64,000 nucleotides of DNA from Octopus bimaculoides (GCF_001194135.2 NC_068983.1:10384457-10448456), one strand, 5' to 3'; shown: positions 1-64,000, numbered from the stretch's first letter. The notes: generated by a model from the letters alone, not told the origin. Translations and numbers: made by a program.

Positions 1-373
1 GTCAGTTTTATGTGCTGTTCATTACTGGATTAATGTGTACCATTGTTTCTTCTTCCTCCAACCCTTGCTCTCCCCCCACTCCTGAAATCATTAAAAGGAT
101 ATTCTGAGTGAGGTGGTGTTGGTGGTACAGCAGCATTTTAAAGTTAATTCTCTAATAAATTAAAGAAATTTGGTGTACTGATGATTTTTTTTTTTTTTTA
201 ATATGGTTTTCATAACATTTGGCAGGTGAGAGATAAATATCTTCTTGGATAGAGCACTAGTCTACTCCAAGCCATTTTCTGCACAGCTTGGTCGTACTGA
301 TGAAATGTCAAATTAAATGTTCTGCCTAGAAACGCAATACCTGCTGCGAATTTGAACCCACAGTTCACTTGTG

Positions 374-760
374 AAGAGACCAAATGGTCTTACCTTCTGT
401 CCCTGGAGAGGTGCCACAGTGTGTGACTTCTTTGTTCTCTCCCACATCCTGGACCTGCGATAAATGGGGTGGGGTGGAGGCGGTACTGCTTCCGTAGCCG
501 AACGGAACAAGACCCTGAAGTATCAAGAGCTAGCAGTGAACTATCTCTTCCAGTTTGTGGCGTTTGAGATGTTTGGAGGGGAAGGGCCGTTAACGGCGAA
601 GTTCTGGTCATCGTTGGCAGCTCACCTTACTGAGGGGTCAGGTGATGCCTGTAAGGGTGCTTCGCCCAAAGTAATACCACGAACGTGTTGGCTTGTTTCA
701 GTAGGTTGCCTTGAACCTTGTAGTGTCTGACCAATTGAGGCACTTGCTGCTGCATTGATG
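374..760 (+). mobile_element. Decayed CRE-like non-LTR retrotransposon, restriction-like endonuclease (RLE) C-terminal region
   Basis: One frame reads KRPNGLTFCPWRG..CDF...*...ASVAERNKTLKYQELAVNYLFQFVAFEMFGGEGP. This resembles the RPDG/K..KY..L...Y.F.PVA.ET.G pattern of CRE-clade RLE domains. Contains an in-frame stop. Confidence 0.7.
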
Positions 761-765
761 TTATA

Positions 766-1000
766 CAGGCTGTTCAAAAAGTCTCTCCGCAGTGAATTCT
801 TTTCATCCTGCACATCACTATGGCGCTACTTCAAGAGTTTTTCGGTGAACGGATTATTTCAAAGGGACTTCGGCCACCAAGATCACCTGATTTAACACCG
901 CCAGACTTTTTTTTTCTGGAGAGCAAGTAAAGGATCAGTGTGCAAGAATCACCTGAAAACCATTAAATATTTACTGCGGAGAAACTTTATGAACACCCTG
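766..1000 (+). mobile_element. Non-autonomous Tc1/mariner deletion derivative (235 bp)
   Basis: 28-bp TIRs at 766-793 and 973-1000 with 3 mismatches; TA on both flanks (764-765, 1001-1002). Internal transposase remnant LQEFFGERIISKGLRPPRSPDLTPPDFF corresponds to the WPPRSPDL motif. Confidence 0.85.
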
Positions 1001-1894
1001 TATGTATGTATATATATATATATATAGATAGATAGAGAGAGAGAACTATCGTAAAATATATTCCTTTTCGCTGATTTATTGCAAATTGTAACAATTATTT
1101 TGTTCCTCCCGATATGTTCTGTAATCGTTTATTCACTACTCTCACAATCTAATACCTTATCCCTCATGATGTTATAACTCATCTGAGATAGATTATGCTT
1201 CCTATCATTTCACAATCATTATGATAAACACTAGTAATATATACAGGTCGAGTCAGCAGGCGATATCTTAAAGAAATTACATATAGTTCGGCCTCAATAT
1301 ATGATCGCTCGACTTGGTAGAAATACAACCAGATTAACCTGAAATAACGCCTTGCTGACCTAAAAGGAAAGGCACATTTGGATAATGTCGTAATTGACTG
1401 TTTGAAAAGTGTGGGGTGGGGTGGGGGAATGCCTGAGTGGACTGTTACTTTTAGATCGTATTTAATCACACATCTACCGAATAATTTCTGAACTGCCTAA
1501 AGCTGCCAGTAAAGGGAAATAAACTGTTTTAATGTTAAATTAACTCCCTTATCAAGCGATAGTAACACTTCAGAATATTTGATATTAATATAGGCGTAGG
1601 AGTGGCTGTGTGGTAAGTAGCTTGCTTAACAACCACATGGTTCCACGTTCAGTCCCACTGCGTGGCACCTTGGGCAAGTGTTTTCTCCTATAACCTGTAT
1701 GTAAACAGTGATGGCCAACTCTTTTATCTTTTACTTGTTTCAGTCATTGGACTGTGGCCATGCTGGGGTCTGCCTTGATGGGTTTAGTCAAACAAATCAA
1801 CCTAGTACTTATTAAGCCTGTATTTCATTGGTCTCTTCAGCTGAACTACACTGTTGCAGGGATATCAACAAACCAATGCCAGTTAAGCAATGGT

Positions 1895-1898
<4 letters not shown>

Positions 1899-1950
<52 letters not shown>
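1899..1950. repeat. (CA)n microsatellite; many other (TA)n, (CA)n, (GA)n and (GAT)n tracts occur throughout the window
   Basis: Seen directly. Confidence 0.95.
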
Positions 1951-1953
<3 letters not shown>

Positions 1954-3145
1954 ATACACATGACTGGCTTCTACCTTGTTTCTGTCTACCGAAAACATTT
2001 GGTACTGTAGTACAAATTTTGTCTATAGATCTTTAGCCATTATTGTATGTATAGTCAGAGGCAAACACCTGTTCCTGGGTATAACTTTAAACTGCATCCA
2101 GTAGTGGGGCCCTGGTTTAGGAGTTCCTGGGTTTTCAGGGGTGTGAAACCACCTCTTCATCAATATCGTTCCTAGGCCTAGTGGCAGACAAGGCTCTTCA
2201 GTTCTTAAGTTGCTCATGTAAGAGAGAGTAACTCAATACAGATCCTGTGTTCCGATAACTACTGAGCTCATGGTATTTGTTTTACCAGACTAATACAAGT
2301 TTGACAGACAAGAGAGTGGAACTGGCTCTGTAAAAACCATGCTCATGAAAATAATAAACTTCTGCTGCTTTGTGAGCTAATTTACTGAACCTTTTAAAAG
2401 GGCTAAGGGAGTAAACCCCTATAGAAAATCTGTAGGGAGGAACCCTAAGATAGATATGTGCAGACATACTTAACTATTGTTTGGCATCCTCTACAGCTCC
2501 ATTGTTGGTGCAAATGTATTGACTTGTCTTTCCTTTCTGGCATGTCTGTGAGTGGAAAGGTGATAAATGTACTTGGAGCCAGGTACTTGCTTCTGGAAAC
2601 ATCCCAGACACAGCAGAGATGGCTAAGTTACTGGTTCTGCAATACTGTCAACAAATGACAAAAAAGGCCAACCAAATACTTTGTCGGTGTATTTAGTATC
2701 TTCATAAACAGAAAAAGATAAATCAACCAGACTAGTTTCAATCTTTTGTTGAGATTTCAGCAGTAACTAAGAACCCTTGTTAATTGTTTCTAGTATCTAT
2801 GAAGATGGTGCCTATAAGGTTTCTCTTACTAAATGCTTAGTTAAATTGGACAGACCAATTTGCATGTATGAGTCACTCATAACAACTAATTTGAATTTTA
2901 AAAAATACTAGTTCATTAACAATGTTTTAAAACTGCACCGTACTTCAGAATATATCTATACGTTGTGAGCTATCGTTATGTTTAGACAGATGCAAATTCC
3001 TTGACTGTGTTGGTATAGAAGGCTATGGGTATGGCAGCATGATAAAAAGTTTACCTTTACAGTCACATGGTTCTGAGTTCAATCCTTTTGCATAGACTTT
3101 CAAGCAAGTGCCTTGAGTTGGCTAATTTCTTATGAGCAAGATTCT

Positions 3146-3365
3146 TATTTCTTTACTGCCCACAAAGGGGCTAAACATAGAGGGGACAAACAAGGGATTA
3201 AGTCGATTACATCAACCCCAGTGTGTAACTGGTACTTAATTTATCGACCCCAAAAGGATGAAAGGCAAAGTCGACCTCAGCGGAATTTGAACTCAGGACG
3301 TAGCGGCAGACGAAATACCGCTAAGCATTTCGCCCGGCGTGCTAACATTTCTGCCAGCTCACCGC
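3146..3365 (-). mobile_element. tRNA-derived SINE family C; other copies ~21023-21255(+), 24900-25075(-), 31270-31480(-), 38850-39065(-), 48930-49120(-), 55335-55552(-), 63175-63370(+)
   Basis: Head with a B-box-like GAGTTCAAATTCC, body gtcgac..ggggtcgat, aaagaaataagaa tail. 17-bp TSD cttatgagcaagattct at 3129-3145 and 3366-3382. Confidence 0.85.
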
Positions 3366-3961
3366 CTTATGAGCAAGATTCTGTGGATGAAAATTGTACA
3401 GAAGTCTGTATGTATGTGTTTATTTGTGTGTGTTAGTGAAAAATGTAGACAGCTATAAAATTGGTAAAATGATGCTTTCAAACAAATATATCTTGTAGTT
3501 ATTACTCTAGAGTTACACAGGCATTCTGTGGTCGTTATTGCCATTGTAAAGCCAGCAAATTAGTGATTGACATGTTGGAAATTTGTAAATAACACTATTG
3601 TCTACAAAGTGCTTGATATAAAATGTGTGTGTCTATATGTACAAACAAAACAAAACCTGCATTCAATACGTTTAGTTTATATGTAAACAGTTAATGATAC
3701 ATTTGTTTTTTTACTGTATATTAGTATCACACATACACATAAAATATACATGTGATCTTGTGAGCCATCTCAGATTTCACATACATAATATGTATACGTA
3801 AGTTAATCACTAACCGTTTACTTGTGTCAGTTTGTGTTTATGTGTAGTTACAGACATCGCTGTGTGGTTAAGATTTTTACTTTACAACCACATAGCTTTG
3901 AGTTCTTGCCTGCTATGCAGCACCTTGGGCAACTGTCTTCTATAGCTCTAGACTGTCCAAT

Positions 3962-4520
3962 ACTATGTTGCTTCTTAAATCCAACTTTTCTCTCAGGGCG
4001 CTTACACTCTGTTGTGTATGCACAGTGACATTACACATTCAGCGAAGCATACTGGCTTCATTCCTTACAAGCTTACACATGTCCTCAGCAGTCACGGCCC
4101 ATGTTTTACTGCCATGTAGCATGGCTGTTCGTACACATGCGTCATACAGTCTACCTTTTGCTCTGAGTGAGAGGCCCTCTCTCACCAGCAGAGGTAGGAG
4201 CTCTCTGAACTTTGCCCAGGCTATTCTTATTCTAGCAGCTACACTTTCAGAGCATCCACCCCTGCTACTGACTTGGTTCCCTAGGTAATGGAAGCTATTA
4301 ACTACTTCTAGTTTTTCTCCCTGGAATGTGACAGAAGCTGCTCTCTGCACATTTTTAGTGTTTATAGCACCTGAGCATTTGCCACATACAGAAACTATTT
4401 TCCCAGTTAGTCTTCCTATGATATTGCTGCACCTCTTATGTGTCCATAGCTTACACTGGGTACATCTTATGAAGGTTCTACCTACGCTTTTTCTACAGAT
4501 CAAGCAGGGCCTTAAGTTCA
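3962..4520 (-). mobile_element. RTE-clade LINE fragment (3' part of RT with PHD-like finger)
   Basis: ORF 4039..4521: CLICRK..RCTQCKLWTHKRC..CGKC..LEVVNSFHYLG..RIRIAWAKFREL..YDACVRTAMLHGS; homologous to 35282-36182. Confidence 0.88.
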
Positions 4521-6607
4521 CTTTTCTTGAAGCTGGTGTTTGAATCTTAACAGAATGATTCTTATGTAAATTATGATGAAAGAGTTAGTTTCAAAATTGT
4601 TTTTAAAGCAGCCCCTCTTTTCCTGGTTGATTTTGTCAAATTTTTCTTGGCACGTGACTTTTTTAATCCATAGTGCAATTCCTTGAAAACCACTTTATAC
4701 AGTATGATCATATGAATCAAAATTAAATAAGGATTAAGGCTGTTTTTATTTCCACGTGGGTCACATTAAGAAAATGGAAGATTTTCCCTCCGAAAGCTAT
4801 AAAGAAAGATGCTGATATTTTTAACCAACGAAATCATTTTATTTTAAAGTCCAGTGTGACATACAACTTAGAATATTAAACCAGTGTTATATTCTTCATA
4901 CTATTTAGTTTGTGAATCCCAATAAAACTGCTTCCCTCTGTGAACGTGTTATACTTAGTAATAAGAAGTAGATTTTTTTTTATTCCAGGAGCAAATAGTG
5001 TGTACTCATAATCTACGTCATTTTATTGATATACTTTGATCATTACCCCAGAATACAATCTGTGTTGAGTCACCACTCTATTATATGATCAGTTATGAAA
5101 TCAATAAACATTTCATTCTTGTTCCACAAGCATTAAACACCAAAAAACAAATATCATTTCAATTATGTTATTTTGAGAGGATGGTGGAGGGGTAAATTAA
5201 AACCATTTTATTCCAGTAACTATTTGTTCCATGGATTTTTATCCCAGATCTTGTTAGGTTTTGTTGTATTTTTTCTATTTTAATTGAAGCAATAATTTTC
5301 TTTTTTTTTTTTTTTTTTTTTTTTTTTTATTCATTGGTATTGATTATCTGTCGAGTTGTTGCTTGTTCTTGATTAAGTGGTGATGTATTTTTATGGTTTG
5401 TTGTTTACTTAGAGAGGAAACAGCTGTCAGCCTTTCCAATGTACAACTTCTCGAAATAAGACTGTTAATAGTTTATTTCTGGAATAATATTCAATTTTTA
5501 CTCTTGTTTATTTGACTCACGGGAGTTTTTCTGTTTGGTATTCATGGTAGAATATATAAGCAAGTCCTGGGTATTCCTCTGAAAGTGGAAGCTTTTGATA
5601 GAGCAAAACACTACAACTTTCCAATATTACTCAGTTCTTACTAAGTGAATATTAAAACTTTAAACATCGTTTAAATCTAAAGATTTGATTTTCATTAAAG
5701 CTATTTCTCTTCACTTCTTCTGTCATTTTTCTGAAGGTAGTCTTGGATATTGCAAGTTACACTCTTATGCTTCAATAAAATCTATGGCCTTGTGACTTGA
5801 GTAAAAAAAATCATTATTACTCATATTTACATCAGTTACCACTACTCCGTAGAGTACACACAGTGTAGGTTGTTGCCAGCGAGAAGTTAGTCAATGTGTT
5901 TGATAAATAACAATAATATTGTAAACTGGAGTAGTGCAATGGCTGTGAGGTTATGATACAGGATTACTGTTGACAACATTGTTACCAGTTCAAATTATTA
6001 TTATTGTAATCTTTGAATGTTGTCAACGTCCACAAGAGCAACATACATAATTGTGCTTCAAAAACAACCTGCTAGAAATAGCATCCAAACCGCTTTCAAA
6101 TCATACCCTGGTGTCTTGGATATTTTGTTGTACCAAATACACTATATGGTCGAAAGACTTCAGGATCACATACCTCTCTGATCAAGGCTTATTTGGGGCT
6201 AGTAAACTGCTGCTTATTTCAGTTTGACTGGCTGACAAAGGGGTTCAATTCCTACACCAACCAAGTTTTTATGTTGAATGACATGCATGTATAAATAAAA
6301 TATACCCTATCAATATTCAGATTTACAGAACTCACACCACATATACTAGAATAAGAAATAGTTCTTCAAAAATATACCTAAAATATTATAACAACTGTTA
6401 TTCTTCAATGAAAGTACTGTCATTAAACCCAAGATTAAGTTTGATTTAGCTGACTATTTACTTTTGATTGTATAAATGAGTCAATTTCATAGTGTATTTT
6501 CATATATGCTTCTCATTTTAGTCAATCTTTTTAGCTCGATTCCTTCTATCTACAAGATGCTGTATAGAATTTTAACAACTCAGTTTTCTTGATGTGTCTA
6601 GTCATGC

Positions 6608-6638
<31 letters not shown>

Positions 6639-8796
6639 TTATTTATTTCTTCTGTTTTTGCTAGTATTTAGAAATTTCATAATCTCTTACATAACATATT
6701 CTTTGAAGTTGTTCAAGTAGAATTTTTTTCCCTTTCATAAAACTTTATAAGTTTCGCTGTTACCTCATCTAGAAATTATCTTTACTGTGTATATGAAAAT
6801 CTATTCTTGACGTTTTCACAGTGACCATGTTGCTTCCAATCAACTCTGATTTAGTGTTACCAGGTAGTCAGCAGAACAATAAGGTGCAAGCTGCAAATCT
6901 TTTGTTTCTGATAAAACATTCCTCTGTTGGGGGAGGGTCATTTAATTAACATGTTTAATCTGCAACAATGAACTGCCTAATGCCTAATCCCCATGAGCTT
7001 TTTTTTTACCTTGCTATCTTAAAATTTTTTTTTCTTTTTTTGATTAACTTAGGTCACCTGTCTCAGAGGTGGTGGTGGTGGTGGGAGGGGGCTCTAGCAA
7101 AGTAGTCTCTGTTGCAAGCATTTTAACTAAGTCTCTTCTTTCCACCAGTTTGAAAAACTGTAAATAAAAAACAATTGTTTTAAAATATGTGCTCTGCCCA
7201 GATCTTAACCTCTTATGTTGGAATCTAAGTTATGGTCATTGATATATGTACTAGTAACATAGGAGTCACTCTTTGCTGTCTGATAGGTCACAGTAATCTT
7301 TTAAAGATTGTTGCAGTATTAATAGAAGTTATCAGTAAGAGGAACCATAAGAATTGAACAGTTTCTATAGTTGTTTAGCCCTAGTCAGCTCAGATCAAAG
7401 GCATTCAAGCATGTCCATTCCATCTTTTTTCCAATGTGTAGAGAACTTAAGACCACATTATCTAACAGGTTTTTTTCTAAGAAGGTGGAGTATTATAAGG
7501 CGATCTAACAACTATTTCTTGCAAGTCAAGCAACTGCATATAGGCTCCCACATTGGCTGATGCTTTTACAGTTTAATAAGATTTGTGGGTCTTAGCTAGA
7601 ATATATATCATCATCATCATCATCGTTTAACGTCTGCTTTCCATGCTGGCATGGGTTGGATGGTTTGACTGAGGACTGGTGAGCCAGATGGCTACAGCTG
7701 GATGCTCTTCCTAATGCTAACCACTCCAAGAGTGTAGTGGGTGCTTTTATGTGCCACTGGCATGAGGGCCAGTCAGGCGGTTCTGGCTTGTTGGGTCTTC
7801 TTAAGCACAGCATATCTCCAAAGGTCCCGGTCACTAGTCTTTGCCTCAGTAAGGCCCAATATTCAAAGGTCGTGCTTCACCACCTCATCCCAGGTTTTCC
7901 TGGGTCTGCCTCTTCCACAGGTTCCCTCAACTGCTAGAGTGTGACACTTTTTCACACAGTTGTCCTCATTTATTTGCAACACATGACCATACCAGTGCAG
8001 TCATCTCTCTTGCACACCACATCTGATGCTTCTTAAATCCAACTATATATATAGTGATGCTCTCATCACAGCTCACCCACTTGATAATTAAAATATATAA
8101 CTTGTAATCGAGAAATATTGGTGACTTTAGAATTACTTCCATCCTCCAAAGGAAAAGCAGGTTATATTGTATCTCTTACACATTTTCCAGGAAAATATTA
8201 AACTGCACTGGGGAGAGGAAACCAACTTGACAAACTCCTGAAGTTTCTGTTATTTAGGTTTAGTGTGTGGGATTTCAATATTGATTTTAAAAACGTCAGT
8301 GATTCAAATAGTGCAGTCTTGCATGAAAGTTGAACAGTGGGTCAGAGAATATGAACCCTGTGAATAATAAAAATCTCTAAATAGATGCAGAGGAAATATT
8401 TCATTAAAAATACACCACCTAGAAATGACTAATAGAAATATTGGTTGGAAGGTAGTGTAGATACAACTAAAAGATATTAATATGATTTCTTGAATCCCTT
8501 TTTTTTTTTTTTTTGATATCGCAGTAGGGTCATTATGCCAATAATAAACACATGCACAGGTTCTATTTCAGTTCTCTGTTTTTATTTGTCAATTGGTTAA
8601 ATGACCCTCCCAAGATATCACAAAATAGGTTTCAATGCACAAGTCCACATCAAAAATTTTGCAAACCAAATACCAAAATAAAATATTCTTGTATACCATA
8701 TTTCAGAAGTTCTAGCGTGTCTGTGTATTAATTTTATGAAAATTTGTATTTGTTTTTTTTTTTTTCTGCTTTAACTTAGTTTGTATTTAATTCTAG

Positions 8797-9446
8797 TTAT
8801 ATGGTAGATGCCGCTGACCTGGAGAAGACGGAGGCATCAAGAAATGAGTTGCATAATTTACTAGACAAGCCACAGTTACAGGGTATTCCTGTGTTGGTGT
8901 TGGGAAACAAACGAGACTTGCCCAGAGCCCTAGATGAGAAAGATCTTATTGAAAAAATGTAAGTGAATTACCGTCATTGTTTTAAAAGACTGTTTATTCT
9001 TGATGACAGCAATTATCATACAACCTTAATCTATGTTCTCTCAGCTCAAATACTCTAGAGTAAAATCTATTTCATTCAGATCTTTTGTTGCTTTCTTTTC
9101 ATCTGCTGTGCATCATTCATTACTTACCTCCTCTCTATGTATAGTTTGTTTACCTTATTAACTTCTTCAGTTCTCATTCACATCTTGACCCAAACCCAAC
9201 ATTTCTACTAGGTGTATATTGTATATCCAATGGTTCATACCCAACTTGTTTCTCTTCAATCATGTACATCATAGGCGCAGGAGTGGCTGTGTGGTAAGTA
9301 GCTTGCTTACCAACCACATGGTTCCAGGTTCGGTCCCACTGAGTGGCACCTTGGGCAAGTGTCTTCTACTATAGCCTCAGGCCGACCAAAGCCTTGTGAG
9401 TGGATTTGGTAGACGGAAACTGAAAGAAGCCTGCTGTATATATGTT

Positions 9447-9495
<49 letters not shown>

Positions 9496-12408
9496 TTGTG
9501 TGTCTGTGTTTGTCCCGCTAGCATTGCTTGACAACCGATGCTGGTGTGTTTACGTCCCCGTAACTTAACGGTTCGGTAAAAAGAGACCGATAGAATAAGT
9601 ACTAGACTTACAAAGAATAAGTCCCGGGGTCGATTTGCTCGACTAAAGGCGGTGCTCCAGCATGGCCAGTCAAATGACTGAAACAAGTAAAGAGAGTAAA
9701 GAGTATCCATTAAATTTATTGTCTGTGTTTCATTATCATACAATGTAAAGCCTGTCATTTTTTGTTTAGTTTACCAGTTTACCAAAGAGAATATCTATGT
9801 TGTTAGATATTAGCATCCCATTGAACTCATTTTGGCTCCAAGCTCTAACTACTACTTGTACTATTTTATAGTTCCACTCCCAATTTATAAGTGTGTCATG
9901 TGACTTTACAAAACTTATCTGCATCTTCCAGCAAGTCTTTCAAGTAATTTCTGGCTGCCTATCTTATTAACTACACCAGAACATCGAGTACAACTTCACT
10001 TTTTTTTTTTATCCTTTTTGGACATGGCCATGTGGTTAGATGTTTGTTTCTCAGTCACATGGTTTCAGGTTTAATCCCACTAGGCAGCATGTGGACAAGT
10101 GTCTCCTACAAAGCCTTGTGAATAAAATGTAGTAGATAAGAAATGGAAACTGTGTGGAATCGTATTTGTTGGACTTGTTTCTGGTAAGGCAACTGCAGGA
10201 GAAATATCTAGCCAAAGATGAACCTCTGTACTTGGCTTTTGTTGACTTGGAGAAAGCCTTTGACAGGGTCCCCAGATTCCTTATCTGATGGTCAATGTGA
10301 AAACTGGAGATAGACGAGTGGTTGGTAAGAGCTGTACAAGCCATGTCCAGGAAATAGAGGTAAATAGAGGCAGAGAGAATTCTTCAGTTTTGTTGGAAGT
10401 TTGAATAAAATAAACCCAGTTGTGGCTATAGAGTGGCTGGTCATTCCAAAATAGCAACAAAGTACCTCTAAGACTAGTAAGATGTTAAGGTGTTCTGAGA
10501 GCCTTTCACACTAGCAGGAAAAAATGAATGAATTTAAAAGTATAATAATGAATATTGTGATCTTCAGAACATTTCGTGATGTTTCTGTTATTTCCAAGTA
10601 TATTGTTTAAAAAAAAAAAACCGTTTTTTAAAATAATCTATATCTATTTCACTTGACTAATTTTGTTTTCTGTTCTGTTCTTAGGAATTTATCTGCTATT
10701 CAGGATAGAGAAATTTGTTGCTATTCCATATCATGTAAAGAAAAAGAAAACATAGGTAAGTAATACCTTTTGATATGTCTCATAGACTTCAGAAACGTCC
10801 CGTTTTACTATTGTTTCAGTTGTTGACAATTCTAAGTAGTTGCAAGAATTTTATCTTTTGTCGTCTGTGTTAACATTGCCGTAAGAATATATTGCATAAT
10901 GCTGGCTGATTGAAGGTTTGAGTTTGATCAAAGTGCTGCTTCCCTGATACTCTAAACCTGTCTTTTCCAATGTGGTTCAAAGTGTTATTCCTCAGGTACT
11001 CCAGACTTGTGTTATGCAATGTATGCTTAAGACACTTGTTTCCAAACTATATGAGTTCAATTTCAGTCCCATCTTGTAGCACACTTGAGCAAGTGTCTTC
11101 TACTATATAGCCCCAAACCAACCAAATCCTTGTGAGTAGATTTAATAGAAGGAAACTGAAAGAAGCTCATAATGTCCCATTTTGTAGCACACTTGAGCAA
11201 GTGTCTTCTACTATATAGCCTCAAACCAACCAAAGCCTTGTGAGTAGATTTAATAGAAGGAAACTGAAAGAAGCTCATAATGTGTGTGTGTTCCTTTTTG
11301 GCATCTTAAACCAGCGTCAATACCATGCAAGCAATGTTGTTCGTTTCTAATCATTTGTGAAAAAAATGTCTGGTCATGGGGGTAATTTTACTTTGTTTGG
11401 GAACCGGTGAGGGTTGGTGACAGGAGGAGCATCTGGCTGTAGAAAATTCATCTCAGCAAATTTCGTCTGATACATACAAGCATGAAAAAATTAGGCAGTA
11501 AATGATTATATATATATATATATGTTGCCAGTGCCCCTGGACTGGCTTGTGCGGGTGGCACATAAAAGACACCATTTCGAGCGTGGCCGTTTTCATGCGG
11601 GTGACACGTAAAAGCACCCACTACACTCTCTGAGTGGTTGGCGTTAGGAAGGGCATCCAGCTGTAGAAACTCTGCCAAATCAGACTGGAGCCTGGTGTTG
11701 CCATCCGGTTTCACCAGTCCTCAGTCAAATCGTCCAACCCATGCTAGCATGGAAAGCGGACGTTAAACGATGATGATGATGATGATATATGTATGTATAA
11801 TATGCTCACACACACAGATCTATATGGTGGTCTTTCACATGGCTTCAATCAACCAAATTCCACTCAACAGCTTAGCTTGTTACTAAGGAAACAAGACAGC
11901 AAAGTGAGATTTACAGTCAAGTGTATAACAATGGCTTTTGGTTAGCTAAAATTACCTAACATTTGTAAACTTTAACAGCTGTTAACATTTTATTTATAAA
12001 TTTATGGCAAAAATGAGTTTCCTTTTCATAATACGCTCTGGGGTCGATTTGCTTGACTAAAGGCGGTGCTCCAGCATGGCTGCAGTCAAATGACTGAAAC
12101 AAGTAAAAGATGAAAGATGATTAGCATACATAACTAAATCAATATAGCCAAATTTGAAAACAACTGGATTAAAATTGCAAAAATATAAAGTCTGTGACTA
12201 CAACCAAAAAGATTCTAATACATTAATCTCATAGTCACTGTACCTCTAGTAATTAAATGTTCAATTATAATTTTATATTATTAACAGTAAACCCATCTCA
12301 GAGTCCTTCTTCCAAATGAAATTCACTCATTCTATTGTTTCTTCTCTTTCAGATATAACTTTGCAATGGTTGGTGCAACATTCAAAATCTGGTGGGCGAT
12401 TAGGCTGA
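8797..12408 (+). CDS. ARL8: ADP-ribosylation factor-like GTPase 8 (ARL8A/B ortholog), last three coding exons: 8797-8958, 10685-10755, 12353-12408; 5' exons lie upstream of the window
   Basis: All exons are AG/GT bounded with matching phases. Joined translation: (V)[95 protein letters not shown]. It contains the G4 NKRD motif and is near-identical to the ARL8 C-terminal half as recalled. Confidence 0.96.
9274..9704 (+). mobile_element. tRNA-derived SINE family A, full length with central (TA)/(TG) microsatellite; other copies ~1593-1830, 19353-19738(-), 24010-24243(-), 43733-44105(+), 44620-44785(-), 49182-49613(-), 56060-56275(+), 62484-62886(+), plus many fragments
   Basis: Near-identical dispersed copies begin ggcgcaggagtggctgtgtggtaag (A/B-box-like) and end aaacaagtaaaagagtaaaagagt. 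The copy at 49182-49613 has a 16-bp TSD aatagatgttattttt. Confidence 0.9.
10185..10350 (+). mobile_element. Short RTE LINE RT fragment
   Basis: Reads [31 protein letters not shown]; homologous to 59950-60160. Confidence 0.8.
11525..11787 (+). mobile_element. RTE-tail repeat family B (LINE 3' UTR or derived SINE, ends in (GAT)n); other copies ~7608-7960(-), 20808-20975(-), 21595-21765(+), 26790-27055(-), 30290-30683(+), 31528-31945(-), 33585-33900(+), 36183-36358(+), 42175-42340(-), 47968-48550(-), 59260-59425(-)
   Basis: Shared core ttaggaagggcatccagctgtagaaactctgcc...catgctagcatggaaagcggacgttaaacgatgatg. It is joined directly to RTE coding sequence at 36182 and 7920. Confidence 0.88.
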
Positions 12409-13255
12409 TGTGTGTACAGTACACTGATTTATCTATTTGAGAGATTTGCTAATGACACCTCCACCACTTCTACCAAAATTCATCATCATACAGACACCTG
12501 TGCTCAACATTTTTCACTTTGGTTGTTGTTGTTGTTTTCTCACTTTCCCCCCTCTCTCTCTTTTTACAAACAGCTGCTATTTTTAGTTGCAACTAACGAA
12601 AGGTCAGTTAACTTCTTCAAATATTATTAAATGTAAAACCAAGTAACACATCTTCACAAACACACACGTGTGTGTTTGTGTGTGTATGTAAGTATGTATA
12701 TNNNNNNNNNNTTCCTTCTCTTTTCATTTGTCTACAGGTTCAGTTTGTCAACCTGAAACAGCTTATTTTAATTAATTAATATTCTTCATTACCTAAACAG
12801 TGGCTGTCTTGTAATTCACTAAATTATATTACTCAAAATTCATTACTCTCCTCCTTGCTCCAAATATAGGTAGATATTGGTAATGTTAGTTAGACACCTT
12901 AATAATTAATGAAAAACAAACTATATATAATCTTATACAAATAGGGAAAATATACATAATACATGTAGCTGATGATTCATTCCATTGCATCTTTGTTCCT
13001 TGCCTTTGTGGTCACTTGACGAACACATGGAAACAAGAAACTCTGAGTAGTACCTAGATGTATCATCAGCTAAAAATGAACTACAAACAAACACTTCACC
13101 AACACACTAATTTAGAAATGCAAATTAGAAAGACTTCTCTCTAAGTATAGCAGAGCTACATTGTTTCATGTGCAGCATTCACTCAGACAGCATGAAAGAG
13201 CAAGACTTGCATGAAACACCAAGTAGCGAAATTTATACAAAAACATGTACACACA

Positions 13256-13295
<40 letters not shown>

Positions 13296-15784
13296 GGTAT
13301 TTAATACAGTAAATTGTGTAATTCTCTAAAATAAAATATTAAAGGAAAGTTTTAAATCTAAGCTTATATAACCAGTTTTCTTTGTTCCTCAGAAGACTGC
13401 TCTAGTATATTTTGTGTTTCACATACAACTGGTATTTTTATGAGGGAAAAAAAGAGTACTGGTAATTGAACAAAATATAAGGTTCTTATATATACATATA
13501 TTTNNNNNNNNNNTTTTTTTTTTTTTTTTTTTTTTTTGAATCCTATTTATTTCTCCCTTCCTACTTTTCCTCATGCCTGCCTCTTATCTGTCTGTCTTTG
13601 TATGTATGTACATAACTAGGCATATGCATGCTTGCATGTATGTGTGTATATATATAATGTTATATATAAGAACTACATAAGCTGCTTTCTTTTTCTTTCT
13701 TCATTTGAGCACTAATGGATTCTTGTATGTTTCTGGAGTTTGTGAAGCAGGGAACTAAATATTAAAAAAAAAAAAAATTCTAAAGCAGGACATCCTAACA
13801 AGAGCATCAGCTGCTATATTTGCTTAAATAGAAAACAACAACAAACAACCCCAAAACAAAATTATTTCAATAACAAAATTAAATCTCCCCCAATTACAGA
13901 AGAAAAAAAAAAGTGAATGGGGAAGAAACTGTCAAAATGACTGTCCTTTGAAACCTCTCTGCACTATTTCTGGAATGTATTCAAAGATGAAGACAACAGT
14001 GGTTAAAAAACAACCAGTCTGTGGATGTATGTGGACAAATTAGATTGAATCTGTGTCCAAACTGTAAGATTAAAACATTACTATTATGAAATAGTGTTTC
14101 TTCAGTATAACTTTTTTTTCTTTAATTATTTGTTATTTTATTTTTTTAGGCAACTAAAATCCTCATCAGAGTTTCTGGGTGTAACTTATTGTCTTAAAGG
14201 TTAGAATATGGAGGTTTCTTGGTTATGCAATGACTATAAATCATTCTGACTTGCCTTTTTTTTTTCTGTTTTTTTTTTTTTTTGTCCCTACTCCCTTTCT
14301 CCTCGTCTCATAGATATATTTTATAAAACATCACAAACTTTTTTTCTCCCTCTTCTTTATTGTATTTTTTTTTTATGCATTGGCCTGTTTTCTAATTTGT
14401 CTTTTTGTTTTTCCAATGTTTAACAAATTTGCTTCAATCATGTACAGTTAGTTTAATTACATTTTGCACATATTATTCTAATTTTCCATTGTTTGCCCCT
14501 TTTTACTTAAGATTTCCTAAAGACATGCCCCTATGATCTTTATTTTTATTTTTAAGAACAGCCTTAATCATGCAATGTATAAAAAATATCGTCCAGTAAC
14601 TGGTTATTTTTAGGCTTTATTATTATTATTACTATTATTATTAAATAGAAAGATTAGCTGAAAAATATCCTCTCCCTCCCTCCAATATTGTTGACTCATG
14701 ATAGCCTTACAAAGTAACTCCTATACGAGGCCATCGTGACTGTTGTTGATAAAGGTTTACTAAAACAAAACTAATATTCTTCAATGAAAAGAATTCTGAA
14801 TAAGTTGAGCATCTATAATTTTTTTAACCTCACTAATTCTGCCTATAGTTCTAAATTTGTTTCTTGAAAGAAGATAAATTAGACCAACACTCTTCAATAT
14901 AATTTTTTTTCTTTATTCTGTTATAAACAGAACAAAATCTAAAGCTGATTTTCTTTAAAAAAAAAAACTCACCAAAAAAAAGGGGGGAAAAAAACCACCT
15001 CAACAAAAATTGATTTGTTTATTAAATGATTTTTGTTCTCCTTCTGTTGTTGTTATTTATATATAATTTTCCATTTTTTCTTTTGCATTGTTCTTTCCTT
15101 GTTAATTTCTGCTTTTCCAAAGAAATTCCTGTATTTTTTCACAATTTTGTTCTCATTAAAAAGAAAATTCTTCTCTAGAAGAAACTGTTTATTTTTGCCA
15201 TCCTCAGTTTTTCATTGTTCAGTAGCACTAGTCAACTTTGTTTGCACTAGGTAGACACATGCAATAACTTGTTTATAGGTTGAGCACTGCAGACTTTCTC
15301 AGCTGATAGTCCTTGAGTATAAAATGCTGTTTTTCATTGAACATGCTTTGTGAAGATTAAATATACAATGGTCACTCTTTTGAACCACAAAATTCAAGCT
15401 AGAGTACATTGTGTTGGAAGAGCTTTGTAAGAAAAAAAAGTCATGCGTTTCATTAGGTAATATCTACAATAATCCAATCTTGGATTTAATGATCTTGTTG
15501 ACTTTAGCCAGTAACTATCCATTGCAAAGTGAAGTGAACTAGTATTGTGGACTATCACTTGGAGTAAGAGAAGATATGGGTTCATATTGTGGCTATTTAT
15601 ATGGTGTCACTTCCCTTGTTCTGTCTATAACAAATTTTTCAAAATGGTACATGCAAGACACCTTAATGTAAATAGCAGCCTTGAAGATTTGGCTGCTCTT
15701 TCTAGCTATAAAGATATGTTCAGTGCTAAATGTGACATACAACATCAACAGAAGAAATATATGCAATAAGTATAGAAAAGACAC

Positions 15785-15790
15785 TTTATT
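15785..15790 (-). terminator. Candidate MED11 polyadenylation signal AATAAA
   Basis: tttatt on + strand about 480 nt downstream of the MED11 stop codon. Confidence 0.5.
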
Positions 15791-16267
15791 TCATAAAATT
15801 AAGTCTTTTGATAATGATTCTTTAGATGTAATGACAACTTTAGGGATATGATGGTGCATTTAAGATTAATGCAGGGACTGATGTTGAAGCTGAAACCAGA
15901 CTGGAGAATCTAACAGCCAAGAATTTATTGTGATTGATTTCTTCAAAGGCTTTTAGGAAGAAGGGAAATATTTTGTATAAGAAATCAATGTATATAGTCT
16001 ATGAAAAACTGGTCTGATGCATTGTCTCTTTGGGCAAGAATCTTATTTACCAAAAGTTCCATGCCCTTTTTCTAAAATCCCTACATGCTTCAATCTTAAT
16101 TCACATTCTTTTTTTCTTGACATGCCAGCATGGAAAACAGATGTTAAATGATGATGATGAAAGCAGATAATCACTCCTTAGAGAAATGATAGTCTCATGT
16201 GAATCCTGGATTGATATGGTACTTACTATATCAAATTAAGTCCAGCTTCCCATATTGCTAATTTAGC

Positions 16268-19200
16268 TTAAATCTGTGATGATTGAAATAGCTTGCGCAT
16301 GCCAGAGCCTTGTGGAGAAGATGCAAGGTAACCATGTAAATGTTCATTGTGAATTTTTTCAAGTTCATTAAGTCTGCTTTTGACATGTTCAACTCTATGC
16401 ATGGCCATCAGGAGATCTTTCTGTGCTGCATAACAAGAACCTTCATGGGGTTGACCTGCAAGCAATGAGATATGTAAATAAGTATAAAGTTAAGAGGCAC
16501 AGTGCTACATTGAAAAAAAAAGATTCAATTTTATACGGAAGAAAGTACGATTGTGGATAAAAGTGGCTAAAACAGGGTTTCTCTGAAGGATTTCTGGAAT
16601 AACATTACTCAACATGACATGTTGCTCAGAGTTCAGGGAGTCCTTCCAGTTCAAGTTGTTTCTTCACATTAAGAGGTCACAGCTCTTGTGCTACAGACAT
16701 GCAATTAGAATGTCGCAGGAAGGAATTGCAAGATGGAGTCGACCAAGAATGAAATAGTTGGATAATATCCATAATCTCAGTTACTCACCCCTAGAAAGTC
16801 TGACAGATGCTTCTGAAAGGACAGTGGAGGAAATGCTTGAGAACTCTACCCCCATAACTCTCCTAGGAATAGTAAACAAAAAAGATAGATTAACAGTACC
16901 ACCTATAGTACTATAAGTGAAGTTCACTCTGTTGCAATCTGTCAAACCATATTTTTCCCTATATGTTCAGGATGTACCAGTCTGAGAGAACATGCAAAGG
17001 TCATGAATATTATCACCTTTCTCAGATTAAGCTCTAAAAAAACTAGATTTAATCAGTCTGATTATCACCAGTTGGAATGTAAGCAAGTTCACTCATGCAC
17101 ACAAGCCAGGTTGTATACAGTCTATAGTCACTCAAAGTAAAACCAGTGGTAGAGACATCTATGCATTGCATTACAGAATAACCTAATTCAATACAAAGGA
17201 GTGATAAATAGCCTAAACTAGGTTGACTGAAACATGTAAAGTAATTTATTAGCAACAAAGTTGAAATATTTTTAAACCAGCTCAACCTGGCTCAGGACTA
17301 TGCTAGCAGCAGTTTTTAAACAGATTTAAACCAGTATCACGACTCAGTAATCTGTACTCACAACAGAGTCCAATAAACTTGTGTAAACTAGTACCATCAG
17401 ACTCAATAATGTACTAGCAACGGGGTTTAAACATGTCTAAGCCATCACCCTATGGTTCATTTGTTCCAATTCATTGCAATTATTATATTCTTAATCCATT
17501 ACCTCAGTTTGCCTAGTTATCAGGAGCTGGTACCAGTCATATTATTAGGAATGTTATCTGTAATGTATTGCCACCCCATCCTTGTTCACTCAATGCCATG
17601 AAACCAGAGCTGAACCACAACCCTTACAAAAACCCCTTGGGATTAAGAATTTACATTTTCTTGATCTAATCTAGCAAAAAGATGCACTCATAAGCCAACA
17701 TGGAAGCATCTACATGCCATGCTAGAAACAGCAGCCAAAATTTCCCTCAAGTCACACCCTTCTACTTTTAAAAATTAAAGATAATAGTCAGAGAAACACT
17801 GAAAAGAATAATGGTCATAGCTGGGGCCCCTTATATCATTGGCCTGTTCTACCAGAGCTGTAGCAACAACAACAGAGGCACTATTAACAATCCCACAAAC
17901 AGCAACCACATTAGGTTGAAATACCCAACCTAGATTACTTAGGTGGATTAAATGTACCACTATATGAGAAAACATCTAGTTACTTTGTAAAATAATCTAG
18001 GATTAAATTTAATAAAAAACAGGCAAATTTGAGGGCTAAAGTTTCATGAATTCAACTTTATTGGGTTTCACCAGTTTTCATGCACCCAATATCACACTGT
18101 CTAGTCAGATTGTCTACAATTTTACAATTTGTATGCTATAGCTAAGGATATCCACTATCTTACAAAAATATTTATATTTCTTATTAAATAAGCACAGGCA
18201 TGGCTGTGTGGTAAGAAGTTTACTTCTCAACCACATGATTTTGGGTTCAATTCTATGTCACACCTTAGGTAAATGTCTTCTACTATAACTCCAGGCTGAC
18301 CAAAGCCTTGTGAATGGATTTGGTAAGAATATCTAGTAATTAATCTCAAGGCATGTATAACAGTAACTTAGTCAAAACAAAAAAGTAATGTCTATAGCAA
18401 AACTCACTCGTAAACTGGTGTTCGCTTCGTCATTTCATCTTTTTTTACATAATACAATAAATTACAACATATAGCCCAAACATTAAAACTATACATACAT
18501 GTATGCAAAATAGCTTTGAGATTAAGTATTGGTCTGTAGACTACATGGTAAAGAGTTCAAGTTGTTTGACAGCTAGTACATTATGACCCTATGTAAATCA
18601 TATCAGACTAAATGAAAATAGGACCATCTCTACTGTATGAAGAGTGGAAAGATTTACAAGAAAATAGCCATATTCAACACTAACATGATCAGATTGATAT
18701 AAAACAACAGTGTTATCTACTAATATTTTGTAGGCAATGAAGGAACTATGATTGTGGGTTTTATAGGTCATCCAACACTGGAGAAGGAGGTCAATGTCTG
18801 AAAACACTTGAAGAGAGAGAATTCCAATGAATTGCAGGGGAAGATTGACTATTTTGTGCTGTGTTTGGAAGAGGGTAAGGAGGATGGGATGGGCAGATAT
18901 ATGGAGCTAACAAGAACAAGGTAAGAAGCAATTATAGGAGAAGAAACAGTATATCCATGAAGTTAATAATAAAGTTAGATGTTTAATGTACTGCACAATA
19001 CAACTATTCAAAAAGTCAACTGTTCATAGACAAGACATATAATATTTAATGGTCCCTCATTGTAAACAAACAGCACCAGTGCTGGGAAATCGACAAGCAT
19101 CTTGTTGATTAGCAAGACTGAGTCAGTTCTTACCACAGGAAAAGTTACAAATGAATAGATCAGGGAAACTTTACCTCGTAAGATAACCATGAATAAAAAG

Positions 19201-19734
19201 TTCAGTTTGCTACCACATGGTTTGTGGTTCAGTCTCACAGCAAGGCATCTTGCACAAGTGTCTTCTATTACCTCAGGCCAACCCATAACTTGCAAGCGAA
19301 TTGGTAGGTGAAACTAAATGGAAACTGTCTGTCTCTCTCTCATATATATATACTCTTTTACTCGTTTCAGTCGTTTAACTGTGGCCATGCTGGAGCACCA
19401 CCTTTAGTCGAGCAAATCGACCCCAGGACTTATTCTTTGTAAGCCTAGTACTTATTCTATCGGTCTCTTTTGCCGAACCGCTAAGTTACGGGGACTTAAA
19501 CACACCAGCATCGGTTGTCAAGCAATGGTGGGGGAACAGACACACAAACATACACAGACACATACATATATACGACAGGCTTCTTTCAGTTTCTGTCTAC
19601 CAAATTCACTCACAAGGCTTTGGTCGGCCCGAGGCTATAGTAGAAGACACTTGCCCAAGATGCTACACAGTGGGAATGAACCCGGAACCATGTTGTTGGT
19701 AAGCAAACTACTTACCACACAGCCACTCCTGCGC

Positions 19735-19779
<45 letters not shown>

Positions 19780-22700
19780 GTGTCTGAGCACATACACATG
19801 CATGTACATGTTTTCCCACATGAAATTGTTTTGGTAAAAATAACTGTTTACATTCCTAAACATCACATCCTGTAGCTGTGCACTCTCTAAATAGTGGAGT
19901 AAGAAAAGAAATACCTTACTTGTAAAATAAGTAAGGATTAGTGACAGCAAAAGCATCTTAGCCATAAAAATGCAGCCTCAACCAAGTCCCCCTTCCAATC
20001 TATGATATAATGGAGCCCTGTTTACAAGTGCACTTTTAATTGTACACATTATGGATTAAGCAGTTGTGTTATTGATGTTCAACAAAGTGTAACTGAGGTA
20101 GTCAAACATTACTTCAATTTCTATGTATAATAAAACAAGCTGAAGAAATACAGCATTCTACAGTTTGAATTAACAATTAGAATTTATCCAAAAAGCAAAG
20201 CTTTATTTCTATATCAACATCATCCCATAATTATGACCCAACAAAGGAGCCTGTGCATAATCAACTGACCTGCTAGAAATAGCAGCCAAATCTCCATAAA
20301 ATCATACCCGGTGTTGTCACTGATTGAATGACTTTGCAACACAGAGCTTCTTTAATTGTTTAGATCATGACTTTGAAACTCAATATTCCTGAAACCGTTC
20401 TCAGCACTTCTTTCTAGGTCTTCCATTGTATGTTTATTGTACTTCAGGAAGCCACTGCACTATCACCTTACAGCACTCATTCACTAAGCATGTACGAGAG
20501 GAGTTCAGTAACTTAAATGATTCATCAAATTGTGCAACCAATTTATGCAAGGGAGACAACCACATTGGTTGGCACAACACCTGAACGAAGATGCCTGGTG
20601 AGAAAGGTACAAGATGTCCATGGTACACGAAGACATAAAAGGCTTTTGACTTGAGAATGTAGTATTGAGATATGTGAGATCATTGCTAAGGGAGGAAATT
20701 GAATACAAAGCTAATGTTGATATACACAAAATGTCTTGAAATCAGAAAGAACTAAAAAAAAAGTAAGAAACAAAAATTTATGAAGACACTAAAATAAGTT
20801 TCATCATCATCATAGTTTAACGTCCGCTTTCCACGCTAGCATGGGTTGGACGATCTGACTGAGGACTGGAGAAACCAGATGGCTACACCAGGCTCCAATC
20901 TGATTTGGCAGAGTTTCTACAGCTGGATGCCCTTCCTAATGCCAACCACTCCGAGAGTGTAGTGGGTGCTTTTATGAAAGTTCTAATAGGAAGGGCATCC
21001 AGCCGTAGAAACCATGCCAAATAAGGTGGGGAGCTGGCAGAAACGTTAGCACGCCGGGCGAAATGCTTAGCAGTATTTCGTCAGTCGTTACGTTCTGAGT
21101 TCAAATTCCGCCGAGGTCGACTTTGCCATTCATCCTTTCGGGGTCGATAAATTAAGTACCAGTTACACACTGGGGTTAATGTAATCAACTTAATCCCTTT
21201 GTCTGTCCTTGTTTGTCCCCTCTACGTTTAGCCCCTTGTGGGCAATAAAGAAATAAGAAACCATGCCAAATCAGACTGGAATTCGGTGCAGCCCCCAGCT
21301 TACCAGCCCTGGTCAAACCGCCCAACCCATGCCAGCATGGACAACGGACGTTAAATGATAATGATGAATAAACTAAAAGCAGAGAACTGTTTGAAGACAG
21401 CATTAAAAGAAAATGGTTGGATGTATTTATGTGTGTCTGTTTAAGCCATTTGTGAAGTATAACTGTATGAATTCCTCAGACAGAATCAGCGTGACTTGAG
21501 GCTTTGCCCAAGATGCCATGTGGTCGGAGTGAATCTGGGACCTCATATTAAAAAATATATATACATAAATATATATATATACATACACATATATCACCCA
21601 CTACACTCTCTGAGTGGTTGGCGTTAAGAAGGGCATCCAGCTGTAGAAACTCTGCCAAATCAGATTGGAGCCTGGTGTAGCCATCTGGTTTCACCAGTCC
21701 TCAGTCAGATCGTCCAACCCATGCTAGCATGGAAAGCGGACGTTAAATGACGACGACGATGATGAATGTTCATGGTGAACATGCTGAGTATAAATTGATA
21801 TTGAATGTATTGTGTATGTTCATAATCAAAAGAAAAGACTAAAAGTATTTAGACTAGTAAGAGTTAAGACTAGGATTTTAGTTGCTATTTATGATCATGA
21901 TGATGATGAGGAGGAGGAGGAGAATGTCACAGAAATTAATAATAAAAATATGCCTGTGTCAATGTAAAATCTCACTTACCTGTAGACACCTGAGTGAGAT
22001 AGTTGATTTGCTTTGTAAGTCCAATCTCAACACTTTCAAGTGTTTTAATGAAGCTGGTAGTGTGACTTTCCACTTGCTTCATACTTGGTTTGTCTTTGGA
22101 TAGTTCTTGCAGAGCTTGACCTTAAATTAGAGAGGATTTTGAAGAGCAATTAATGATTAAGAAAGTAAAAAGTAAAATTAAGGTACTTATTTCTGTAAAA
22201 TGTTACATATACCTTACACAGCAAAGATTGAAGGGGTTTTTTTTGTATGTATGTATCGAAGGAAATGACAAGTAACAAGACACTGTCATACAACCCATAC
22301 ACATGAAAAGAAAAAAAAAACAGATGTAAAATAATGATGATAATGATCATCGTCGTTATTGAGTTAATGTCTTCTTGCCCATGCTTGCATGGGCTCAATG
22401 GCAATTGTTGAAGCAAACTTTCTACAGCCAGATGCACTTCCTGTTGCCAACCCTCATCTAATTCCAAACAAGATATTTTCCCATGGGCAGACATAGTTTC
22501 ACAGAAGACTAGAAATGAAAAACACAACTTGTATGATGGTGACACTCATTAACAACTATCACATGATGCCAAGACAAAGAGACAGAAACTCATACACACA
22601 CACAAGCTTATATTTCCGTCAGTTTCCATCAACCAAATCCATTCACAAGGCTTTGGTTGGCCTGGGGCTATTGTAGAAGACAAATGCTCAAAAAGCCATG

Positions 22701-23076
22701 TTAGTGGGATTGAACCCAGAACCATGTGATTTGGAAGCAAGCTTCTTAACCACACACCTAAGCCTGCACCTAATTGTGTGTGTGTGTGAGGGTGCATGGC
22801 TTAGTGGTTAGGGTACTGCACACACGATCTAGCAATCATGATTTCAATTCCTCGACCAAGTGATGTGTTGCAAAACACTTCATCCCACCTTGCTCTGCGA
22901 TCACTTCGACACCCGACACATGGTACACCTGTGTGCACCTGTTCAGACAACATTGATTTGATGGAGAGAGTGAGCTAATGTGCATCACTACAAACATTCG
23001 ATCACTATAAACAAATCCCTTGTGTAGGTCATTCAGCAAAAGCTTAATGCCCATACATTGTCTTCAACCGGAGAGT

Positions 23077-23118
<42 letters not shown>

Positions 23119-25433
23119 AATTTTATAATTATAAGCATAATTATAATTAGGATTCAGCAAAATTGCTTCACCACATACTGAAATTTAGAAATAGCAGTTC
23201 AATACTATTCCACTACCATAAGATATCTCCCAGACAGTAATACTCCAAACTCATACAGGCAAAGAGAAAAAAAAATCAAAGTCGGGTGGATTTGTTATTT
23301 TTTTCTCTTTGCCTATGTGAGTTGGGAGTATTGCTGTCTGGGAGATATATTATGGTAGTGGAATAGAATTTAACTGCTATTTCTAAATTTCAGTATTTAT
23401 GAGAGTGAGGCAATAACAGAGGTATCAAATTGTTGGACCAGGTCAAGAAAATTATAGAAAGAGTTATTTTGCAATTGATCAGGAAGAGAATTAGTGATGA
23501 AATGTGGTTTGGCATTGTACTAGGAGGAGATACTACCATGCTATATTCCAAGAGATAAGTATAGTAGTACATATCTAGGAGTAAGCTCCTATACTGAGTA
23601 TTTGTAGGGCCAGAGAAAGCCTTTGACTGGATTCTGTTTTGTAATTTGGTGCTCCCTAACTAGATAAATGGCTTGTGGCAATTACACTAGCCATATATAG
23701 AGATACAGTCAGTGATACAATGATAAATTTAGCCTGCAGGTTAAGTGTCCATCAGGTCTCAGTCCTCTCCTATTTATTGTTATATTACAGACCATACAGA
23801 AGTGTTTAAAACTGGCTGTCTGTAGCAACTCTCAGGATGGCCATAGTTGGAATACCTCTGATCGTTAGTCTGCTCAGTTATGGTGCTAAAGAACAATAAC
23901 TATCTTGCTAACAAAACAATCACTCCAGACGGTCCTCCATAAATTAATTGTCAGCTTGCTACATTCACCTCATTAGTCTCAGAGAGCTTACAAAGGTTAC
24001 AAGCATCTCCCTATATATATACACAACGGGCTTCTTTCAGTTTCTGTCTACCAAATTCACTCACAAGGCTTTGGTCGGCCTGTGGCTATAATAGGAAACA
24101 CTCGCCCAAGGTGCCCCGCAGTGGGACTGAACCCGGTATCATGTGGTTGGTAAGCAAGCTACTTACCACACAGCCTCTCCTACGAATTTTTATTGCCTAT
24201 CAGAATGTGCAGTATGGTTTTCTGTTAAGTGCACGTATGACATAACCACAGAAACACACACAGATTTGCCAGGTGCCCTTTGCTGTTTGACCAACTACCT
24301 GCTTGCTTAATTAAAAATAACCTGTGACTACATAACTTATTTCTATGATCCTCACTTCATTTAGTTGCAGGCTAATTTAAGTTCTCCAGCAGTTTCGATT
24401 CGAAGCCGTTAATTGCTTTCAGAGAAAAACATCACAATTGCTCATTTCTCTTTCCTCTAAAATGCTTAGCAAAATGTAACCAACATAAAACTGATTCCTC
24501 TAATATCTTCAAAACTGAAATTCTATGTAAATAACTCAATGGTCAACGGCGGTTTCATTAATTACCATTTAATTACTTTTAACATCTTTTACGTGTAAAG
24601 TTCTTCTTACTGTACGTCATAGAAGTAGAAATGGTAAAATATTACTGAAAACCAAATTTTGAAAATACACATGGAATTGCTAATCGGTGAAATTAAATAC
24701 AATAGAAACAGGTAATAATCTAGTTTGCACAAATTTTTTTCCATATTTTCTCATAAATTTTTAAAGCTAATTACACTTGAGTGAAAAATTTTAGAATTAT
24801 ATTAGAAAAATATTAATTCCGAAATATATATAAATTAATAAATAAACGAAAGTTTGTAACAATGATTTTTGCGTAAGTTTTAATATTCTTTTCTACTTTA
24901 GGCACAAGGCCAGAAATTTGGCGGGGGGGGGGGGAATCGATTACATCGACCCCAGTACACGACTGGTACTTAATTCATCGAAAGGATGAAAGGCAAAGTC
25001 GACCTCGGCGGAATTTGAACTCAGAACGTAAAGACAGATGAAATACTGCTAAGCATTTCGTGCAAACGTTTCTGCCGCCGCGAAAGTCTTTAATAATTAA
25101 AGCTAAAATAAACAAACATGGATTTGACAAAAAACATGACAATACAACGAAATAAGCCCTATGTGATGTCTTGGTCACCTAAACAGTAACCGAATTTGAA
25201 TCGAAGGATACCTTACTGTCTTTTAAAAACGAAATTACACAAGACAATGTATTTTTATTCAACAGAAATATCCAAGAAGAACCGTCAAGGCTGGAATAAT
25301 TTGGTTCCAAACAACAACCAGCAATGCAATGTGACATTATAAGGAATTACGAACCTGAACTATGAATTGCTGTAGCTATATCACGCTCAATCATTTCAAG
25401 TTGACGAAGTCTTTCTACTGGACCGGATCCCAT
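16268..25433 (-). CDS. MED11: Mediator of RNA polymerase II transcription subunit 11; 3 coding exons 25433-25355, 22120-21980, 16455-16268; 135 aa
   Basis: Phases match (1,1) and splice sites are canonical. Translation: MGSGPVERLRQLEMIERDIATAIHSS-GQALQELSKDKPSMKQVESHTTSFIKTLESVEIGLTKQINYLTQVST-GQPHEGSCYAAQKDLLMAMHRVEHVKSRLNELEK... It carries the MED11 signature YLTQV[A/S]TGQPHEGS. Confidence 0.95.
23175..23396. repeat. Foldback/MITE-like inverted repeat (~106-bp arms, ~10-nt spacer) in MED11 intron 1
   Basis: 23175-23280 is the approximate (~90%) reverse complement of 23291-23396. Confidence 0.9.
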
Positions 25434-25499
25434 TGTGGGGCAGATATATTTTAATTAGTTACTTTCGTCTTTTAATTAAATTTTTCACAGAAACACAGA

Positions 25500-25555
25500 A
25501 AATGGTCAGAACGGAAGAAGCATGGCGTCCAGTTGCATTGTGGGTAATTTGGGAA
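25500..25555 (-). promoter_or_regulatory. MED11 proximal promoter region with ZNF143/Staf-like, ETS-like and YY1-like motifs
   Basis: TACCCACAATGCA on - strand (25546-25534), CGGAAG at 25512-25517 and ATGGCG at 25522-25527, 70-110 bp upstream of the ATG in a locally CpG-richer patch. Confidence 0.5.
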
Positions 25556-26112
25556 TCCGTGGTCATCTCCCTTTATCAATTTTTTTTTTAGGTTTCTTGA
25601 GAATGCAATTATAATACACAATGAAATTATTGTACACAGTACTCAGGTGAGCTACAATTAATCAGAAAAAGAAGCCAAAAATGCATTAACAGAACATAGC
25701 ATAATGCACAGGAAGTGAACAGTGAATCATGTGAGGTTATGGCAAGAAGACCATATAGTACAAATATACACACTGACATATGTGTATACACAACAGTTTT
25801 CCCCACTGTTTCCATCAACCAAATTCAGTCACAAGGCATAGATTAGCCTGAGGCTACAGTAGCAGACACTCACCCAAGGGGAGCAGATTCAAAACCACAC
25901 TACTCGACTGACCCAAACCCACATGGTTGCTAAGAGTGCTTCTTAACCACACAGCCATACCTGCAGCAGTAATGCATATCAATTAAATGTTAGCTGAGGT
26001 TGTTTAGCCCCAAGTCAATCCTAATTTGTAGACTAATAATAGAAGATATCCCAGCCATGACCATCCAGTTTATATTAATCAATGTTGCTGTTCCTTTTTT
26101 AATACATTAAAG

Positions 26113-26409
26113 CAGGGGTTTTCAAACTTATTGACTTGTGGACCCCTTTATATTTCAGGCTTTACCTTAGGGACCCCCTTATAAACGCTTATGAAATTTA
26201 TACATAAATATTTGCTTAAAATAACATATATTTTTACATTTATTTATTTAACAGTATTTAACAAATAGGTTTATTGTCAATTAAAAGATTTCGATTAAAA
26301 AACATATATAAAATCAAATTGCCCATAAAAAGTATTTGCTGTCCACGGACCCCCTGTCTTGTCCTTGCGGACCCCCTGTGGTCCACGGATCACAGTTTGA
26401 AAACCCCTG
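26113..26409. mobile_element. hAT-family MITE (297 bp)
   Basis: Perfect 16-bp TIR CAGGGGTTTTCAAACT / AGTTTGAAAACCCCTG and perfect 8-bp TSD CATTAAAG (26105-26112, 26410-26417). Subterminal ggacccc repeats. Confidence 0.95.
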
Positions 26410-28575
26410 CATTAAAGTATGATCTGAAGATTTTAACTGTTATCTCCAGCAGGTCAAGTGACCATATAAAGACTTCCTTCTTCTCTCATTATAATTTTAT
26501 TTTACAGATGGAATTTTGTGCAGTATTTTATCAACCTTATTAACAATGACACATACAGCTGAACTTGGATGTCTTAGTTAGAGCTTTGATCATAAGTCTC
26601 ACCTGGGATCAAACAACAATCACTCTATCAAATGAACTTAAGTCTCAAGTGCAATCAGTATTCTCTTTGGATCTATTTTTCCATATCAATAAATGACTTA
26701 GGCATAGGCATAGTCATGTGATTAAGAAATTGCTTCCCAACCATATCGTCTTGAATTCAATCTAACTGCATGGCATCTTGGGCAAGGATCATCATCATCA
26801 TCGTTTAACGTCCACCTTCCATGCTAGCATGGGTTGGACGATTTGACTGAGGAATGGTGAACCAGATGGCTACACCAGACTCCAATCTGATCTGGCAGAG
26901 TTTCTACAGCTGGATGCCCTTCCTAACGCCAACTACTCCGAGAGTGTAGTGGGTGCTTTTACGTACCACCAGCACGAGGGCCAGTCTGGCGGTACTGGCA
27001 ACAGCCACGCTCAAAATGGTGTATTTTACGTGCCACCTGCACAGGAGCCAGTCCAGTTTGTACCTAAATAGGTCAGCTCCTGTCCATTTGAACTCCGCCT
27101 AAGGTCGAAGGTTAAAGGGAGATGATCAATCACTTTTTGACAGGACAAAGAAAACCTGTTTTCACGCCTGTTGATTGTGGTGGTTTAGACGACCGAGAAT
27201 TCTTAGATTCGGTTTCGAATCTTGGTTTGGAGAAGGAAGTGTTAATTTTTACATATATATACCTGTCCATATACATATCTCAATGATGGAGCGCAATGTT
27301 CATGAGCATAACACTAAGATAAAGGATTATATCCAAGTATATTTTGTGAATTTAAATGTACCTGAGAAGTGTCATTACAGAGAACGAAATGTCGATGATC
27401 AGCTAAAATGTCAAGACAAAAAAGCAGTTGTAACAGTAGATTGGATCATCGTTGTCATAACCAGAAAATAAACCACGTAATTGTTACTATAACGTTGACC
27501 ATCTTTTTTTTATTTTAAGGACATATCTCATTATGATTTCAATCCAAGGGGTCAGATGATCGATAAAGTTTTCCTTAAATGCCTTGGGGCATAGCTGTTG
27601 TAAGGTATTTGAAAGAAGTAGCACAAAGGAGGTAGCCTGGGCAAAGACAAACAAAGCAATGCATCAGCTCACAAACAAGTTACTCTGTATCTGTGACTTG
27701 TTGGTTGTTCTACTCTCTATATATGGCCCATGTAGGGCTCTTGAAATCCACACTGAAAAATCACTAATTTCGGATGATAGAAGAGATGGACGAAAACTCT
27801 ATAAAAACTGAACACTACACTTAACAGACACCAGTAGTTTCCAACAAAGGAGGGAGCTATTTCAAGGGAGATAAATCTGGTTATACAGTAAGTAAAGCAA
27901 TTTTTTAAAAGTTTTCCTTTTTGATCATACCTCATTTTTCTACTTTATTCTCTGTTATTGTATAAGCTATTATCATATGATATCTATAAACTGATATTTA
28001 CCTATCTACAAATATTGATGTATCACTGAAGACTATTTTAATTCATTAGTGCTATTTTCTGTACAGTAACATCCAGCCTCAAAGTACAACCAAACATCTA
28101 TACTTATGCCAGAATACGAATTCGTGTGAATTTTCTCAATCAAATTGGTCCTTCTGCCTGTCTGTTTTTGTTGTTCCTTTAAATTAGACAGCAATCTATT
28201 TTTTCACTTTGCATATAATCTAACTTTAGCACTTCGTTAGAAAGAGGGACTTGGGAGTAAAAAAAAGTTAAAAAGAAAAATTACTCAATACACTTCAGTA
28301 GAGTTTCAATAGAAAAATTTTATTTTAATCGTTTTTTTTTTTCTTTGTTTTCTTTTTCTTTTCTTTGGAAATTTGACAAGATTCTGATCATACTAAAATA
28401 TACAAATATATAATCAAGACATCTTTATGTTTCAATGAAAAATTAAAATCAGTCTGTTTTATTAAATAATATACAAATTATTAAATTATTAATGTACAAA
28501 TTAATTAAATACAAATGATAATTATGCAGATATTTTTAATAACATCTTAGCCTGCTGTTTTCTCTGGTGGTCATA

Positions 28576-31500
28576 CTATGTTTTGAAGTTGTTTATTTTG
28601 TGTTTTATAGTGGCCCATGTTTCAGCCAAACTTGATGTAATTTCTGTTGGATTTTCACTGAGCCAGATTTCTAAAGTTGGATATACTGTGCCAGGATCAA
28701 ATGGAAACAACTTTAGTAATACATTAGCACAACATAAGTTGATCTGTTGAGGAACTGAAATAAAAGAGAAAAAAAAAACAATGATTCAAATAAATAACTA
28801 CATCACACAGTATATTGTTAAATTAGTTTTGTGGTACAGAGCAATATTCTTCTTTGATTTTACATTTTACCCCCAATTTTATTGTATTATTTCTTGTTTG
28901 GAAAATTACTGATATTCAGTTTAGAAATTGGTTGTGTTATGCAACAAATTTGATCATTTGCATAGGTTAGTAAAACAAGAGTAAATATTTTTTTTTCTAC
29001 ATAAAAAGCACAACAAATGTATCATAGAAAGATATATGAAATTGTACAGTATGCTGAACAAATTTCAACAGTTCGTAAACAAAGAAAGAATGACATAAAA
29101 AAAATACTATCAAAGGGTTACGATGTAAACATTACTTAAACCATGTTTCTACTATTGTCATTGCACTGTTAATATAGATGACAAATCTCATCAGAGATCA
29201 TTAAAATAGTTTGTGGAAAGGACATCCAGCCATAAAGCACCACCTTGTGAAATCTGTCTGATTCATGTTAGCATTGAATAGCAAAGCAACAACGAGGAGG
29301 AGGAGGAGGACATTAATACTTCTCAGTTATTCTATTAACAAAAAGGAAAAAAAAAAAAAAGAAAATGTTTAATTAAATTATATTTTAATTTCAATCAAAT
29401 AGTAAATAACTTACCTTTTTTAGAGGCTAAGAGTGGTTTCAGGAGGTAATTCACAGCATAGCATGCAGTTTTGTCCCTTGTCTGACCATGTAAATACAAA
29501 TTACCTATTAGGAGATAAGATAATTAACGTTAGACATTTTATTGTGTAATCTTTAGTCTGAAGAAAAACAAATAGTTTAAAGATGTTTGCAATGATGATG
29601 AGTTGGATCAATGTGGTTTATGTTCAGTTTGAAATGTTAAAGGATTAGTGATTATGAGAAAATATGGAGAAGATAAATCCCGAAAGATGCAGGTCTGAGG
29701 AGATGAACTAAGCAAAATATGAAATGTCAAACAATGTAGAAAGTGAAATACAAGAGGAACCATTAATTCAAAATGTATTTTATGTTGCTGTTTTTCATAA
29801 TTTCCAATTTTCTAGGTTTGCATGAATGAGATGGATCTTGATGAGCAAAGGTAGATGCATGGCTGTGTGGTTAAGAAGCTTGATTCGCAGTCATGTGGCA
29901 CTTGGTTAAATCCCACCATTACTGTACCTTGAACAAGTGCTTCCTACAACAGCCTTGACTTAACCAATGTCTTAGGAGCAAAATTTGGTTTAAACAGAAA
30001 CTGTGTGTAATCGTCATGTGCACAAGCATGCATACATGTATCTATCCATCCATCCATTTTTGCCACCCACTATACCCAGGAGTACCATGTAGATAGAGTC
30101 CTCAGGCACTTCTTTCATAGGGTCCAATCAGAAGCACTCAATCCTTCAGCTTGAAGAATCTTTCTTGTGACCCTTTCCTTTGACATTCTAACCACATGTT
30201 TGTAATACTGGAGCTGTGACCTCCCAAAGCAGAGAAATAGTGTCTCAACCTGGAGAGACTCCCTGATCTCCAAGCTATGCCTCCTATAGACTAACATTAC
30301 TCCGGAGACCGTCCAGAGGAACACCATTTCGGTCACTTGTATTTGTGATTGTTCCCTCACTGGCACTTGTGCCGGTGGCACGTTAGAAAACATTCGAGCA
30401 AGGTCGTTGCCAGTGCCGCTGGATTGGCTCCTGTGCAGGTGACACGTAAAAAACACCATTTGAGCATGGCTGTTGCCAGTAGCGCCTGACTGGCCCTCGT
30501 GCCGGTGGCGCGTAAAAGCACCCACTACACTCTCGCAGGGGTTGGCGTTAGGAAGGGCATCCAGCTGTAGAAACTCTGCCAGATCAGATTGGAGCCTGGT
30601 GTAGCCATCTGGTTTCACCAGTCCTCAGTCAGATCGTCCAACCCATGCTAGCATGGAAAGCGGACGTTAAACGATGATGATGATATATATGTATATCAGA
30701 AAAAATGCTAACAACAGTGAATGATGCACTACTTTGGCAAGTAAATGAAAAAAATGGTGCTTTCACATAAAAATATCCCATGTGCCATTTGTTCTAAATA
30801 GCAAAGATATCCCACTTGCCACCACTTTTCTCAGAAAAGCAGTGAAGCAGTGACTGGCCCATTGGAAATCTGGAATCAACAAGGTTTCCACGAAGGCAAG
30901 TAAAGTGGTGTAGCAAAGTTATGAAGCTTGCTCAAACAAAAAAACCCATTGGATGTAGCAAAGGAGATTAATTGTAATACCAATTGGAAATCTGACAAAA
31001 TACCAAACATAACAGACTTACCTAACATTTCAAGTATGAAAGACAAGACAGTAGTGACCGATTCACTTGGTTCTTCAACTGAGAGATATTTTTTTAACAA
31101 AGGACCGATACGGTTCCGAATTAGACTGTTCGTCCAGGACCAATTCTCTTGGAGACTCAGCAGTTCGATTCCTTTCATTAGACGGAATGTATCATCTGGA
31201 GAGAAACAAATATAGTGATATACAGTATAAGTACAGATATTATACAGAATATAGACACATAATATTGATTTAAAATTTTAGCAAAAAGCCAGCAATTTCA
31301 GAGGAGGGGCAAGTCAATTACATCAACCCCAGTGTCCAACTGGTACTTATTTTATCAACTCCCGAAAGGATGAAAGGCAAAGTCAACCTCGGAGGAGCTT
31401 GAATTCAGAACAAAGATGGACGAAATACCACTTAGTATTTTTCCCAGTATGCTAAGGATTCTGCTGGCTGGTCACCTTCTATTGACATATAATATTACAA

Positions 31501-34500
31501 AAAAATATAATAGTATACACTATAACTCATCATCGTTTAACGCCCACTTTCTATGCTAGCATGGGTTGGACGATTTGACGGAGGACTGGTGAACCGGATG
31601 GCTGCACCAGGCTCCAATCTGATCTGGCAGAGTTTCTACAGCTGGATGCCCTTCCTAATGCCAACCACTCCGAGAGTGTAGCGGGTGCTTTTACGTGCCA
31701 CCGGCACGAGGGCCAGTCACACAGTACTGGCAACGGCCATGCTCGAGAAGGTGTTTTTTACATGCCACCTGCATGAGAGCCAGTCCAGCGGCACTGGCAA
31801 TGACCTCACTCGAATGATTTTCTAACGTGCCACCAGCTCTAGTGCTAGAAGACAACGCAGGTAACGATTACATTCAAATGGTGCTATTTACAGGCCACTA
31901 GCACGGAAGCCAGACAGCTGCTCTGGCAATGAACATGCTCGGACTCAGATATATAACATAGTATACAGACATATAACATGGATGGAATACAGGTATATAG
32001 CAATATCATCATCATCCAGTCACACCGCTTATATTGATATACAGCTTGTAAAGATATAGTCATATAGTGAATTTGCAGTTATTAGAGTACTGGATAGAAT
32101 GCTTTACAGTATTGGATCCAACACTTACTGCTCTGAGTTCAAATCCCATCAAGGTCGACTTTGTCTTTCATAAGTAAGCAAAAATAACTGAAACAAAGAA
32201 ATCAAATGGAAAATAATCAAACCTCTGCTCATTGTAGCATCAAGACAACCCTGAAGTTGTGCTAAAAGCTGGCGTGGGACCTCATTTTTCCTGCTTTCTG
32301 CTTGAAGAGTCCACCCACACAGTTTATGTAAACACCGCAGAATCTAAAAACAGAAAAATTGTAAAATTGAATTTAAATCCTAGATTAATACAGAAACAGA
32401 ACATATTAAAATTCTAATCCACACCATTATAGGTTTTCTTTCTTTGTATCATAACCACAGCTAACTATAAAACATCTATCATGTAAAACATTGAGGGAAC
32501 CTCTTTCTCAGTAGTTCTTAATCTGGGGTCTCCTTCTTTACTTATCCTACATTGAATATGCATGGTTTAGTGGTCAGCATGTTAGGGTCATGATTTCTGG
32601 ACTGGTTGACATACTATGTCATTGAGCAAGGCACTTCCTTTCACATTGCTCCAGTCTACTCAGCAGAAACTGAATACCAGCTTAGTGCTGCTACAACATT
32701 TTACTCCCTCAAACTGTCACATCCTTGATGTTTCACAGGGCAAAGGAGTGTAAATATCAAGAAAATGTCTATGTTTGCTTACAACTACACAGAGATCTAT
32801 AACAATCAGTGAAAGCATGGTACATGCTGTCTAGTTATACTCACTTGCAAGTAACAGCTATGGTTACTTTTCACAGTAACAATTATACACTTCCTTCCTC
32901 TCTTTATCAAGATGTACTTGTGCATTTAGGGAGCATAAACAGTTTAACACTGATGTGTATGTGTGTCTTTGTGTGTGCTGAAGTTAACTCAAACAGTTCA
33001 TCTATATCATCATTTAACATCTGCTTTCCACACTGGCATGGGTTATATGGCTTTAATAAAGGACATTTGCCAAAGCTGTAATGCAGCGGGACTAAATCTG
33101 GAACCTTGTAGTTGGGAAGCAAGTTTCTTTATCATACAACCATGTCTCCATTGTTTGTAGTAATTCAGTGCATGGTGAATTGAAATTTGAGACAAGTATC
33201 ACTACAATTTTAAAGAAAAGGTTTCTTCAATGAACATGATCATAAGAATAACCAGTGATTGAACAAAGGCAAATGTTGGAGATTATATTCATAACAAATT
33301 CAATGAATAGTTTTGCATTCCTTGCATGAATTTTTTCATGCTTAGTTATGTATGTACTCATGAAAAAAAAATAGACACCAGAGGCAAACCTGAAGATCAC
33401 TCACCTTTTTATCTACATGTTTTCCTTTGATTGAATTAACTACCACGTGTTCAATAACTTGAGGTAAAGTCACATGTCCACCTGTGAAATAGATAAAGAA
33501 AAATTAAAAAGAACCTATTTTTGAAATGATGTCATACAAAGAATGCAATAACTGGTAGAATTGTAGGAAACACCATTACTGAATACGCAGGTGGCATGTG
33601 AAAATCATTCAAGCGAGGTTGTTACCAGTGCTGCTGGACTGGCTCTTGTGCAGGTGGCACGTAAAAAACACCACTTGAGCGTGGCCGTTGCCAGTACCGC
33701 CTGACTGGCCCTAGTGCTGGTGGCACATAAACGCACCCACTACATTCTCGAAGTGGTTGGCGTTAGGAAGGACATCCAGCTGTAGAAACTCTGCCAGATC
33801 AGACTGGAGCCTGGTGCAGCCATCTGGTTCACCAGTCCTCAGTCAATTCATCCAACCCATGCTAGCATGGAAAGCGGATGTTAAACGATAAAGATAATGA
33901 TGAATGTACTGTGGTAGACATAAACTTCAACCATTGCATAACAATATTTGTAATGAAACATACAGCCTATGTTTCTAGAAAATTTCGAAGTATTCAACAA
34001 TTTGGTAATTAATCTAGTAAAATAACAACTTTGTTTAATTTATGAGCAGAAAGAAAACGTAAGGTCCAACTGGCCAATCAAAAGTTCATGGTAGATTATT
34101 AGATTTAAGATTAAGATTATAAAACCTAAATATAAAAAAAGGTTACCTTCTCTGTTAAAAGTCAACACCAAAGGCCATGTAGCAGAGACGGTTAAAGCAA
34201 ACAGCATGTACTGAGGAGAGGGCAGCTGGCATAATATGTTATAAAAGAAAATACGGGCCGTACTAAGTTGACCTACAAGAAAAGGGAAAAAGAGAAAAAT
34301 TATATAAAAAGTGCATAGCAAATAGAGAATTATAAAATATGTTAATTCACTGAAGCACAATATACTCATAAATAGATTTAGGAGAATGTGTGTGTGTTCT
34401 GGTGTACCCCAGTTTTAAAGTGGGCACACTCCATCTCTGCATGAAGAGATGAAAAGACTAAAAGAGTTGGCAACAGGAAAGGTGTCTGACTGCAAAAGAC

Positions 34501-37500
34501 TGCATCAGAAAAACCATCCAACTTAGCATGGTAAAGTTTATGTGAATCACTGATGATTATAGATGTGTGTGTGTCTTCATTTTTAGAAAAGATGCCTGCA
34601 TGCTGTAAGAGGCAATTAAAATTGTTAATTTCAAAAAGGACACCCAAATGTGAAAGACTACTTCAAAAGGTCTTGTCCAACCCATGACAGTATGGTAAAG
34701 GAGATGGAAAAACAACAAAGATGATATATAAATTATATATATAAAAAACAATACAAGCTCTAACCTAAGATCTGCTCTCTTTCCATTGCTCAAGATTGGT
34801 GTTCATAAATATTCTATAATATATTTATTTCATATAATTTTTTCAAAACATTGCGAAACCCACACTTCAGTAAAAAAAAAAAAAAAAAACATCTTAAATG
34901 CAGAATGTTTATTTATTTATTTAGATTTTGACCTTAAAGTCAGCTCATTGTTTCCCTGTATTATCACATTGTCATCAGAGGTTAAAAATCAATTTTTGAT
35001 TTGTGATGATATTGCAATAAAAGAGGGTAGCTGCGCCAGCTGTAAGTCAATGTACCGATATAAGACATTATTAAGTTACATTGTTTATTAAAGAACTTCT
35101 TTAATAAACAATGTAACTTAATAATGTCTTATATCTGTACATTAAGTTACATTGTTTATTAAAGAACTTCTTACATTTTTATATTATATCGAGACAAATC
35201 TATAAAATAAATTTTTTCCAAAGCTTTTTCTTTTGGTTATTAATCTAAAATCCCAAATGTTTGATGTCCCCTTTTATTCATCATAGTCTTCCAGGCAATA
35301 ACAGAGGAATTCAAGACGGGTTGCCCCTGGGAGCTCCTCTATGCTGATGAACTGGCCCTCGTAGCAGAATCACTACCAGAACTAGAGAAGAAATTTCGGG
35401 TGTGGAAGCAAGGTTTAGAATCAAAAGGCCTTAGAGTCAATGTAGCAAAGACCAAAGTTCTAGTAAGTAGGAAGGCGAACTCGTCACACACCCTCTCAGG
35501 TAGGTGGCCCTGCTCGATCTGTAGAAAAGTTGTAGGTAGAAACTCCATAAGATGTACCCAGTGTAAGCTTTGGACACATAAGAGGTGCAGCAACATCAAA
35601 GGAAGATTAACCAGGAAAATAGCTTTCGTGTGTGGCAGATGCACAGGGGCAATAAACACCACAGATGCTCAGAAAACAGATTCCATCACACTCCAGAGAG
35701 AGAAACTAGAAATAGCTGATAGCTTCCGCTACCTAGGTGACCAAGTTAGTAGTAGAGGTGGATGCTTTGAGAGTGTTACCACTAGAATAAGAATAGCCTG
35801 GGTGAAGTTTAGAAAGCTTCTACCCCTGCTGGTGACAAAGGGCCTCTTGCTCAGAGTGAAAGGTAGATTGTACAATGCATGTGTGCGAACTGCCATGCTT
35901 CACTGCAGTGAAACATGGGCCGTGACTGCAAAGGACATGTGTAGGCTTGAAATAAATAAAGCTAGTATGATCTGCTGGATGTGTAATGTCAGTGTGCATA
36001 CATGACAGATTGTAAGCGCCCTGAGAGAAATGTTGGACATAAGATGCATCGGATGTGGCATGCAAGAGGGACTTTTGCGTTGGTATAGTTATGTACTACG
36101 GATGGATGAGGAGAGCTGTGTGAAGAAGTGCCACTCCCAAACAGTTGAAGGAATCTGGGGTAGAGGTAGACCCAGGAAGACCGGTGGCACGTAAAAAGCA
36201 CCCACTACACTTACGGAGTGGTTGGCGTTAGGAAGGGCATCCAGCTGTAGAAACATTGCCAGATCAGACTGGAGCCTGGTACAGCCTCCTGGCTTCTCAG
36301 ACCCCAGTTGAACCATCCAACCCATGCTAGCATGGAAAATAGATGTATGATGATGATGATATATATATATATATATATATACATAGTTTTAGGGAAAATA
36401 ACCAATTTTCAAGAACTCATCGATGAAAATCCACTATCACATATAGAAAAATTAATAATTAAAAGCACAATAAATGAGTATAATATAAAGTAAAGTAAAT
36501 ATCATAAGATAAATATAATAAAATAATAATAAAATAATAATAATATTATATTTATCTTATGATATTTACTTTACTTTATATTATACTCATTTATTGTGCT
36601 TTTAATTATTAACTTTTCTATATGTGATAGTGGATTTTCATCGATGAGTTCTTGAAAATTGGTTATTTTCCCTAAAACTATATATTTTATATATACTTTA
36701 TCTATAAGGCTCAATTTAATTTTAATTTTTTATAAATTGATTTTAATTGAGTTTTTTACCTGTAATTTTGGATTTTGTCCCTAATATTATTATTATTATA
36801 TATATATATATATATATATGTATAAGAAACATTTTTTCTAGTTGTTTTGTTTTACATGGTTAGGTCTTAGACAATGGGAAGTTACCTAAGGAATTCTTGC
36901 TGAATATGGATTGTAAAGGGTGTGAAGTAAGTGAGCAGTTAATAAGGACCTTGGAGAGAGGTGAAACAAATCAATGTTCAACAGGAATACATTATGACAT
37001 CTGATATTGAGAGTGGAAGAGTATCGTGTTCATGCCGTTTTTGATTAGTCCAAGTCAGTTCTATTTGACTGGGCCTATAAAGAAGGGAATCAACACCCAA
37101 TGCACGTTTACATATAAGCTGGTTAGTATTTCTGTTTAGCCTGAAGTCTGTCAGATAAGTAATCTCACATAGACACATGTGTACTTTTTCCATGCAAGTA
37201 TAGGTTGAACAGGACTTGTTAAGGCAGCATTCTACAACCAGATGTCATTCCTATCACCAGTCATTATGCATTTCAAAGTAAAGTACTTAGTCCTTTGGTC
37301 TTTTGAAAGATTATCTGCTCAACAGCTGAACATGTTTTTATGTTAAACATAAACAACACCACTACCTATGCAGTGAAATTGTTTTGTTTTGGGTTTTTTT
37401 CTGATATAGCATGTAAAGAATGGATATTTATTTTTGTATCAATCTTGACATGCTTACATTTGGAATTGGCAATTCCAGGTATCTTCCCATAATCCAGATA

Positions 37501-40500
37501 ATTCTCAATGTCCACTTTCACTAACAAACACTGACTTTATCTTCAAATCAGTTAGCTGAATTCATAGATTGTCTGGGATTCCTTACAACCTAATCTATTA
37601 CCTAGTCTTGATAAATCAGTAACAAAGCTTAATCTTTATCTTTTAACATGTGCAGGACACATATGCACACAGACCCACACACACACACACACGTTTACAT
37701 ACACACATACTCACTAACACATGTACAGATCAATACTTAAACACACACAAGTGCATAGCAGGACCTTAAAACTTATGTACATACACAGCTGCATGCATGG
37801 AGCTGTGATTTAGAAATACTAAAAAGTAGGGCAAGTTAGATAAAGAGAATAGATAAATACACACCTAGATACATTTGCATATCAAACTAAACTAGGTAGA
37901 TGGAACAAATACTGATTTATCCTTCAGCATTCAGATTTGTCTGTCAAATCTAATAATTATTCATTCACAGTGTTTTAAATTAACCATCTAGCAGCTTCAT
38001 GATTTTGATGATGAGATTGTTTATTTTTAGAATAACATAGTAGGGTAGGTGTGAAAAGCCAGGTCTGGCTGGTTAGAGCATAAAACAAGAATATTTGGAC
38101 AGGATATGGGTGCTTAAAATGCTAAAGGGTTAAATACAGGTTTCATGAAGCTGACCTTCGCTTGATGGGTAAAATTTTTATTAAATATAAAAACAGTCTC
38201 ACCTTGAAGACGGCATAAAGCAATATATACACGGCTGAAATGAAAGAAGGAAGAGATGTCAGATGCAATTTTCAAATGTTATAGTGTGTGTGTGTGTGTG
38301 TGTGTATGAGAGAGAGAGAGAGAGAGAGAGATACTCAGTAATGAATCTTATGATGATGATCATGCAATGACAGCTATATATGTGACTGTAAAAAACCTCC
38401 ATTTCTTTAATATCAATCTTCCAAAGTAAGTCAAACCATATCTAATAGTAACTACTGCACTGAAGTAATAAACTGACTAGCCTGTTAGTCTAACCACCTA
38501 CTTCTGAAATTAATGTGTAACTTCTGAGTTATTCTAGAGACACATGTACCCTTAACAGTAGCCAGCGAGGAAATGAGTAGATAGTTCAACGGTACAAACT
38601 CAGATTTGATTATTTGGAGGAATTGGATTCACTCACAAGGAATTCTGCCTGTAACCAGTTATATAAATAGCAGATCTCTAAAAACCATGGAACCCTGACT
38701 TTTGGATACAGTTCTTTAGCTTTCAAAATTCACTAACTACTCAACTTACACACACACTATAGTTTCAACCCCTAGGACTCATTAGACAAGTTACCCAGTT
38801 TGTATTGCACACAAGTGACCGATACCACAACATCCCCTCTAATTGGGGATACTGGTTTGTTGTAGAGTCAAGGCCAGCAATTTTGAAGGGAGGGGACAAG
38901 TCAATTACATTGATCCCAGTGCTCGACTGACACTTTATTTTGTTGACCCCAAACGAATGAAAGGCAAAGTTGACCTGAACAGGATTTGAACTCAGAATGT
39001 AAAGAGCTGGAAGAAATACTGCTAAATATTTGGTCCAACATGCAAACAATTCTGCCACTCACCACTTTTGCTGAGGAAATACTTCCTGAGTGTTCACAGA
39101 AAGTTAAACTTATCTCTAACTGATCGTTAATTACTTCGCATTATCTGAGCTATAAAACCAAATAAGAACAGATAAGGCAGCTGTAAATTTAAGACATTTG
39201 TCTCGTAGTTCAATATATAATATGCTACAACAACTATATCATTGTTGTTTGGTCCCATGTGAGCTCTGATTGAGCAGATTCATGATTAAAAACATTCTAA
39301 CTTGACCATTATAACATTATGTATCTAAGACCACATTATCTAATTTCTTCTGCTATTTTTAGTAGGTCACGCATCTATGTAAAAGTTCTCTCATTGGCTA
39401 TGTTGTATCCTTCAGCAAAGCACATTAGTCAGCCGGTTCCAATCCTGCCTCACTCTTTGGTTCACTGATTAGTCAATAATAAGAAAATAGCTGACAACCA
39501 GCTAAAAATACATATTGTAAATTACACCTGCCCACATACATATTAACATAGGAAAATAGACATAGAAAAGGCAAAAAACAAAAACTTTCAATTCACACAC
39601 ACACACACACACACATCCACTTATATAAATATATATATGCTGAATAACTTACCAAAGAGACCATCTTCCTAAATGGTTTGATTCCTTGCCATAGTTGTAC
39701 ACAGCTTTCTGAATACTATCACAGAGTTTAGGGATAAAATCATTCTAGAAAAGAAAAAAAAATCAATAAATGAAAATGTAAATAATAAATTTTTTATCAT
39801 TAATAATAACAATTATTATTATCACTAATATTTTTTTAAATCATTTCTTTTACAAATAACAATGATTTCTAAAAGATTTAAGATTTCACACTGTGGGGTG
39901 AAAAGAGAGGTACAGTTGATTATATTGACCCCAGTATTTCACTGCTATTAATCCCAAAAAGATGAAAGACAAAATTTTAAAACATAAAATAAAATAAACA
40001 TCTGTCATTCTACTGATTTGTGAACCCAGTATTCTAATAATTCTGTAAATCCATGTTATTTGCCCATCATTGTACCTATTATATCAATTCACTATATTTA
40101 TTCTTTCAAATCACTGTGATTTAATTTACCATTCTACTGATTTTGTTAATCCATCACTCTCTCTCCTGAAGATAGAGACTCTAATCTACATGTGTTTAGA
40201 TTCATACATGTAAATCTGGGAATACGGTATTTTCTTATACTTACTACATCTGGTCGATCATTTAGAACACTGATAAGATGAAAGAGTCTAGTTTCTTTTT
40301 CACTCAGGTAAGGTGTTGGTTGTCCTGCATTAGAGTGGATATAGTACCACTGGACCATTTCATGCTGGCTTGCCTCCAGCAACTGAAAGTAAAAGAATAA
40401 TAAAGGCATAAAAAAAAAGTTGATAGTTATATATAAAATGATGGAGGTTATAGGTTCTGACTGGCAGAATCAGAAGAAAACCTGATAAAATGTTGTGTGT

Positions 40501-43500
40501 TTAAATTCTGCTGGTGTAGATTAACCTTTTAATATCTGTGGTTTAATAAAATAAAGCATTGGTCAAACACAGGCACTGATTTAATTAACTAATTAATTAC
40601 ATACCCTTTTGGCCTTGTGCTAATATAAGAAACAATATTTATTCTGAAGAAGAAGGACAGTGCCATTATCTGCCTCCTCCACACACACACCTAACTATTA
40701 AGATCAATACAGTCGATGTTTAGATCAAACTTATGCAGAGGAAGGGTTCCAGAAAATTCTAATTCAAAGGAAAGATTGGGTAATTAGATCAGTAAAGTGT
40801 TCAGAGAGTGAGGAATGTATGGTTTTTTATTTTTTTTAATTCATTCTAGGATGTTTTGCAACAGAATCATTTGAACAGCTCTCAAGGCTGCATCTAGAAT
40901 GTATAACAATAGACTCATTTGGACAGCTTTCTAATGATACTGCTATTCAAATTGCAAAACTAAGGAGTTCTCTTTACCCTATGTTGTTTCCATTTGTCTC
41001 ACACACACACACACACACACACACATTTCTTCAGTCAATATCCATTTAATCTGTTTTTTTCAGTGAGCATATGTTTGGGTGAGAAGTTATTTGGGGCTGA
41101 AATTTTAGAGCTGGATGCTCTTCCTGTTGATGCTAAGTTCCTAGTCTCTTTAAGGTTACTTACCTTGACAATTTGCAACACCAGGCTGTTTATAACTAAT
41201 GCTGGTTCTAATCTGGAGTTAAATATTTTCTCAATCGTTCCACTTGGTGGTGATGAAATAGACTTCCAATAATTTACCAGCTCTCGTTCAACTATAAAAA
41301 GAAAACAAAAATAAATAGTTCCACGTGACAGCTTTAAGAAAAATTACAACTCATTATTTTTCTATTCTCAAACCGTTGAAATCATGAATGGTGACATAGA
41401 CAATGTCATGATGGTCTTCAATTTAACATCTACATTTCCATATTGCTATGGATTAAATAGAGTTGCTCTACAGCAACTTGCCACATCTCAGTATATGACA
41501 CATAACATGGATTCAAAATCACATTTCATATATTTACCCATTTGCCCAATATTTGAAGACGTGTATAAAATATCAGACAAAGAATTGTTACTCTAATAAA
41601 GTTCTAAAATATGAAACAAGACCAAAACATCAAATGGGTTTCACATAATACTGTTTCCTCTGAGTAGATCAAGCAAAGACCTTGATGAGCTTTTCATGGT
41701 TTGTTTGTGTTTTATAAGTCTAGTATAAAATTGATAAAACCTGGTACTACATCATGTGAAATACACATAAATACTTCTACATAGTTTTGAATTTCTTGCA
41801 AGATAAATAAAAAAAGAAAAAAGTAGCCAAGATAAAGATTTTTGTTTCTTAAATTTACCTTTATGAGAAGCTGATCTGTTTTTCTCAGCAATCACTCGGT
41901 TTTCTTTACACTGCAACAAACAATAGTTATGAAATATAACATGACATACAACATAGTATACAGTGTAAATGGGCATTGTGAACATTCAAACACTGTCTTT
42001 CCAAGTCCTGTTGCTTTTCACAGGGTATTTTTGGTCCTCTAATGTTGTTTGGTGTGTAAATCCACCTACCATTTTTGGTTGTAAATTTTGGTCTAGAAAA
42101 TTCAATTATACATGCCAGAAAATAGAGTAATAATAGTACAATGTTAAATATAAAAACTAATCGATTATCCTTCCACCCTTTCCATGCTAGCATGGGTTGG
42201 ACGATTTGACTGAGGACTGGCGAACCAGATGGCTACACCAGGCTCCAATCTGATCTGGTAGAGTTTCTACAGCTGGATGTCCTTCCTAACACCAACCACT
42301 CCGAGAGTGTAGTGGGTGCTTTTTACGTGCCACCGGCATGAAGGCCAATGCATGCACACACAACAGGCTTCTTTTAGTTTCCATCAACAAAATCCATTCA
42401 CAAGATTTTGGTTGACCCAGGATTATAGTAGAAGATACTTGCCCAAGGTGCCATGCAGTGAGACTGAGTCTAGAACCACGCGGTTGGGAAGCAAACATCT
42501 TATGACACACCTTTACCTATAGCCATACTTATGCCTATGTATCAACATTTACACGGAATCATCCCACCTCAACTAGTACAGAAAATGTGCGGTAAAACAG
42601 TAAATTTACAAAAATAACTATAAAGATGTGAGCCATTGAAGAGAAACCTAAAACATACCTGTCTTTTAGGGAGCTGTTCTTCAGTGGAATCTTCTGATGT
42701 TTTATCAATATTCAATCTTTTGTGCTTTTTCTGACTGACACTTTTGCATATTATATCTACATTGGAAGTTTCTGGAGGTTTACTTTCTGAAGTGGTAACA
42801 GAGTTATCCCCAATAACTTCTCCAGCTTTGACAAAACACTTCTTAATTTCCTCAGCCTTCTTTAACTTCAGATCAGAAATAGATTCAAACTGAACTTGTT
42901 TTCTGGTCAGTTTCTCAGTTGTCTGGAAGGCTGTAATGTGAGACTCTTTTTTGAATTCTTTCAACTGACCAGTCTTCTTGCTTAAAAGATGATGATGTGA
43001 TCGATTTAAGGACCTAAAAGATACAAATAATTATTTTAATTTAAAAAAAGACAGAATCAAACATTTTACACAAGAAATATTTTTTCAATTGGATATCGTT
43101 TGAAGGAATAACACTCCTGGTTAATTGGGGATTTTTTTGCCAAGGATATAAACACCACCAGTAAAACTAATCCAGTGATGAATTGAAGCTGGTGAAAATA
43201 TGTTTGTTGATGAACCACTACCACATCATGGAATCTCCAATTCTCAAATCAATGAAGGAGCCTTTACATGGTAGTAGCTCAATCAACCAGAAATAGCTGC
43301 TTCATTTTCTTTTTACCATGTATAACCTTTTAGCACTTAAACTGGCCCTATTAAGCCCAAATATTCTGTTTTATGCTCAAACTGGCCAGATCCAGCCTCT
43401 CGTACCTACCCTAGAATATAATTGTAATGGTAAACAATCACATTATCAAAATCTCAAAGCTACAAGATAATGTATGATTAATTCAAAATGATGCAAATAG

Positions 43501-46500
43501 ATAAGCATTACATTTGACAGACCAATCTGAATCTTAAAGGGATAAATAATACGATACTTTATTTATTGGAACAATTAAATATACAATTGGATGTTCATCC
43601 AATTCATAACCACTCAGCCATTAAATTAGGAGTAGAGCCTGACTTTGTTCAGTCAGGCAGCTATAGTAAACAGGGTTAGGTTTCTTTCCTTACAGAAACA
43701 GCAGTAAGATATGAACTTATGATCAGGCACAGGAGTAGCTGTGTGGTAAGTAGCTTGCTTACCAACGACATGGTTCTGGGTTCGGTCCCAGTGCGTGGCA
43801 CCTTGGGCAAGTGTCTTCTGCTATAGCCTTGGGACGACCAAAGCCTTGTGAGTGAATTTGGTAGACGGAAACTGAAAGAAGTCCGTCGTATATATATATA
43901 TATATATACGACGGACTGTGTGTGTGTGTGTATATATATGTGTGCGTGTCTGTTTGTCCCCCAACATCGCTTGACAACCGATGCTGGTGTGTTTACGTCC
44001 CCGTAACTTAGCGGTTCAGCAAAAGAGACCGATAGAATAAGTACTAGGCTTACAGAGAATAAGTCCTGGGGTCGATTTGCTCGACTAAAGGCGGTGCTCC
44101 AGCATNNNNNNNNNNNNNNNNNNNNNNNNNNNNNNNNNNNNNNNNNNNNNNNNNNNNNNNNNNNNNNNNNNNNNNNNNNNNNNNNNNNNNNNNNNNNNNN
44201 NNNNNNNNNNNNNNNNNNNNNNNNNNNNNNNNNNNNNNNNNNNNNNNNNNNNNNNNNNNNNNNNNNNNNNNNNNNNNNNNNNNNNNNNNNNNNNNNNNNN
44301 NNNNNNNNNNNNNNNNNNNNNNNNNNNNNNNNNNNNNNNNNNNNNNNNNNNNNNNNNNNNNNNNNNNNNNNNNNNNNNNNNNNNNNNNNNNNNNNNNNNN
44401 NNNNNNNNNNNNNNNNNNNNNNNNNNNNNNNNNNNNNNNNNNNNNNNNNNNNNNNNNNNNNNNNNNNNNNNNNNNNNNNNNNNNNNNNNNNNNNNNNNNN
44501 NNNNNNNNNNNNNNNNNNNNNNNNNNNNNNNNNNNNNNNNNNNNNNNNNNNNNNNNNNNNNNNNNNNNNNNNNNNNNNNNNNNNNNNNNNNNNNNNNNNN
44601 NNNNNNNNNTATATATACATATATACGACAGGCTTCTTTTAGTTTCCGTCTACCAAATCCACTCACAAGGCTTTGGTCAGTCTGAGGCTATAGAAGACAC
44701 TTGCCCAAGGTGCCACACAGTGGGACTGAACCCGGAACCATGTGATTCATAAGCAAGCTACTTACCACACAGCCACTCCTACGCCTGTCATTTTTTTTTT
44801 CTTTCATCAACTGATACAAAGTTATCTCCCTCTCCACTATAGTCCTCACAGTTTTTGGTCTTATGAGCTACACTGCAACCTCACTCAAGTTGGTACCTTG
44901 AAAAAGTACACTCTGTAAAGTGGCTGGTATAAGAAAAACCATCCAATCATAGCAGACATTGGAGCTCAATGTAGTCCTCCATCTTGGTGGATCTTGTCAA
45001 ATCCTCTAACTGATGCCAGCATGGTTGTTGTTGTTGGCACTCCGTCGCTTATGACGTCGAGGTTTCCAGCTGATCCGATCAACGGAACAGCCTACTCGTG
45101 AAATTAACGTGCAAGTGGCTGAGCACTCCACAGACACGTGTACCCTTAACATAGTTCTCCAGGATATTCAGCGTGACACAGAGTATGACATGGTTGACCT
45201 TTTGAATTACAGGTACAACAGAAACAGGAAGTAAGAGTGAAAGAAAGTTGTGGTGGAAGAGTACAGCAGGGTTCGCCACCATCACCTGCCGGAGCCTCAT
45301 GGAGCTTTAGGTGTTTTCGCTCAATAAACACTCACAACGTCCGGTTTGGGAATCGAAACCGCGATCCTATGACCGTGAGTCTGCTGCCCTAACCACTGGG
45401 CCATTGCGCCTCCAGCATGGTAGACAGACATTAAAAGCTGTGCTTCTGTGTGTGTGAGTATGTGTTTATGTATGTGTGCACATATTTTTTAGTGGTTAGT
45501 AGTTTCATGACCCACTTTTTCTTTCTTGGCACACTTGTTCTTTGCACACAGGTATACATACCTGTTCACATGCATATATAGAGATGATTCAATGTTTTGG
45601 GTGGATTCAATAAATTCTAGAAGTTATTATTTTTTTTTTGTATTTCAACATTCTTACTGCTGCTCAACTCTCCAATTATCAGCTTTATCAGTCTGCTGAA
45701 TAAGACTGGAGATGTGTACAAATGGCACTATCTTTTATCACAAACAAGGCACCTTGTCCAGAAATAATGAACATATCCAATATATAAATTTCAGACTAAC
45801 ATGTCTTTATGTTATATGCTGTTGGATTTTTTAACATGAATGTATATACTTACAAATATGAATATTTCCTATTTCTAAGTTCTTCACTAAAATTAGCATA
45901 CTATCTTTTATTTCTTACTTAACTTGTCTATCAAACATTTCCATAATTATTTCTCCATGCTATCTTGGGTTAGACGAATATACATACAAACACACAAACA
46001 TGCATGTACATCATTTACATGACTACAATGATACTCATTTACAACTATCAGGCGAAGTCAAGGCAAAGAAACCATCACACACACACACACACATACATAC
46101 ACACACGCAACAGTCTTCTTTCAGTTTCTGTCTACCAAATCCACTCACACGGTTTTTGATTGGTCTAGGGCTATAGTAGAAGACACTTGCCCAAACATTG
46201 GGGTCCAGACATAATTAACTCATTCCTTCCTCCCAAATTGCTGCCCTTGTGAAAAAATTTGAAACCGTTGTTGTCGTTTTTGCTATTATTATTATTATTA
46301 TTATTATCATCATCATCATCATCATCATCACATGCTTTCACTGCACTACTGAGCACAGCTCTGTGTACCTTGAGAGTGTGCTATGGTTTGTTGTGATGCT
46401 CTTGTTTTTGCTGTATTGAAAGTGGTTTACATAGGATGTGTGCAGTGCCTAGTAGTACTATTTTCTGTATTATCATTTTTATTGCATGAGTTGAAAGACA

Positions 46501-49390
46501 TTATTTACAATGGACGGATAGGTGTCCTCATCTTGTTTGCAGTTATCACGTTTTGGCCGATGTATTCTCCAGCCTTCATCAGATGTTCTGGTGGGATTTC
46601 GAACCCTTTATTTGACTAATGTTCTGATTCCTAAAGTATGTTGCTGATGTTATTTTTCTGTTAATATTATTTTTCAAGTCCCTGCCTGTGATTGAACTTA
46701 GAATCCGAGGGTTAGCAGCCCATGCTCTTATCCACTATGCCATATGCCCATGGGTAATTATAGAATGAATTTAAGGGCTTATAAACCTAGTATTTTATCT
46801 TTTCTTAATACCAGTTCCCATATTACATTCATATCTGCACTAGGTCTACTTAGGAGGTTATTGTATCCAAGCATATATGCAGCCTCTTTTAATTTTCGTA
46901 TTTTCCAGTGGTGTTCTCTGTTGATTGTTTTAACTTTATCCCACAGCAGGAGGTGGTCTCTGTTTTCCCATACATGATTGGCTATATCCGATTTTTCAAC
47001 ATCCCCCTCGTGTCACAGTTTTACAATGTACCTCTACCCTTATTTTGAGGGGGCGGCATATTTCGCCTTTGTATAACCTACCACAACCGCACGGTCATAT
47101 TCTCTTCTATGGGTGGTTTTACTTAGAAAAGATATCTGCGAAGTGTTGTATTACTTCTGAATACTGTCATATGGTAGTGGTTTGGTTTTAAAAGGGCTAA
47201 TCTGGTTGAAGGGGTGAAATAAGGGAGACAGACCCTGAGTAAGCTTAGAAACAAAATAAACCCCTTTGAGAAGTAAAATAAAATAAAATCATGTCACTGT
47301 TATCTTTAACAATTTATAATTGAGGGCAAATGTCCCACTTATAATCTTGATATGACATTCTGCTGCTGAGAGATAATACATGATACATAGCTGGAATCAA
47401 TTGAGTTTGCAGTATATCTTGACCTCACACAAATCTCTGACCTCATAAAATAATGAGACAGACAGTACCGAAGTGAATCAGGTGCTCTGATTCATTAATT
47501 CCAACATTGTTACAAGCATACGAATCTACTTACTAAAGGGTGGACCAAAAGTCATTCTTAATTTTTCTTTTCTGTTTTAAATTTACAATACCACAATATC
47601 ATACACACACACATATATACGGGAAATAGATGTAAGCTAGGTGGGAAAAATTACGTCTAAATTAAAAAAATAATTTTAAAAATTTATTAAAATCTCATAT
47701 CTTTTCGTGACTTTTGGCCCACCCCGTAGAAAATATTACACAATCACTCACACATCTACACACAAGTAGACACACATGCACACACACATACAATACACAT
47801 GTACACTTACATTACACATACAGTGGAGCATACTAGCCTCATTCCTTTCTAACTTTTGCATGTCCTCTACATTCAGGGACCACATCTCACTACCATGTAG
47901 AATTGCTGTCTGTACATGCTTAGAATTCAAAAGACAATTTTAATATAATTTTTCACAAATGGTATAACATCATCATCGTTTAACGTTCGCCTTCCATGCT
48001 AGCATGGGTTGGATGATTTGACTGAGGACTGGCGAACCAGATGGTTACACCAGGCTCCAATCTGATCTGGCAGAGTTTCTACAGCTGGATGCTCTTCCTA
48101 ACGCCAACCACTCCGAGAGTGTAGTGGGTGTTTTACGTGCCACCGGCACGAAGGCCAGTCAGGCGGTACTGGCAACGGCCACGCTCAAAATGGTGTATTT
48201 TATGTGCCACCTGCACAGGAGCCAGTCCAGCGGCACTGGCAACGACCTCGCTCGAACGTATTTTCACGTGCCACCAGAACAGGTGCCAGTAAGGCGACGC
48301 TGGTAGCGATCACGTTCAAATGGGGCTATTTACGTGCCACTGGCACGGAAGCCAGGCTGCTGCTCTGGCAACGATCACGCTCGGACGGTGCTCTTAGCGC
48401 TCCACTGGCACAGGTGCCATCATGATTTCGCTTTCACTTGCCTCAGCAGGTCTTCGGAAGCGGAGTTTAGTGTCCAATGAAGGAAAGGTATGCATAAGTG
48501 GGCTGGCTACACCCCTAGCAGAGGCCTCGGATTATGGTCTCACTTGGCTAAGTAATAAAGTAGAAAAGGGAAATATTTTGATGCAGACCACCACTACCAT
48601 CATCTCCTTCTCCTCCTCCTAATGAGCACTAGAATTGTTAGAGATAAACAGGTACCAGTTGTTGTCTTCATAATCATGACAATGATGATGATGATGAAAT
48701 ATATATTCAACAGATTCTATAAACTGAGCTGTTGTCATTATAGTGTATCTCCAGTAACTTCTGCATGAGAAGACCTACGATACAGAGAAATCCTATCAAA
48801 GAGATTATTCATTGAATTGGTGTTTCTGGCTGTGGTTATTCTATCTCGTGTAAGCCATGCTGTTTTCAAATTTTGCATGTTAGTCATGACTCTGTACTCA
48901 TAAGGATATTAAAATAATAATTCTTTCTAGTTTTTGACTCAAGGCCGGCAAATTTTGAGTGAAAAGGGGAAGCTGGTTGCATTGACCCTAGTGCTTAACT
49001 GGCATCTATTTTATCAACCCTGAAAGAATAAAAGGTAGAGCCAACCTCTATGATTTGAACTCAGAATGTAAAGCTGGAAGAAATGCCTTTCGGTATTCTG
49101 TTTGTTGGTGTGCTAATGATTAAAACTCATTAAGACTCTAAACAATTTTATCCCTGTCACCAAACAATAGATGTTATTTTACTTGTTTCAGTCATTTGAC
49201 TGTGGCCAATCTGGAGCACCGCCTTTAGTCGAGCATATCGACCCCAGGACTTATTCTTTGTAAGCCTAGTACTTATTCTATCGGTCTCTTTTGCCGAACC
49301 GCTAAGTGACGGGGACGTAAACACACCAGCATCGGTTGTCAAGCGATGCTAGGGGGACAAACACAGACACACAAACACACAGACACACAA

Positions 49391-49450
<60 letters not shown>

Positions 49451-52400
49451 GACGGGCTTCTTTCAGTTTCCGTCTACCAAATCCACTCACAAGGCTTTGG
49501 TTGGCCCAAGGCTATAGTAGAAGACACTTGCCCAAGGTGCCACGCAGTGGGACTGAACCTGGAACCATGTGGTTGGTAAGCAAGCTACTTACCACACAGC
49601 CACTCCTGTGCCTAATAGATGTTATTTTTTTTTCAACAAGCCAATGAATACTGAATCTCCCTCTAATCACTACCACCTTAAAAAGAACAAAAGATCTTAT
49701 ATAATGCAGTCCTAGATACATTAAGTGGCCCATTTTTTTATCAAGGTTGGCTAAAACAACAACAACAACATCCTAACTTTCATCAATACAGAAGAAGAGA
49801 CAACAAAATTTTTATTTCTTACCTGGATTTATTTAATAATTTCCTTCTGTGAGCAAATGTTGCTGAGATTTTGCTGGGGACATTTTCGTCAGATGATGAA
49901 TTATGGGAAAGATTGAATACTTTCTCAGGAGTTTGCTTGTTGCTCTTTAGCACCGGTTCATCAGGGTATTTGCCATCATGACTGTTAACATGATTTTTGT
50001 TTCCACTGCTGTTTATTGGTAGAATGGAATTTTCAGTTGGTCTTTTCCTAAAGTTGATGGACAGATGTGGAGGCAAAGTGTTCTCTACAGAACTCTTTAT
50101 TGAGATTTGAGCAACAGCAAACTTACTGTTGACTGTATCTGTGTGTGAAGAATGTTTTTTGATAAATTCTAAAGTATCTGGAAATGGAGTTATCAGAGGA
50201 GCAACTAAAATGAACTCTTCAATTAATGTCAGAATATCGTTACTAGAAGCAGTTTCATTAGATTCTCGAGCAAAGATCTTTGGATATGTTGTATCATTTG
50301 CTATGTTTTCTGACTGGGATTCCTCAGTATTGTGACAGAACCCAAAGACCTGTTCAATTCCTAATTGTTTTGAACTCACAGAATCGTTCTTCCCATTCTC
50401 TACTGCTTCGTTCTTAGATTTTATAGAATCCAACAATGAAGTAGAATGTTGGAGAAACGTTACAGAACATTTAATATGAGATGATGGTTTATTATTTACA
50501 AAATTAGTTCTTATACATGGAGCTTCTTCAACCTTCTGGGAAGGTTTACCGTTTTCTTTGATGTCTCCACAAGCTGTTCCAGTTGCAGTATCTTTTTTAT
50601 GCTCCATATTTGTCTCAATGCTGAAATTTGGCATCTGTGAATCTCCATTATTATCATCAACATCTAGAGATGTATTAAAAGAGTCACATCGGATCAGCCG
50701 ATTTTTATCTTCAGGCATTGTCTTCTCTTCAGACTGTAATTCCTTTAATTTCACCGGAAACATTTGGGAATTTGGGTCATCAGAGTTTGTACTGGTTTCT
50801 GTTCTATCACTATTATTTACAGATTTTAAAGGAATATCACTATTTGAAAATTGCTTCTCACTTTCAGAGTCTGAGCTACAAATACCAAACAAGTCATTTA
50901 TAGAGGTAGTAGATTTAGGTTTTGTTGTATAACATTTAGCTGAACTTGAGTCTATTTCTTGCTCAGAGAGTGAATCAGAAAATATCAAGCTATCTTCATT
51001 GTTCATAGTTTCTAATGCATATGAATGTTCAATTTTAATCAGGTCACCTTCTTTTGTCTCACCATTAGCTACATATTCTACTAAATTTCTTTGAAAGCCC
51101 ACTTTCTTAGAGGTGTTGTAATCCAAATCTAAAGAATCATCACTAAAATCATTAAATTCTTCACTGGAAGTATTTCCATTGTTAATCTCGGTAAAAACTT
51201 TCTCTTGGAGTTTCAGCGCTGCTGGTTCATTGGATACCAAACTAGTTCTATCATTTAGATCTTCCAATTCATTATTAGCAATAACTGTTTCAGATATTTT
51301 AGGAAGAGAAGCTGATATGGTATGTCTTTCCTTAGAATTGTGAAATTTAATTTCTGAATCATTAAATTTAGTTTCTGGATTGTTAAATATAGTTTCTGGA
51401 TTGTTAAATATAGTTTCTGGATTGTTAAATATAGTTTCTGGATTGTTAAATATAGTTGCTGGATTGTTAAATATAGTTGCTGGATTGTTAAATTTAGTTG
51501 CTGGATTGTTAAATTTAGTTTCTGGATTGTTAAATTTAGTTTCTGGATTGTTAAATTTAGTTTCTGGATTGTTAAATATAGTTGCTGGATCGTTAAATAT
51601 AGTTGCTGGATTGTTAAATTTAGTTTCTGGACTATTAAATTTAGTTTCTGGATTGTTAAATTTAGTTTCTGGATTGTTAAATTTAGTTTCTGGACTATTA
51701 AATTTAGTTTCTGGATTGTTAAATTTAGTTTCTGGACTATTAAATTTAGCTTCTGGATTGTTAAATATAGTTTTGGGATTGTTAAATTTAGTTTCTGGAT
51801 TGTTGAATATAGTTGCTGGACTATTNNNNNNNNNNNNNNNNNNNNNNNNNNNNNNNNNNNNNNNNNNNNNNNNNNNNNNNNNNNNNNNNNNNNNNNNNNN
51901 NNNNNNNNNNNNNNNNNNNNNNNNNNNNNNNNNNNNNNNNNNNNNNNNNNNNNNNNNNNNNNNNNNNNNNNNNNNNNNNNNNNNNNNNNNNNNNNNNNNN
52001 NNNNNNNNNNNNNNNNNNNNNNNNNNNNNNNNNNNNNNNNNNNNNNNNNNNNNNNNNNNNNNNNNNNNNNNNNNNNNNNNNNNNNNNNNNNNNNNNNNNN
52101 NNNNNNNNNNNNNNNNNNNNNNNNNNNNNNNNNNNNNNNNNNNNNNNGCTGGATTGTTAAATTTAGTTTCTGGACTATTAAATTTAGTTTCTGGATTGTT
52201 AAATTTAGTTTCTGGACTATTAAATTTAGCTTCTGGATTGTTAAATATAGTTTTGGGATTGTTAAATTTAGTTTCTGGATTGTTGAATATAGTTGCTGGA
52301 CTATTAAATTTAGTTTCTGGATTGTTAAATTTAGTTTCTGGATTGTTAAATTTAGTTGCTGGACTATTAAATTTAGCTTCTGGATTGTTAAATATAGTTT

Positions 52401-55400
52401 CTGGACTATTAAATTTAGTTTCTGGATTGTTAAATTTAGTTTCTGGACTATTAAATTTAGTTTCTGGACTGTTAAATTTAGTTTCTGGACTATTAAATTT
52501 AGCTTCTGGACTGTTGAATATAGTTTCTGGATTGTTAAATTTAGTTGCTGGACTATTAGATTTAGTTTCTGGATTGTTAAATTTAGCTTCTGGATTGTTG
52601 AATATAGTTTCTGGATTGTTAAATTTAGTTTCTGGACTATTAGATTTAGTTTCTGGATTGTTAAGTTTAGTTTCTGGACTATTAGATTTAGTTTCTGGAT
52701 TGTTAAATTTAGTTTCTGGATTGTTGAATATAGTTTCTGGATTGTTAAATTTAGTTTCTGGATTGTTAAATTGAGTTTCTGGATTGTTAAATCTAGTTTC
52801 TGGATTGTTAAATTTAGTTTTTAGATCATTAAATTGAGTTTCTGAATTGCTGAATTTAGTTTCTGAGTTATTAACTTTAGTTTCCAAATTGCTGAATTTA
52901 GTTTCTGAATTACTGAATTTAATTTCTGAATTGTTAAATTCAGTTTCTGAATCATTAACTTTAGTTTCTAAATTATTGACTTTAGTCTCTGAATTGTTAA
53001 AGTGAGTTTCTGAATTGTTCAATTTAATGCCTGATTTGTTAAAAAACAAGGAAAGATTTGAAGATTTATCATCTTTAGACAAAGAAAATTCATGAAGAAG
53101 GCTTTTATCATCCAAAATATTTTTAACTGCTGGGTTTTCATCTTTAAAATTTTCAGTATCTAAAGTTTGGGAGTTATTCTGTGAATGATGAGAATTAATG
53201 ATGTGATTTTGGTGATGTGGAGGTGGAGTTAGCTGCAATGTTTCAGAAATAGTTGACCTCAAGTCTGCTGCTGATAAATCTTTTGTTATTGCAGGAATTT
53301 TAGCAGACGGTGGCTCAATCTTAAAATCAACAGTTTCACTGGAATTTTCTTCAATATGGTTTCCTAAAACCTCTTTTGAATTCATTTTGTTATAATCAGA
53401 GTTTTCACCACACATGGTATTAGATTTGTTTCTATCATTGTCATTCTGATTTTTAGCCAAAGATTCTTTATGGAAATTCCTCTTCTTCCTATCTTTAGAC
53501 ATCTTTAAGGTACCTTCAGACAAATCTGAACATTTTCTTTGAGCTGATAAATTTGCATCAATTTCATTTTCTAAAGACATTACACCACAAACTGAAAGTG
53601 TTTCAGTGTTATTATAAGCATCTTCAAGGAATGTAACAGAACCAAACTTTGAATTATCAGCAGTTTGACTAAAATCTTTTGCAATATGGTTTTGCAAAAT
53701 TTTGTTTGAATCTGCTTTGCTGCAATCAGAATTATAGCCACACTTGACATCACATTTATTATCATTATCATTCTGATATTCAACCAAAGATTCACTAGTT
53801 ATATCCTGCTCCTTATTTTCTTTAGATTTCTTTAAGTTTTCATCCAACAAATTTGAACGTTTTCTTGGTACTGGTGGATTTGTATTGATTTTATCATTTA
53901 ACAATGTTTCACCATGACTTGGCGTTGTATCAGTGTAATTATAAGCAACGCTGTGATATGTTACAGAATCAGATGAAGAAACATCTCCAGAATTTATATT
54001 AGCAGAACGTGGCAAAAGTTCTGTGTCATTTATCTGGATAACGTCTGTACGGATTGCTGTGTCTGGAACACTTTCCAACTGTTTAGAATTTTCATCTTCT
54101 AAATCTTTTTTCATGCAACCTTGTTCAGCATTCGCATGACCATTACCACTTTCACTATTTTTATCACAGACAATTGTGGTAGCATTGATACCATTTTCAT
54201 TTGTTTGGTAATGATTAACCTGTAAATGATCCTCTTTCTGAGGAGATTGCAAAAGATGGCAAGAATTATCATTTGGTAGCATCACAGCACCTTGCACTTT
54301 ATTGGTTTCAGTGTCAGCATCAACTCCTTTGAGAAATTCTGTCTCCAACATTTCCGCAAAGTGGTCAACAGAACCATCATCACAACTATTCTGATCTGGA
54401 AGGCTGCAGAATGAATTTTCATCATCCTAAAATATAAATACAAATAAAATAAAATAAAATAAGCATATTAAAATTTTTAAAGTTAATAAAGAATAAAAAA
54501 GAAAAGCCGTTGGTAAACAGATTATAGCAGTGACTCCATCTAAGAATATCTGAAGAAGGAAATGTATTCCGAAATATCATCGGACTATAGATAACTAAAT
54601 TACAACAGGTATATAGTCCATTTTTTGTATTATAGTCCATTGTTGTACCATTCAAAACTTTTTATTCTTTACAAACAATACACAATGCTTCAAGCGAACT
54701 ACAATACTCTTTGTCTTTCATTTGATCTCAGGGCAAAGAAAGCCAAAGCAAATACCATTAGACATTTTATCCACTATTTTAATGACTGCTAACTTACTGC
54801 CTTATTGATGGGCCATGCTTTCGTGGTCTGTATTTGTACAGAAAATCGAGATCGAGTGAGCTTTTGCTTTTTTGCTCGACGTGTGATTTTTGTCCATGCT
54901 GAGCTCACCTTGGGACATCTGCATTATCGTTTGACAGACGTACTGCCCCAGTCAAACTCCCTGACCAAAACTGTTATATCATAACTTAAATTATTATTTT
55001 ATATCACATAACACAATATTATAATAAATTATACACATGTGAAAATATACTACATTAAAACTGAGAATGAATTACAATTTACTATACATAACACTTTATA
55101 TTGCATTGATTTTTAATACTGGCAGCACAAGGCCATGAATCTTAGAGAGGGGTGGTATAATTAATTAAACTTCAGTACCTGACCGGTAATTAATTTATTT
55201 TATTGAACCTGAAAGGATGAAATGCAAAGTCAACCTTGGTGAATTTAGAACATAGGACATAACTAAATAGTGCAAGACTGATTATCCAACATTCTAAAAA
55301 TTCTATGGTGTCATAACCGAAAACATATTGGTTTCAAATTTTGGCACAAGGCCAGCAATTTCGGGGAATGGGTAAGTCAATTACATCAACCCCATACTCA

Positions 55401-56283
55401 AATGTTACTTATTCTATCAATCTACCAATCCTAAAAGGATGAAAGGCAAAGTCAACCTTGGTGGAATTTGAACTCAGAACGTAAAGGCAGACAAAATGCT
55501 GTTAAGCATTTGCCTGGCGTGCTAATGATTCTGCCAGCTCACTACCTTTACATATCAGCAACAAACAGCACACATTTTGATGTACACAAACACTACAACA
55601 TGGCAGTGATCCAGAATGGCTACAACACAGAACCAGTGAAAGAGTACACAAGACTACTTACCTCTTCGTTATGTTCTGATGGGATAGGAGACAACATAAT
55701 TGGTAAAGCCATTTCACTAATTATACGTGCAATCTCGTCATCTTTGGATGGAAGGTTTGGAGGTGGAGAAGTAACAGCTTTAAATAAAGAGAAAATTTCA
55801 AATTAATATAATACTCTGCTCTGCTCACCACCACCATCACAGCCTGCCACATTTTAGCAAAATGAAAAAAAATTCAAGTAAAAATAAACAAACAAAAGTT
55901 ATTTTATACCTGTAAATTTACAAAATGTATATGAATATATTTATATATCATACACACACACACACACGTATGGGTGCGTGTGTGTCATCATCATCATTAT
56001 TTAACATCCGCTTTCCATGCTGGTATGGGTTGGCCAGTTTGACTGAGAACTGGCATATATATGTGTGTGTGTGTGTCTATGTTTGTCCCCCTAGCATTGC
56101 TTGACAACCAATAGTGGTGTGTTTATGTCCCCGTCACTTAGTGGTTCGGCAAAAGAGACCGATAGAATAAGTACTAGGCTTACAAAGAATAAGTCCTGGG
56201 GTCGATTTGCTCGACTAAAGGCGGTGCTCCAGCATGGCCGCAGTCAAATGACTGAAACAAGTAAAAGAGTAAAAGAGAGAGAG

Positions 56284-56320
<37 letters not shown>

Positions 56321-58773
56321 TTCTGCCTATCAAATCCACTCACAAAGCTTTGGTTTGTCTGGGTTTCTAGCAGAAGAACCTTGTCCAGGAGGTCACACAG
56401 TGGGTCTGAACCAGGAAGCATGTGGTTGGGAAGCAGACGTCTTACCTTACAGCCACAGCTACACTAATACATGTGGAGGCGCAATGGCCCAGTGGTTAGG
56501 GCAGTGGACTCGTGGTCAAAGGAGCGCGGTTTCAATTCCCAGACCAGACGTTGTGAGTGTTTATTGAGCGAAAACACCTAAAGCTCCACGAGGCTCCAGC
56601 AGGGGATGGTGGCGAACCCTGCTGTACTCTTTCACCACAACTTTCTCTCACTCTTACTTCCTGTTTCTGTTGTGCCTGTATTTCAAAGGGTCAGCTTTGT
56701 CACACTGTGTCATGCTGAATATCCCCGAGAACTACGTTAAGGGTACACGTGTCTGTGGAGTGCTCAGCCACTTGCACGTTAATTTCACGAGCAGGCTGTT
56801 CCGTTGATAGGATCAACTGGAACCCTCGACGTCGTAAGCGACGGAGTGCCAACAAACAACACTCATACATGTATGATAATGATATAATATATATTCTTAT
56901 TATAATGATTAATAAATACCATTTAATGGAAAGACATAAAAAACAAAAAACAGACGTACATCTGGTGAAATTTATAAGTTGTAATAATATACATACCAGT
57001 GTCTTGAAAGACTAGAGGGGAACTTTTTTTTTGTGCCTGTAAAGAAGAATAAAAAATGTATAAATATTTGTGGATCATACAAACAGTAATCTAAATGGTC
57101 ACCACAGACTGCCCCAGTATGGCCACAGTCAAATGGCTGCAACAGTAAATACATTAATACAGATAGTCACATCCAACAATAACTACAGTCCAATAACTGC
57201 AGTAATATATAAATAGAAGACATGTAGTGCCCATGGTTATAGCACCACAATTGTAGCTATAAATGAAGCTGTAGTGCACCAGCATGGCCACAATGCAATA
57301 ACTTTAATACTAAGTGAATTAGTATAATGCTCATACCAAAAAGCTATTTCAACTCATATTCAAAGTTATATACTCTTGTCCAATTTATAAAGTACCGTCC
57401 TCTTAACTTATGGCTAGATAGGAAATTGGTAGAGAAAGGAAAGGCTGAGAATTTTTATAAAAAAGTCATCTTCCCACACAGTTCAGAGCGATTCTCTGAA
57501 GAAACCTTCCTCTTCAGATTGCATTAAGTTTTTGAAACCTCTTCTTTATAACCTTCATCACATATTGTTGTTCTAAACAGGAGCCAGGGACTCTTCTACA
57601 AATATGCAAGACATTTAAAACACAAACATCAACAAAAGATGCTACTTTAGTCATTGACTCACATGCATAAACTGTTTCTTCTTCTCTCTATCTCTTCTAT
57701 CACTATTACAGTGGCCTGTATTTCTCTTAGAGTGTTGGACAAAATACCTGGTGGTATTAGTTCCAGCTCTCGTTGCTCTCTATTGAAACTCTTCCAAGAA
57801 ACTTGCATTTTGTCATCAATAAAATAACCCCCTAACCAAATAATGGGGTCAATGGTCTCAACTAAAGCTGGAATTTAGAGATACCAACCTAAAGAGCAGC
57901 CTTCTAGAATTCCCTCTTTAGTGAGATATTTCCTCAAAACACCAATCAACAAATGGTCACAATTTTCCAAGAGACACCAACCTACAGAATAGCTCTCTAG
58001 AATTCTTTCACAGAACAGATTTTTCTAAAGGCACCAACCTATAGAAAGGTCCTCTGGAATTGCCCCCTTGAAGGCAGCAAAGTGTCTGATGTTTGAGCTG
58101 AATACCAACCACATCAAATGCATCAATTTGGAAGTGGAAACAACCATTGCAAAAAGTCAAGGAGACAGACTATTCCACTCTCATCCTCCTCTTAATATGA
58201 CTAAAGCCATGTCATAAAACAGGTCACAACACAAGCTTTCATATTGCACCACATGCCAGAAGTATTTCAAAATATTTCACTAACACAATTTTCAGTCAGT
58301 TAAAATATTTTCCAGTTCATAAAGCAATAATCCCAGATTCCTCTTGATGTTTGGATGATTTGAGAAACAGTGAAAAGATCTAATATGACACTAAAATGAT
58401 GATAATGATGATGGCAATAATGATAATGAAAATTTAATATCGGTTTTCCATGCTGGCATGAGTAAGACAACTTAAAAGGAGCTGGCAAGCCAGAGAACCA
58501 CCCAGGATCCAGTTGTCTGCATTGACATGGTTTCTGTGGCTGAATGCTCTTCCTAACATCAGGCACTTTACAGAGTGTATTAGGTGCTTCTTATGTGACA
58601 CCAGCAGAGGTGTGCTTATATAAAAAATAAAAATATAAGAAGAAGAAGCAGCAGCAGCAGCAGCAGCAGCAGTAGGAGGAGGATACATACCTTTAGCTTG
58701 TGCATTTCTTTCTGCAGTGAGTTGAATTTTTCTTTCAGTTCTGACAACATTTGTTTATTGCCTTCAAAATTTT
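28576..58773 (-). CDS. ICE1: Little elongation complex subunit 1 (ICE1/KIAA0947)-like; exons 58773-58691, 57036-56997, 55777-55662, 54426-49823, 43013-42659, 41910-41859, 41291-41164, 40382-40245, 39744-39653, 38234-38203, 34272-34147, 33481-33405, 32343-32223, 31195-31022, 29504-29415, 28754-28576; 5' exons not located
   Basis: Sixteen AG/GT exons chain with consistent phases and no stop until TAG at 28578-28576. C-terminal segments resemble the conserved human ICE1 C-terminal domain as recalled: LCRVYIALCRLQGQLSTARIFFYNIL, GIELLSLQENWSWTNSLIRNRIGPLL and VPQQINLCCANVLLKLFPFDPGTVYPTLEIW. The N-terminal exon is coiled-coil-like (LSELKEKFNSLQKEMHKLK) and there is a large low-complexity central exon. 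The small exons at 41859-41910 and 56997-57036 are less certain. Confidence 0.82.
35049..35172. repeat. Near-perfect palindrome (47-bp arms, 1-nt centre, 1 mismatch) followed by a 32-bp direct copy of its core
   Basis: 35057-35095 is the exact reverse complement of 35097-35135; 35141-35172 equals 35070-35101. Confidence 0.92.
35282..36182 (+). mobile_element. RTE-clade LINE fragment (RT catalytic region to C-terminus), joined to a family-B tail
   Basis: GCPWELLYADELALVAES (degenerate YADD), GLRVNVAKTKVL, PHD-like finger, FRYLG, RIRIAWVKFR, LYNACVRTAMLHCSETW. Confidence 0.92.
36383..36681. repeat. Long inverted repeat, 138-bp arms with 1 mismatch, 23-nt AT spacer
   Basis: 36383-36520 versus 36544-36681 compared base by base; single mismatch at 36451/36613. 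Confidence 0.95.
37917..38133. mobile_element. piggyBac-like MITE relic; second copy in opposite orientation ~43322-43545
   Basis: Ends ttatccttcagcatt / aatgctaaagggttaa (TTAA-type termini); the internal sequence is shared between the two copies. Confidence 0.55.
45026..45413 (-). mobile_element. tRNA-derived SINE family D (ggaggcgcaatggcccagtggttagggc head, (CAA)n tail)
   Basis: Closely similar to the copy at 56475-56864; TSD agcatggt at 45018-45025 and 45414-45421. Confidence 0.9.
46480..47150 (-). mobile_element. Penelope-like element relic: GIY-YIG endonuclease C-terminus, tRNA-like segment and hammerhead-like segment
   Basis: Minus strand reads PCGCGRLYKGE...GDVEKSDIANHVWENRDHLLLWDKVKTINREHHWKIRKLKEAAYMLGYNNLLSRPS (stop at 46781-46779). 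Downstream lie TGGCATAGTGG (A-box, ~46742-46732) and CTGATGA-AGGC...GGCC-AAAAC (46582-46550). Confidence 0.75.
47534..47728. mobile_element. Tc1/mariner-type MITE relic
   Basis: Imperfect TIRs agggtggaccaaaagtca / tgacttttggcccacccc, followed by TA. Confidence 0.5.
49823..54426 (-). CDS. ICE1: Giant (~4.6 kb nominal) central exon of the ICE1-like gene, S/N/E/K-rich, predicted disordered
   Basis: Matches the 1510-aa ORF 49819..54351. Acceptor ttttag at 54428-54427; donor tccag|gtaaga at 49822. Phase 2 joins exon 43013-42659. Contains an N gap. Confidence 0.9.
51335..53025 (-). repeat. Coding minisatellite, 21-bp unit (TTTAACAATCCAGAAACTAAA on -), encoding F-N-[N/S]-P-[E/A]-T-[K/I] heptads
   Basis: Directly visible tandem array in frame within the giant exon; interrupted by the N gap at 51826-52147. 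Confidence 0.97.
54805..54961 (-). pseudogene. Decayed 28S rRNA fragment (domain V, starting at the P-loop region) in an ICE1 intron
   Basis: Reverse complement GGGAGTTTGACTGGGGCAGTACGTCTGTCAAACGATAATGCAGATGTCCCAAGGTGAGCTCAGC...GCAAAAGCTCACTCGATCTCGATTTTCTGTACAAATACAGACC is colinear with the conserved eukaryotic LSU sequence GGGAGTTTGACTGGGGCGGTACA.CTGTCAAACGGTAACGCAGGTGTCCTAAGGCGAGCTCAG..., with many substitutions. Confidence 0.88.
56475..56864 (+). mobile_element. tRNA-derived SINE family D
   Basis: 8-bp TSD atacatgt (56467-56474, 56865-56872); homologous to 45026-45413. Confidence 0.9.
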
Positions 58774-59469
58774 CTGTTGAAATAAAAAAAAGAAAGAAAG
58801 AAAAGGATAAAACTAGTTAGCAAGAAATTAACGATACAAATTTCATCAGCGTTTTCTCAATCTTTTATTTGTTTCAGTAATTTAGACTGAGGCTGTGGTG
58901 GAGGACCACTTCGAAGGTTTTCCAGTTGATTGTGTCAACCTCTGAACTTTGTGTTAGGCATTTCATTCCATCAAATGGTTACGATATCTTTTGACATAAA
59001 AGGGCATAAATCACAGGGAATGAATACCACAAGGTATTTTTTTCATTACTGATTTATCAGAAACCACTTGCAAATAAATATGACAAACTTCCACACAGTT
59101 TCCATTATCAAATTTCACTCAGAAGGCACTGGTCAGCTATGTGAATAGTTAACTCACTCAACTACAAGGTTTGTTAAAAGGTGCCACAGTGTGGAACCTT
59201 TTAATAAAGACTTGGAATAATCAGTTCCTTGTGTGTGAAATTTGGTAGACAGAAACTGTCATCATCATCATCATCATCGTTTAACGTCTGCTTTCCATGC
59301 TAGCATAGGTTGGACGATTTGACTGAGGACTGGTGAAACCGGATGGCAATACCAGGCTCCAATCTGATTTGGCAGAGTTTCTACAGCTGGATGCCCTTCC
59401 TAACGCCAACCACTCAGAGAGTATAGATATAAATATATATCTAGTTAAATCAGAGGAGTGAGGTGTTCA

Positions 59470-60300
59470 GGATTGCAAAGCAGTGTATCAGAGGGAACAG
59501 AGATGTGGTAGGTAGAAATGTGTGCGAATGGATAATGGTATGCTTGCACTTAGTGACTCAATGAAAGATGCGTGGAGATGCCATCATGAAAAGTTGTTAA
59601 ATGTGGAGAATGATTGGGATGAGAGTCTTTCAAATATTGAACCAATTGAGGGACCAGCCATGAGTGGATAGCAGTATAATAGATAATTGACAAAATGAAG
59701 ACTGGGAAAGCCCCTGGACTGTTGGGTATCACTGCCAAGATGATTAAAATATCAGGTGGTGTGGGATACAGCCTATTCACTCACAGGTTATTCAGGAAGG
59801 CATCAATCCCAAAGACTGATGTAGCAGTATTATAGTCAGCTGCTACAAGGGTAAAGGTGATGCCTTAGATAGAAACAACTACAGAAGTATCAAACTGCTG
59901 GATCAGATCATAAAAATTACAGAGAGTGTGGTGTCTCAACTAATTAGGGATAGAATTAATCTCGATGAGATGCAGTTTGGTTTTGTTCCTGGGAGAAGTA
60001 CCACAGATGCCATCTTCCTAGTGAGACAGTTGCAAGAAAAGTATTTGGCCAAAAGTAAGCCATTGTACTTAGCCTTCATCGACCTGGAGAAAGCTTTCAA
60101 CAGGGTTCCCCACTTTCTTATTTGGTGGTCTCTAAGGAAACTAAGAGTAGAAGAGTGACTTGTTAGAGTGGTTCAAGCCATGTACAGTAATGCTGTAAGG
60201 TGAGAGTTGGCTTCGAATACAGTGATGAATTTAACATACAAGTTGGATTACACCAGGAATCAGTTCTTAGTCCACTCATTCATCATAGTTCTCCAGGTTA
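59470..60300 (+). mobile_element. RTE LINE fragment (N-terminal RT region)
   Basis: [67 protein letters not shown]; contains stops and frameshifts. Confidence 0.9.
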
Positions 60301-62888
60301 TAACAAATGAAAAAGTATAGCAAAAGCTAGACATGACCTACTATTGTTCAAAGCTACAGAAGATCTCAGAATTTATCAAGAATCCTCCATACAAGAAAAT
60401 TCAGATGAATTTCAATAGCTAGAAAATGCAAAACAATATTCATGGAGAAGGCAAAAAAAAGTTAACTTTTCTACTACATGGTTCTAGTTTCATTCCCAGT
60501 GTGTGACACTTTGAGCAAAGGAATCAAATATGGCAAATGGAAACTGTGTGGAAGCACATCAGAGAAACTGTTCCTGTCTTTGGGTGGTAGATTTAATCTG
60601 TCGCCTGGTTTGACATTACCCCATGCCTTTAACTCTTTTGATACCAACCCGCCCAGGGTTCTATGAAACAAACTCCCTGTTTTAGAATGATCTAAATTAA
60701 AAACTTCAATCAAAATTTCATGCTGATTTCTATTCCAAACACCAGCTTTAAAATGACTAATTTGTTTTACTAAATTCATTGAGACATAGCTGACCTCACG
60801 CACTTCTCATGAGGAATTCTGGAAGGAGCTTCGTGAGACCACTGCTGAGACGCTTCCGAAATAACAAAAAGCTGTTGGAAAACAGATTATAGCAGCGACT
60901 CCATCTAAGAATATCTGAAGAAGGAATTGTATTCTGTAATATCATCGGACTATAGATAACTAAATTACAACAGGTATATAGTCCATTTTTTGTATTATAG
61001 TGCATTGTTGTACCATTCAAAACTTTTTATTATTATTTTCTAAATTAATCGAAATGAAAGCTGTGTTTCAATAGAAATACAGTAACGAGTCAATTCTGCT
61101 GCAGGTATTCGAACCAAGTGTCCCACTTCAGGATAGTTTCCTCTCTTCTTCCCACAAATCTAAGAGTCTCTGAAAAAAGGTTATAAGCATTGTCCTTTCT
61201 CATCTAAGTCATAATTAAAACAAAAAACATGAATTTTTATCTTTCTCTAAGTAAGTTATCAGATTCTTTCTGGAGCCTTGCTGATAGATGAGGTCAAAGA
61301 GATAAGTCTGTAATTTCTGACATCTGTTCAGCCCCTTCCCTGATGTATAAATCTCATTATTCTTACTTTCATTTTAAGAGAACTGACTCCAGACAAGAAA
61401 AATATTTGCAGGGTGTGTGGGGAAGAAAAAGCCTCTCAAATTATATACAGCAGACTCAAATTTCAAATATACTTTTGTACATTTTGAGAGAAAACAGCTT
61501 TAAATTTCCCTCTTATTCTTTTACAATAACAAGATAAAAAAAAAAGCATGATTAGAGGAGGAGGTAATAGTGTGTTGGTGGTGGTGGTGGTNNNNNNNNN
61601 NNNNNNNNNNNNNNNNNNNNNNNNNNNNNNNNNNNNNNNNNNNNNNNNNNNNNNNNNNNNNNNNNNNNNNNNNNNNNNNNNNNNNNNNNNNNNNNNNNNN
61701 NNNNNNNNNNNNNNNNNNNNNNNNNNNNNNNNNNNNNNNNNNNNNNNNNNNNNNNNNNNNNNNNNNNNNNNNNNNNNNNNNNNNNNNNNNNNNNNNNNNN
61801 NNNNNNGGTGAGGTAAGGGGTGAATAAAAAAAAAAGAAGTATATGAATGTCTGAGTATGTATTGACAATTTGTTAAATTAAGGAAATGTGAACTTATAAA
61901 CCATCAATATTATTGTTACAGCATCATTTTTTCATTCTGGTAGGGATTTGATAAGACTGTGCAGTACAGCAAATACCCCATTCAGTTTGATTTTTAAGTC
62001 ACCATGACTAAAGTATCACTATGAAACACTTTCAATGTCAGTAAACAGCATTTCTTTCAAGCAGTAATCCTCTTCTGTTCACAGTTCATGGTCACAGAAG
62101 AGCAATCACCTCTATTGATAAATTTAATACTAGAAAATCTCACAGTTCACTTATACTCTGTCTGTCATGCAGTTTAGCATGACACATGCAGCATATTCAA
62201 TTTTTTCCAGCTATTACAGAACTCCCACAATTAAAATCCCATGTCCCTATGCCATTACAGAACTTCTACAATCAATACCCCATACTTCTCCAATCATTAT
62301 AAAACTTCCAAAATCATCTGTGTGGAATCAATAAAGATCAGTCAAGGACCAGGGTCAACTTAATTGATTAATTCACCCAAAAGTTTCTGGCTTTGTACCT
62401 CAGCACTAACTTGATGTGTCAGTGACCAGCCCAGGCTCCATTGCTCATCAGGCAGAGAAAAAAAAACAAAAAAACTGTCATATAGGCACGGGAATGGCTG
62501 TGTGATAAGTAGCTTGCTTACCAACCACATGGTTTTGGGTTCAGTCCCACTGCATGGCACCTTGGGCAAGTGTCTTCTACTATAGCCTCGGGCCAACCAA
62601 AGCCTTGTGAGTGGATTTGGTAGATGGAAACTGAAAGAAGCCCGTCATATATATATATATGTATGTGTGTGTATATGTTTGTGTGTCATTGTTTGTCCCC
62701 CCAACATCACTTGACAACCGACGCTGGTGTGTTTACGTCCCCGTAACTTAGCGGTTCGGCAAAAGACACCGATAGAATAAATACTAGGCTTCCAAAGAAT
62801 AAGTCCTGGGGTCGATTTGCTCGACTAAAGGCGGTGCTCCAGCATGGCCGCAGTCAAATGACTGAAACAAGTAAAAGAGTAAAGAGCA

Positions 62889-63110
62889 AGGTATCAGTCA
62901 CTCTCTGACAGGTTTATGGTTGAGCTTGTGGCAATTGAGACCTCCAGCATTCTTGGTTCCTGGATCACATCCCTGTTAACCGCTATCAGGGCAGAGATTG
63001 TTGTCCACAAGTGCAAGCCCAAGTCAGAGTAGCTGTTCCAGTGCATCTGCCACGCTGTCGTCTGGGGCAACACCTTTTCCATTTTGTCTGCTGGTGCCAT
63101 GAGAAATGTT
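62889..63110 (+). mobile_element. Second CRE-like RLE retrotransposon C-terminal relic
   Basis: RYQSLSDRFMVELVAIETSSILGSWITSLLTAIRAEIV....PKSE*LFQCICHAVVWGNTFSIL resembles KY..L...F.PVAIET.G..G.....LFQR.S.A.QRGN. Confidence 0.65.
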
Positions 63111-63899
63111 TCTATACTGTGAGAGGCAAGGTTCTCCATATTTGAATTACTAAGTACAGATTATTAAAGGTAGTGCATTAGTAGAATTGTTGGAGTGTCA
63201 AACAAAATGCCTTACAGTATTTGTTTCGCTGTTTATATGTTCCTGAGTTCAAATCCTATGGGGATTAACTTTGTCTTTTTATCTTTCCAGGGTTGATGAA
63301 AATAGAGTACTAATCATGTACTGGATTCAGGTTAAGCAACTAAACCTTCTCCCTAAATGTGTGCCCTTTCACCAACAATGATAAGATTTCCCTTAATTCA
63401 AAAATAAAAGTTGTCTTGGTGCTGTATCAGGTAACATAAACCTGGACCCATTGTGTCTGAATGAAGATAGAATAGTCAATGTTGGAACATTTTTGATCAT
63501 ACATCTTCACAATTAAGATATACCTAGGGTTAAACAACAAAACAGAACTATTTTTATTCAATAAATGTGAAAATAGATACCTTTCACCTATCACTCCCCA
63601 ATTAATTATGCCCTGTACTAACTAGCTATTTATAGCCTTAGAAAACAAACATTTTCTTCTATCTTTTCATGTGCATTCATCTTACCTGACACCCACCTGA
63701 CATCTATTTTCTCATAGACCAGCTCAAAACATTAATTAGCATTTGGGTTTTTTAATTAATTTTTAAAAATAATATTGCAGTAAATTTGAAATCAGTTTGT
63801 GAGCATGTCTGATTTTTTTTCAGTTTGTTTATATATGTATGTGTGTATAAGACTGGGTGTAATTATGCATGTACACACAAGCACATACAATACAGAGAT

Positions 63900-63907
63900 A
63901 TGTATAC

Positions 63908-63941
<34 letters not shown>

Positions 63942-64000
63942 ATATATATATATGTATGTATATATATATATATGTATGTATATATATATATATGTATGTA
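63900..64000. repeat. Compound (TA)n/(TATG)n microsatellite at the window end
   Basis: Seen directly. Confidence 0.95.

What the first reader, a model, noticed from the sequence alone, without database searches (positions are those of the whole stretch)
51335..53025. CTD-sized heptad array (F-N-N/S-P-E-T-K) inside the Little Elongation Complex scaffold ICE1
Seen: an in-frame 21-bp minisatellite gives about 55-65 heptads. Each has an aromatic residue at a fixed position and an N-P or S-P dipeptide; 13-16 S-P sites are sequenced. Both edges are degenerate Ser versions (NNSETKF, NDSEIKF) and the core is a homogeneous Pro version, so a younger unit appears to have expanded from the middle. Established: ICE1 scaffolds the LEC (ICE1/ICE2/ELL) for Pol II snRNA transcription, and the Pol II CTD is a heptad array (YSPTSPS, 52 copies in mammals) controlled by proline-directed phosphorylation and condensate formation. 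I do not recall such an array in vertebrate ICE1. Inference: this could be a lineage-specific, phospho-tunable sticker-spacer or condensate module, or a CTD-like docking array on the snRNA elongation machinery. It could equally be a tolerated expansion in a disordered region. The register differs from the CTD, so any resemblance would be analogy and not homology.
Basis: partly seen in the sequence, partly recalled or inferred. Interest (0 to 1): 0.8.

Follow-up and report, generated by a model that had tools for sequence, protein, structure and literature searches.

The report
Fast-growing heptad repeat in octopus ICE1
A real 21-base coding repeat (F-N-N-P-E-T-K, about 59 to 80 copies) sits in the linker exon of an octopus ICE1-like transcription scaffold, but it is a young, species-variable expansion in a probably disordered region and not a conserved CTD-like regulatory array.

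Summary
A strict 21-bp repeat on the minus strand (51325-53043) reads F-N-N-P-E-T-K in the frame of a 4.6-kb exon (49823-54426). There are 65 complete units plus 2 partial ones, with Ser-type edges and 15 S-P units.

The gap cannot be read through. The 157 bp on its two sides are identical, so the contig ends probably overlap. That gives 59 units if merged and about 82 if the gap is real.

The gene is an ICE1 ortholog. Its spliced C-terminal domain passes Pfam ICE1_C (29.4 bits, cut-off 27). Public records name the orthologs as a "kinase" or as hypothetical proteins.

The CTD-like, phospho-tunable reading is not supported:
- Octopus sinensis has 29 units and O. vulgaris 27, with no S-P unit in either.
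- Argonauta has about 9 degenerate units without a Pro core. The partial Sepia ortholog shows none.
- Other in-frame repeats expanded in the same exon elsewhere: 39 bp in Argonauta and 111 bp in O. sinensis.
- Core variation looks close to neutral, and the exon flanks evolve at dN/dS of about 0.45.
- AlphaFold2 gives a beta-solenoid, but a nonsense frame of the same DNA scores higher.

Best reading: a tolerated coding minisatellite in a probably disordered linker. Interest is low to moderate.

The parts
49823..54426 (-). Large central exon of the ICE1 ortholog (about 4.6 kb). It carries the array between two unique, Asn/Ser/Asp-rich flanks.
   Evidence: Open frame. Canonical ...ttttag|GAT acceptor and CAG|gtaag donor. 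Colinear with O. sinensis XP_036356934.1 residues 249-1452. dN/dS against O. sinensis is 0.48 for the N flank and 0.42 for the C flank.
52813..53043 (-). N-terminal edge of the array: 11 old units with Ser or Leu at position 4 (FNKSGIK ... FNDLKTK).
   Evidence: Unit list. The units differ from the core consensus at 2-5 bases. They match units 1-11 of O. sinensis and O. vulgaris one to one. dN/dS is about 0.2 over 77 codons.
52148..52812 (-). Pro-type core, block A: units 12-42 plus a 14-nt partial unit at the gap edge.
   Evidence: No Pfam family matches the core.
51826..52147 (.). Assembly gap of 322 N inside the array. Its content and true length are unknown.
   Evidence: It is in frame mod 3 but out of register mod 21 as written.
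51367..51825 (-). Pro-type core, block B: an 18-nt partial unit plus 21 units.
51325..51366 (-). C-terminal edge of the array: FNDSEIK and FHNSKER.
   Evidence: Orthologous to FNDSEIK and FNNSKKT in O. sinensis and O. vulgaris.
51669..51825 (.). 157 bp at the left gap edge, identical to 52149-52305, which starts one base in from the right gap edge. This is a probable contig-end overlap, so about 6-7 units may be counted twice.
   Evidence: All other internal exact repeats are 68 bp or shorter.
28579..41292 (-). Ten exons of the conserved C-terminal domain that carries the ICE1_C match. Approximate positions: 41161-41292, 40245-40385, about 39650-39732, 38201-38233, about 34145-34291, about 33408-33482, 32224-32343, 31017-31196, 29416-29502, and 28579-28755 ending in the stop codon.
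   Evidence: tblastn of the O. sinensis protein. Splice sites. Pfam ICE1_C at 29.4 bits, E 8.1e-7, cut-off 27. dN/dS is 0.14.
41860..43015 (-). Two exons between the central exon and the C-terminal domain: 42659-43015 and 41860-41913.
   Evidence: The exon at 42659-43015 is also found, at 84% identity, in a contig of a related species from the Logan assembly collection.
55662..58777 (-). Two upstream exons: about 58691-58777 (the end of the N-terminal coiled coil) and 55662-55778. Residues 1-167 of the protein lie beyond the window end.

Best explanation
This is a lineage-specific coding minisatellite in the central exon of the octopus ICE1 ortholog.

Position in the protein. That exon encodes the linker between the N-terminal coiled coil and the C-terminal domain. 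In human ICE1 these bind ELL and ICE2/ZC3H8 respectively (PMC5493778).

History.
- Shown: the octopods examined share a short stretch of about 9-13 heptads with F/L/V at position 1, E at 5 and K at 7, and Ser, Thr or an aliphatic residue at position 4.
- Inferred: a single TCA to CCA change (Ser to Pro) at position 4 made a new unit in the genus Octopus. That unit was then amplified and homogenised by unequal exchange or replication slippage.
- Shown: there are 11 Pro units in O. vulgaris, 13 in O. sinensis and 46-52 or more here. The S-P variant (AAT to AGT) arose and spread only in this genome.

Product (inferred). The product is a net-neutral, Asn-rich, low-hydropathy and probably disordered spacer with one Phe every seven residues. 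It makes the linker at least 200 residues longer than in the congeners.

Function (inferred). Its most likely status is tolerated, near-neutral length variation. Any function would be generic, such as spacer length or weak multivalent contacts, and not sequence-specific docking.
For: - Anatomy and frame.
- Gene identity and exon structure.
- Copy number. O. sinensis has 29 units (13 Pro, 0 S-P) and O. vulgaris 27 units (11 Pro, 0 S-P), both in gap-free loci. The window has 59-82.
- Shared ancestry. The core DNA consensus is identical in all three species and the edge units are one-to-one orthologous.
- Fast turnover. O. sinensis and O. vulgaris are almost identical in the flanks (dN 0.0009 and 0.0055) yet differ by gains and losses of units (dN 0.027 in the aligned edge units).
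- Distant relatives. Argonauta has about 9 degenerate units without a Pro core. The partial Sepia protein and the decapodiform transcript have none.
- Repeat-prone exon. The same exon expanded other in-frame repeats elsewhere: 39 bp in about 28 copies in Argonauta, and 111 bp in 3.0 copies in O. sinensis against a single copy here.
- Near-neutral core. There are 13 variant types, 3 of them synonymous, against about 17% expected. That is 20 synonymous and 51 non-synonymous codon differences from the consensus, mostly copies of a few variant units.
- Relaxed constraint. Exon flanks have dN/dS of 0.42-0.48, against 0.14 for the C-terminal domain.
- Disorder. The charge-hydropathy values fall on the disordered side: mean H 0.34 against a boundary of 0.42.
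- Multi-unit duplication. Exact internal repeats at shifts of 21, 42, 63, 126 and 231 bp show duplication of blocks of several units.
Against: - Phe at position 1, Asn at position 2 and the E-T-K tail are strongly kept. There is no frameshift or stop in 1.4 kb.
- The 11 old edge units show dN/dS of about 0.2, and a recognisable heptad stretch survives in Argonauta. At least the short ancestral stretch may therefore be under selection.
- DNA-level homogenisation and amino-acid selection cannot be separated within one array.
- No transcript, protein or population data were available here.
- Disorder is inferred only from composition.
Confidence: 0.75

Rival explanations
1. Functional multivalent module. 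The regularly spaced Phe 'stickers' in an Asn-rich spacer would drive partitioning of the Little Elongation Complex into Cajal-body-type condensates. Alternatively, the S-P/T sites would form a CTD-like docking array switched by phosphorylation.
For: - An aromatic residue sits every 7 residues in 57 of 65 units. The unit is net-neutral and polar.
- The array lies in the linker of a scaffold whose complex co-localises with coilin in Cajal bodies (PMC5493778).
- The old edge units show moderate constraint, with dN/dS of about 0.2.
- All six annotated isoforms or models in O. sinensis and O. vulgaris keep the array.
Against: - S-P units are absent from both congeners.
- Copy number ranges from 27 to 59-82 within one genus and about 9 in Argonauta, with none in the partial Sepia ortholog.
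- Ser and Pro swap at position 4 within the core of the congeners (FHNSETK against FHNPETK).
- Core variation is near-neutral.
- There is no match to the CTD consensus or register.
- Other unrelated repeats expand in the same exon in other lineages.
Confidence: 0.12
2. Folded beta-solenoid. Three heptads would form each 21-residue coil, with stacked Phe inside and Asn/Pro at the corners. The result would be a rigid rod of species-specific length between the two ends of ICE1.
For: - The single-sequence AlphaFold2 model has a 4-residue strand in every heptad of the Pro core. Block pLDDT reaches 93 and the best-model mean is 78.7.
- Foldseek's nearest solved structures are beta-helices: GlmU/LpxA, adhesin heads and tapirin.
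Against: - The five models range from pLDDT 43 to 79.
- Foldseek TM-scores are at most 0.46 and only one match has E <= 0.001.
- An out-of-frame, non-biological translation of the same DNA (KLNLTIQ repeats) is predicted with higher confidence: pLDDT 93.9 as a helical hairpin. Confidence on such repeats therefore does not discriminate.
- There is only one hydrophobic residue per heptad, and the charge-hydropathy values fall on the disordered side.
Confidence: 0.05
3. The array as such is an assembly artefact or is not coding: collapsed or duplicated reads, or an intronic minisatellite that only happens to be open.
For: - There is a gap inside the array. The 157 bp flanking it on both sides are identical, so part of the copy count is probably an artefact.
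- The repeat is also open in a second minus-strand frame and in one plus-strand frame.
Against: - The same array lies between the same flanks, in gap-free loci of two other Octopus assemblies and inside their annotated coding sequences.
- The frame is continuous with 962 flanking codons that show purifying selection.
- The consensus unit contains no GT dinucleotide, so internal splicing is unlikely (read directly from the sequence).
Confidence: 0.03

Closest known systems
ICE1 (little elongation complex subunit 1, KIAA0947), the scaffold of the LEC
   Same: The C-terminal domain matches Pfam ICE1_C above the curated cut-off. The overall architecture agrees: an N-terminal coiled coil, one very large low-complexity central exon and a conserved C-terminal helical domain. 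The total length is about 2000 aa. The comparison with the human gene's architecture rests on my own knowledge.
   Different: No vertebrate sequence was compared here. The partial Sepia protein and the decapodiform transcript have none. Public names for the octopod proteins are 'probable serine/threonine-protein kinase DDB_G0282963' or 'hypothetical', not ICE1. No binding partner was tested.
RNA polymerase II CTD heptads (YSPTSPS)
   Same: Both are tandem heptads with an aromatic residue at a fixed position and a Pro in most units, present in tens of copies, on a Pol II transcription protein.
   Different: The consensus and register are different. There is no conserved Ser-Pro: none in two congeners. 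Copy number is not conserved even within a genus. The array arose recently from a 21-bp minisatellite with a nearly identical DNA unit.
Coding minisatellites (VNTRs) in disordered protein regions, such as mucin and involucrin repeats or the period Thr-Gly repeat (examples from my own knowledge)
   Same: The in-frame unit is 21 bp. The centre is homogenised and the edges are degenerate. Multi-unit blocks are duplicated. Copy number turns over quickly between close species. Variation at the amino-acid level is near-neutral. The surrounding exon is repeat-prone.
   Different: The host protein is a nuclear transcription scaffold. Within-species polymorphism was not measured.
SPT5 C-terminal repeat region (CTR), a repeat array on an elongation factor that P-TEFb phosphorylates (my own knowledge)
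   Same: It is a short tandem peptide repeat on a Pol II elongation-related protein.
   Different: The SPT5 repeats are conserved across eukaryotes around a phospho-acceptor Thr/Ser-Pro. Here the S-P sites are species-specific and the unit is unrelated.
Beta-solenoid repeat proteins (left-handed beta-helix, antifreeze and ice-nucleation repeats)
   Same: The AlphaFold2 model of the Pro core looks like a three-sided solenoid, and Foldseek's nearest matches are beta-helices.
   Different: TM-scores are low. The control frame is predicted more confidently. AlphaFold2 has a known bias toward such folds for perfect repeats (PMC11795689). No sequence family matches the core.

Membership tests
ICE1 (little elongation complex subunit 1) | C-terminal ICE1_C domain (Pfam PF25817) | tested here: met
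   The window's spliced C-terminal 385 aa score 29.4 bits, E 8.1e-7, against a cut-off of 27, covering profile positions 49-188 of 193. It is the only family hit. Full-length orthologs score 22-25 bits, E 2e-5 to 1e-4, again as the only hit. A single exon alone scores 17.9 bits.
ICE1 (little elongation complex subunit 1) | N-terminal coiled coil (the ELL-binding region in human ICE1) | tested here: inconclusive
   Residues 1-167 lie outside the window. The N-terminus of the O. sinensis ortholog gives only weak hits to coiled-coil-type families. No ICE1-specific N-terminal model matched.
ICE1 (little elongation complex subunit 1) | Reciprocal best match to vertebrate or insect ICE1 | not tested
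   All three word-indexed searches returned no named relatives. The exhaustive search found only cephalopod proteins plus two unrelated repeat proteins. No ICE1 chain was found in the PDB.
ICE1 (little elongation complex subunit 1) | Binds ELL/EAF, ICE2 and ZC3H8, and acts at snRNA genes | not testable with these tools
   This needs biochemistry. It is known for human ICE1 (PMC5493778).
Pol II CTD-like phospho-heptad array | Consensus Y-S-P-T-S-P-S, or at least conserved Ser/Thr-Pro phospho-acceptor sites | tested here: not met
   The consensus is F-N-N-P-E-T-K. S-P occurs in 15 of 65 units here and in 0 of 29 and 0 of 27 units in the congeners.
Pol II CTD-like phospho-heptad array | Array conserved in presence and approximate length across related taxa | tested here: not met
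   There are 59-82 units here, 29 in O. sinensis, 27 in O. vulgaris, about 9 in Argonauta and 0 in the partial Sepia ortholog.
Coding minisatellite (VNTR) in a disordered region | Tandem unit of 10-100 bp that is a multiple of 3, with high DNA identity between units | tested here: met
   The period is 21 bp with 0% indels and 83-91% matches. Core units differ from the consensus at 0-4 bases.
Coding minisatellite (VNTR) in a disordered region | Rapid copy-number change between close relatives, with degenerate edges and a homogenised centre | tested here: met
Coding minisatellite (VNTR) in a disordered region | Length polymorphism within a species | not testable with these tools
   Only one assembly per species was available.
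Beta-solenoid repeat fold | Reliable structure prediction or a solved homologue | tested here: inconclusive
   The best AlphaFold2 model has pLDDT 78.7, and the five models span 43-79. TM-scores are at most 0.46. The off-frame control reaches pLDDT 93.9.

The most novel reading that the evidence does not exclude
The Phe-spaced, Asn-rich heptad array could be a length-tunable 'sticker-spacer' linker. It would set how strongly the octopus Little Elongation Complex partitions into Cajal-body-type condensates. In this species a recent Asn to Ser change would add about 13 proline-directed phospho-sites that switch this behaviour. That would be a naturally occurring series of about 9, 27, 29 and 59 or more units for testing how repeat valency in a transcription scaffold affects snRNA synthesis.
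Probability: 0.1. Interest if true: 0.6.

Novelty: new member of a known kind. Interest (0 to 1): 0.28.

Why it matters
The result has three practical uses.

- It identifies the cephalopod ICE1 ortholog. Public records call it a 'probable serine/threonine-protein kinase' or a hypothetical protein, and in O. bimaculoides the locus appears split into a 103-aa model and a 2081-aa model.
- It documents a clean case of a coding minisatellite that grew from about 10 to 59 or more units within one genus. The series runs from Argonauta to O. vulgaris/sinensis to this genome, inside an exon where three lineages expanded three different in-frame repeats. That makes it a useful natural series for studying the evolution of disordered regions.
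- It shows with an internal control that AlphaFold2 confidence on such repeats is not evidence of a fold.

It does not reveal a new regulatory principle for Pol II transcription.

Tried and rejected
- Pfam on the two unique flanks of the big exon found no family. Pfam on the Pro core also found none.
- A Pfam scan of a chain of all open segments between 27.7 and 32.5 kb found only the single ICE1_C exon, at 17.6 bits.
- Three word-indexed protein searches were run. The C flank gave no hit. The concatenated C-terminal exons gave only a 913-bp Logan contig of a related species. A profile of five cephalopod C-terminal domains gave only one of its own members. No named ICE1 was retrieved, so no reciprocal test against vertebrate ICE1 was possible.
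- A PDB sequence search with the C-terminal profile found nothing meaningful.
- A look-up of isoform X2 of O. sinensis found nothing on record. Isoform X1 worked.
- Placing the window in O. bimaculoides was unresolved. The fetched O. bimaculoides locus ends about 8 kb into the gene and does not overlap the window. Divergence from O. sinensis is similar for both, at 87-91%. O. bimaculoides is therefore likely but unproven.
- The first dN/dS run was contaminated by tblastn extensions into introns. It was repeated with a local-identity filter.
- The plus-strand ORF through the repeat (LLNLVSG repeats, 51380-52774) was rejected as a gene. It is confined to the repeat and has no open flanks.
- I considered and rejected using an ICE1 sequence recalled from memory as evidence.

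Full report
**1. What is in the sequence.**
Tandem Repeats Finder reports a 21-bp period without indels at 51337-51820 (23.0 copies, 91% matches) and 52149-53026 (41.8 copies, 83%). The two stretches are separated by an N run at 51826-52147. Read on the minus strand, the consensus TTTAACAATCCAGAAACTAAA is F-N-N-P-E-T-K. It lies in the frame of an open frame running from 54426 to 49822.

The 962 non-repeat codons of that frame have a chance of about 5e-34 of being open, given their composition. The next longest open segment in the 64 kb is 246 aa. The unit is found nowhere else in the window.

Counted unit by unit, there are 42 complete units on the N-terminal side of the gap and 23 on the C-terminal side, plus one partial unit at each gap edge. 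Phe is at position 1 in 57 of 65 units. Pro is at position 4 in 52 of 65 (36 N-P, 15 S-P, 1 D-P). The first 11 and the last 2 units have Ser or Leu at position 4 and differ from the core consensus at 2-9 bases. Core units differ at 0-4 bases.

**2. The gap.**
The 322 N keep the codon frame but put the two blocks one codon out of heptad register: 322 mod 21 = 7, where 10 is needed. The length is only an estimate, so neither fact is informative.

Two things do matter. First, each block is tied to the F-N-N-P-E-T-K frame independently. Block A is continuous with the N flank, and block B with the C flank and the splice donor. Any whole number of units in between keeps the frame.

Second, the last 157 bp before the gap (51669-51825) are identical to 52149-52305, which starts one base in from the right gap edge. 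No other exact internal repeat in the array exceeds 68 bp. The two contig ends therefore most likely overlap.

Merged, the array has 59 units and 13 S-P. As written it has 65 units plus 2 partial ones and 15 S-P. If the gap is real at about 322 nt, the span of 1719 bp corresponds to about 82 units. Only long reads can decide.

**3. Which gene.**
The flanks of the large exon match no Pfam family. One downstream minus-strand exon (31017-31196) gave a weak ICE1_C hit of 17.9 bits.

An exhaustive HMMER search with that exon found full-length relatives. They were identified by exact look-up:
- Octopus sinensis XP_036356934.1 and its isoforms, named 'probable serine/threonine-protein kinase DDB_G0282963'
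- O. vulgaris CAI9719414/5, 'hypothetical'
- Argonauta hians GAB1599774.1
- a partial Sepia pharaonis protein
- an unnamed decapodiform transcript

The O. sinensis protein maps colinearly onto the minus strand of the window. The mapping runs from about 58.8 kb (residue 168) to a stop codon at 28579, through 14 exons located with tblastn, and a fifteenth, small exon at 38201-38233 was placed by motif. Splice sites were inspected and look canonical for the central exon and most of the others; several boundaries are approximate. Residues 1-167 lie beyond the window.

The window's own spliced C-terminal 385 residues score 29.4 bits (E 8.1e-7) on ICE1_C. That is above the curated cut-off of 27, and it is the only family hit. 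Three divergent orthologs also hit only ICE1_C, at E 2e-5 to 1e-4.

The overall architecture adds support: an N-terminal coiled coil, a huge low-complexity exon and a conserved C-terminal domain. I therefore accept the ICE1 assignment with about 85-90% confidence. A reciprocal match to vertebrate ICE1 could not be run.

In human ICE1 the N-terminal domain binds ELL and the C-terminal domain binds ICE2 and ZC3H8. The complex co-localises with coilin (PMC5493778). The array therefore sits in the linker between the two docking ends.

**4. Comparison with relatives.**
Gap-free genomic loci were fetched for O. sinensis, O. vulgaris and Argonauta. The arrays compare as follows:

| Genome | Units | Pro at position 4 | S-P units |
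|---|---|---|---|
| Window | 59-82 (65 complete as written) | 46-52 or more | 13-15 |
| O. sinensis | 29 | 13 | 0 |
| O. vulgaris | 27 | 11 | 0 |
| Argonauta hians | about 9, degenerate | none forming a core | 0 |
| Sepia (partial), decapodiform transcript | none | - | - |

- The core DNA consensus is identical in the three Octopus genomes. The 11 N-edge and 2 C-edge units are one-to-one orthologous. Some odd core units are shared, such as the TCT (Ser) codon at position 1. A Pro core therefore already existed in their common ancestor and then grew independently.
- The S-P variant (AAT to AGT) occurs only in the window. FHN(S/P)ETK units occur only in the other two species, where Ser and Pro alternate at position 4.
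- O. sinensis and O. vulgaris are nearly identical in the flanks (dN 0.0009 and 0.0055) but differ by several gains and losses of units.
- At the same position Argonauta has units such as FNNAETR, FDNSEMK, ITNIETK, LNKIETI, FVNTETK and LNNTETE, with no Pro core.
- The same exon has expanded other in-frame repeats elsewhere. Argonauta has a 39-bp (13-aa) unit in about 28 copies. O. sinensis has a 111-bp (37-aa) unit in 3.0 copies, single-copy here at 50728-50838.

**5. Selection.**
Nei-Gojobori estimates for the window against O. sinensis are shown below. The synonymous distance is about 0.1-0.15 for the four larger regions and higher for the two small samples (0.16 and 0.25).

| Region | dN/dS |
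|---|---|
| N flank of the central exon | 0.48 |
| C flank of the central exon | 0.42 |
| C-terminal domain | 0.14 |
| N-terminal exons | 0.16 |
| 11 old edge units (77 codons only) | about 0.2 |

The exon is therefore truly coding but only weakly constrained.

Inside the core, 13 kinds of substitution are seen, 3 of them synonymous. That is 23%, against about 17% of sites being synonymous. Most of the 71 codon differences from the consensus are copies of a few variant units. This is what duplication of near-neutral variants produces. It gives no sign of selection for a particular peptide beyond Phe at position 1, Asn at position 2 and the E-T-K tail.

**6. Structure.**
A single-sequence AlphaFold2 run on the 42 units of block A made a helix of the Ser-type edge. 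It made a strand-turn solenoid of the Pro core. The best model has pLDDT 78.7, and the five models span 43-79. Foldseek's nearest solved structures are beta-helices, with TM-scores of at most 0.46.

As a control I folded the out-of-frame translation of the same DNA (KLNLTIQ repeats), which is not a protein. It was predicted with higher confidence, pLDDT 93.9, as a helical hairpin. [quoted passage not shown] Taken together, the model is not evidence of a fold.

The composition places the array on the disordered side of the charge-hydropathy boundary: mean hydropathy 0.34 against a boundary of 0.42, with net charge about 0.

One inference seems worth recording. The ancestral unit has the layout of a coiled-coil heptad, with a = F/L/V, e = E and g = K. 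In Argonauta position d is often aliphatic. The Ser to Pro change at d is helix-breaking. The amplified unit is therefore probably a non-helical derivative of a short helical stretch.

**7. Conclusion.**
The best-supported explanation is a young coding minisatellite that is tolerated in the probably disordered linker exon of the octopus ICE1 ortholog. It grew by unequal exchange or slippage from an old stretch of about 10 units. It lengthens the linker in this genome by at least 200 residues relative to its congeners (confidence about 0.75).

The CTD-like or phospho-tunable reading fails its own tests, because the S-P sites and the copy number are not conserved. A generic sticker-spacer role cannot be excluded (about 0.1). 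A beta-solenoid is unlikely (about 0.05). An artefactual or non-coding array is excluded, apart from the probable double counting at the gap.

The finding is a new member of a known kind. Its practical by-products are a correct name for a mis-annotated cephalopod gene and a natural copy-number series.

Noticed in passing
window 21975-22121 and 16271-16489, minus strand: Two exons of a MED11 (Mediator subunit 11) gene lie downstream of ICE1 on the same strand. The first matches Pfam Med11 at E 2.9e-10. The second reads GQPHEGSCYAAQKDLL..., which I recognise as MED11-like from memory, but it gave no Pfam hit on its own.
   Followed up: partly
public records of the orthologs; L005 10001-20868 and 22966-30868: The O. 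sinensis ortholog is named 'probable serine/threonine-protein kinase DDB_G0282963' and Argonauta copies that name. No kinase domain was found by Pfam, so the name looks like a low-complexity artefact. In O. bimaculoides the locus appears split into a 103-aa N-terminal model (LOC106884375) and a 2081-aa model carrying a faint ICE1_C hit.
   Followed up: partly
L002 55632-55966 (O. sinensis); window 50728-50838: A 111-bp (37-aa) unit, DIPLKSVNNSDR...KLKELQSE, is present in 3.0 copies in O. sinensis and once in the window. The O. sinensis isoforms X1-X4 differ in how many and which copies they contain.
   Followed up: partly
L004 32460-33633 (Argonauta hians): A 39-bp (13-aa, SVENNSNSDIDKP) in-frame array of about 28 copies lies upstream of the heptad stretch in the same exon. 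It is absent from the Octopus genomes.
   Followed up: partly
window about 9265-9704, 19351-19740, 43725-44105, 49196-49607, 62481-62886: Copies of an interspersed element of about 400 bp, on both strands, some next to TA or CA microsatellites. They also match several places in the O. sinensis and O. vulgaris loci at 83-89% identity. It is probably a SINE-like repeat.
   Followed up: no
window 4042-4584, minus strand: A 181-aa open segment has a Cys/His-rich stretch (CLICRKSVGRTFIRCTQCKLWTHKRCSN...) followed by sequence that looks retroelement-like. It is probably a transposon fragment.
   Followed up: no
window 52170-52820, minus strand, frame +1: The repeat is also open in a second minus-strand frame (KLNLTIQ repeats) and in one plus-strand frame (LLNLVSG repeats, 51380-52774). 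AlphaFold2 folds the KLNLTIQ frame with pLDDT 93.9, higher than the real frame.
   Followed up: yes
window 12702-12711, 13504-13513, 44106-44609, 61592-61806: Four further assembly gaps: two of exactly 10 N and two of estimated size. The gap at 44106-44609 lies in the intron after the central exon.
   Followed up: no
L001 (Logan SRR11869391 contig, 913 bp) against window 42498-43269: A short-read contig from another related species is 85% identical across the exon at 42659-43015 and its flanking intron. A further octopod therefore carries the gene. Its species could not be looked up.
   Followed up: no
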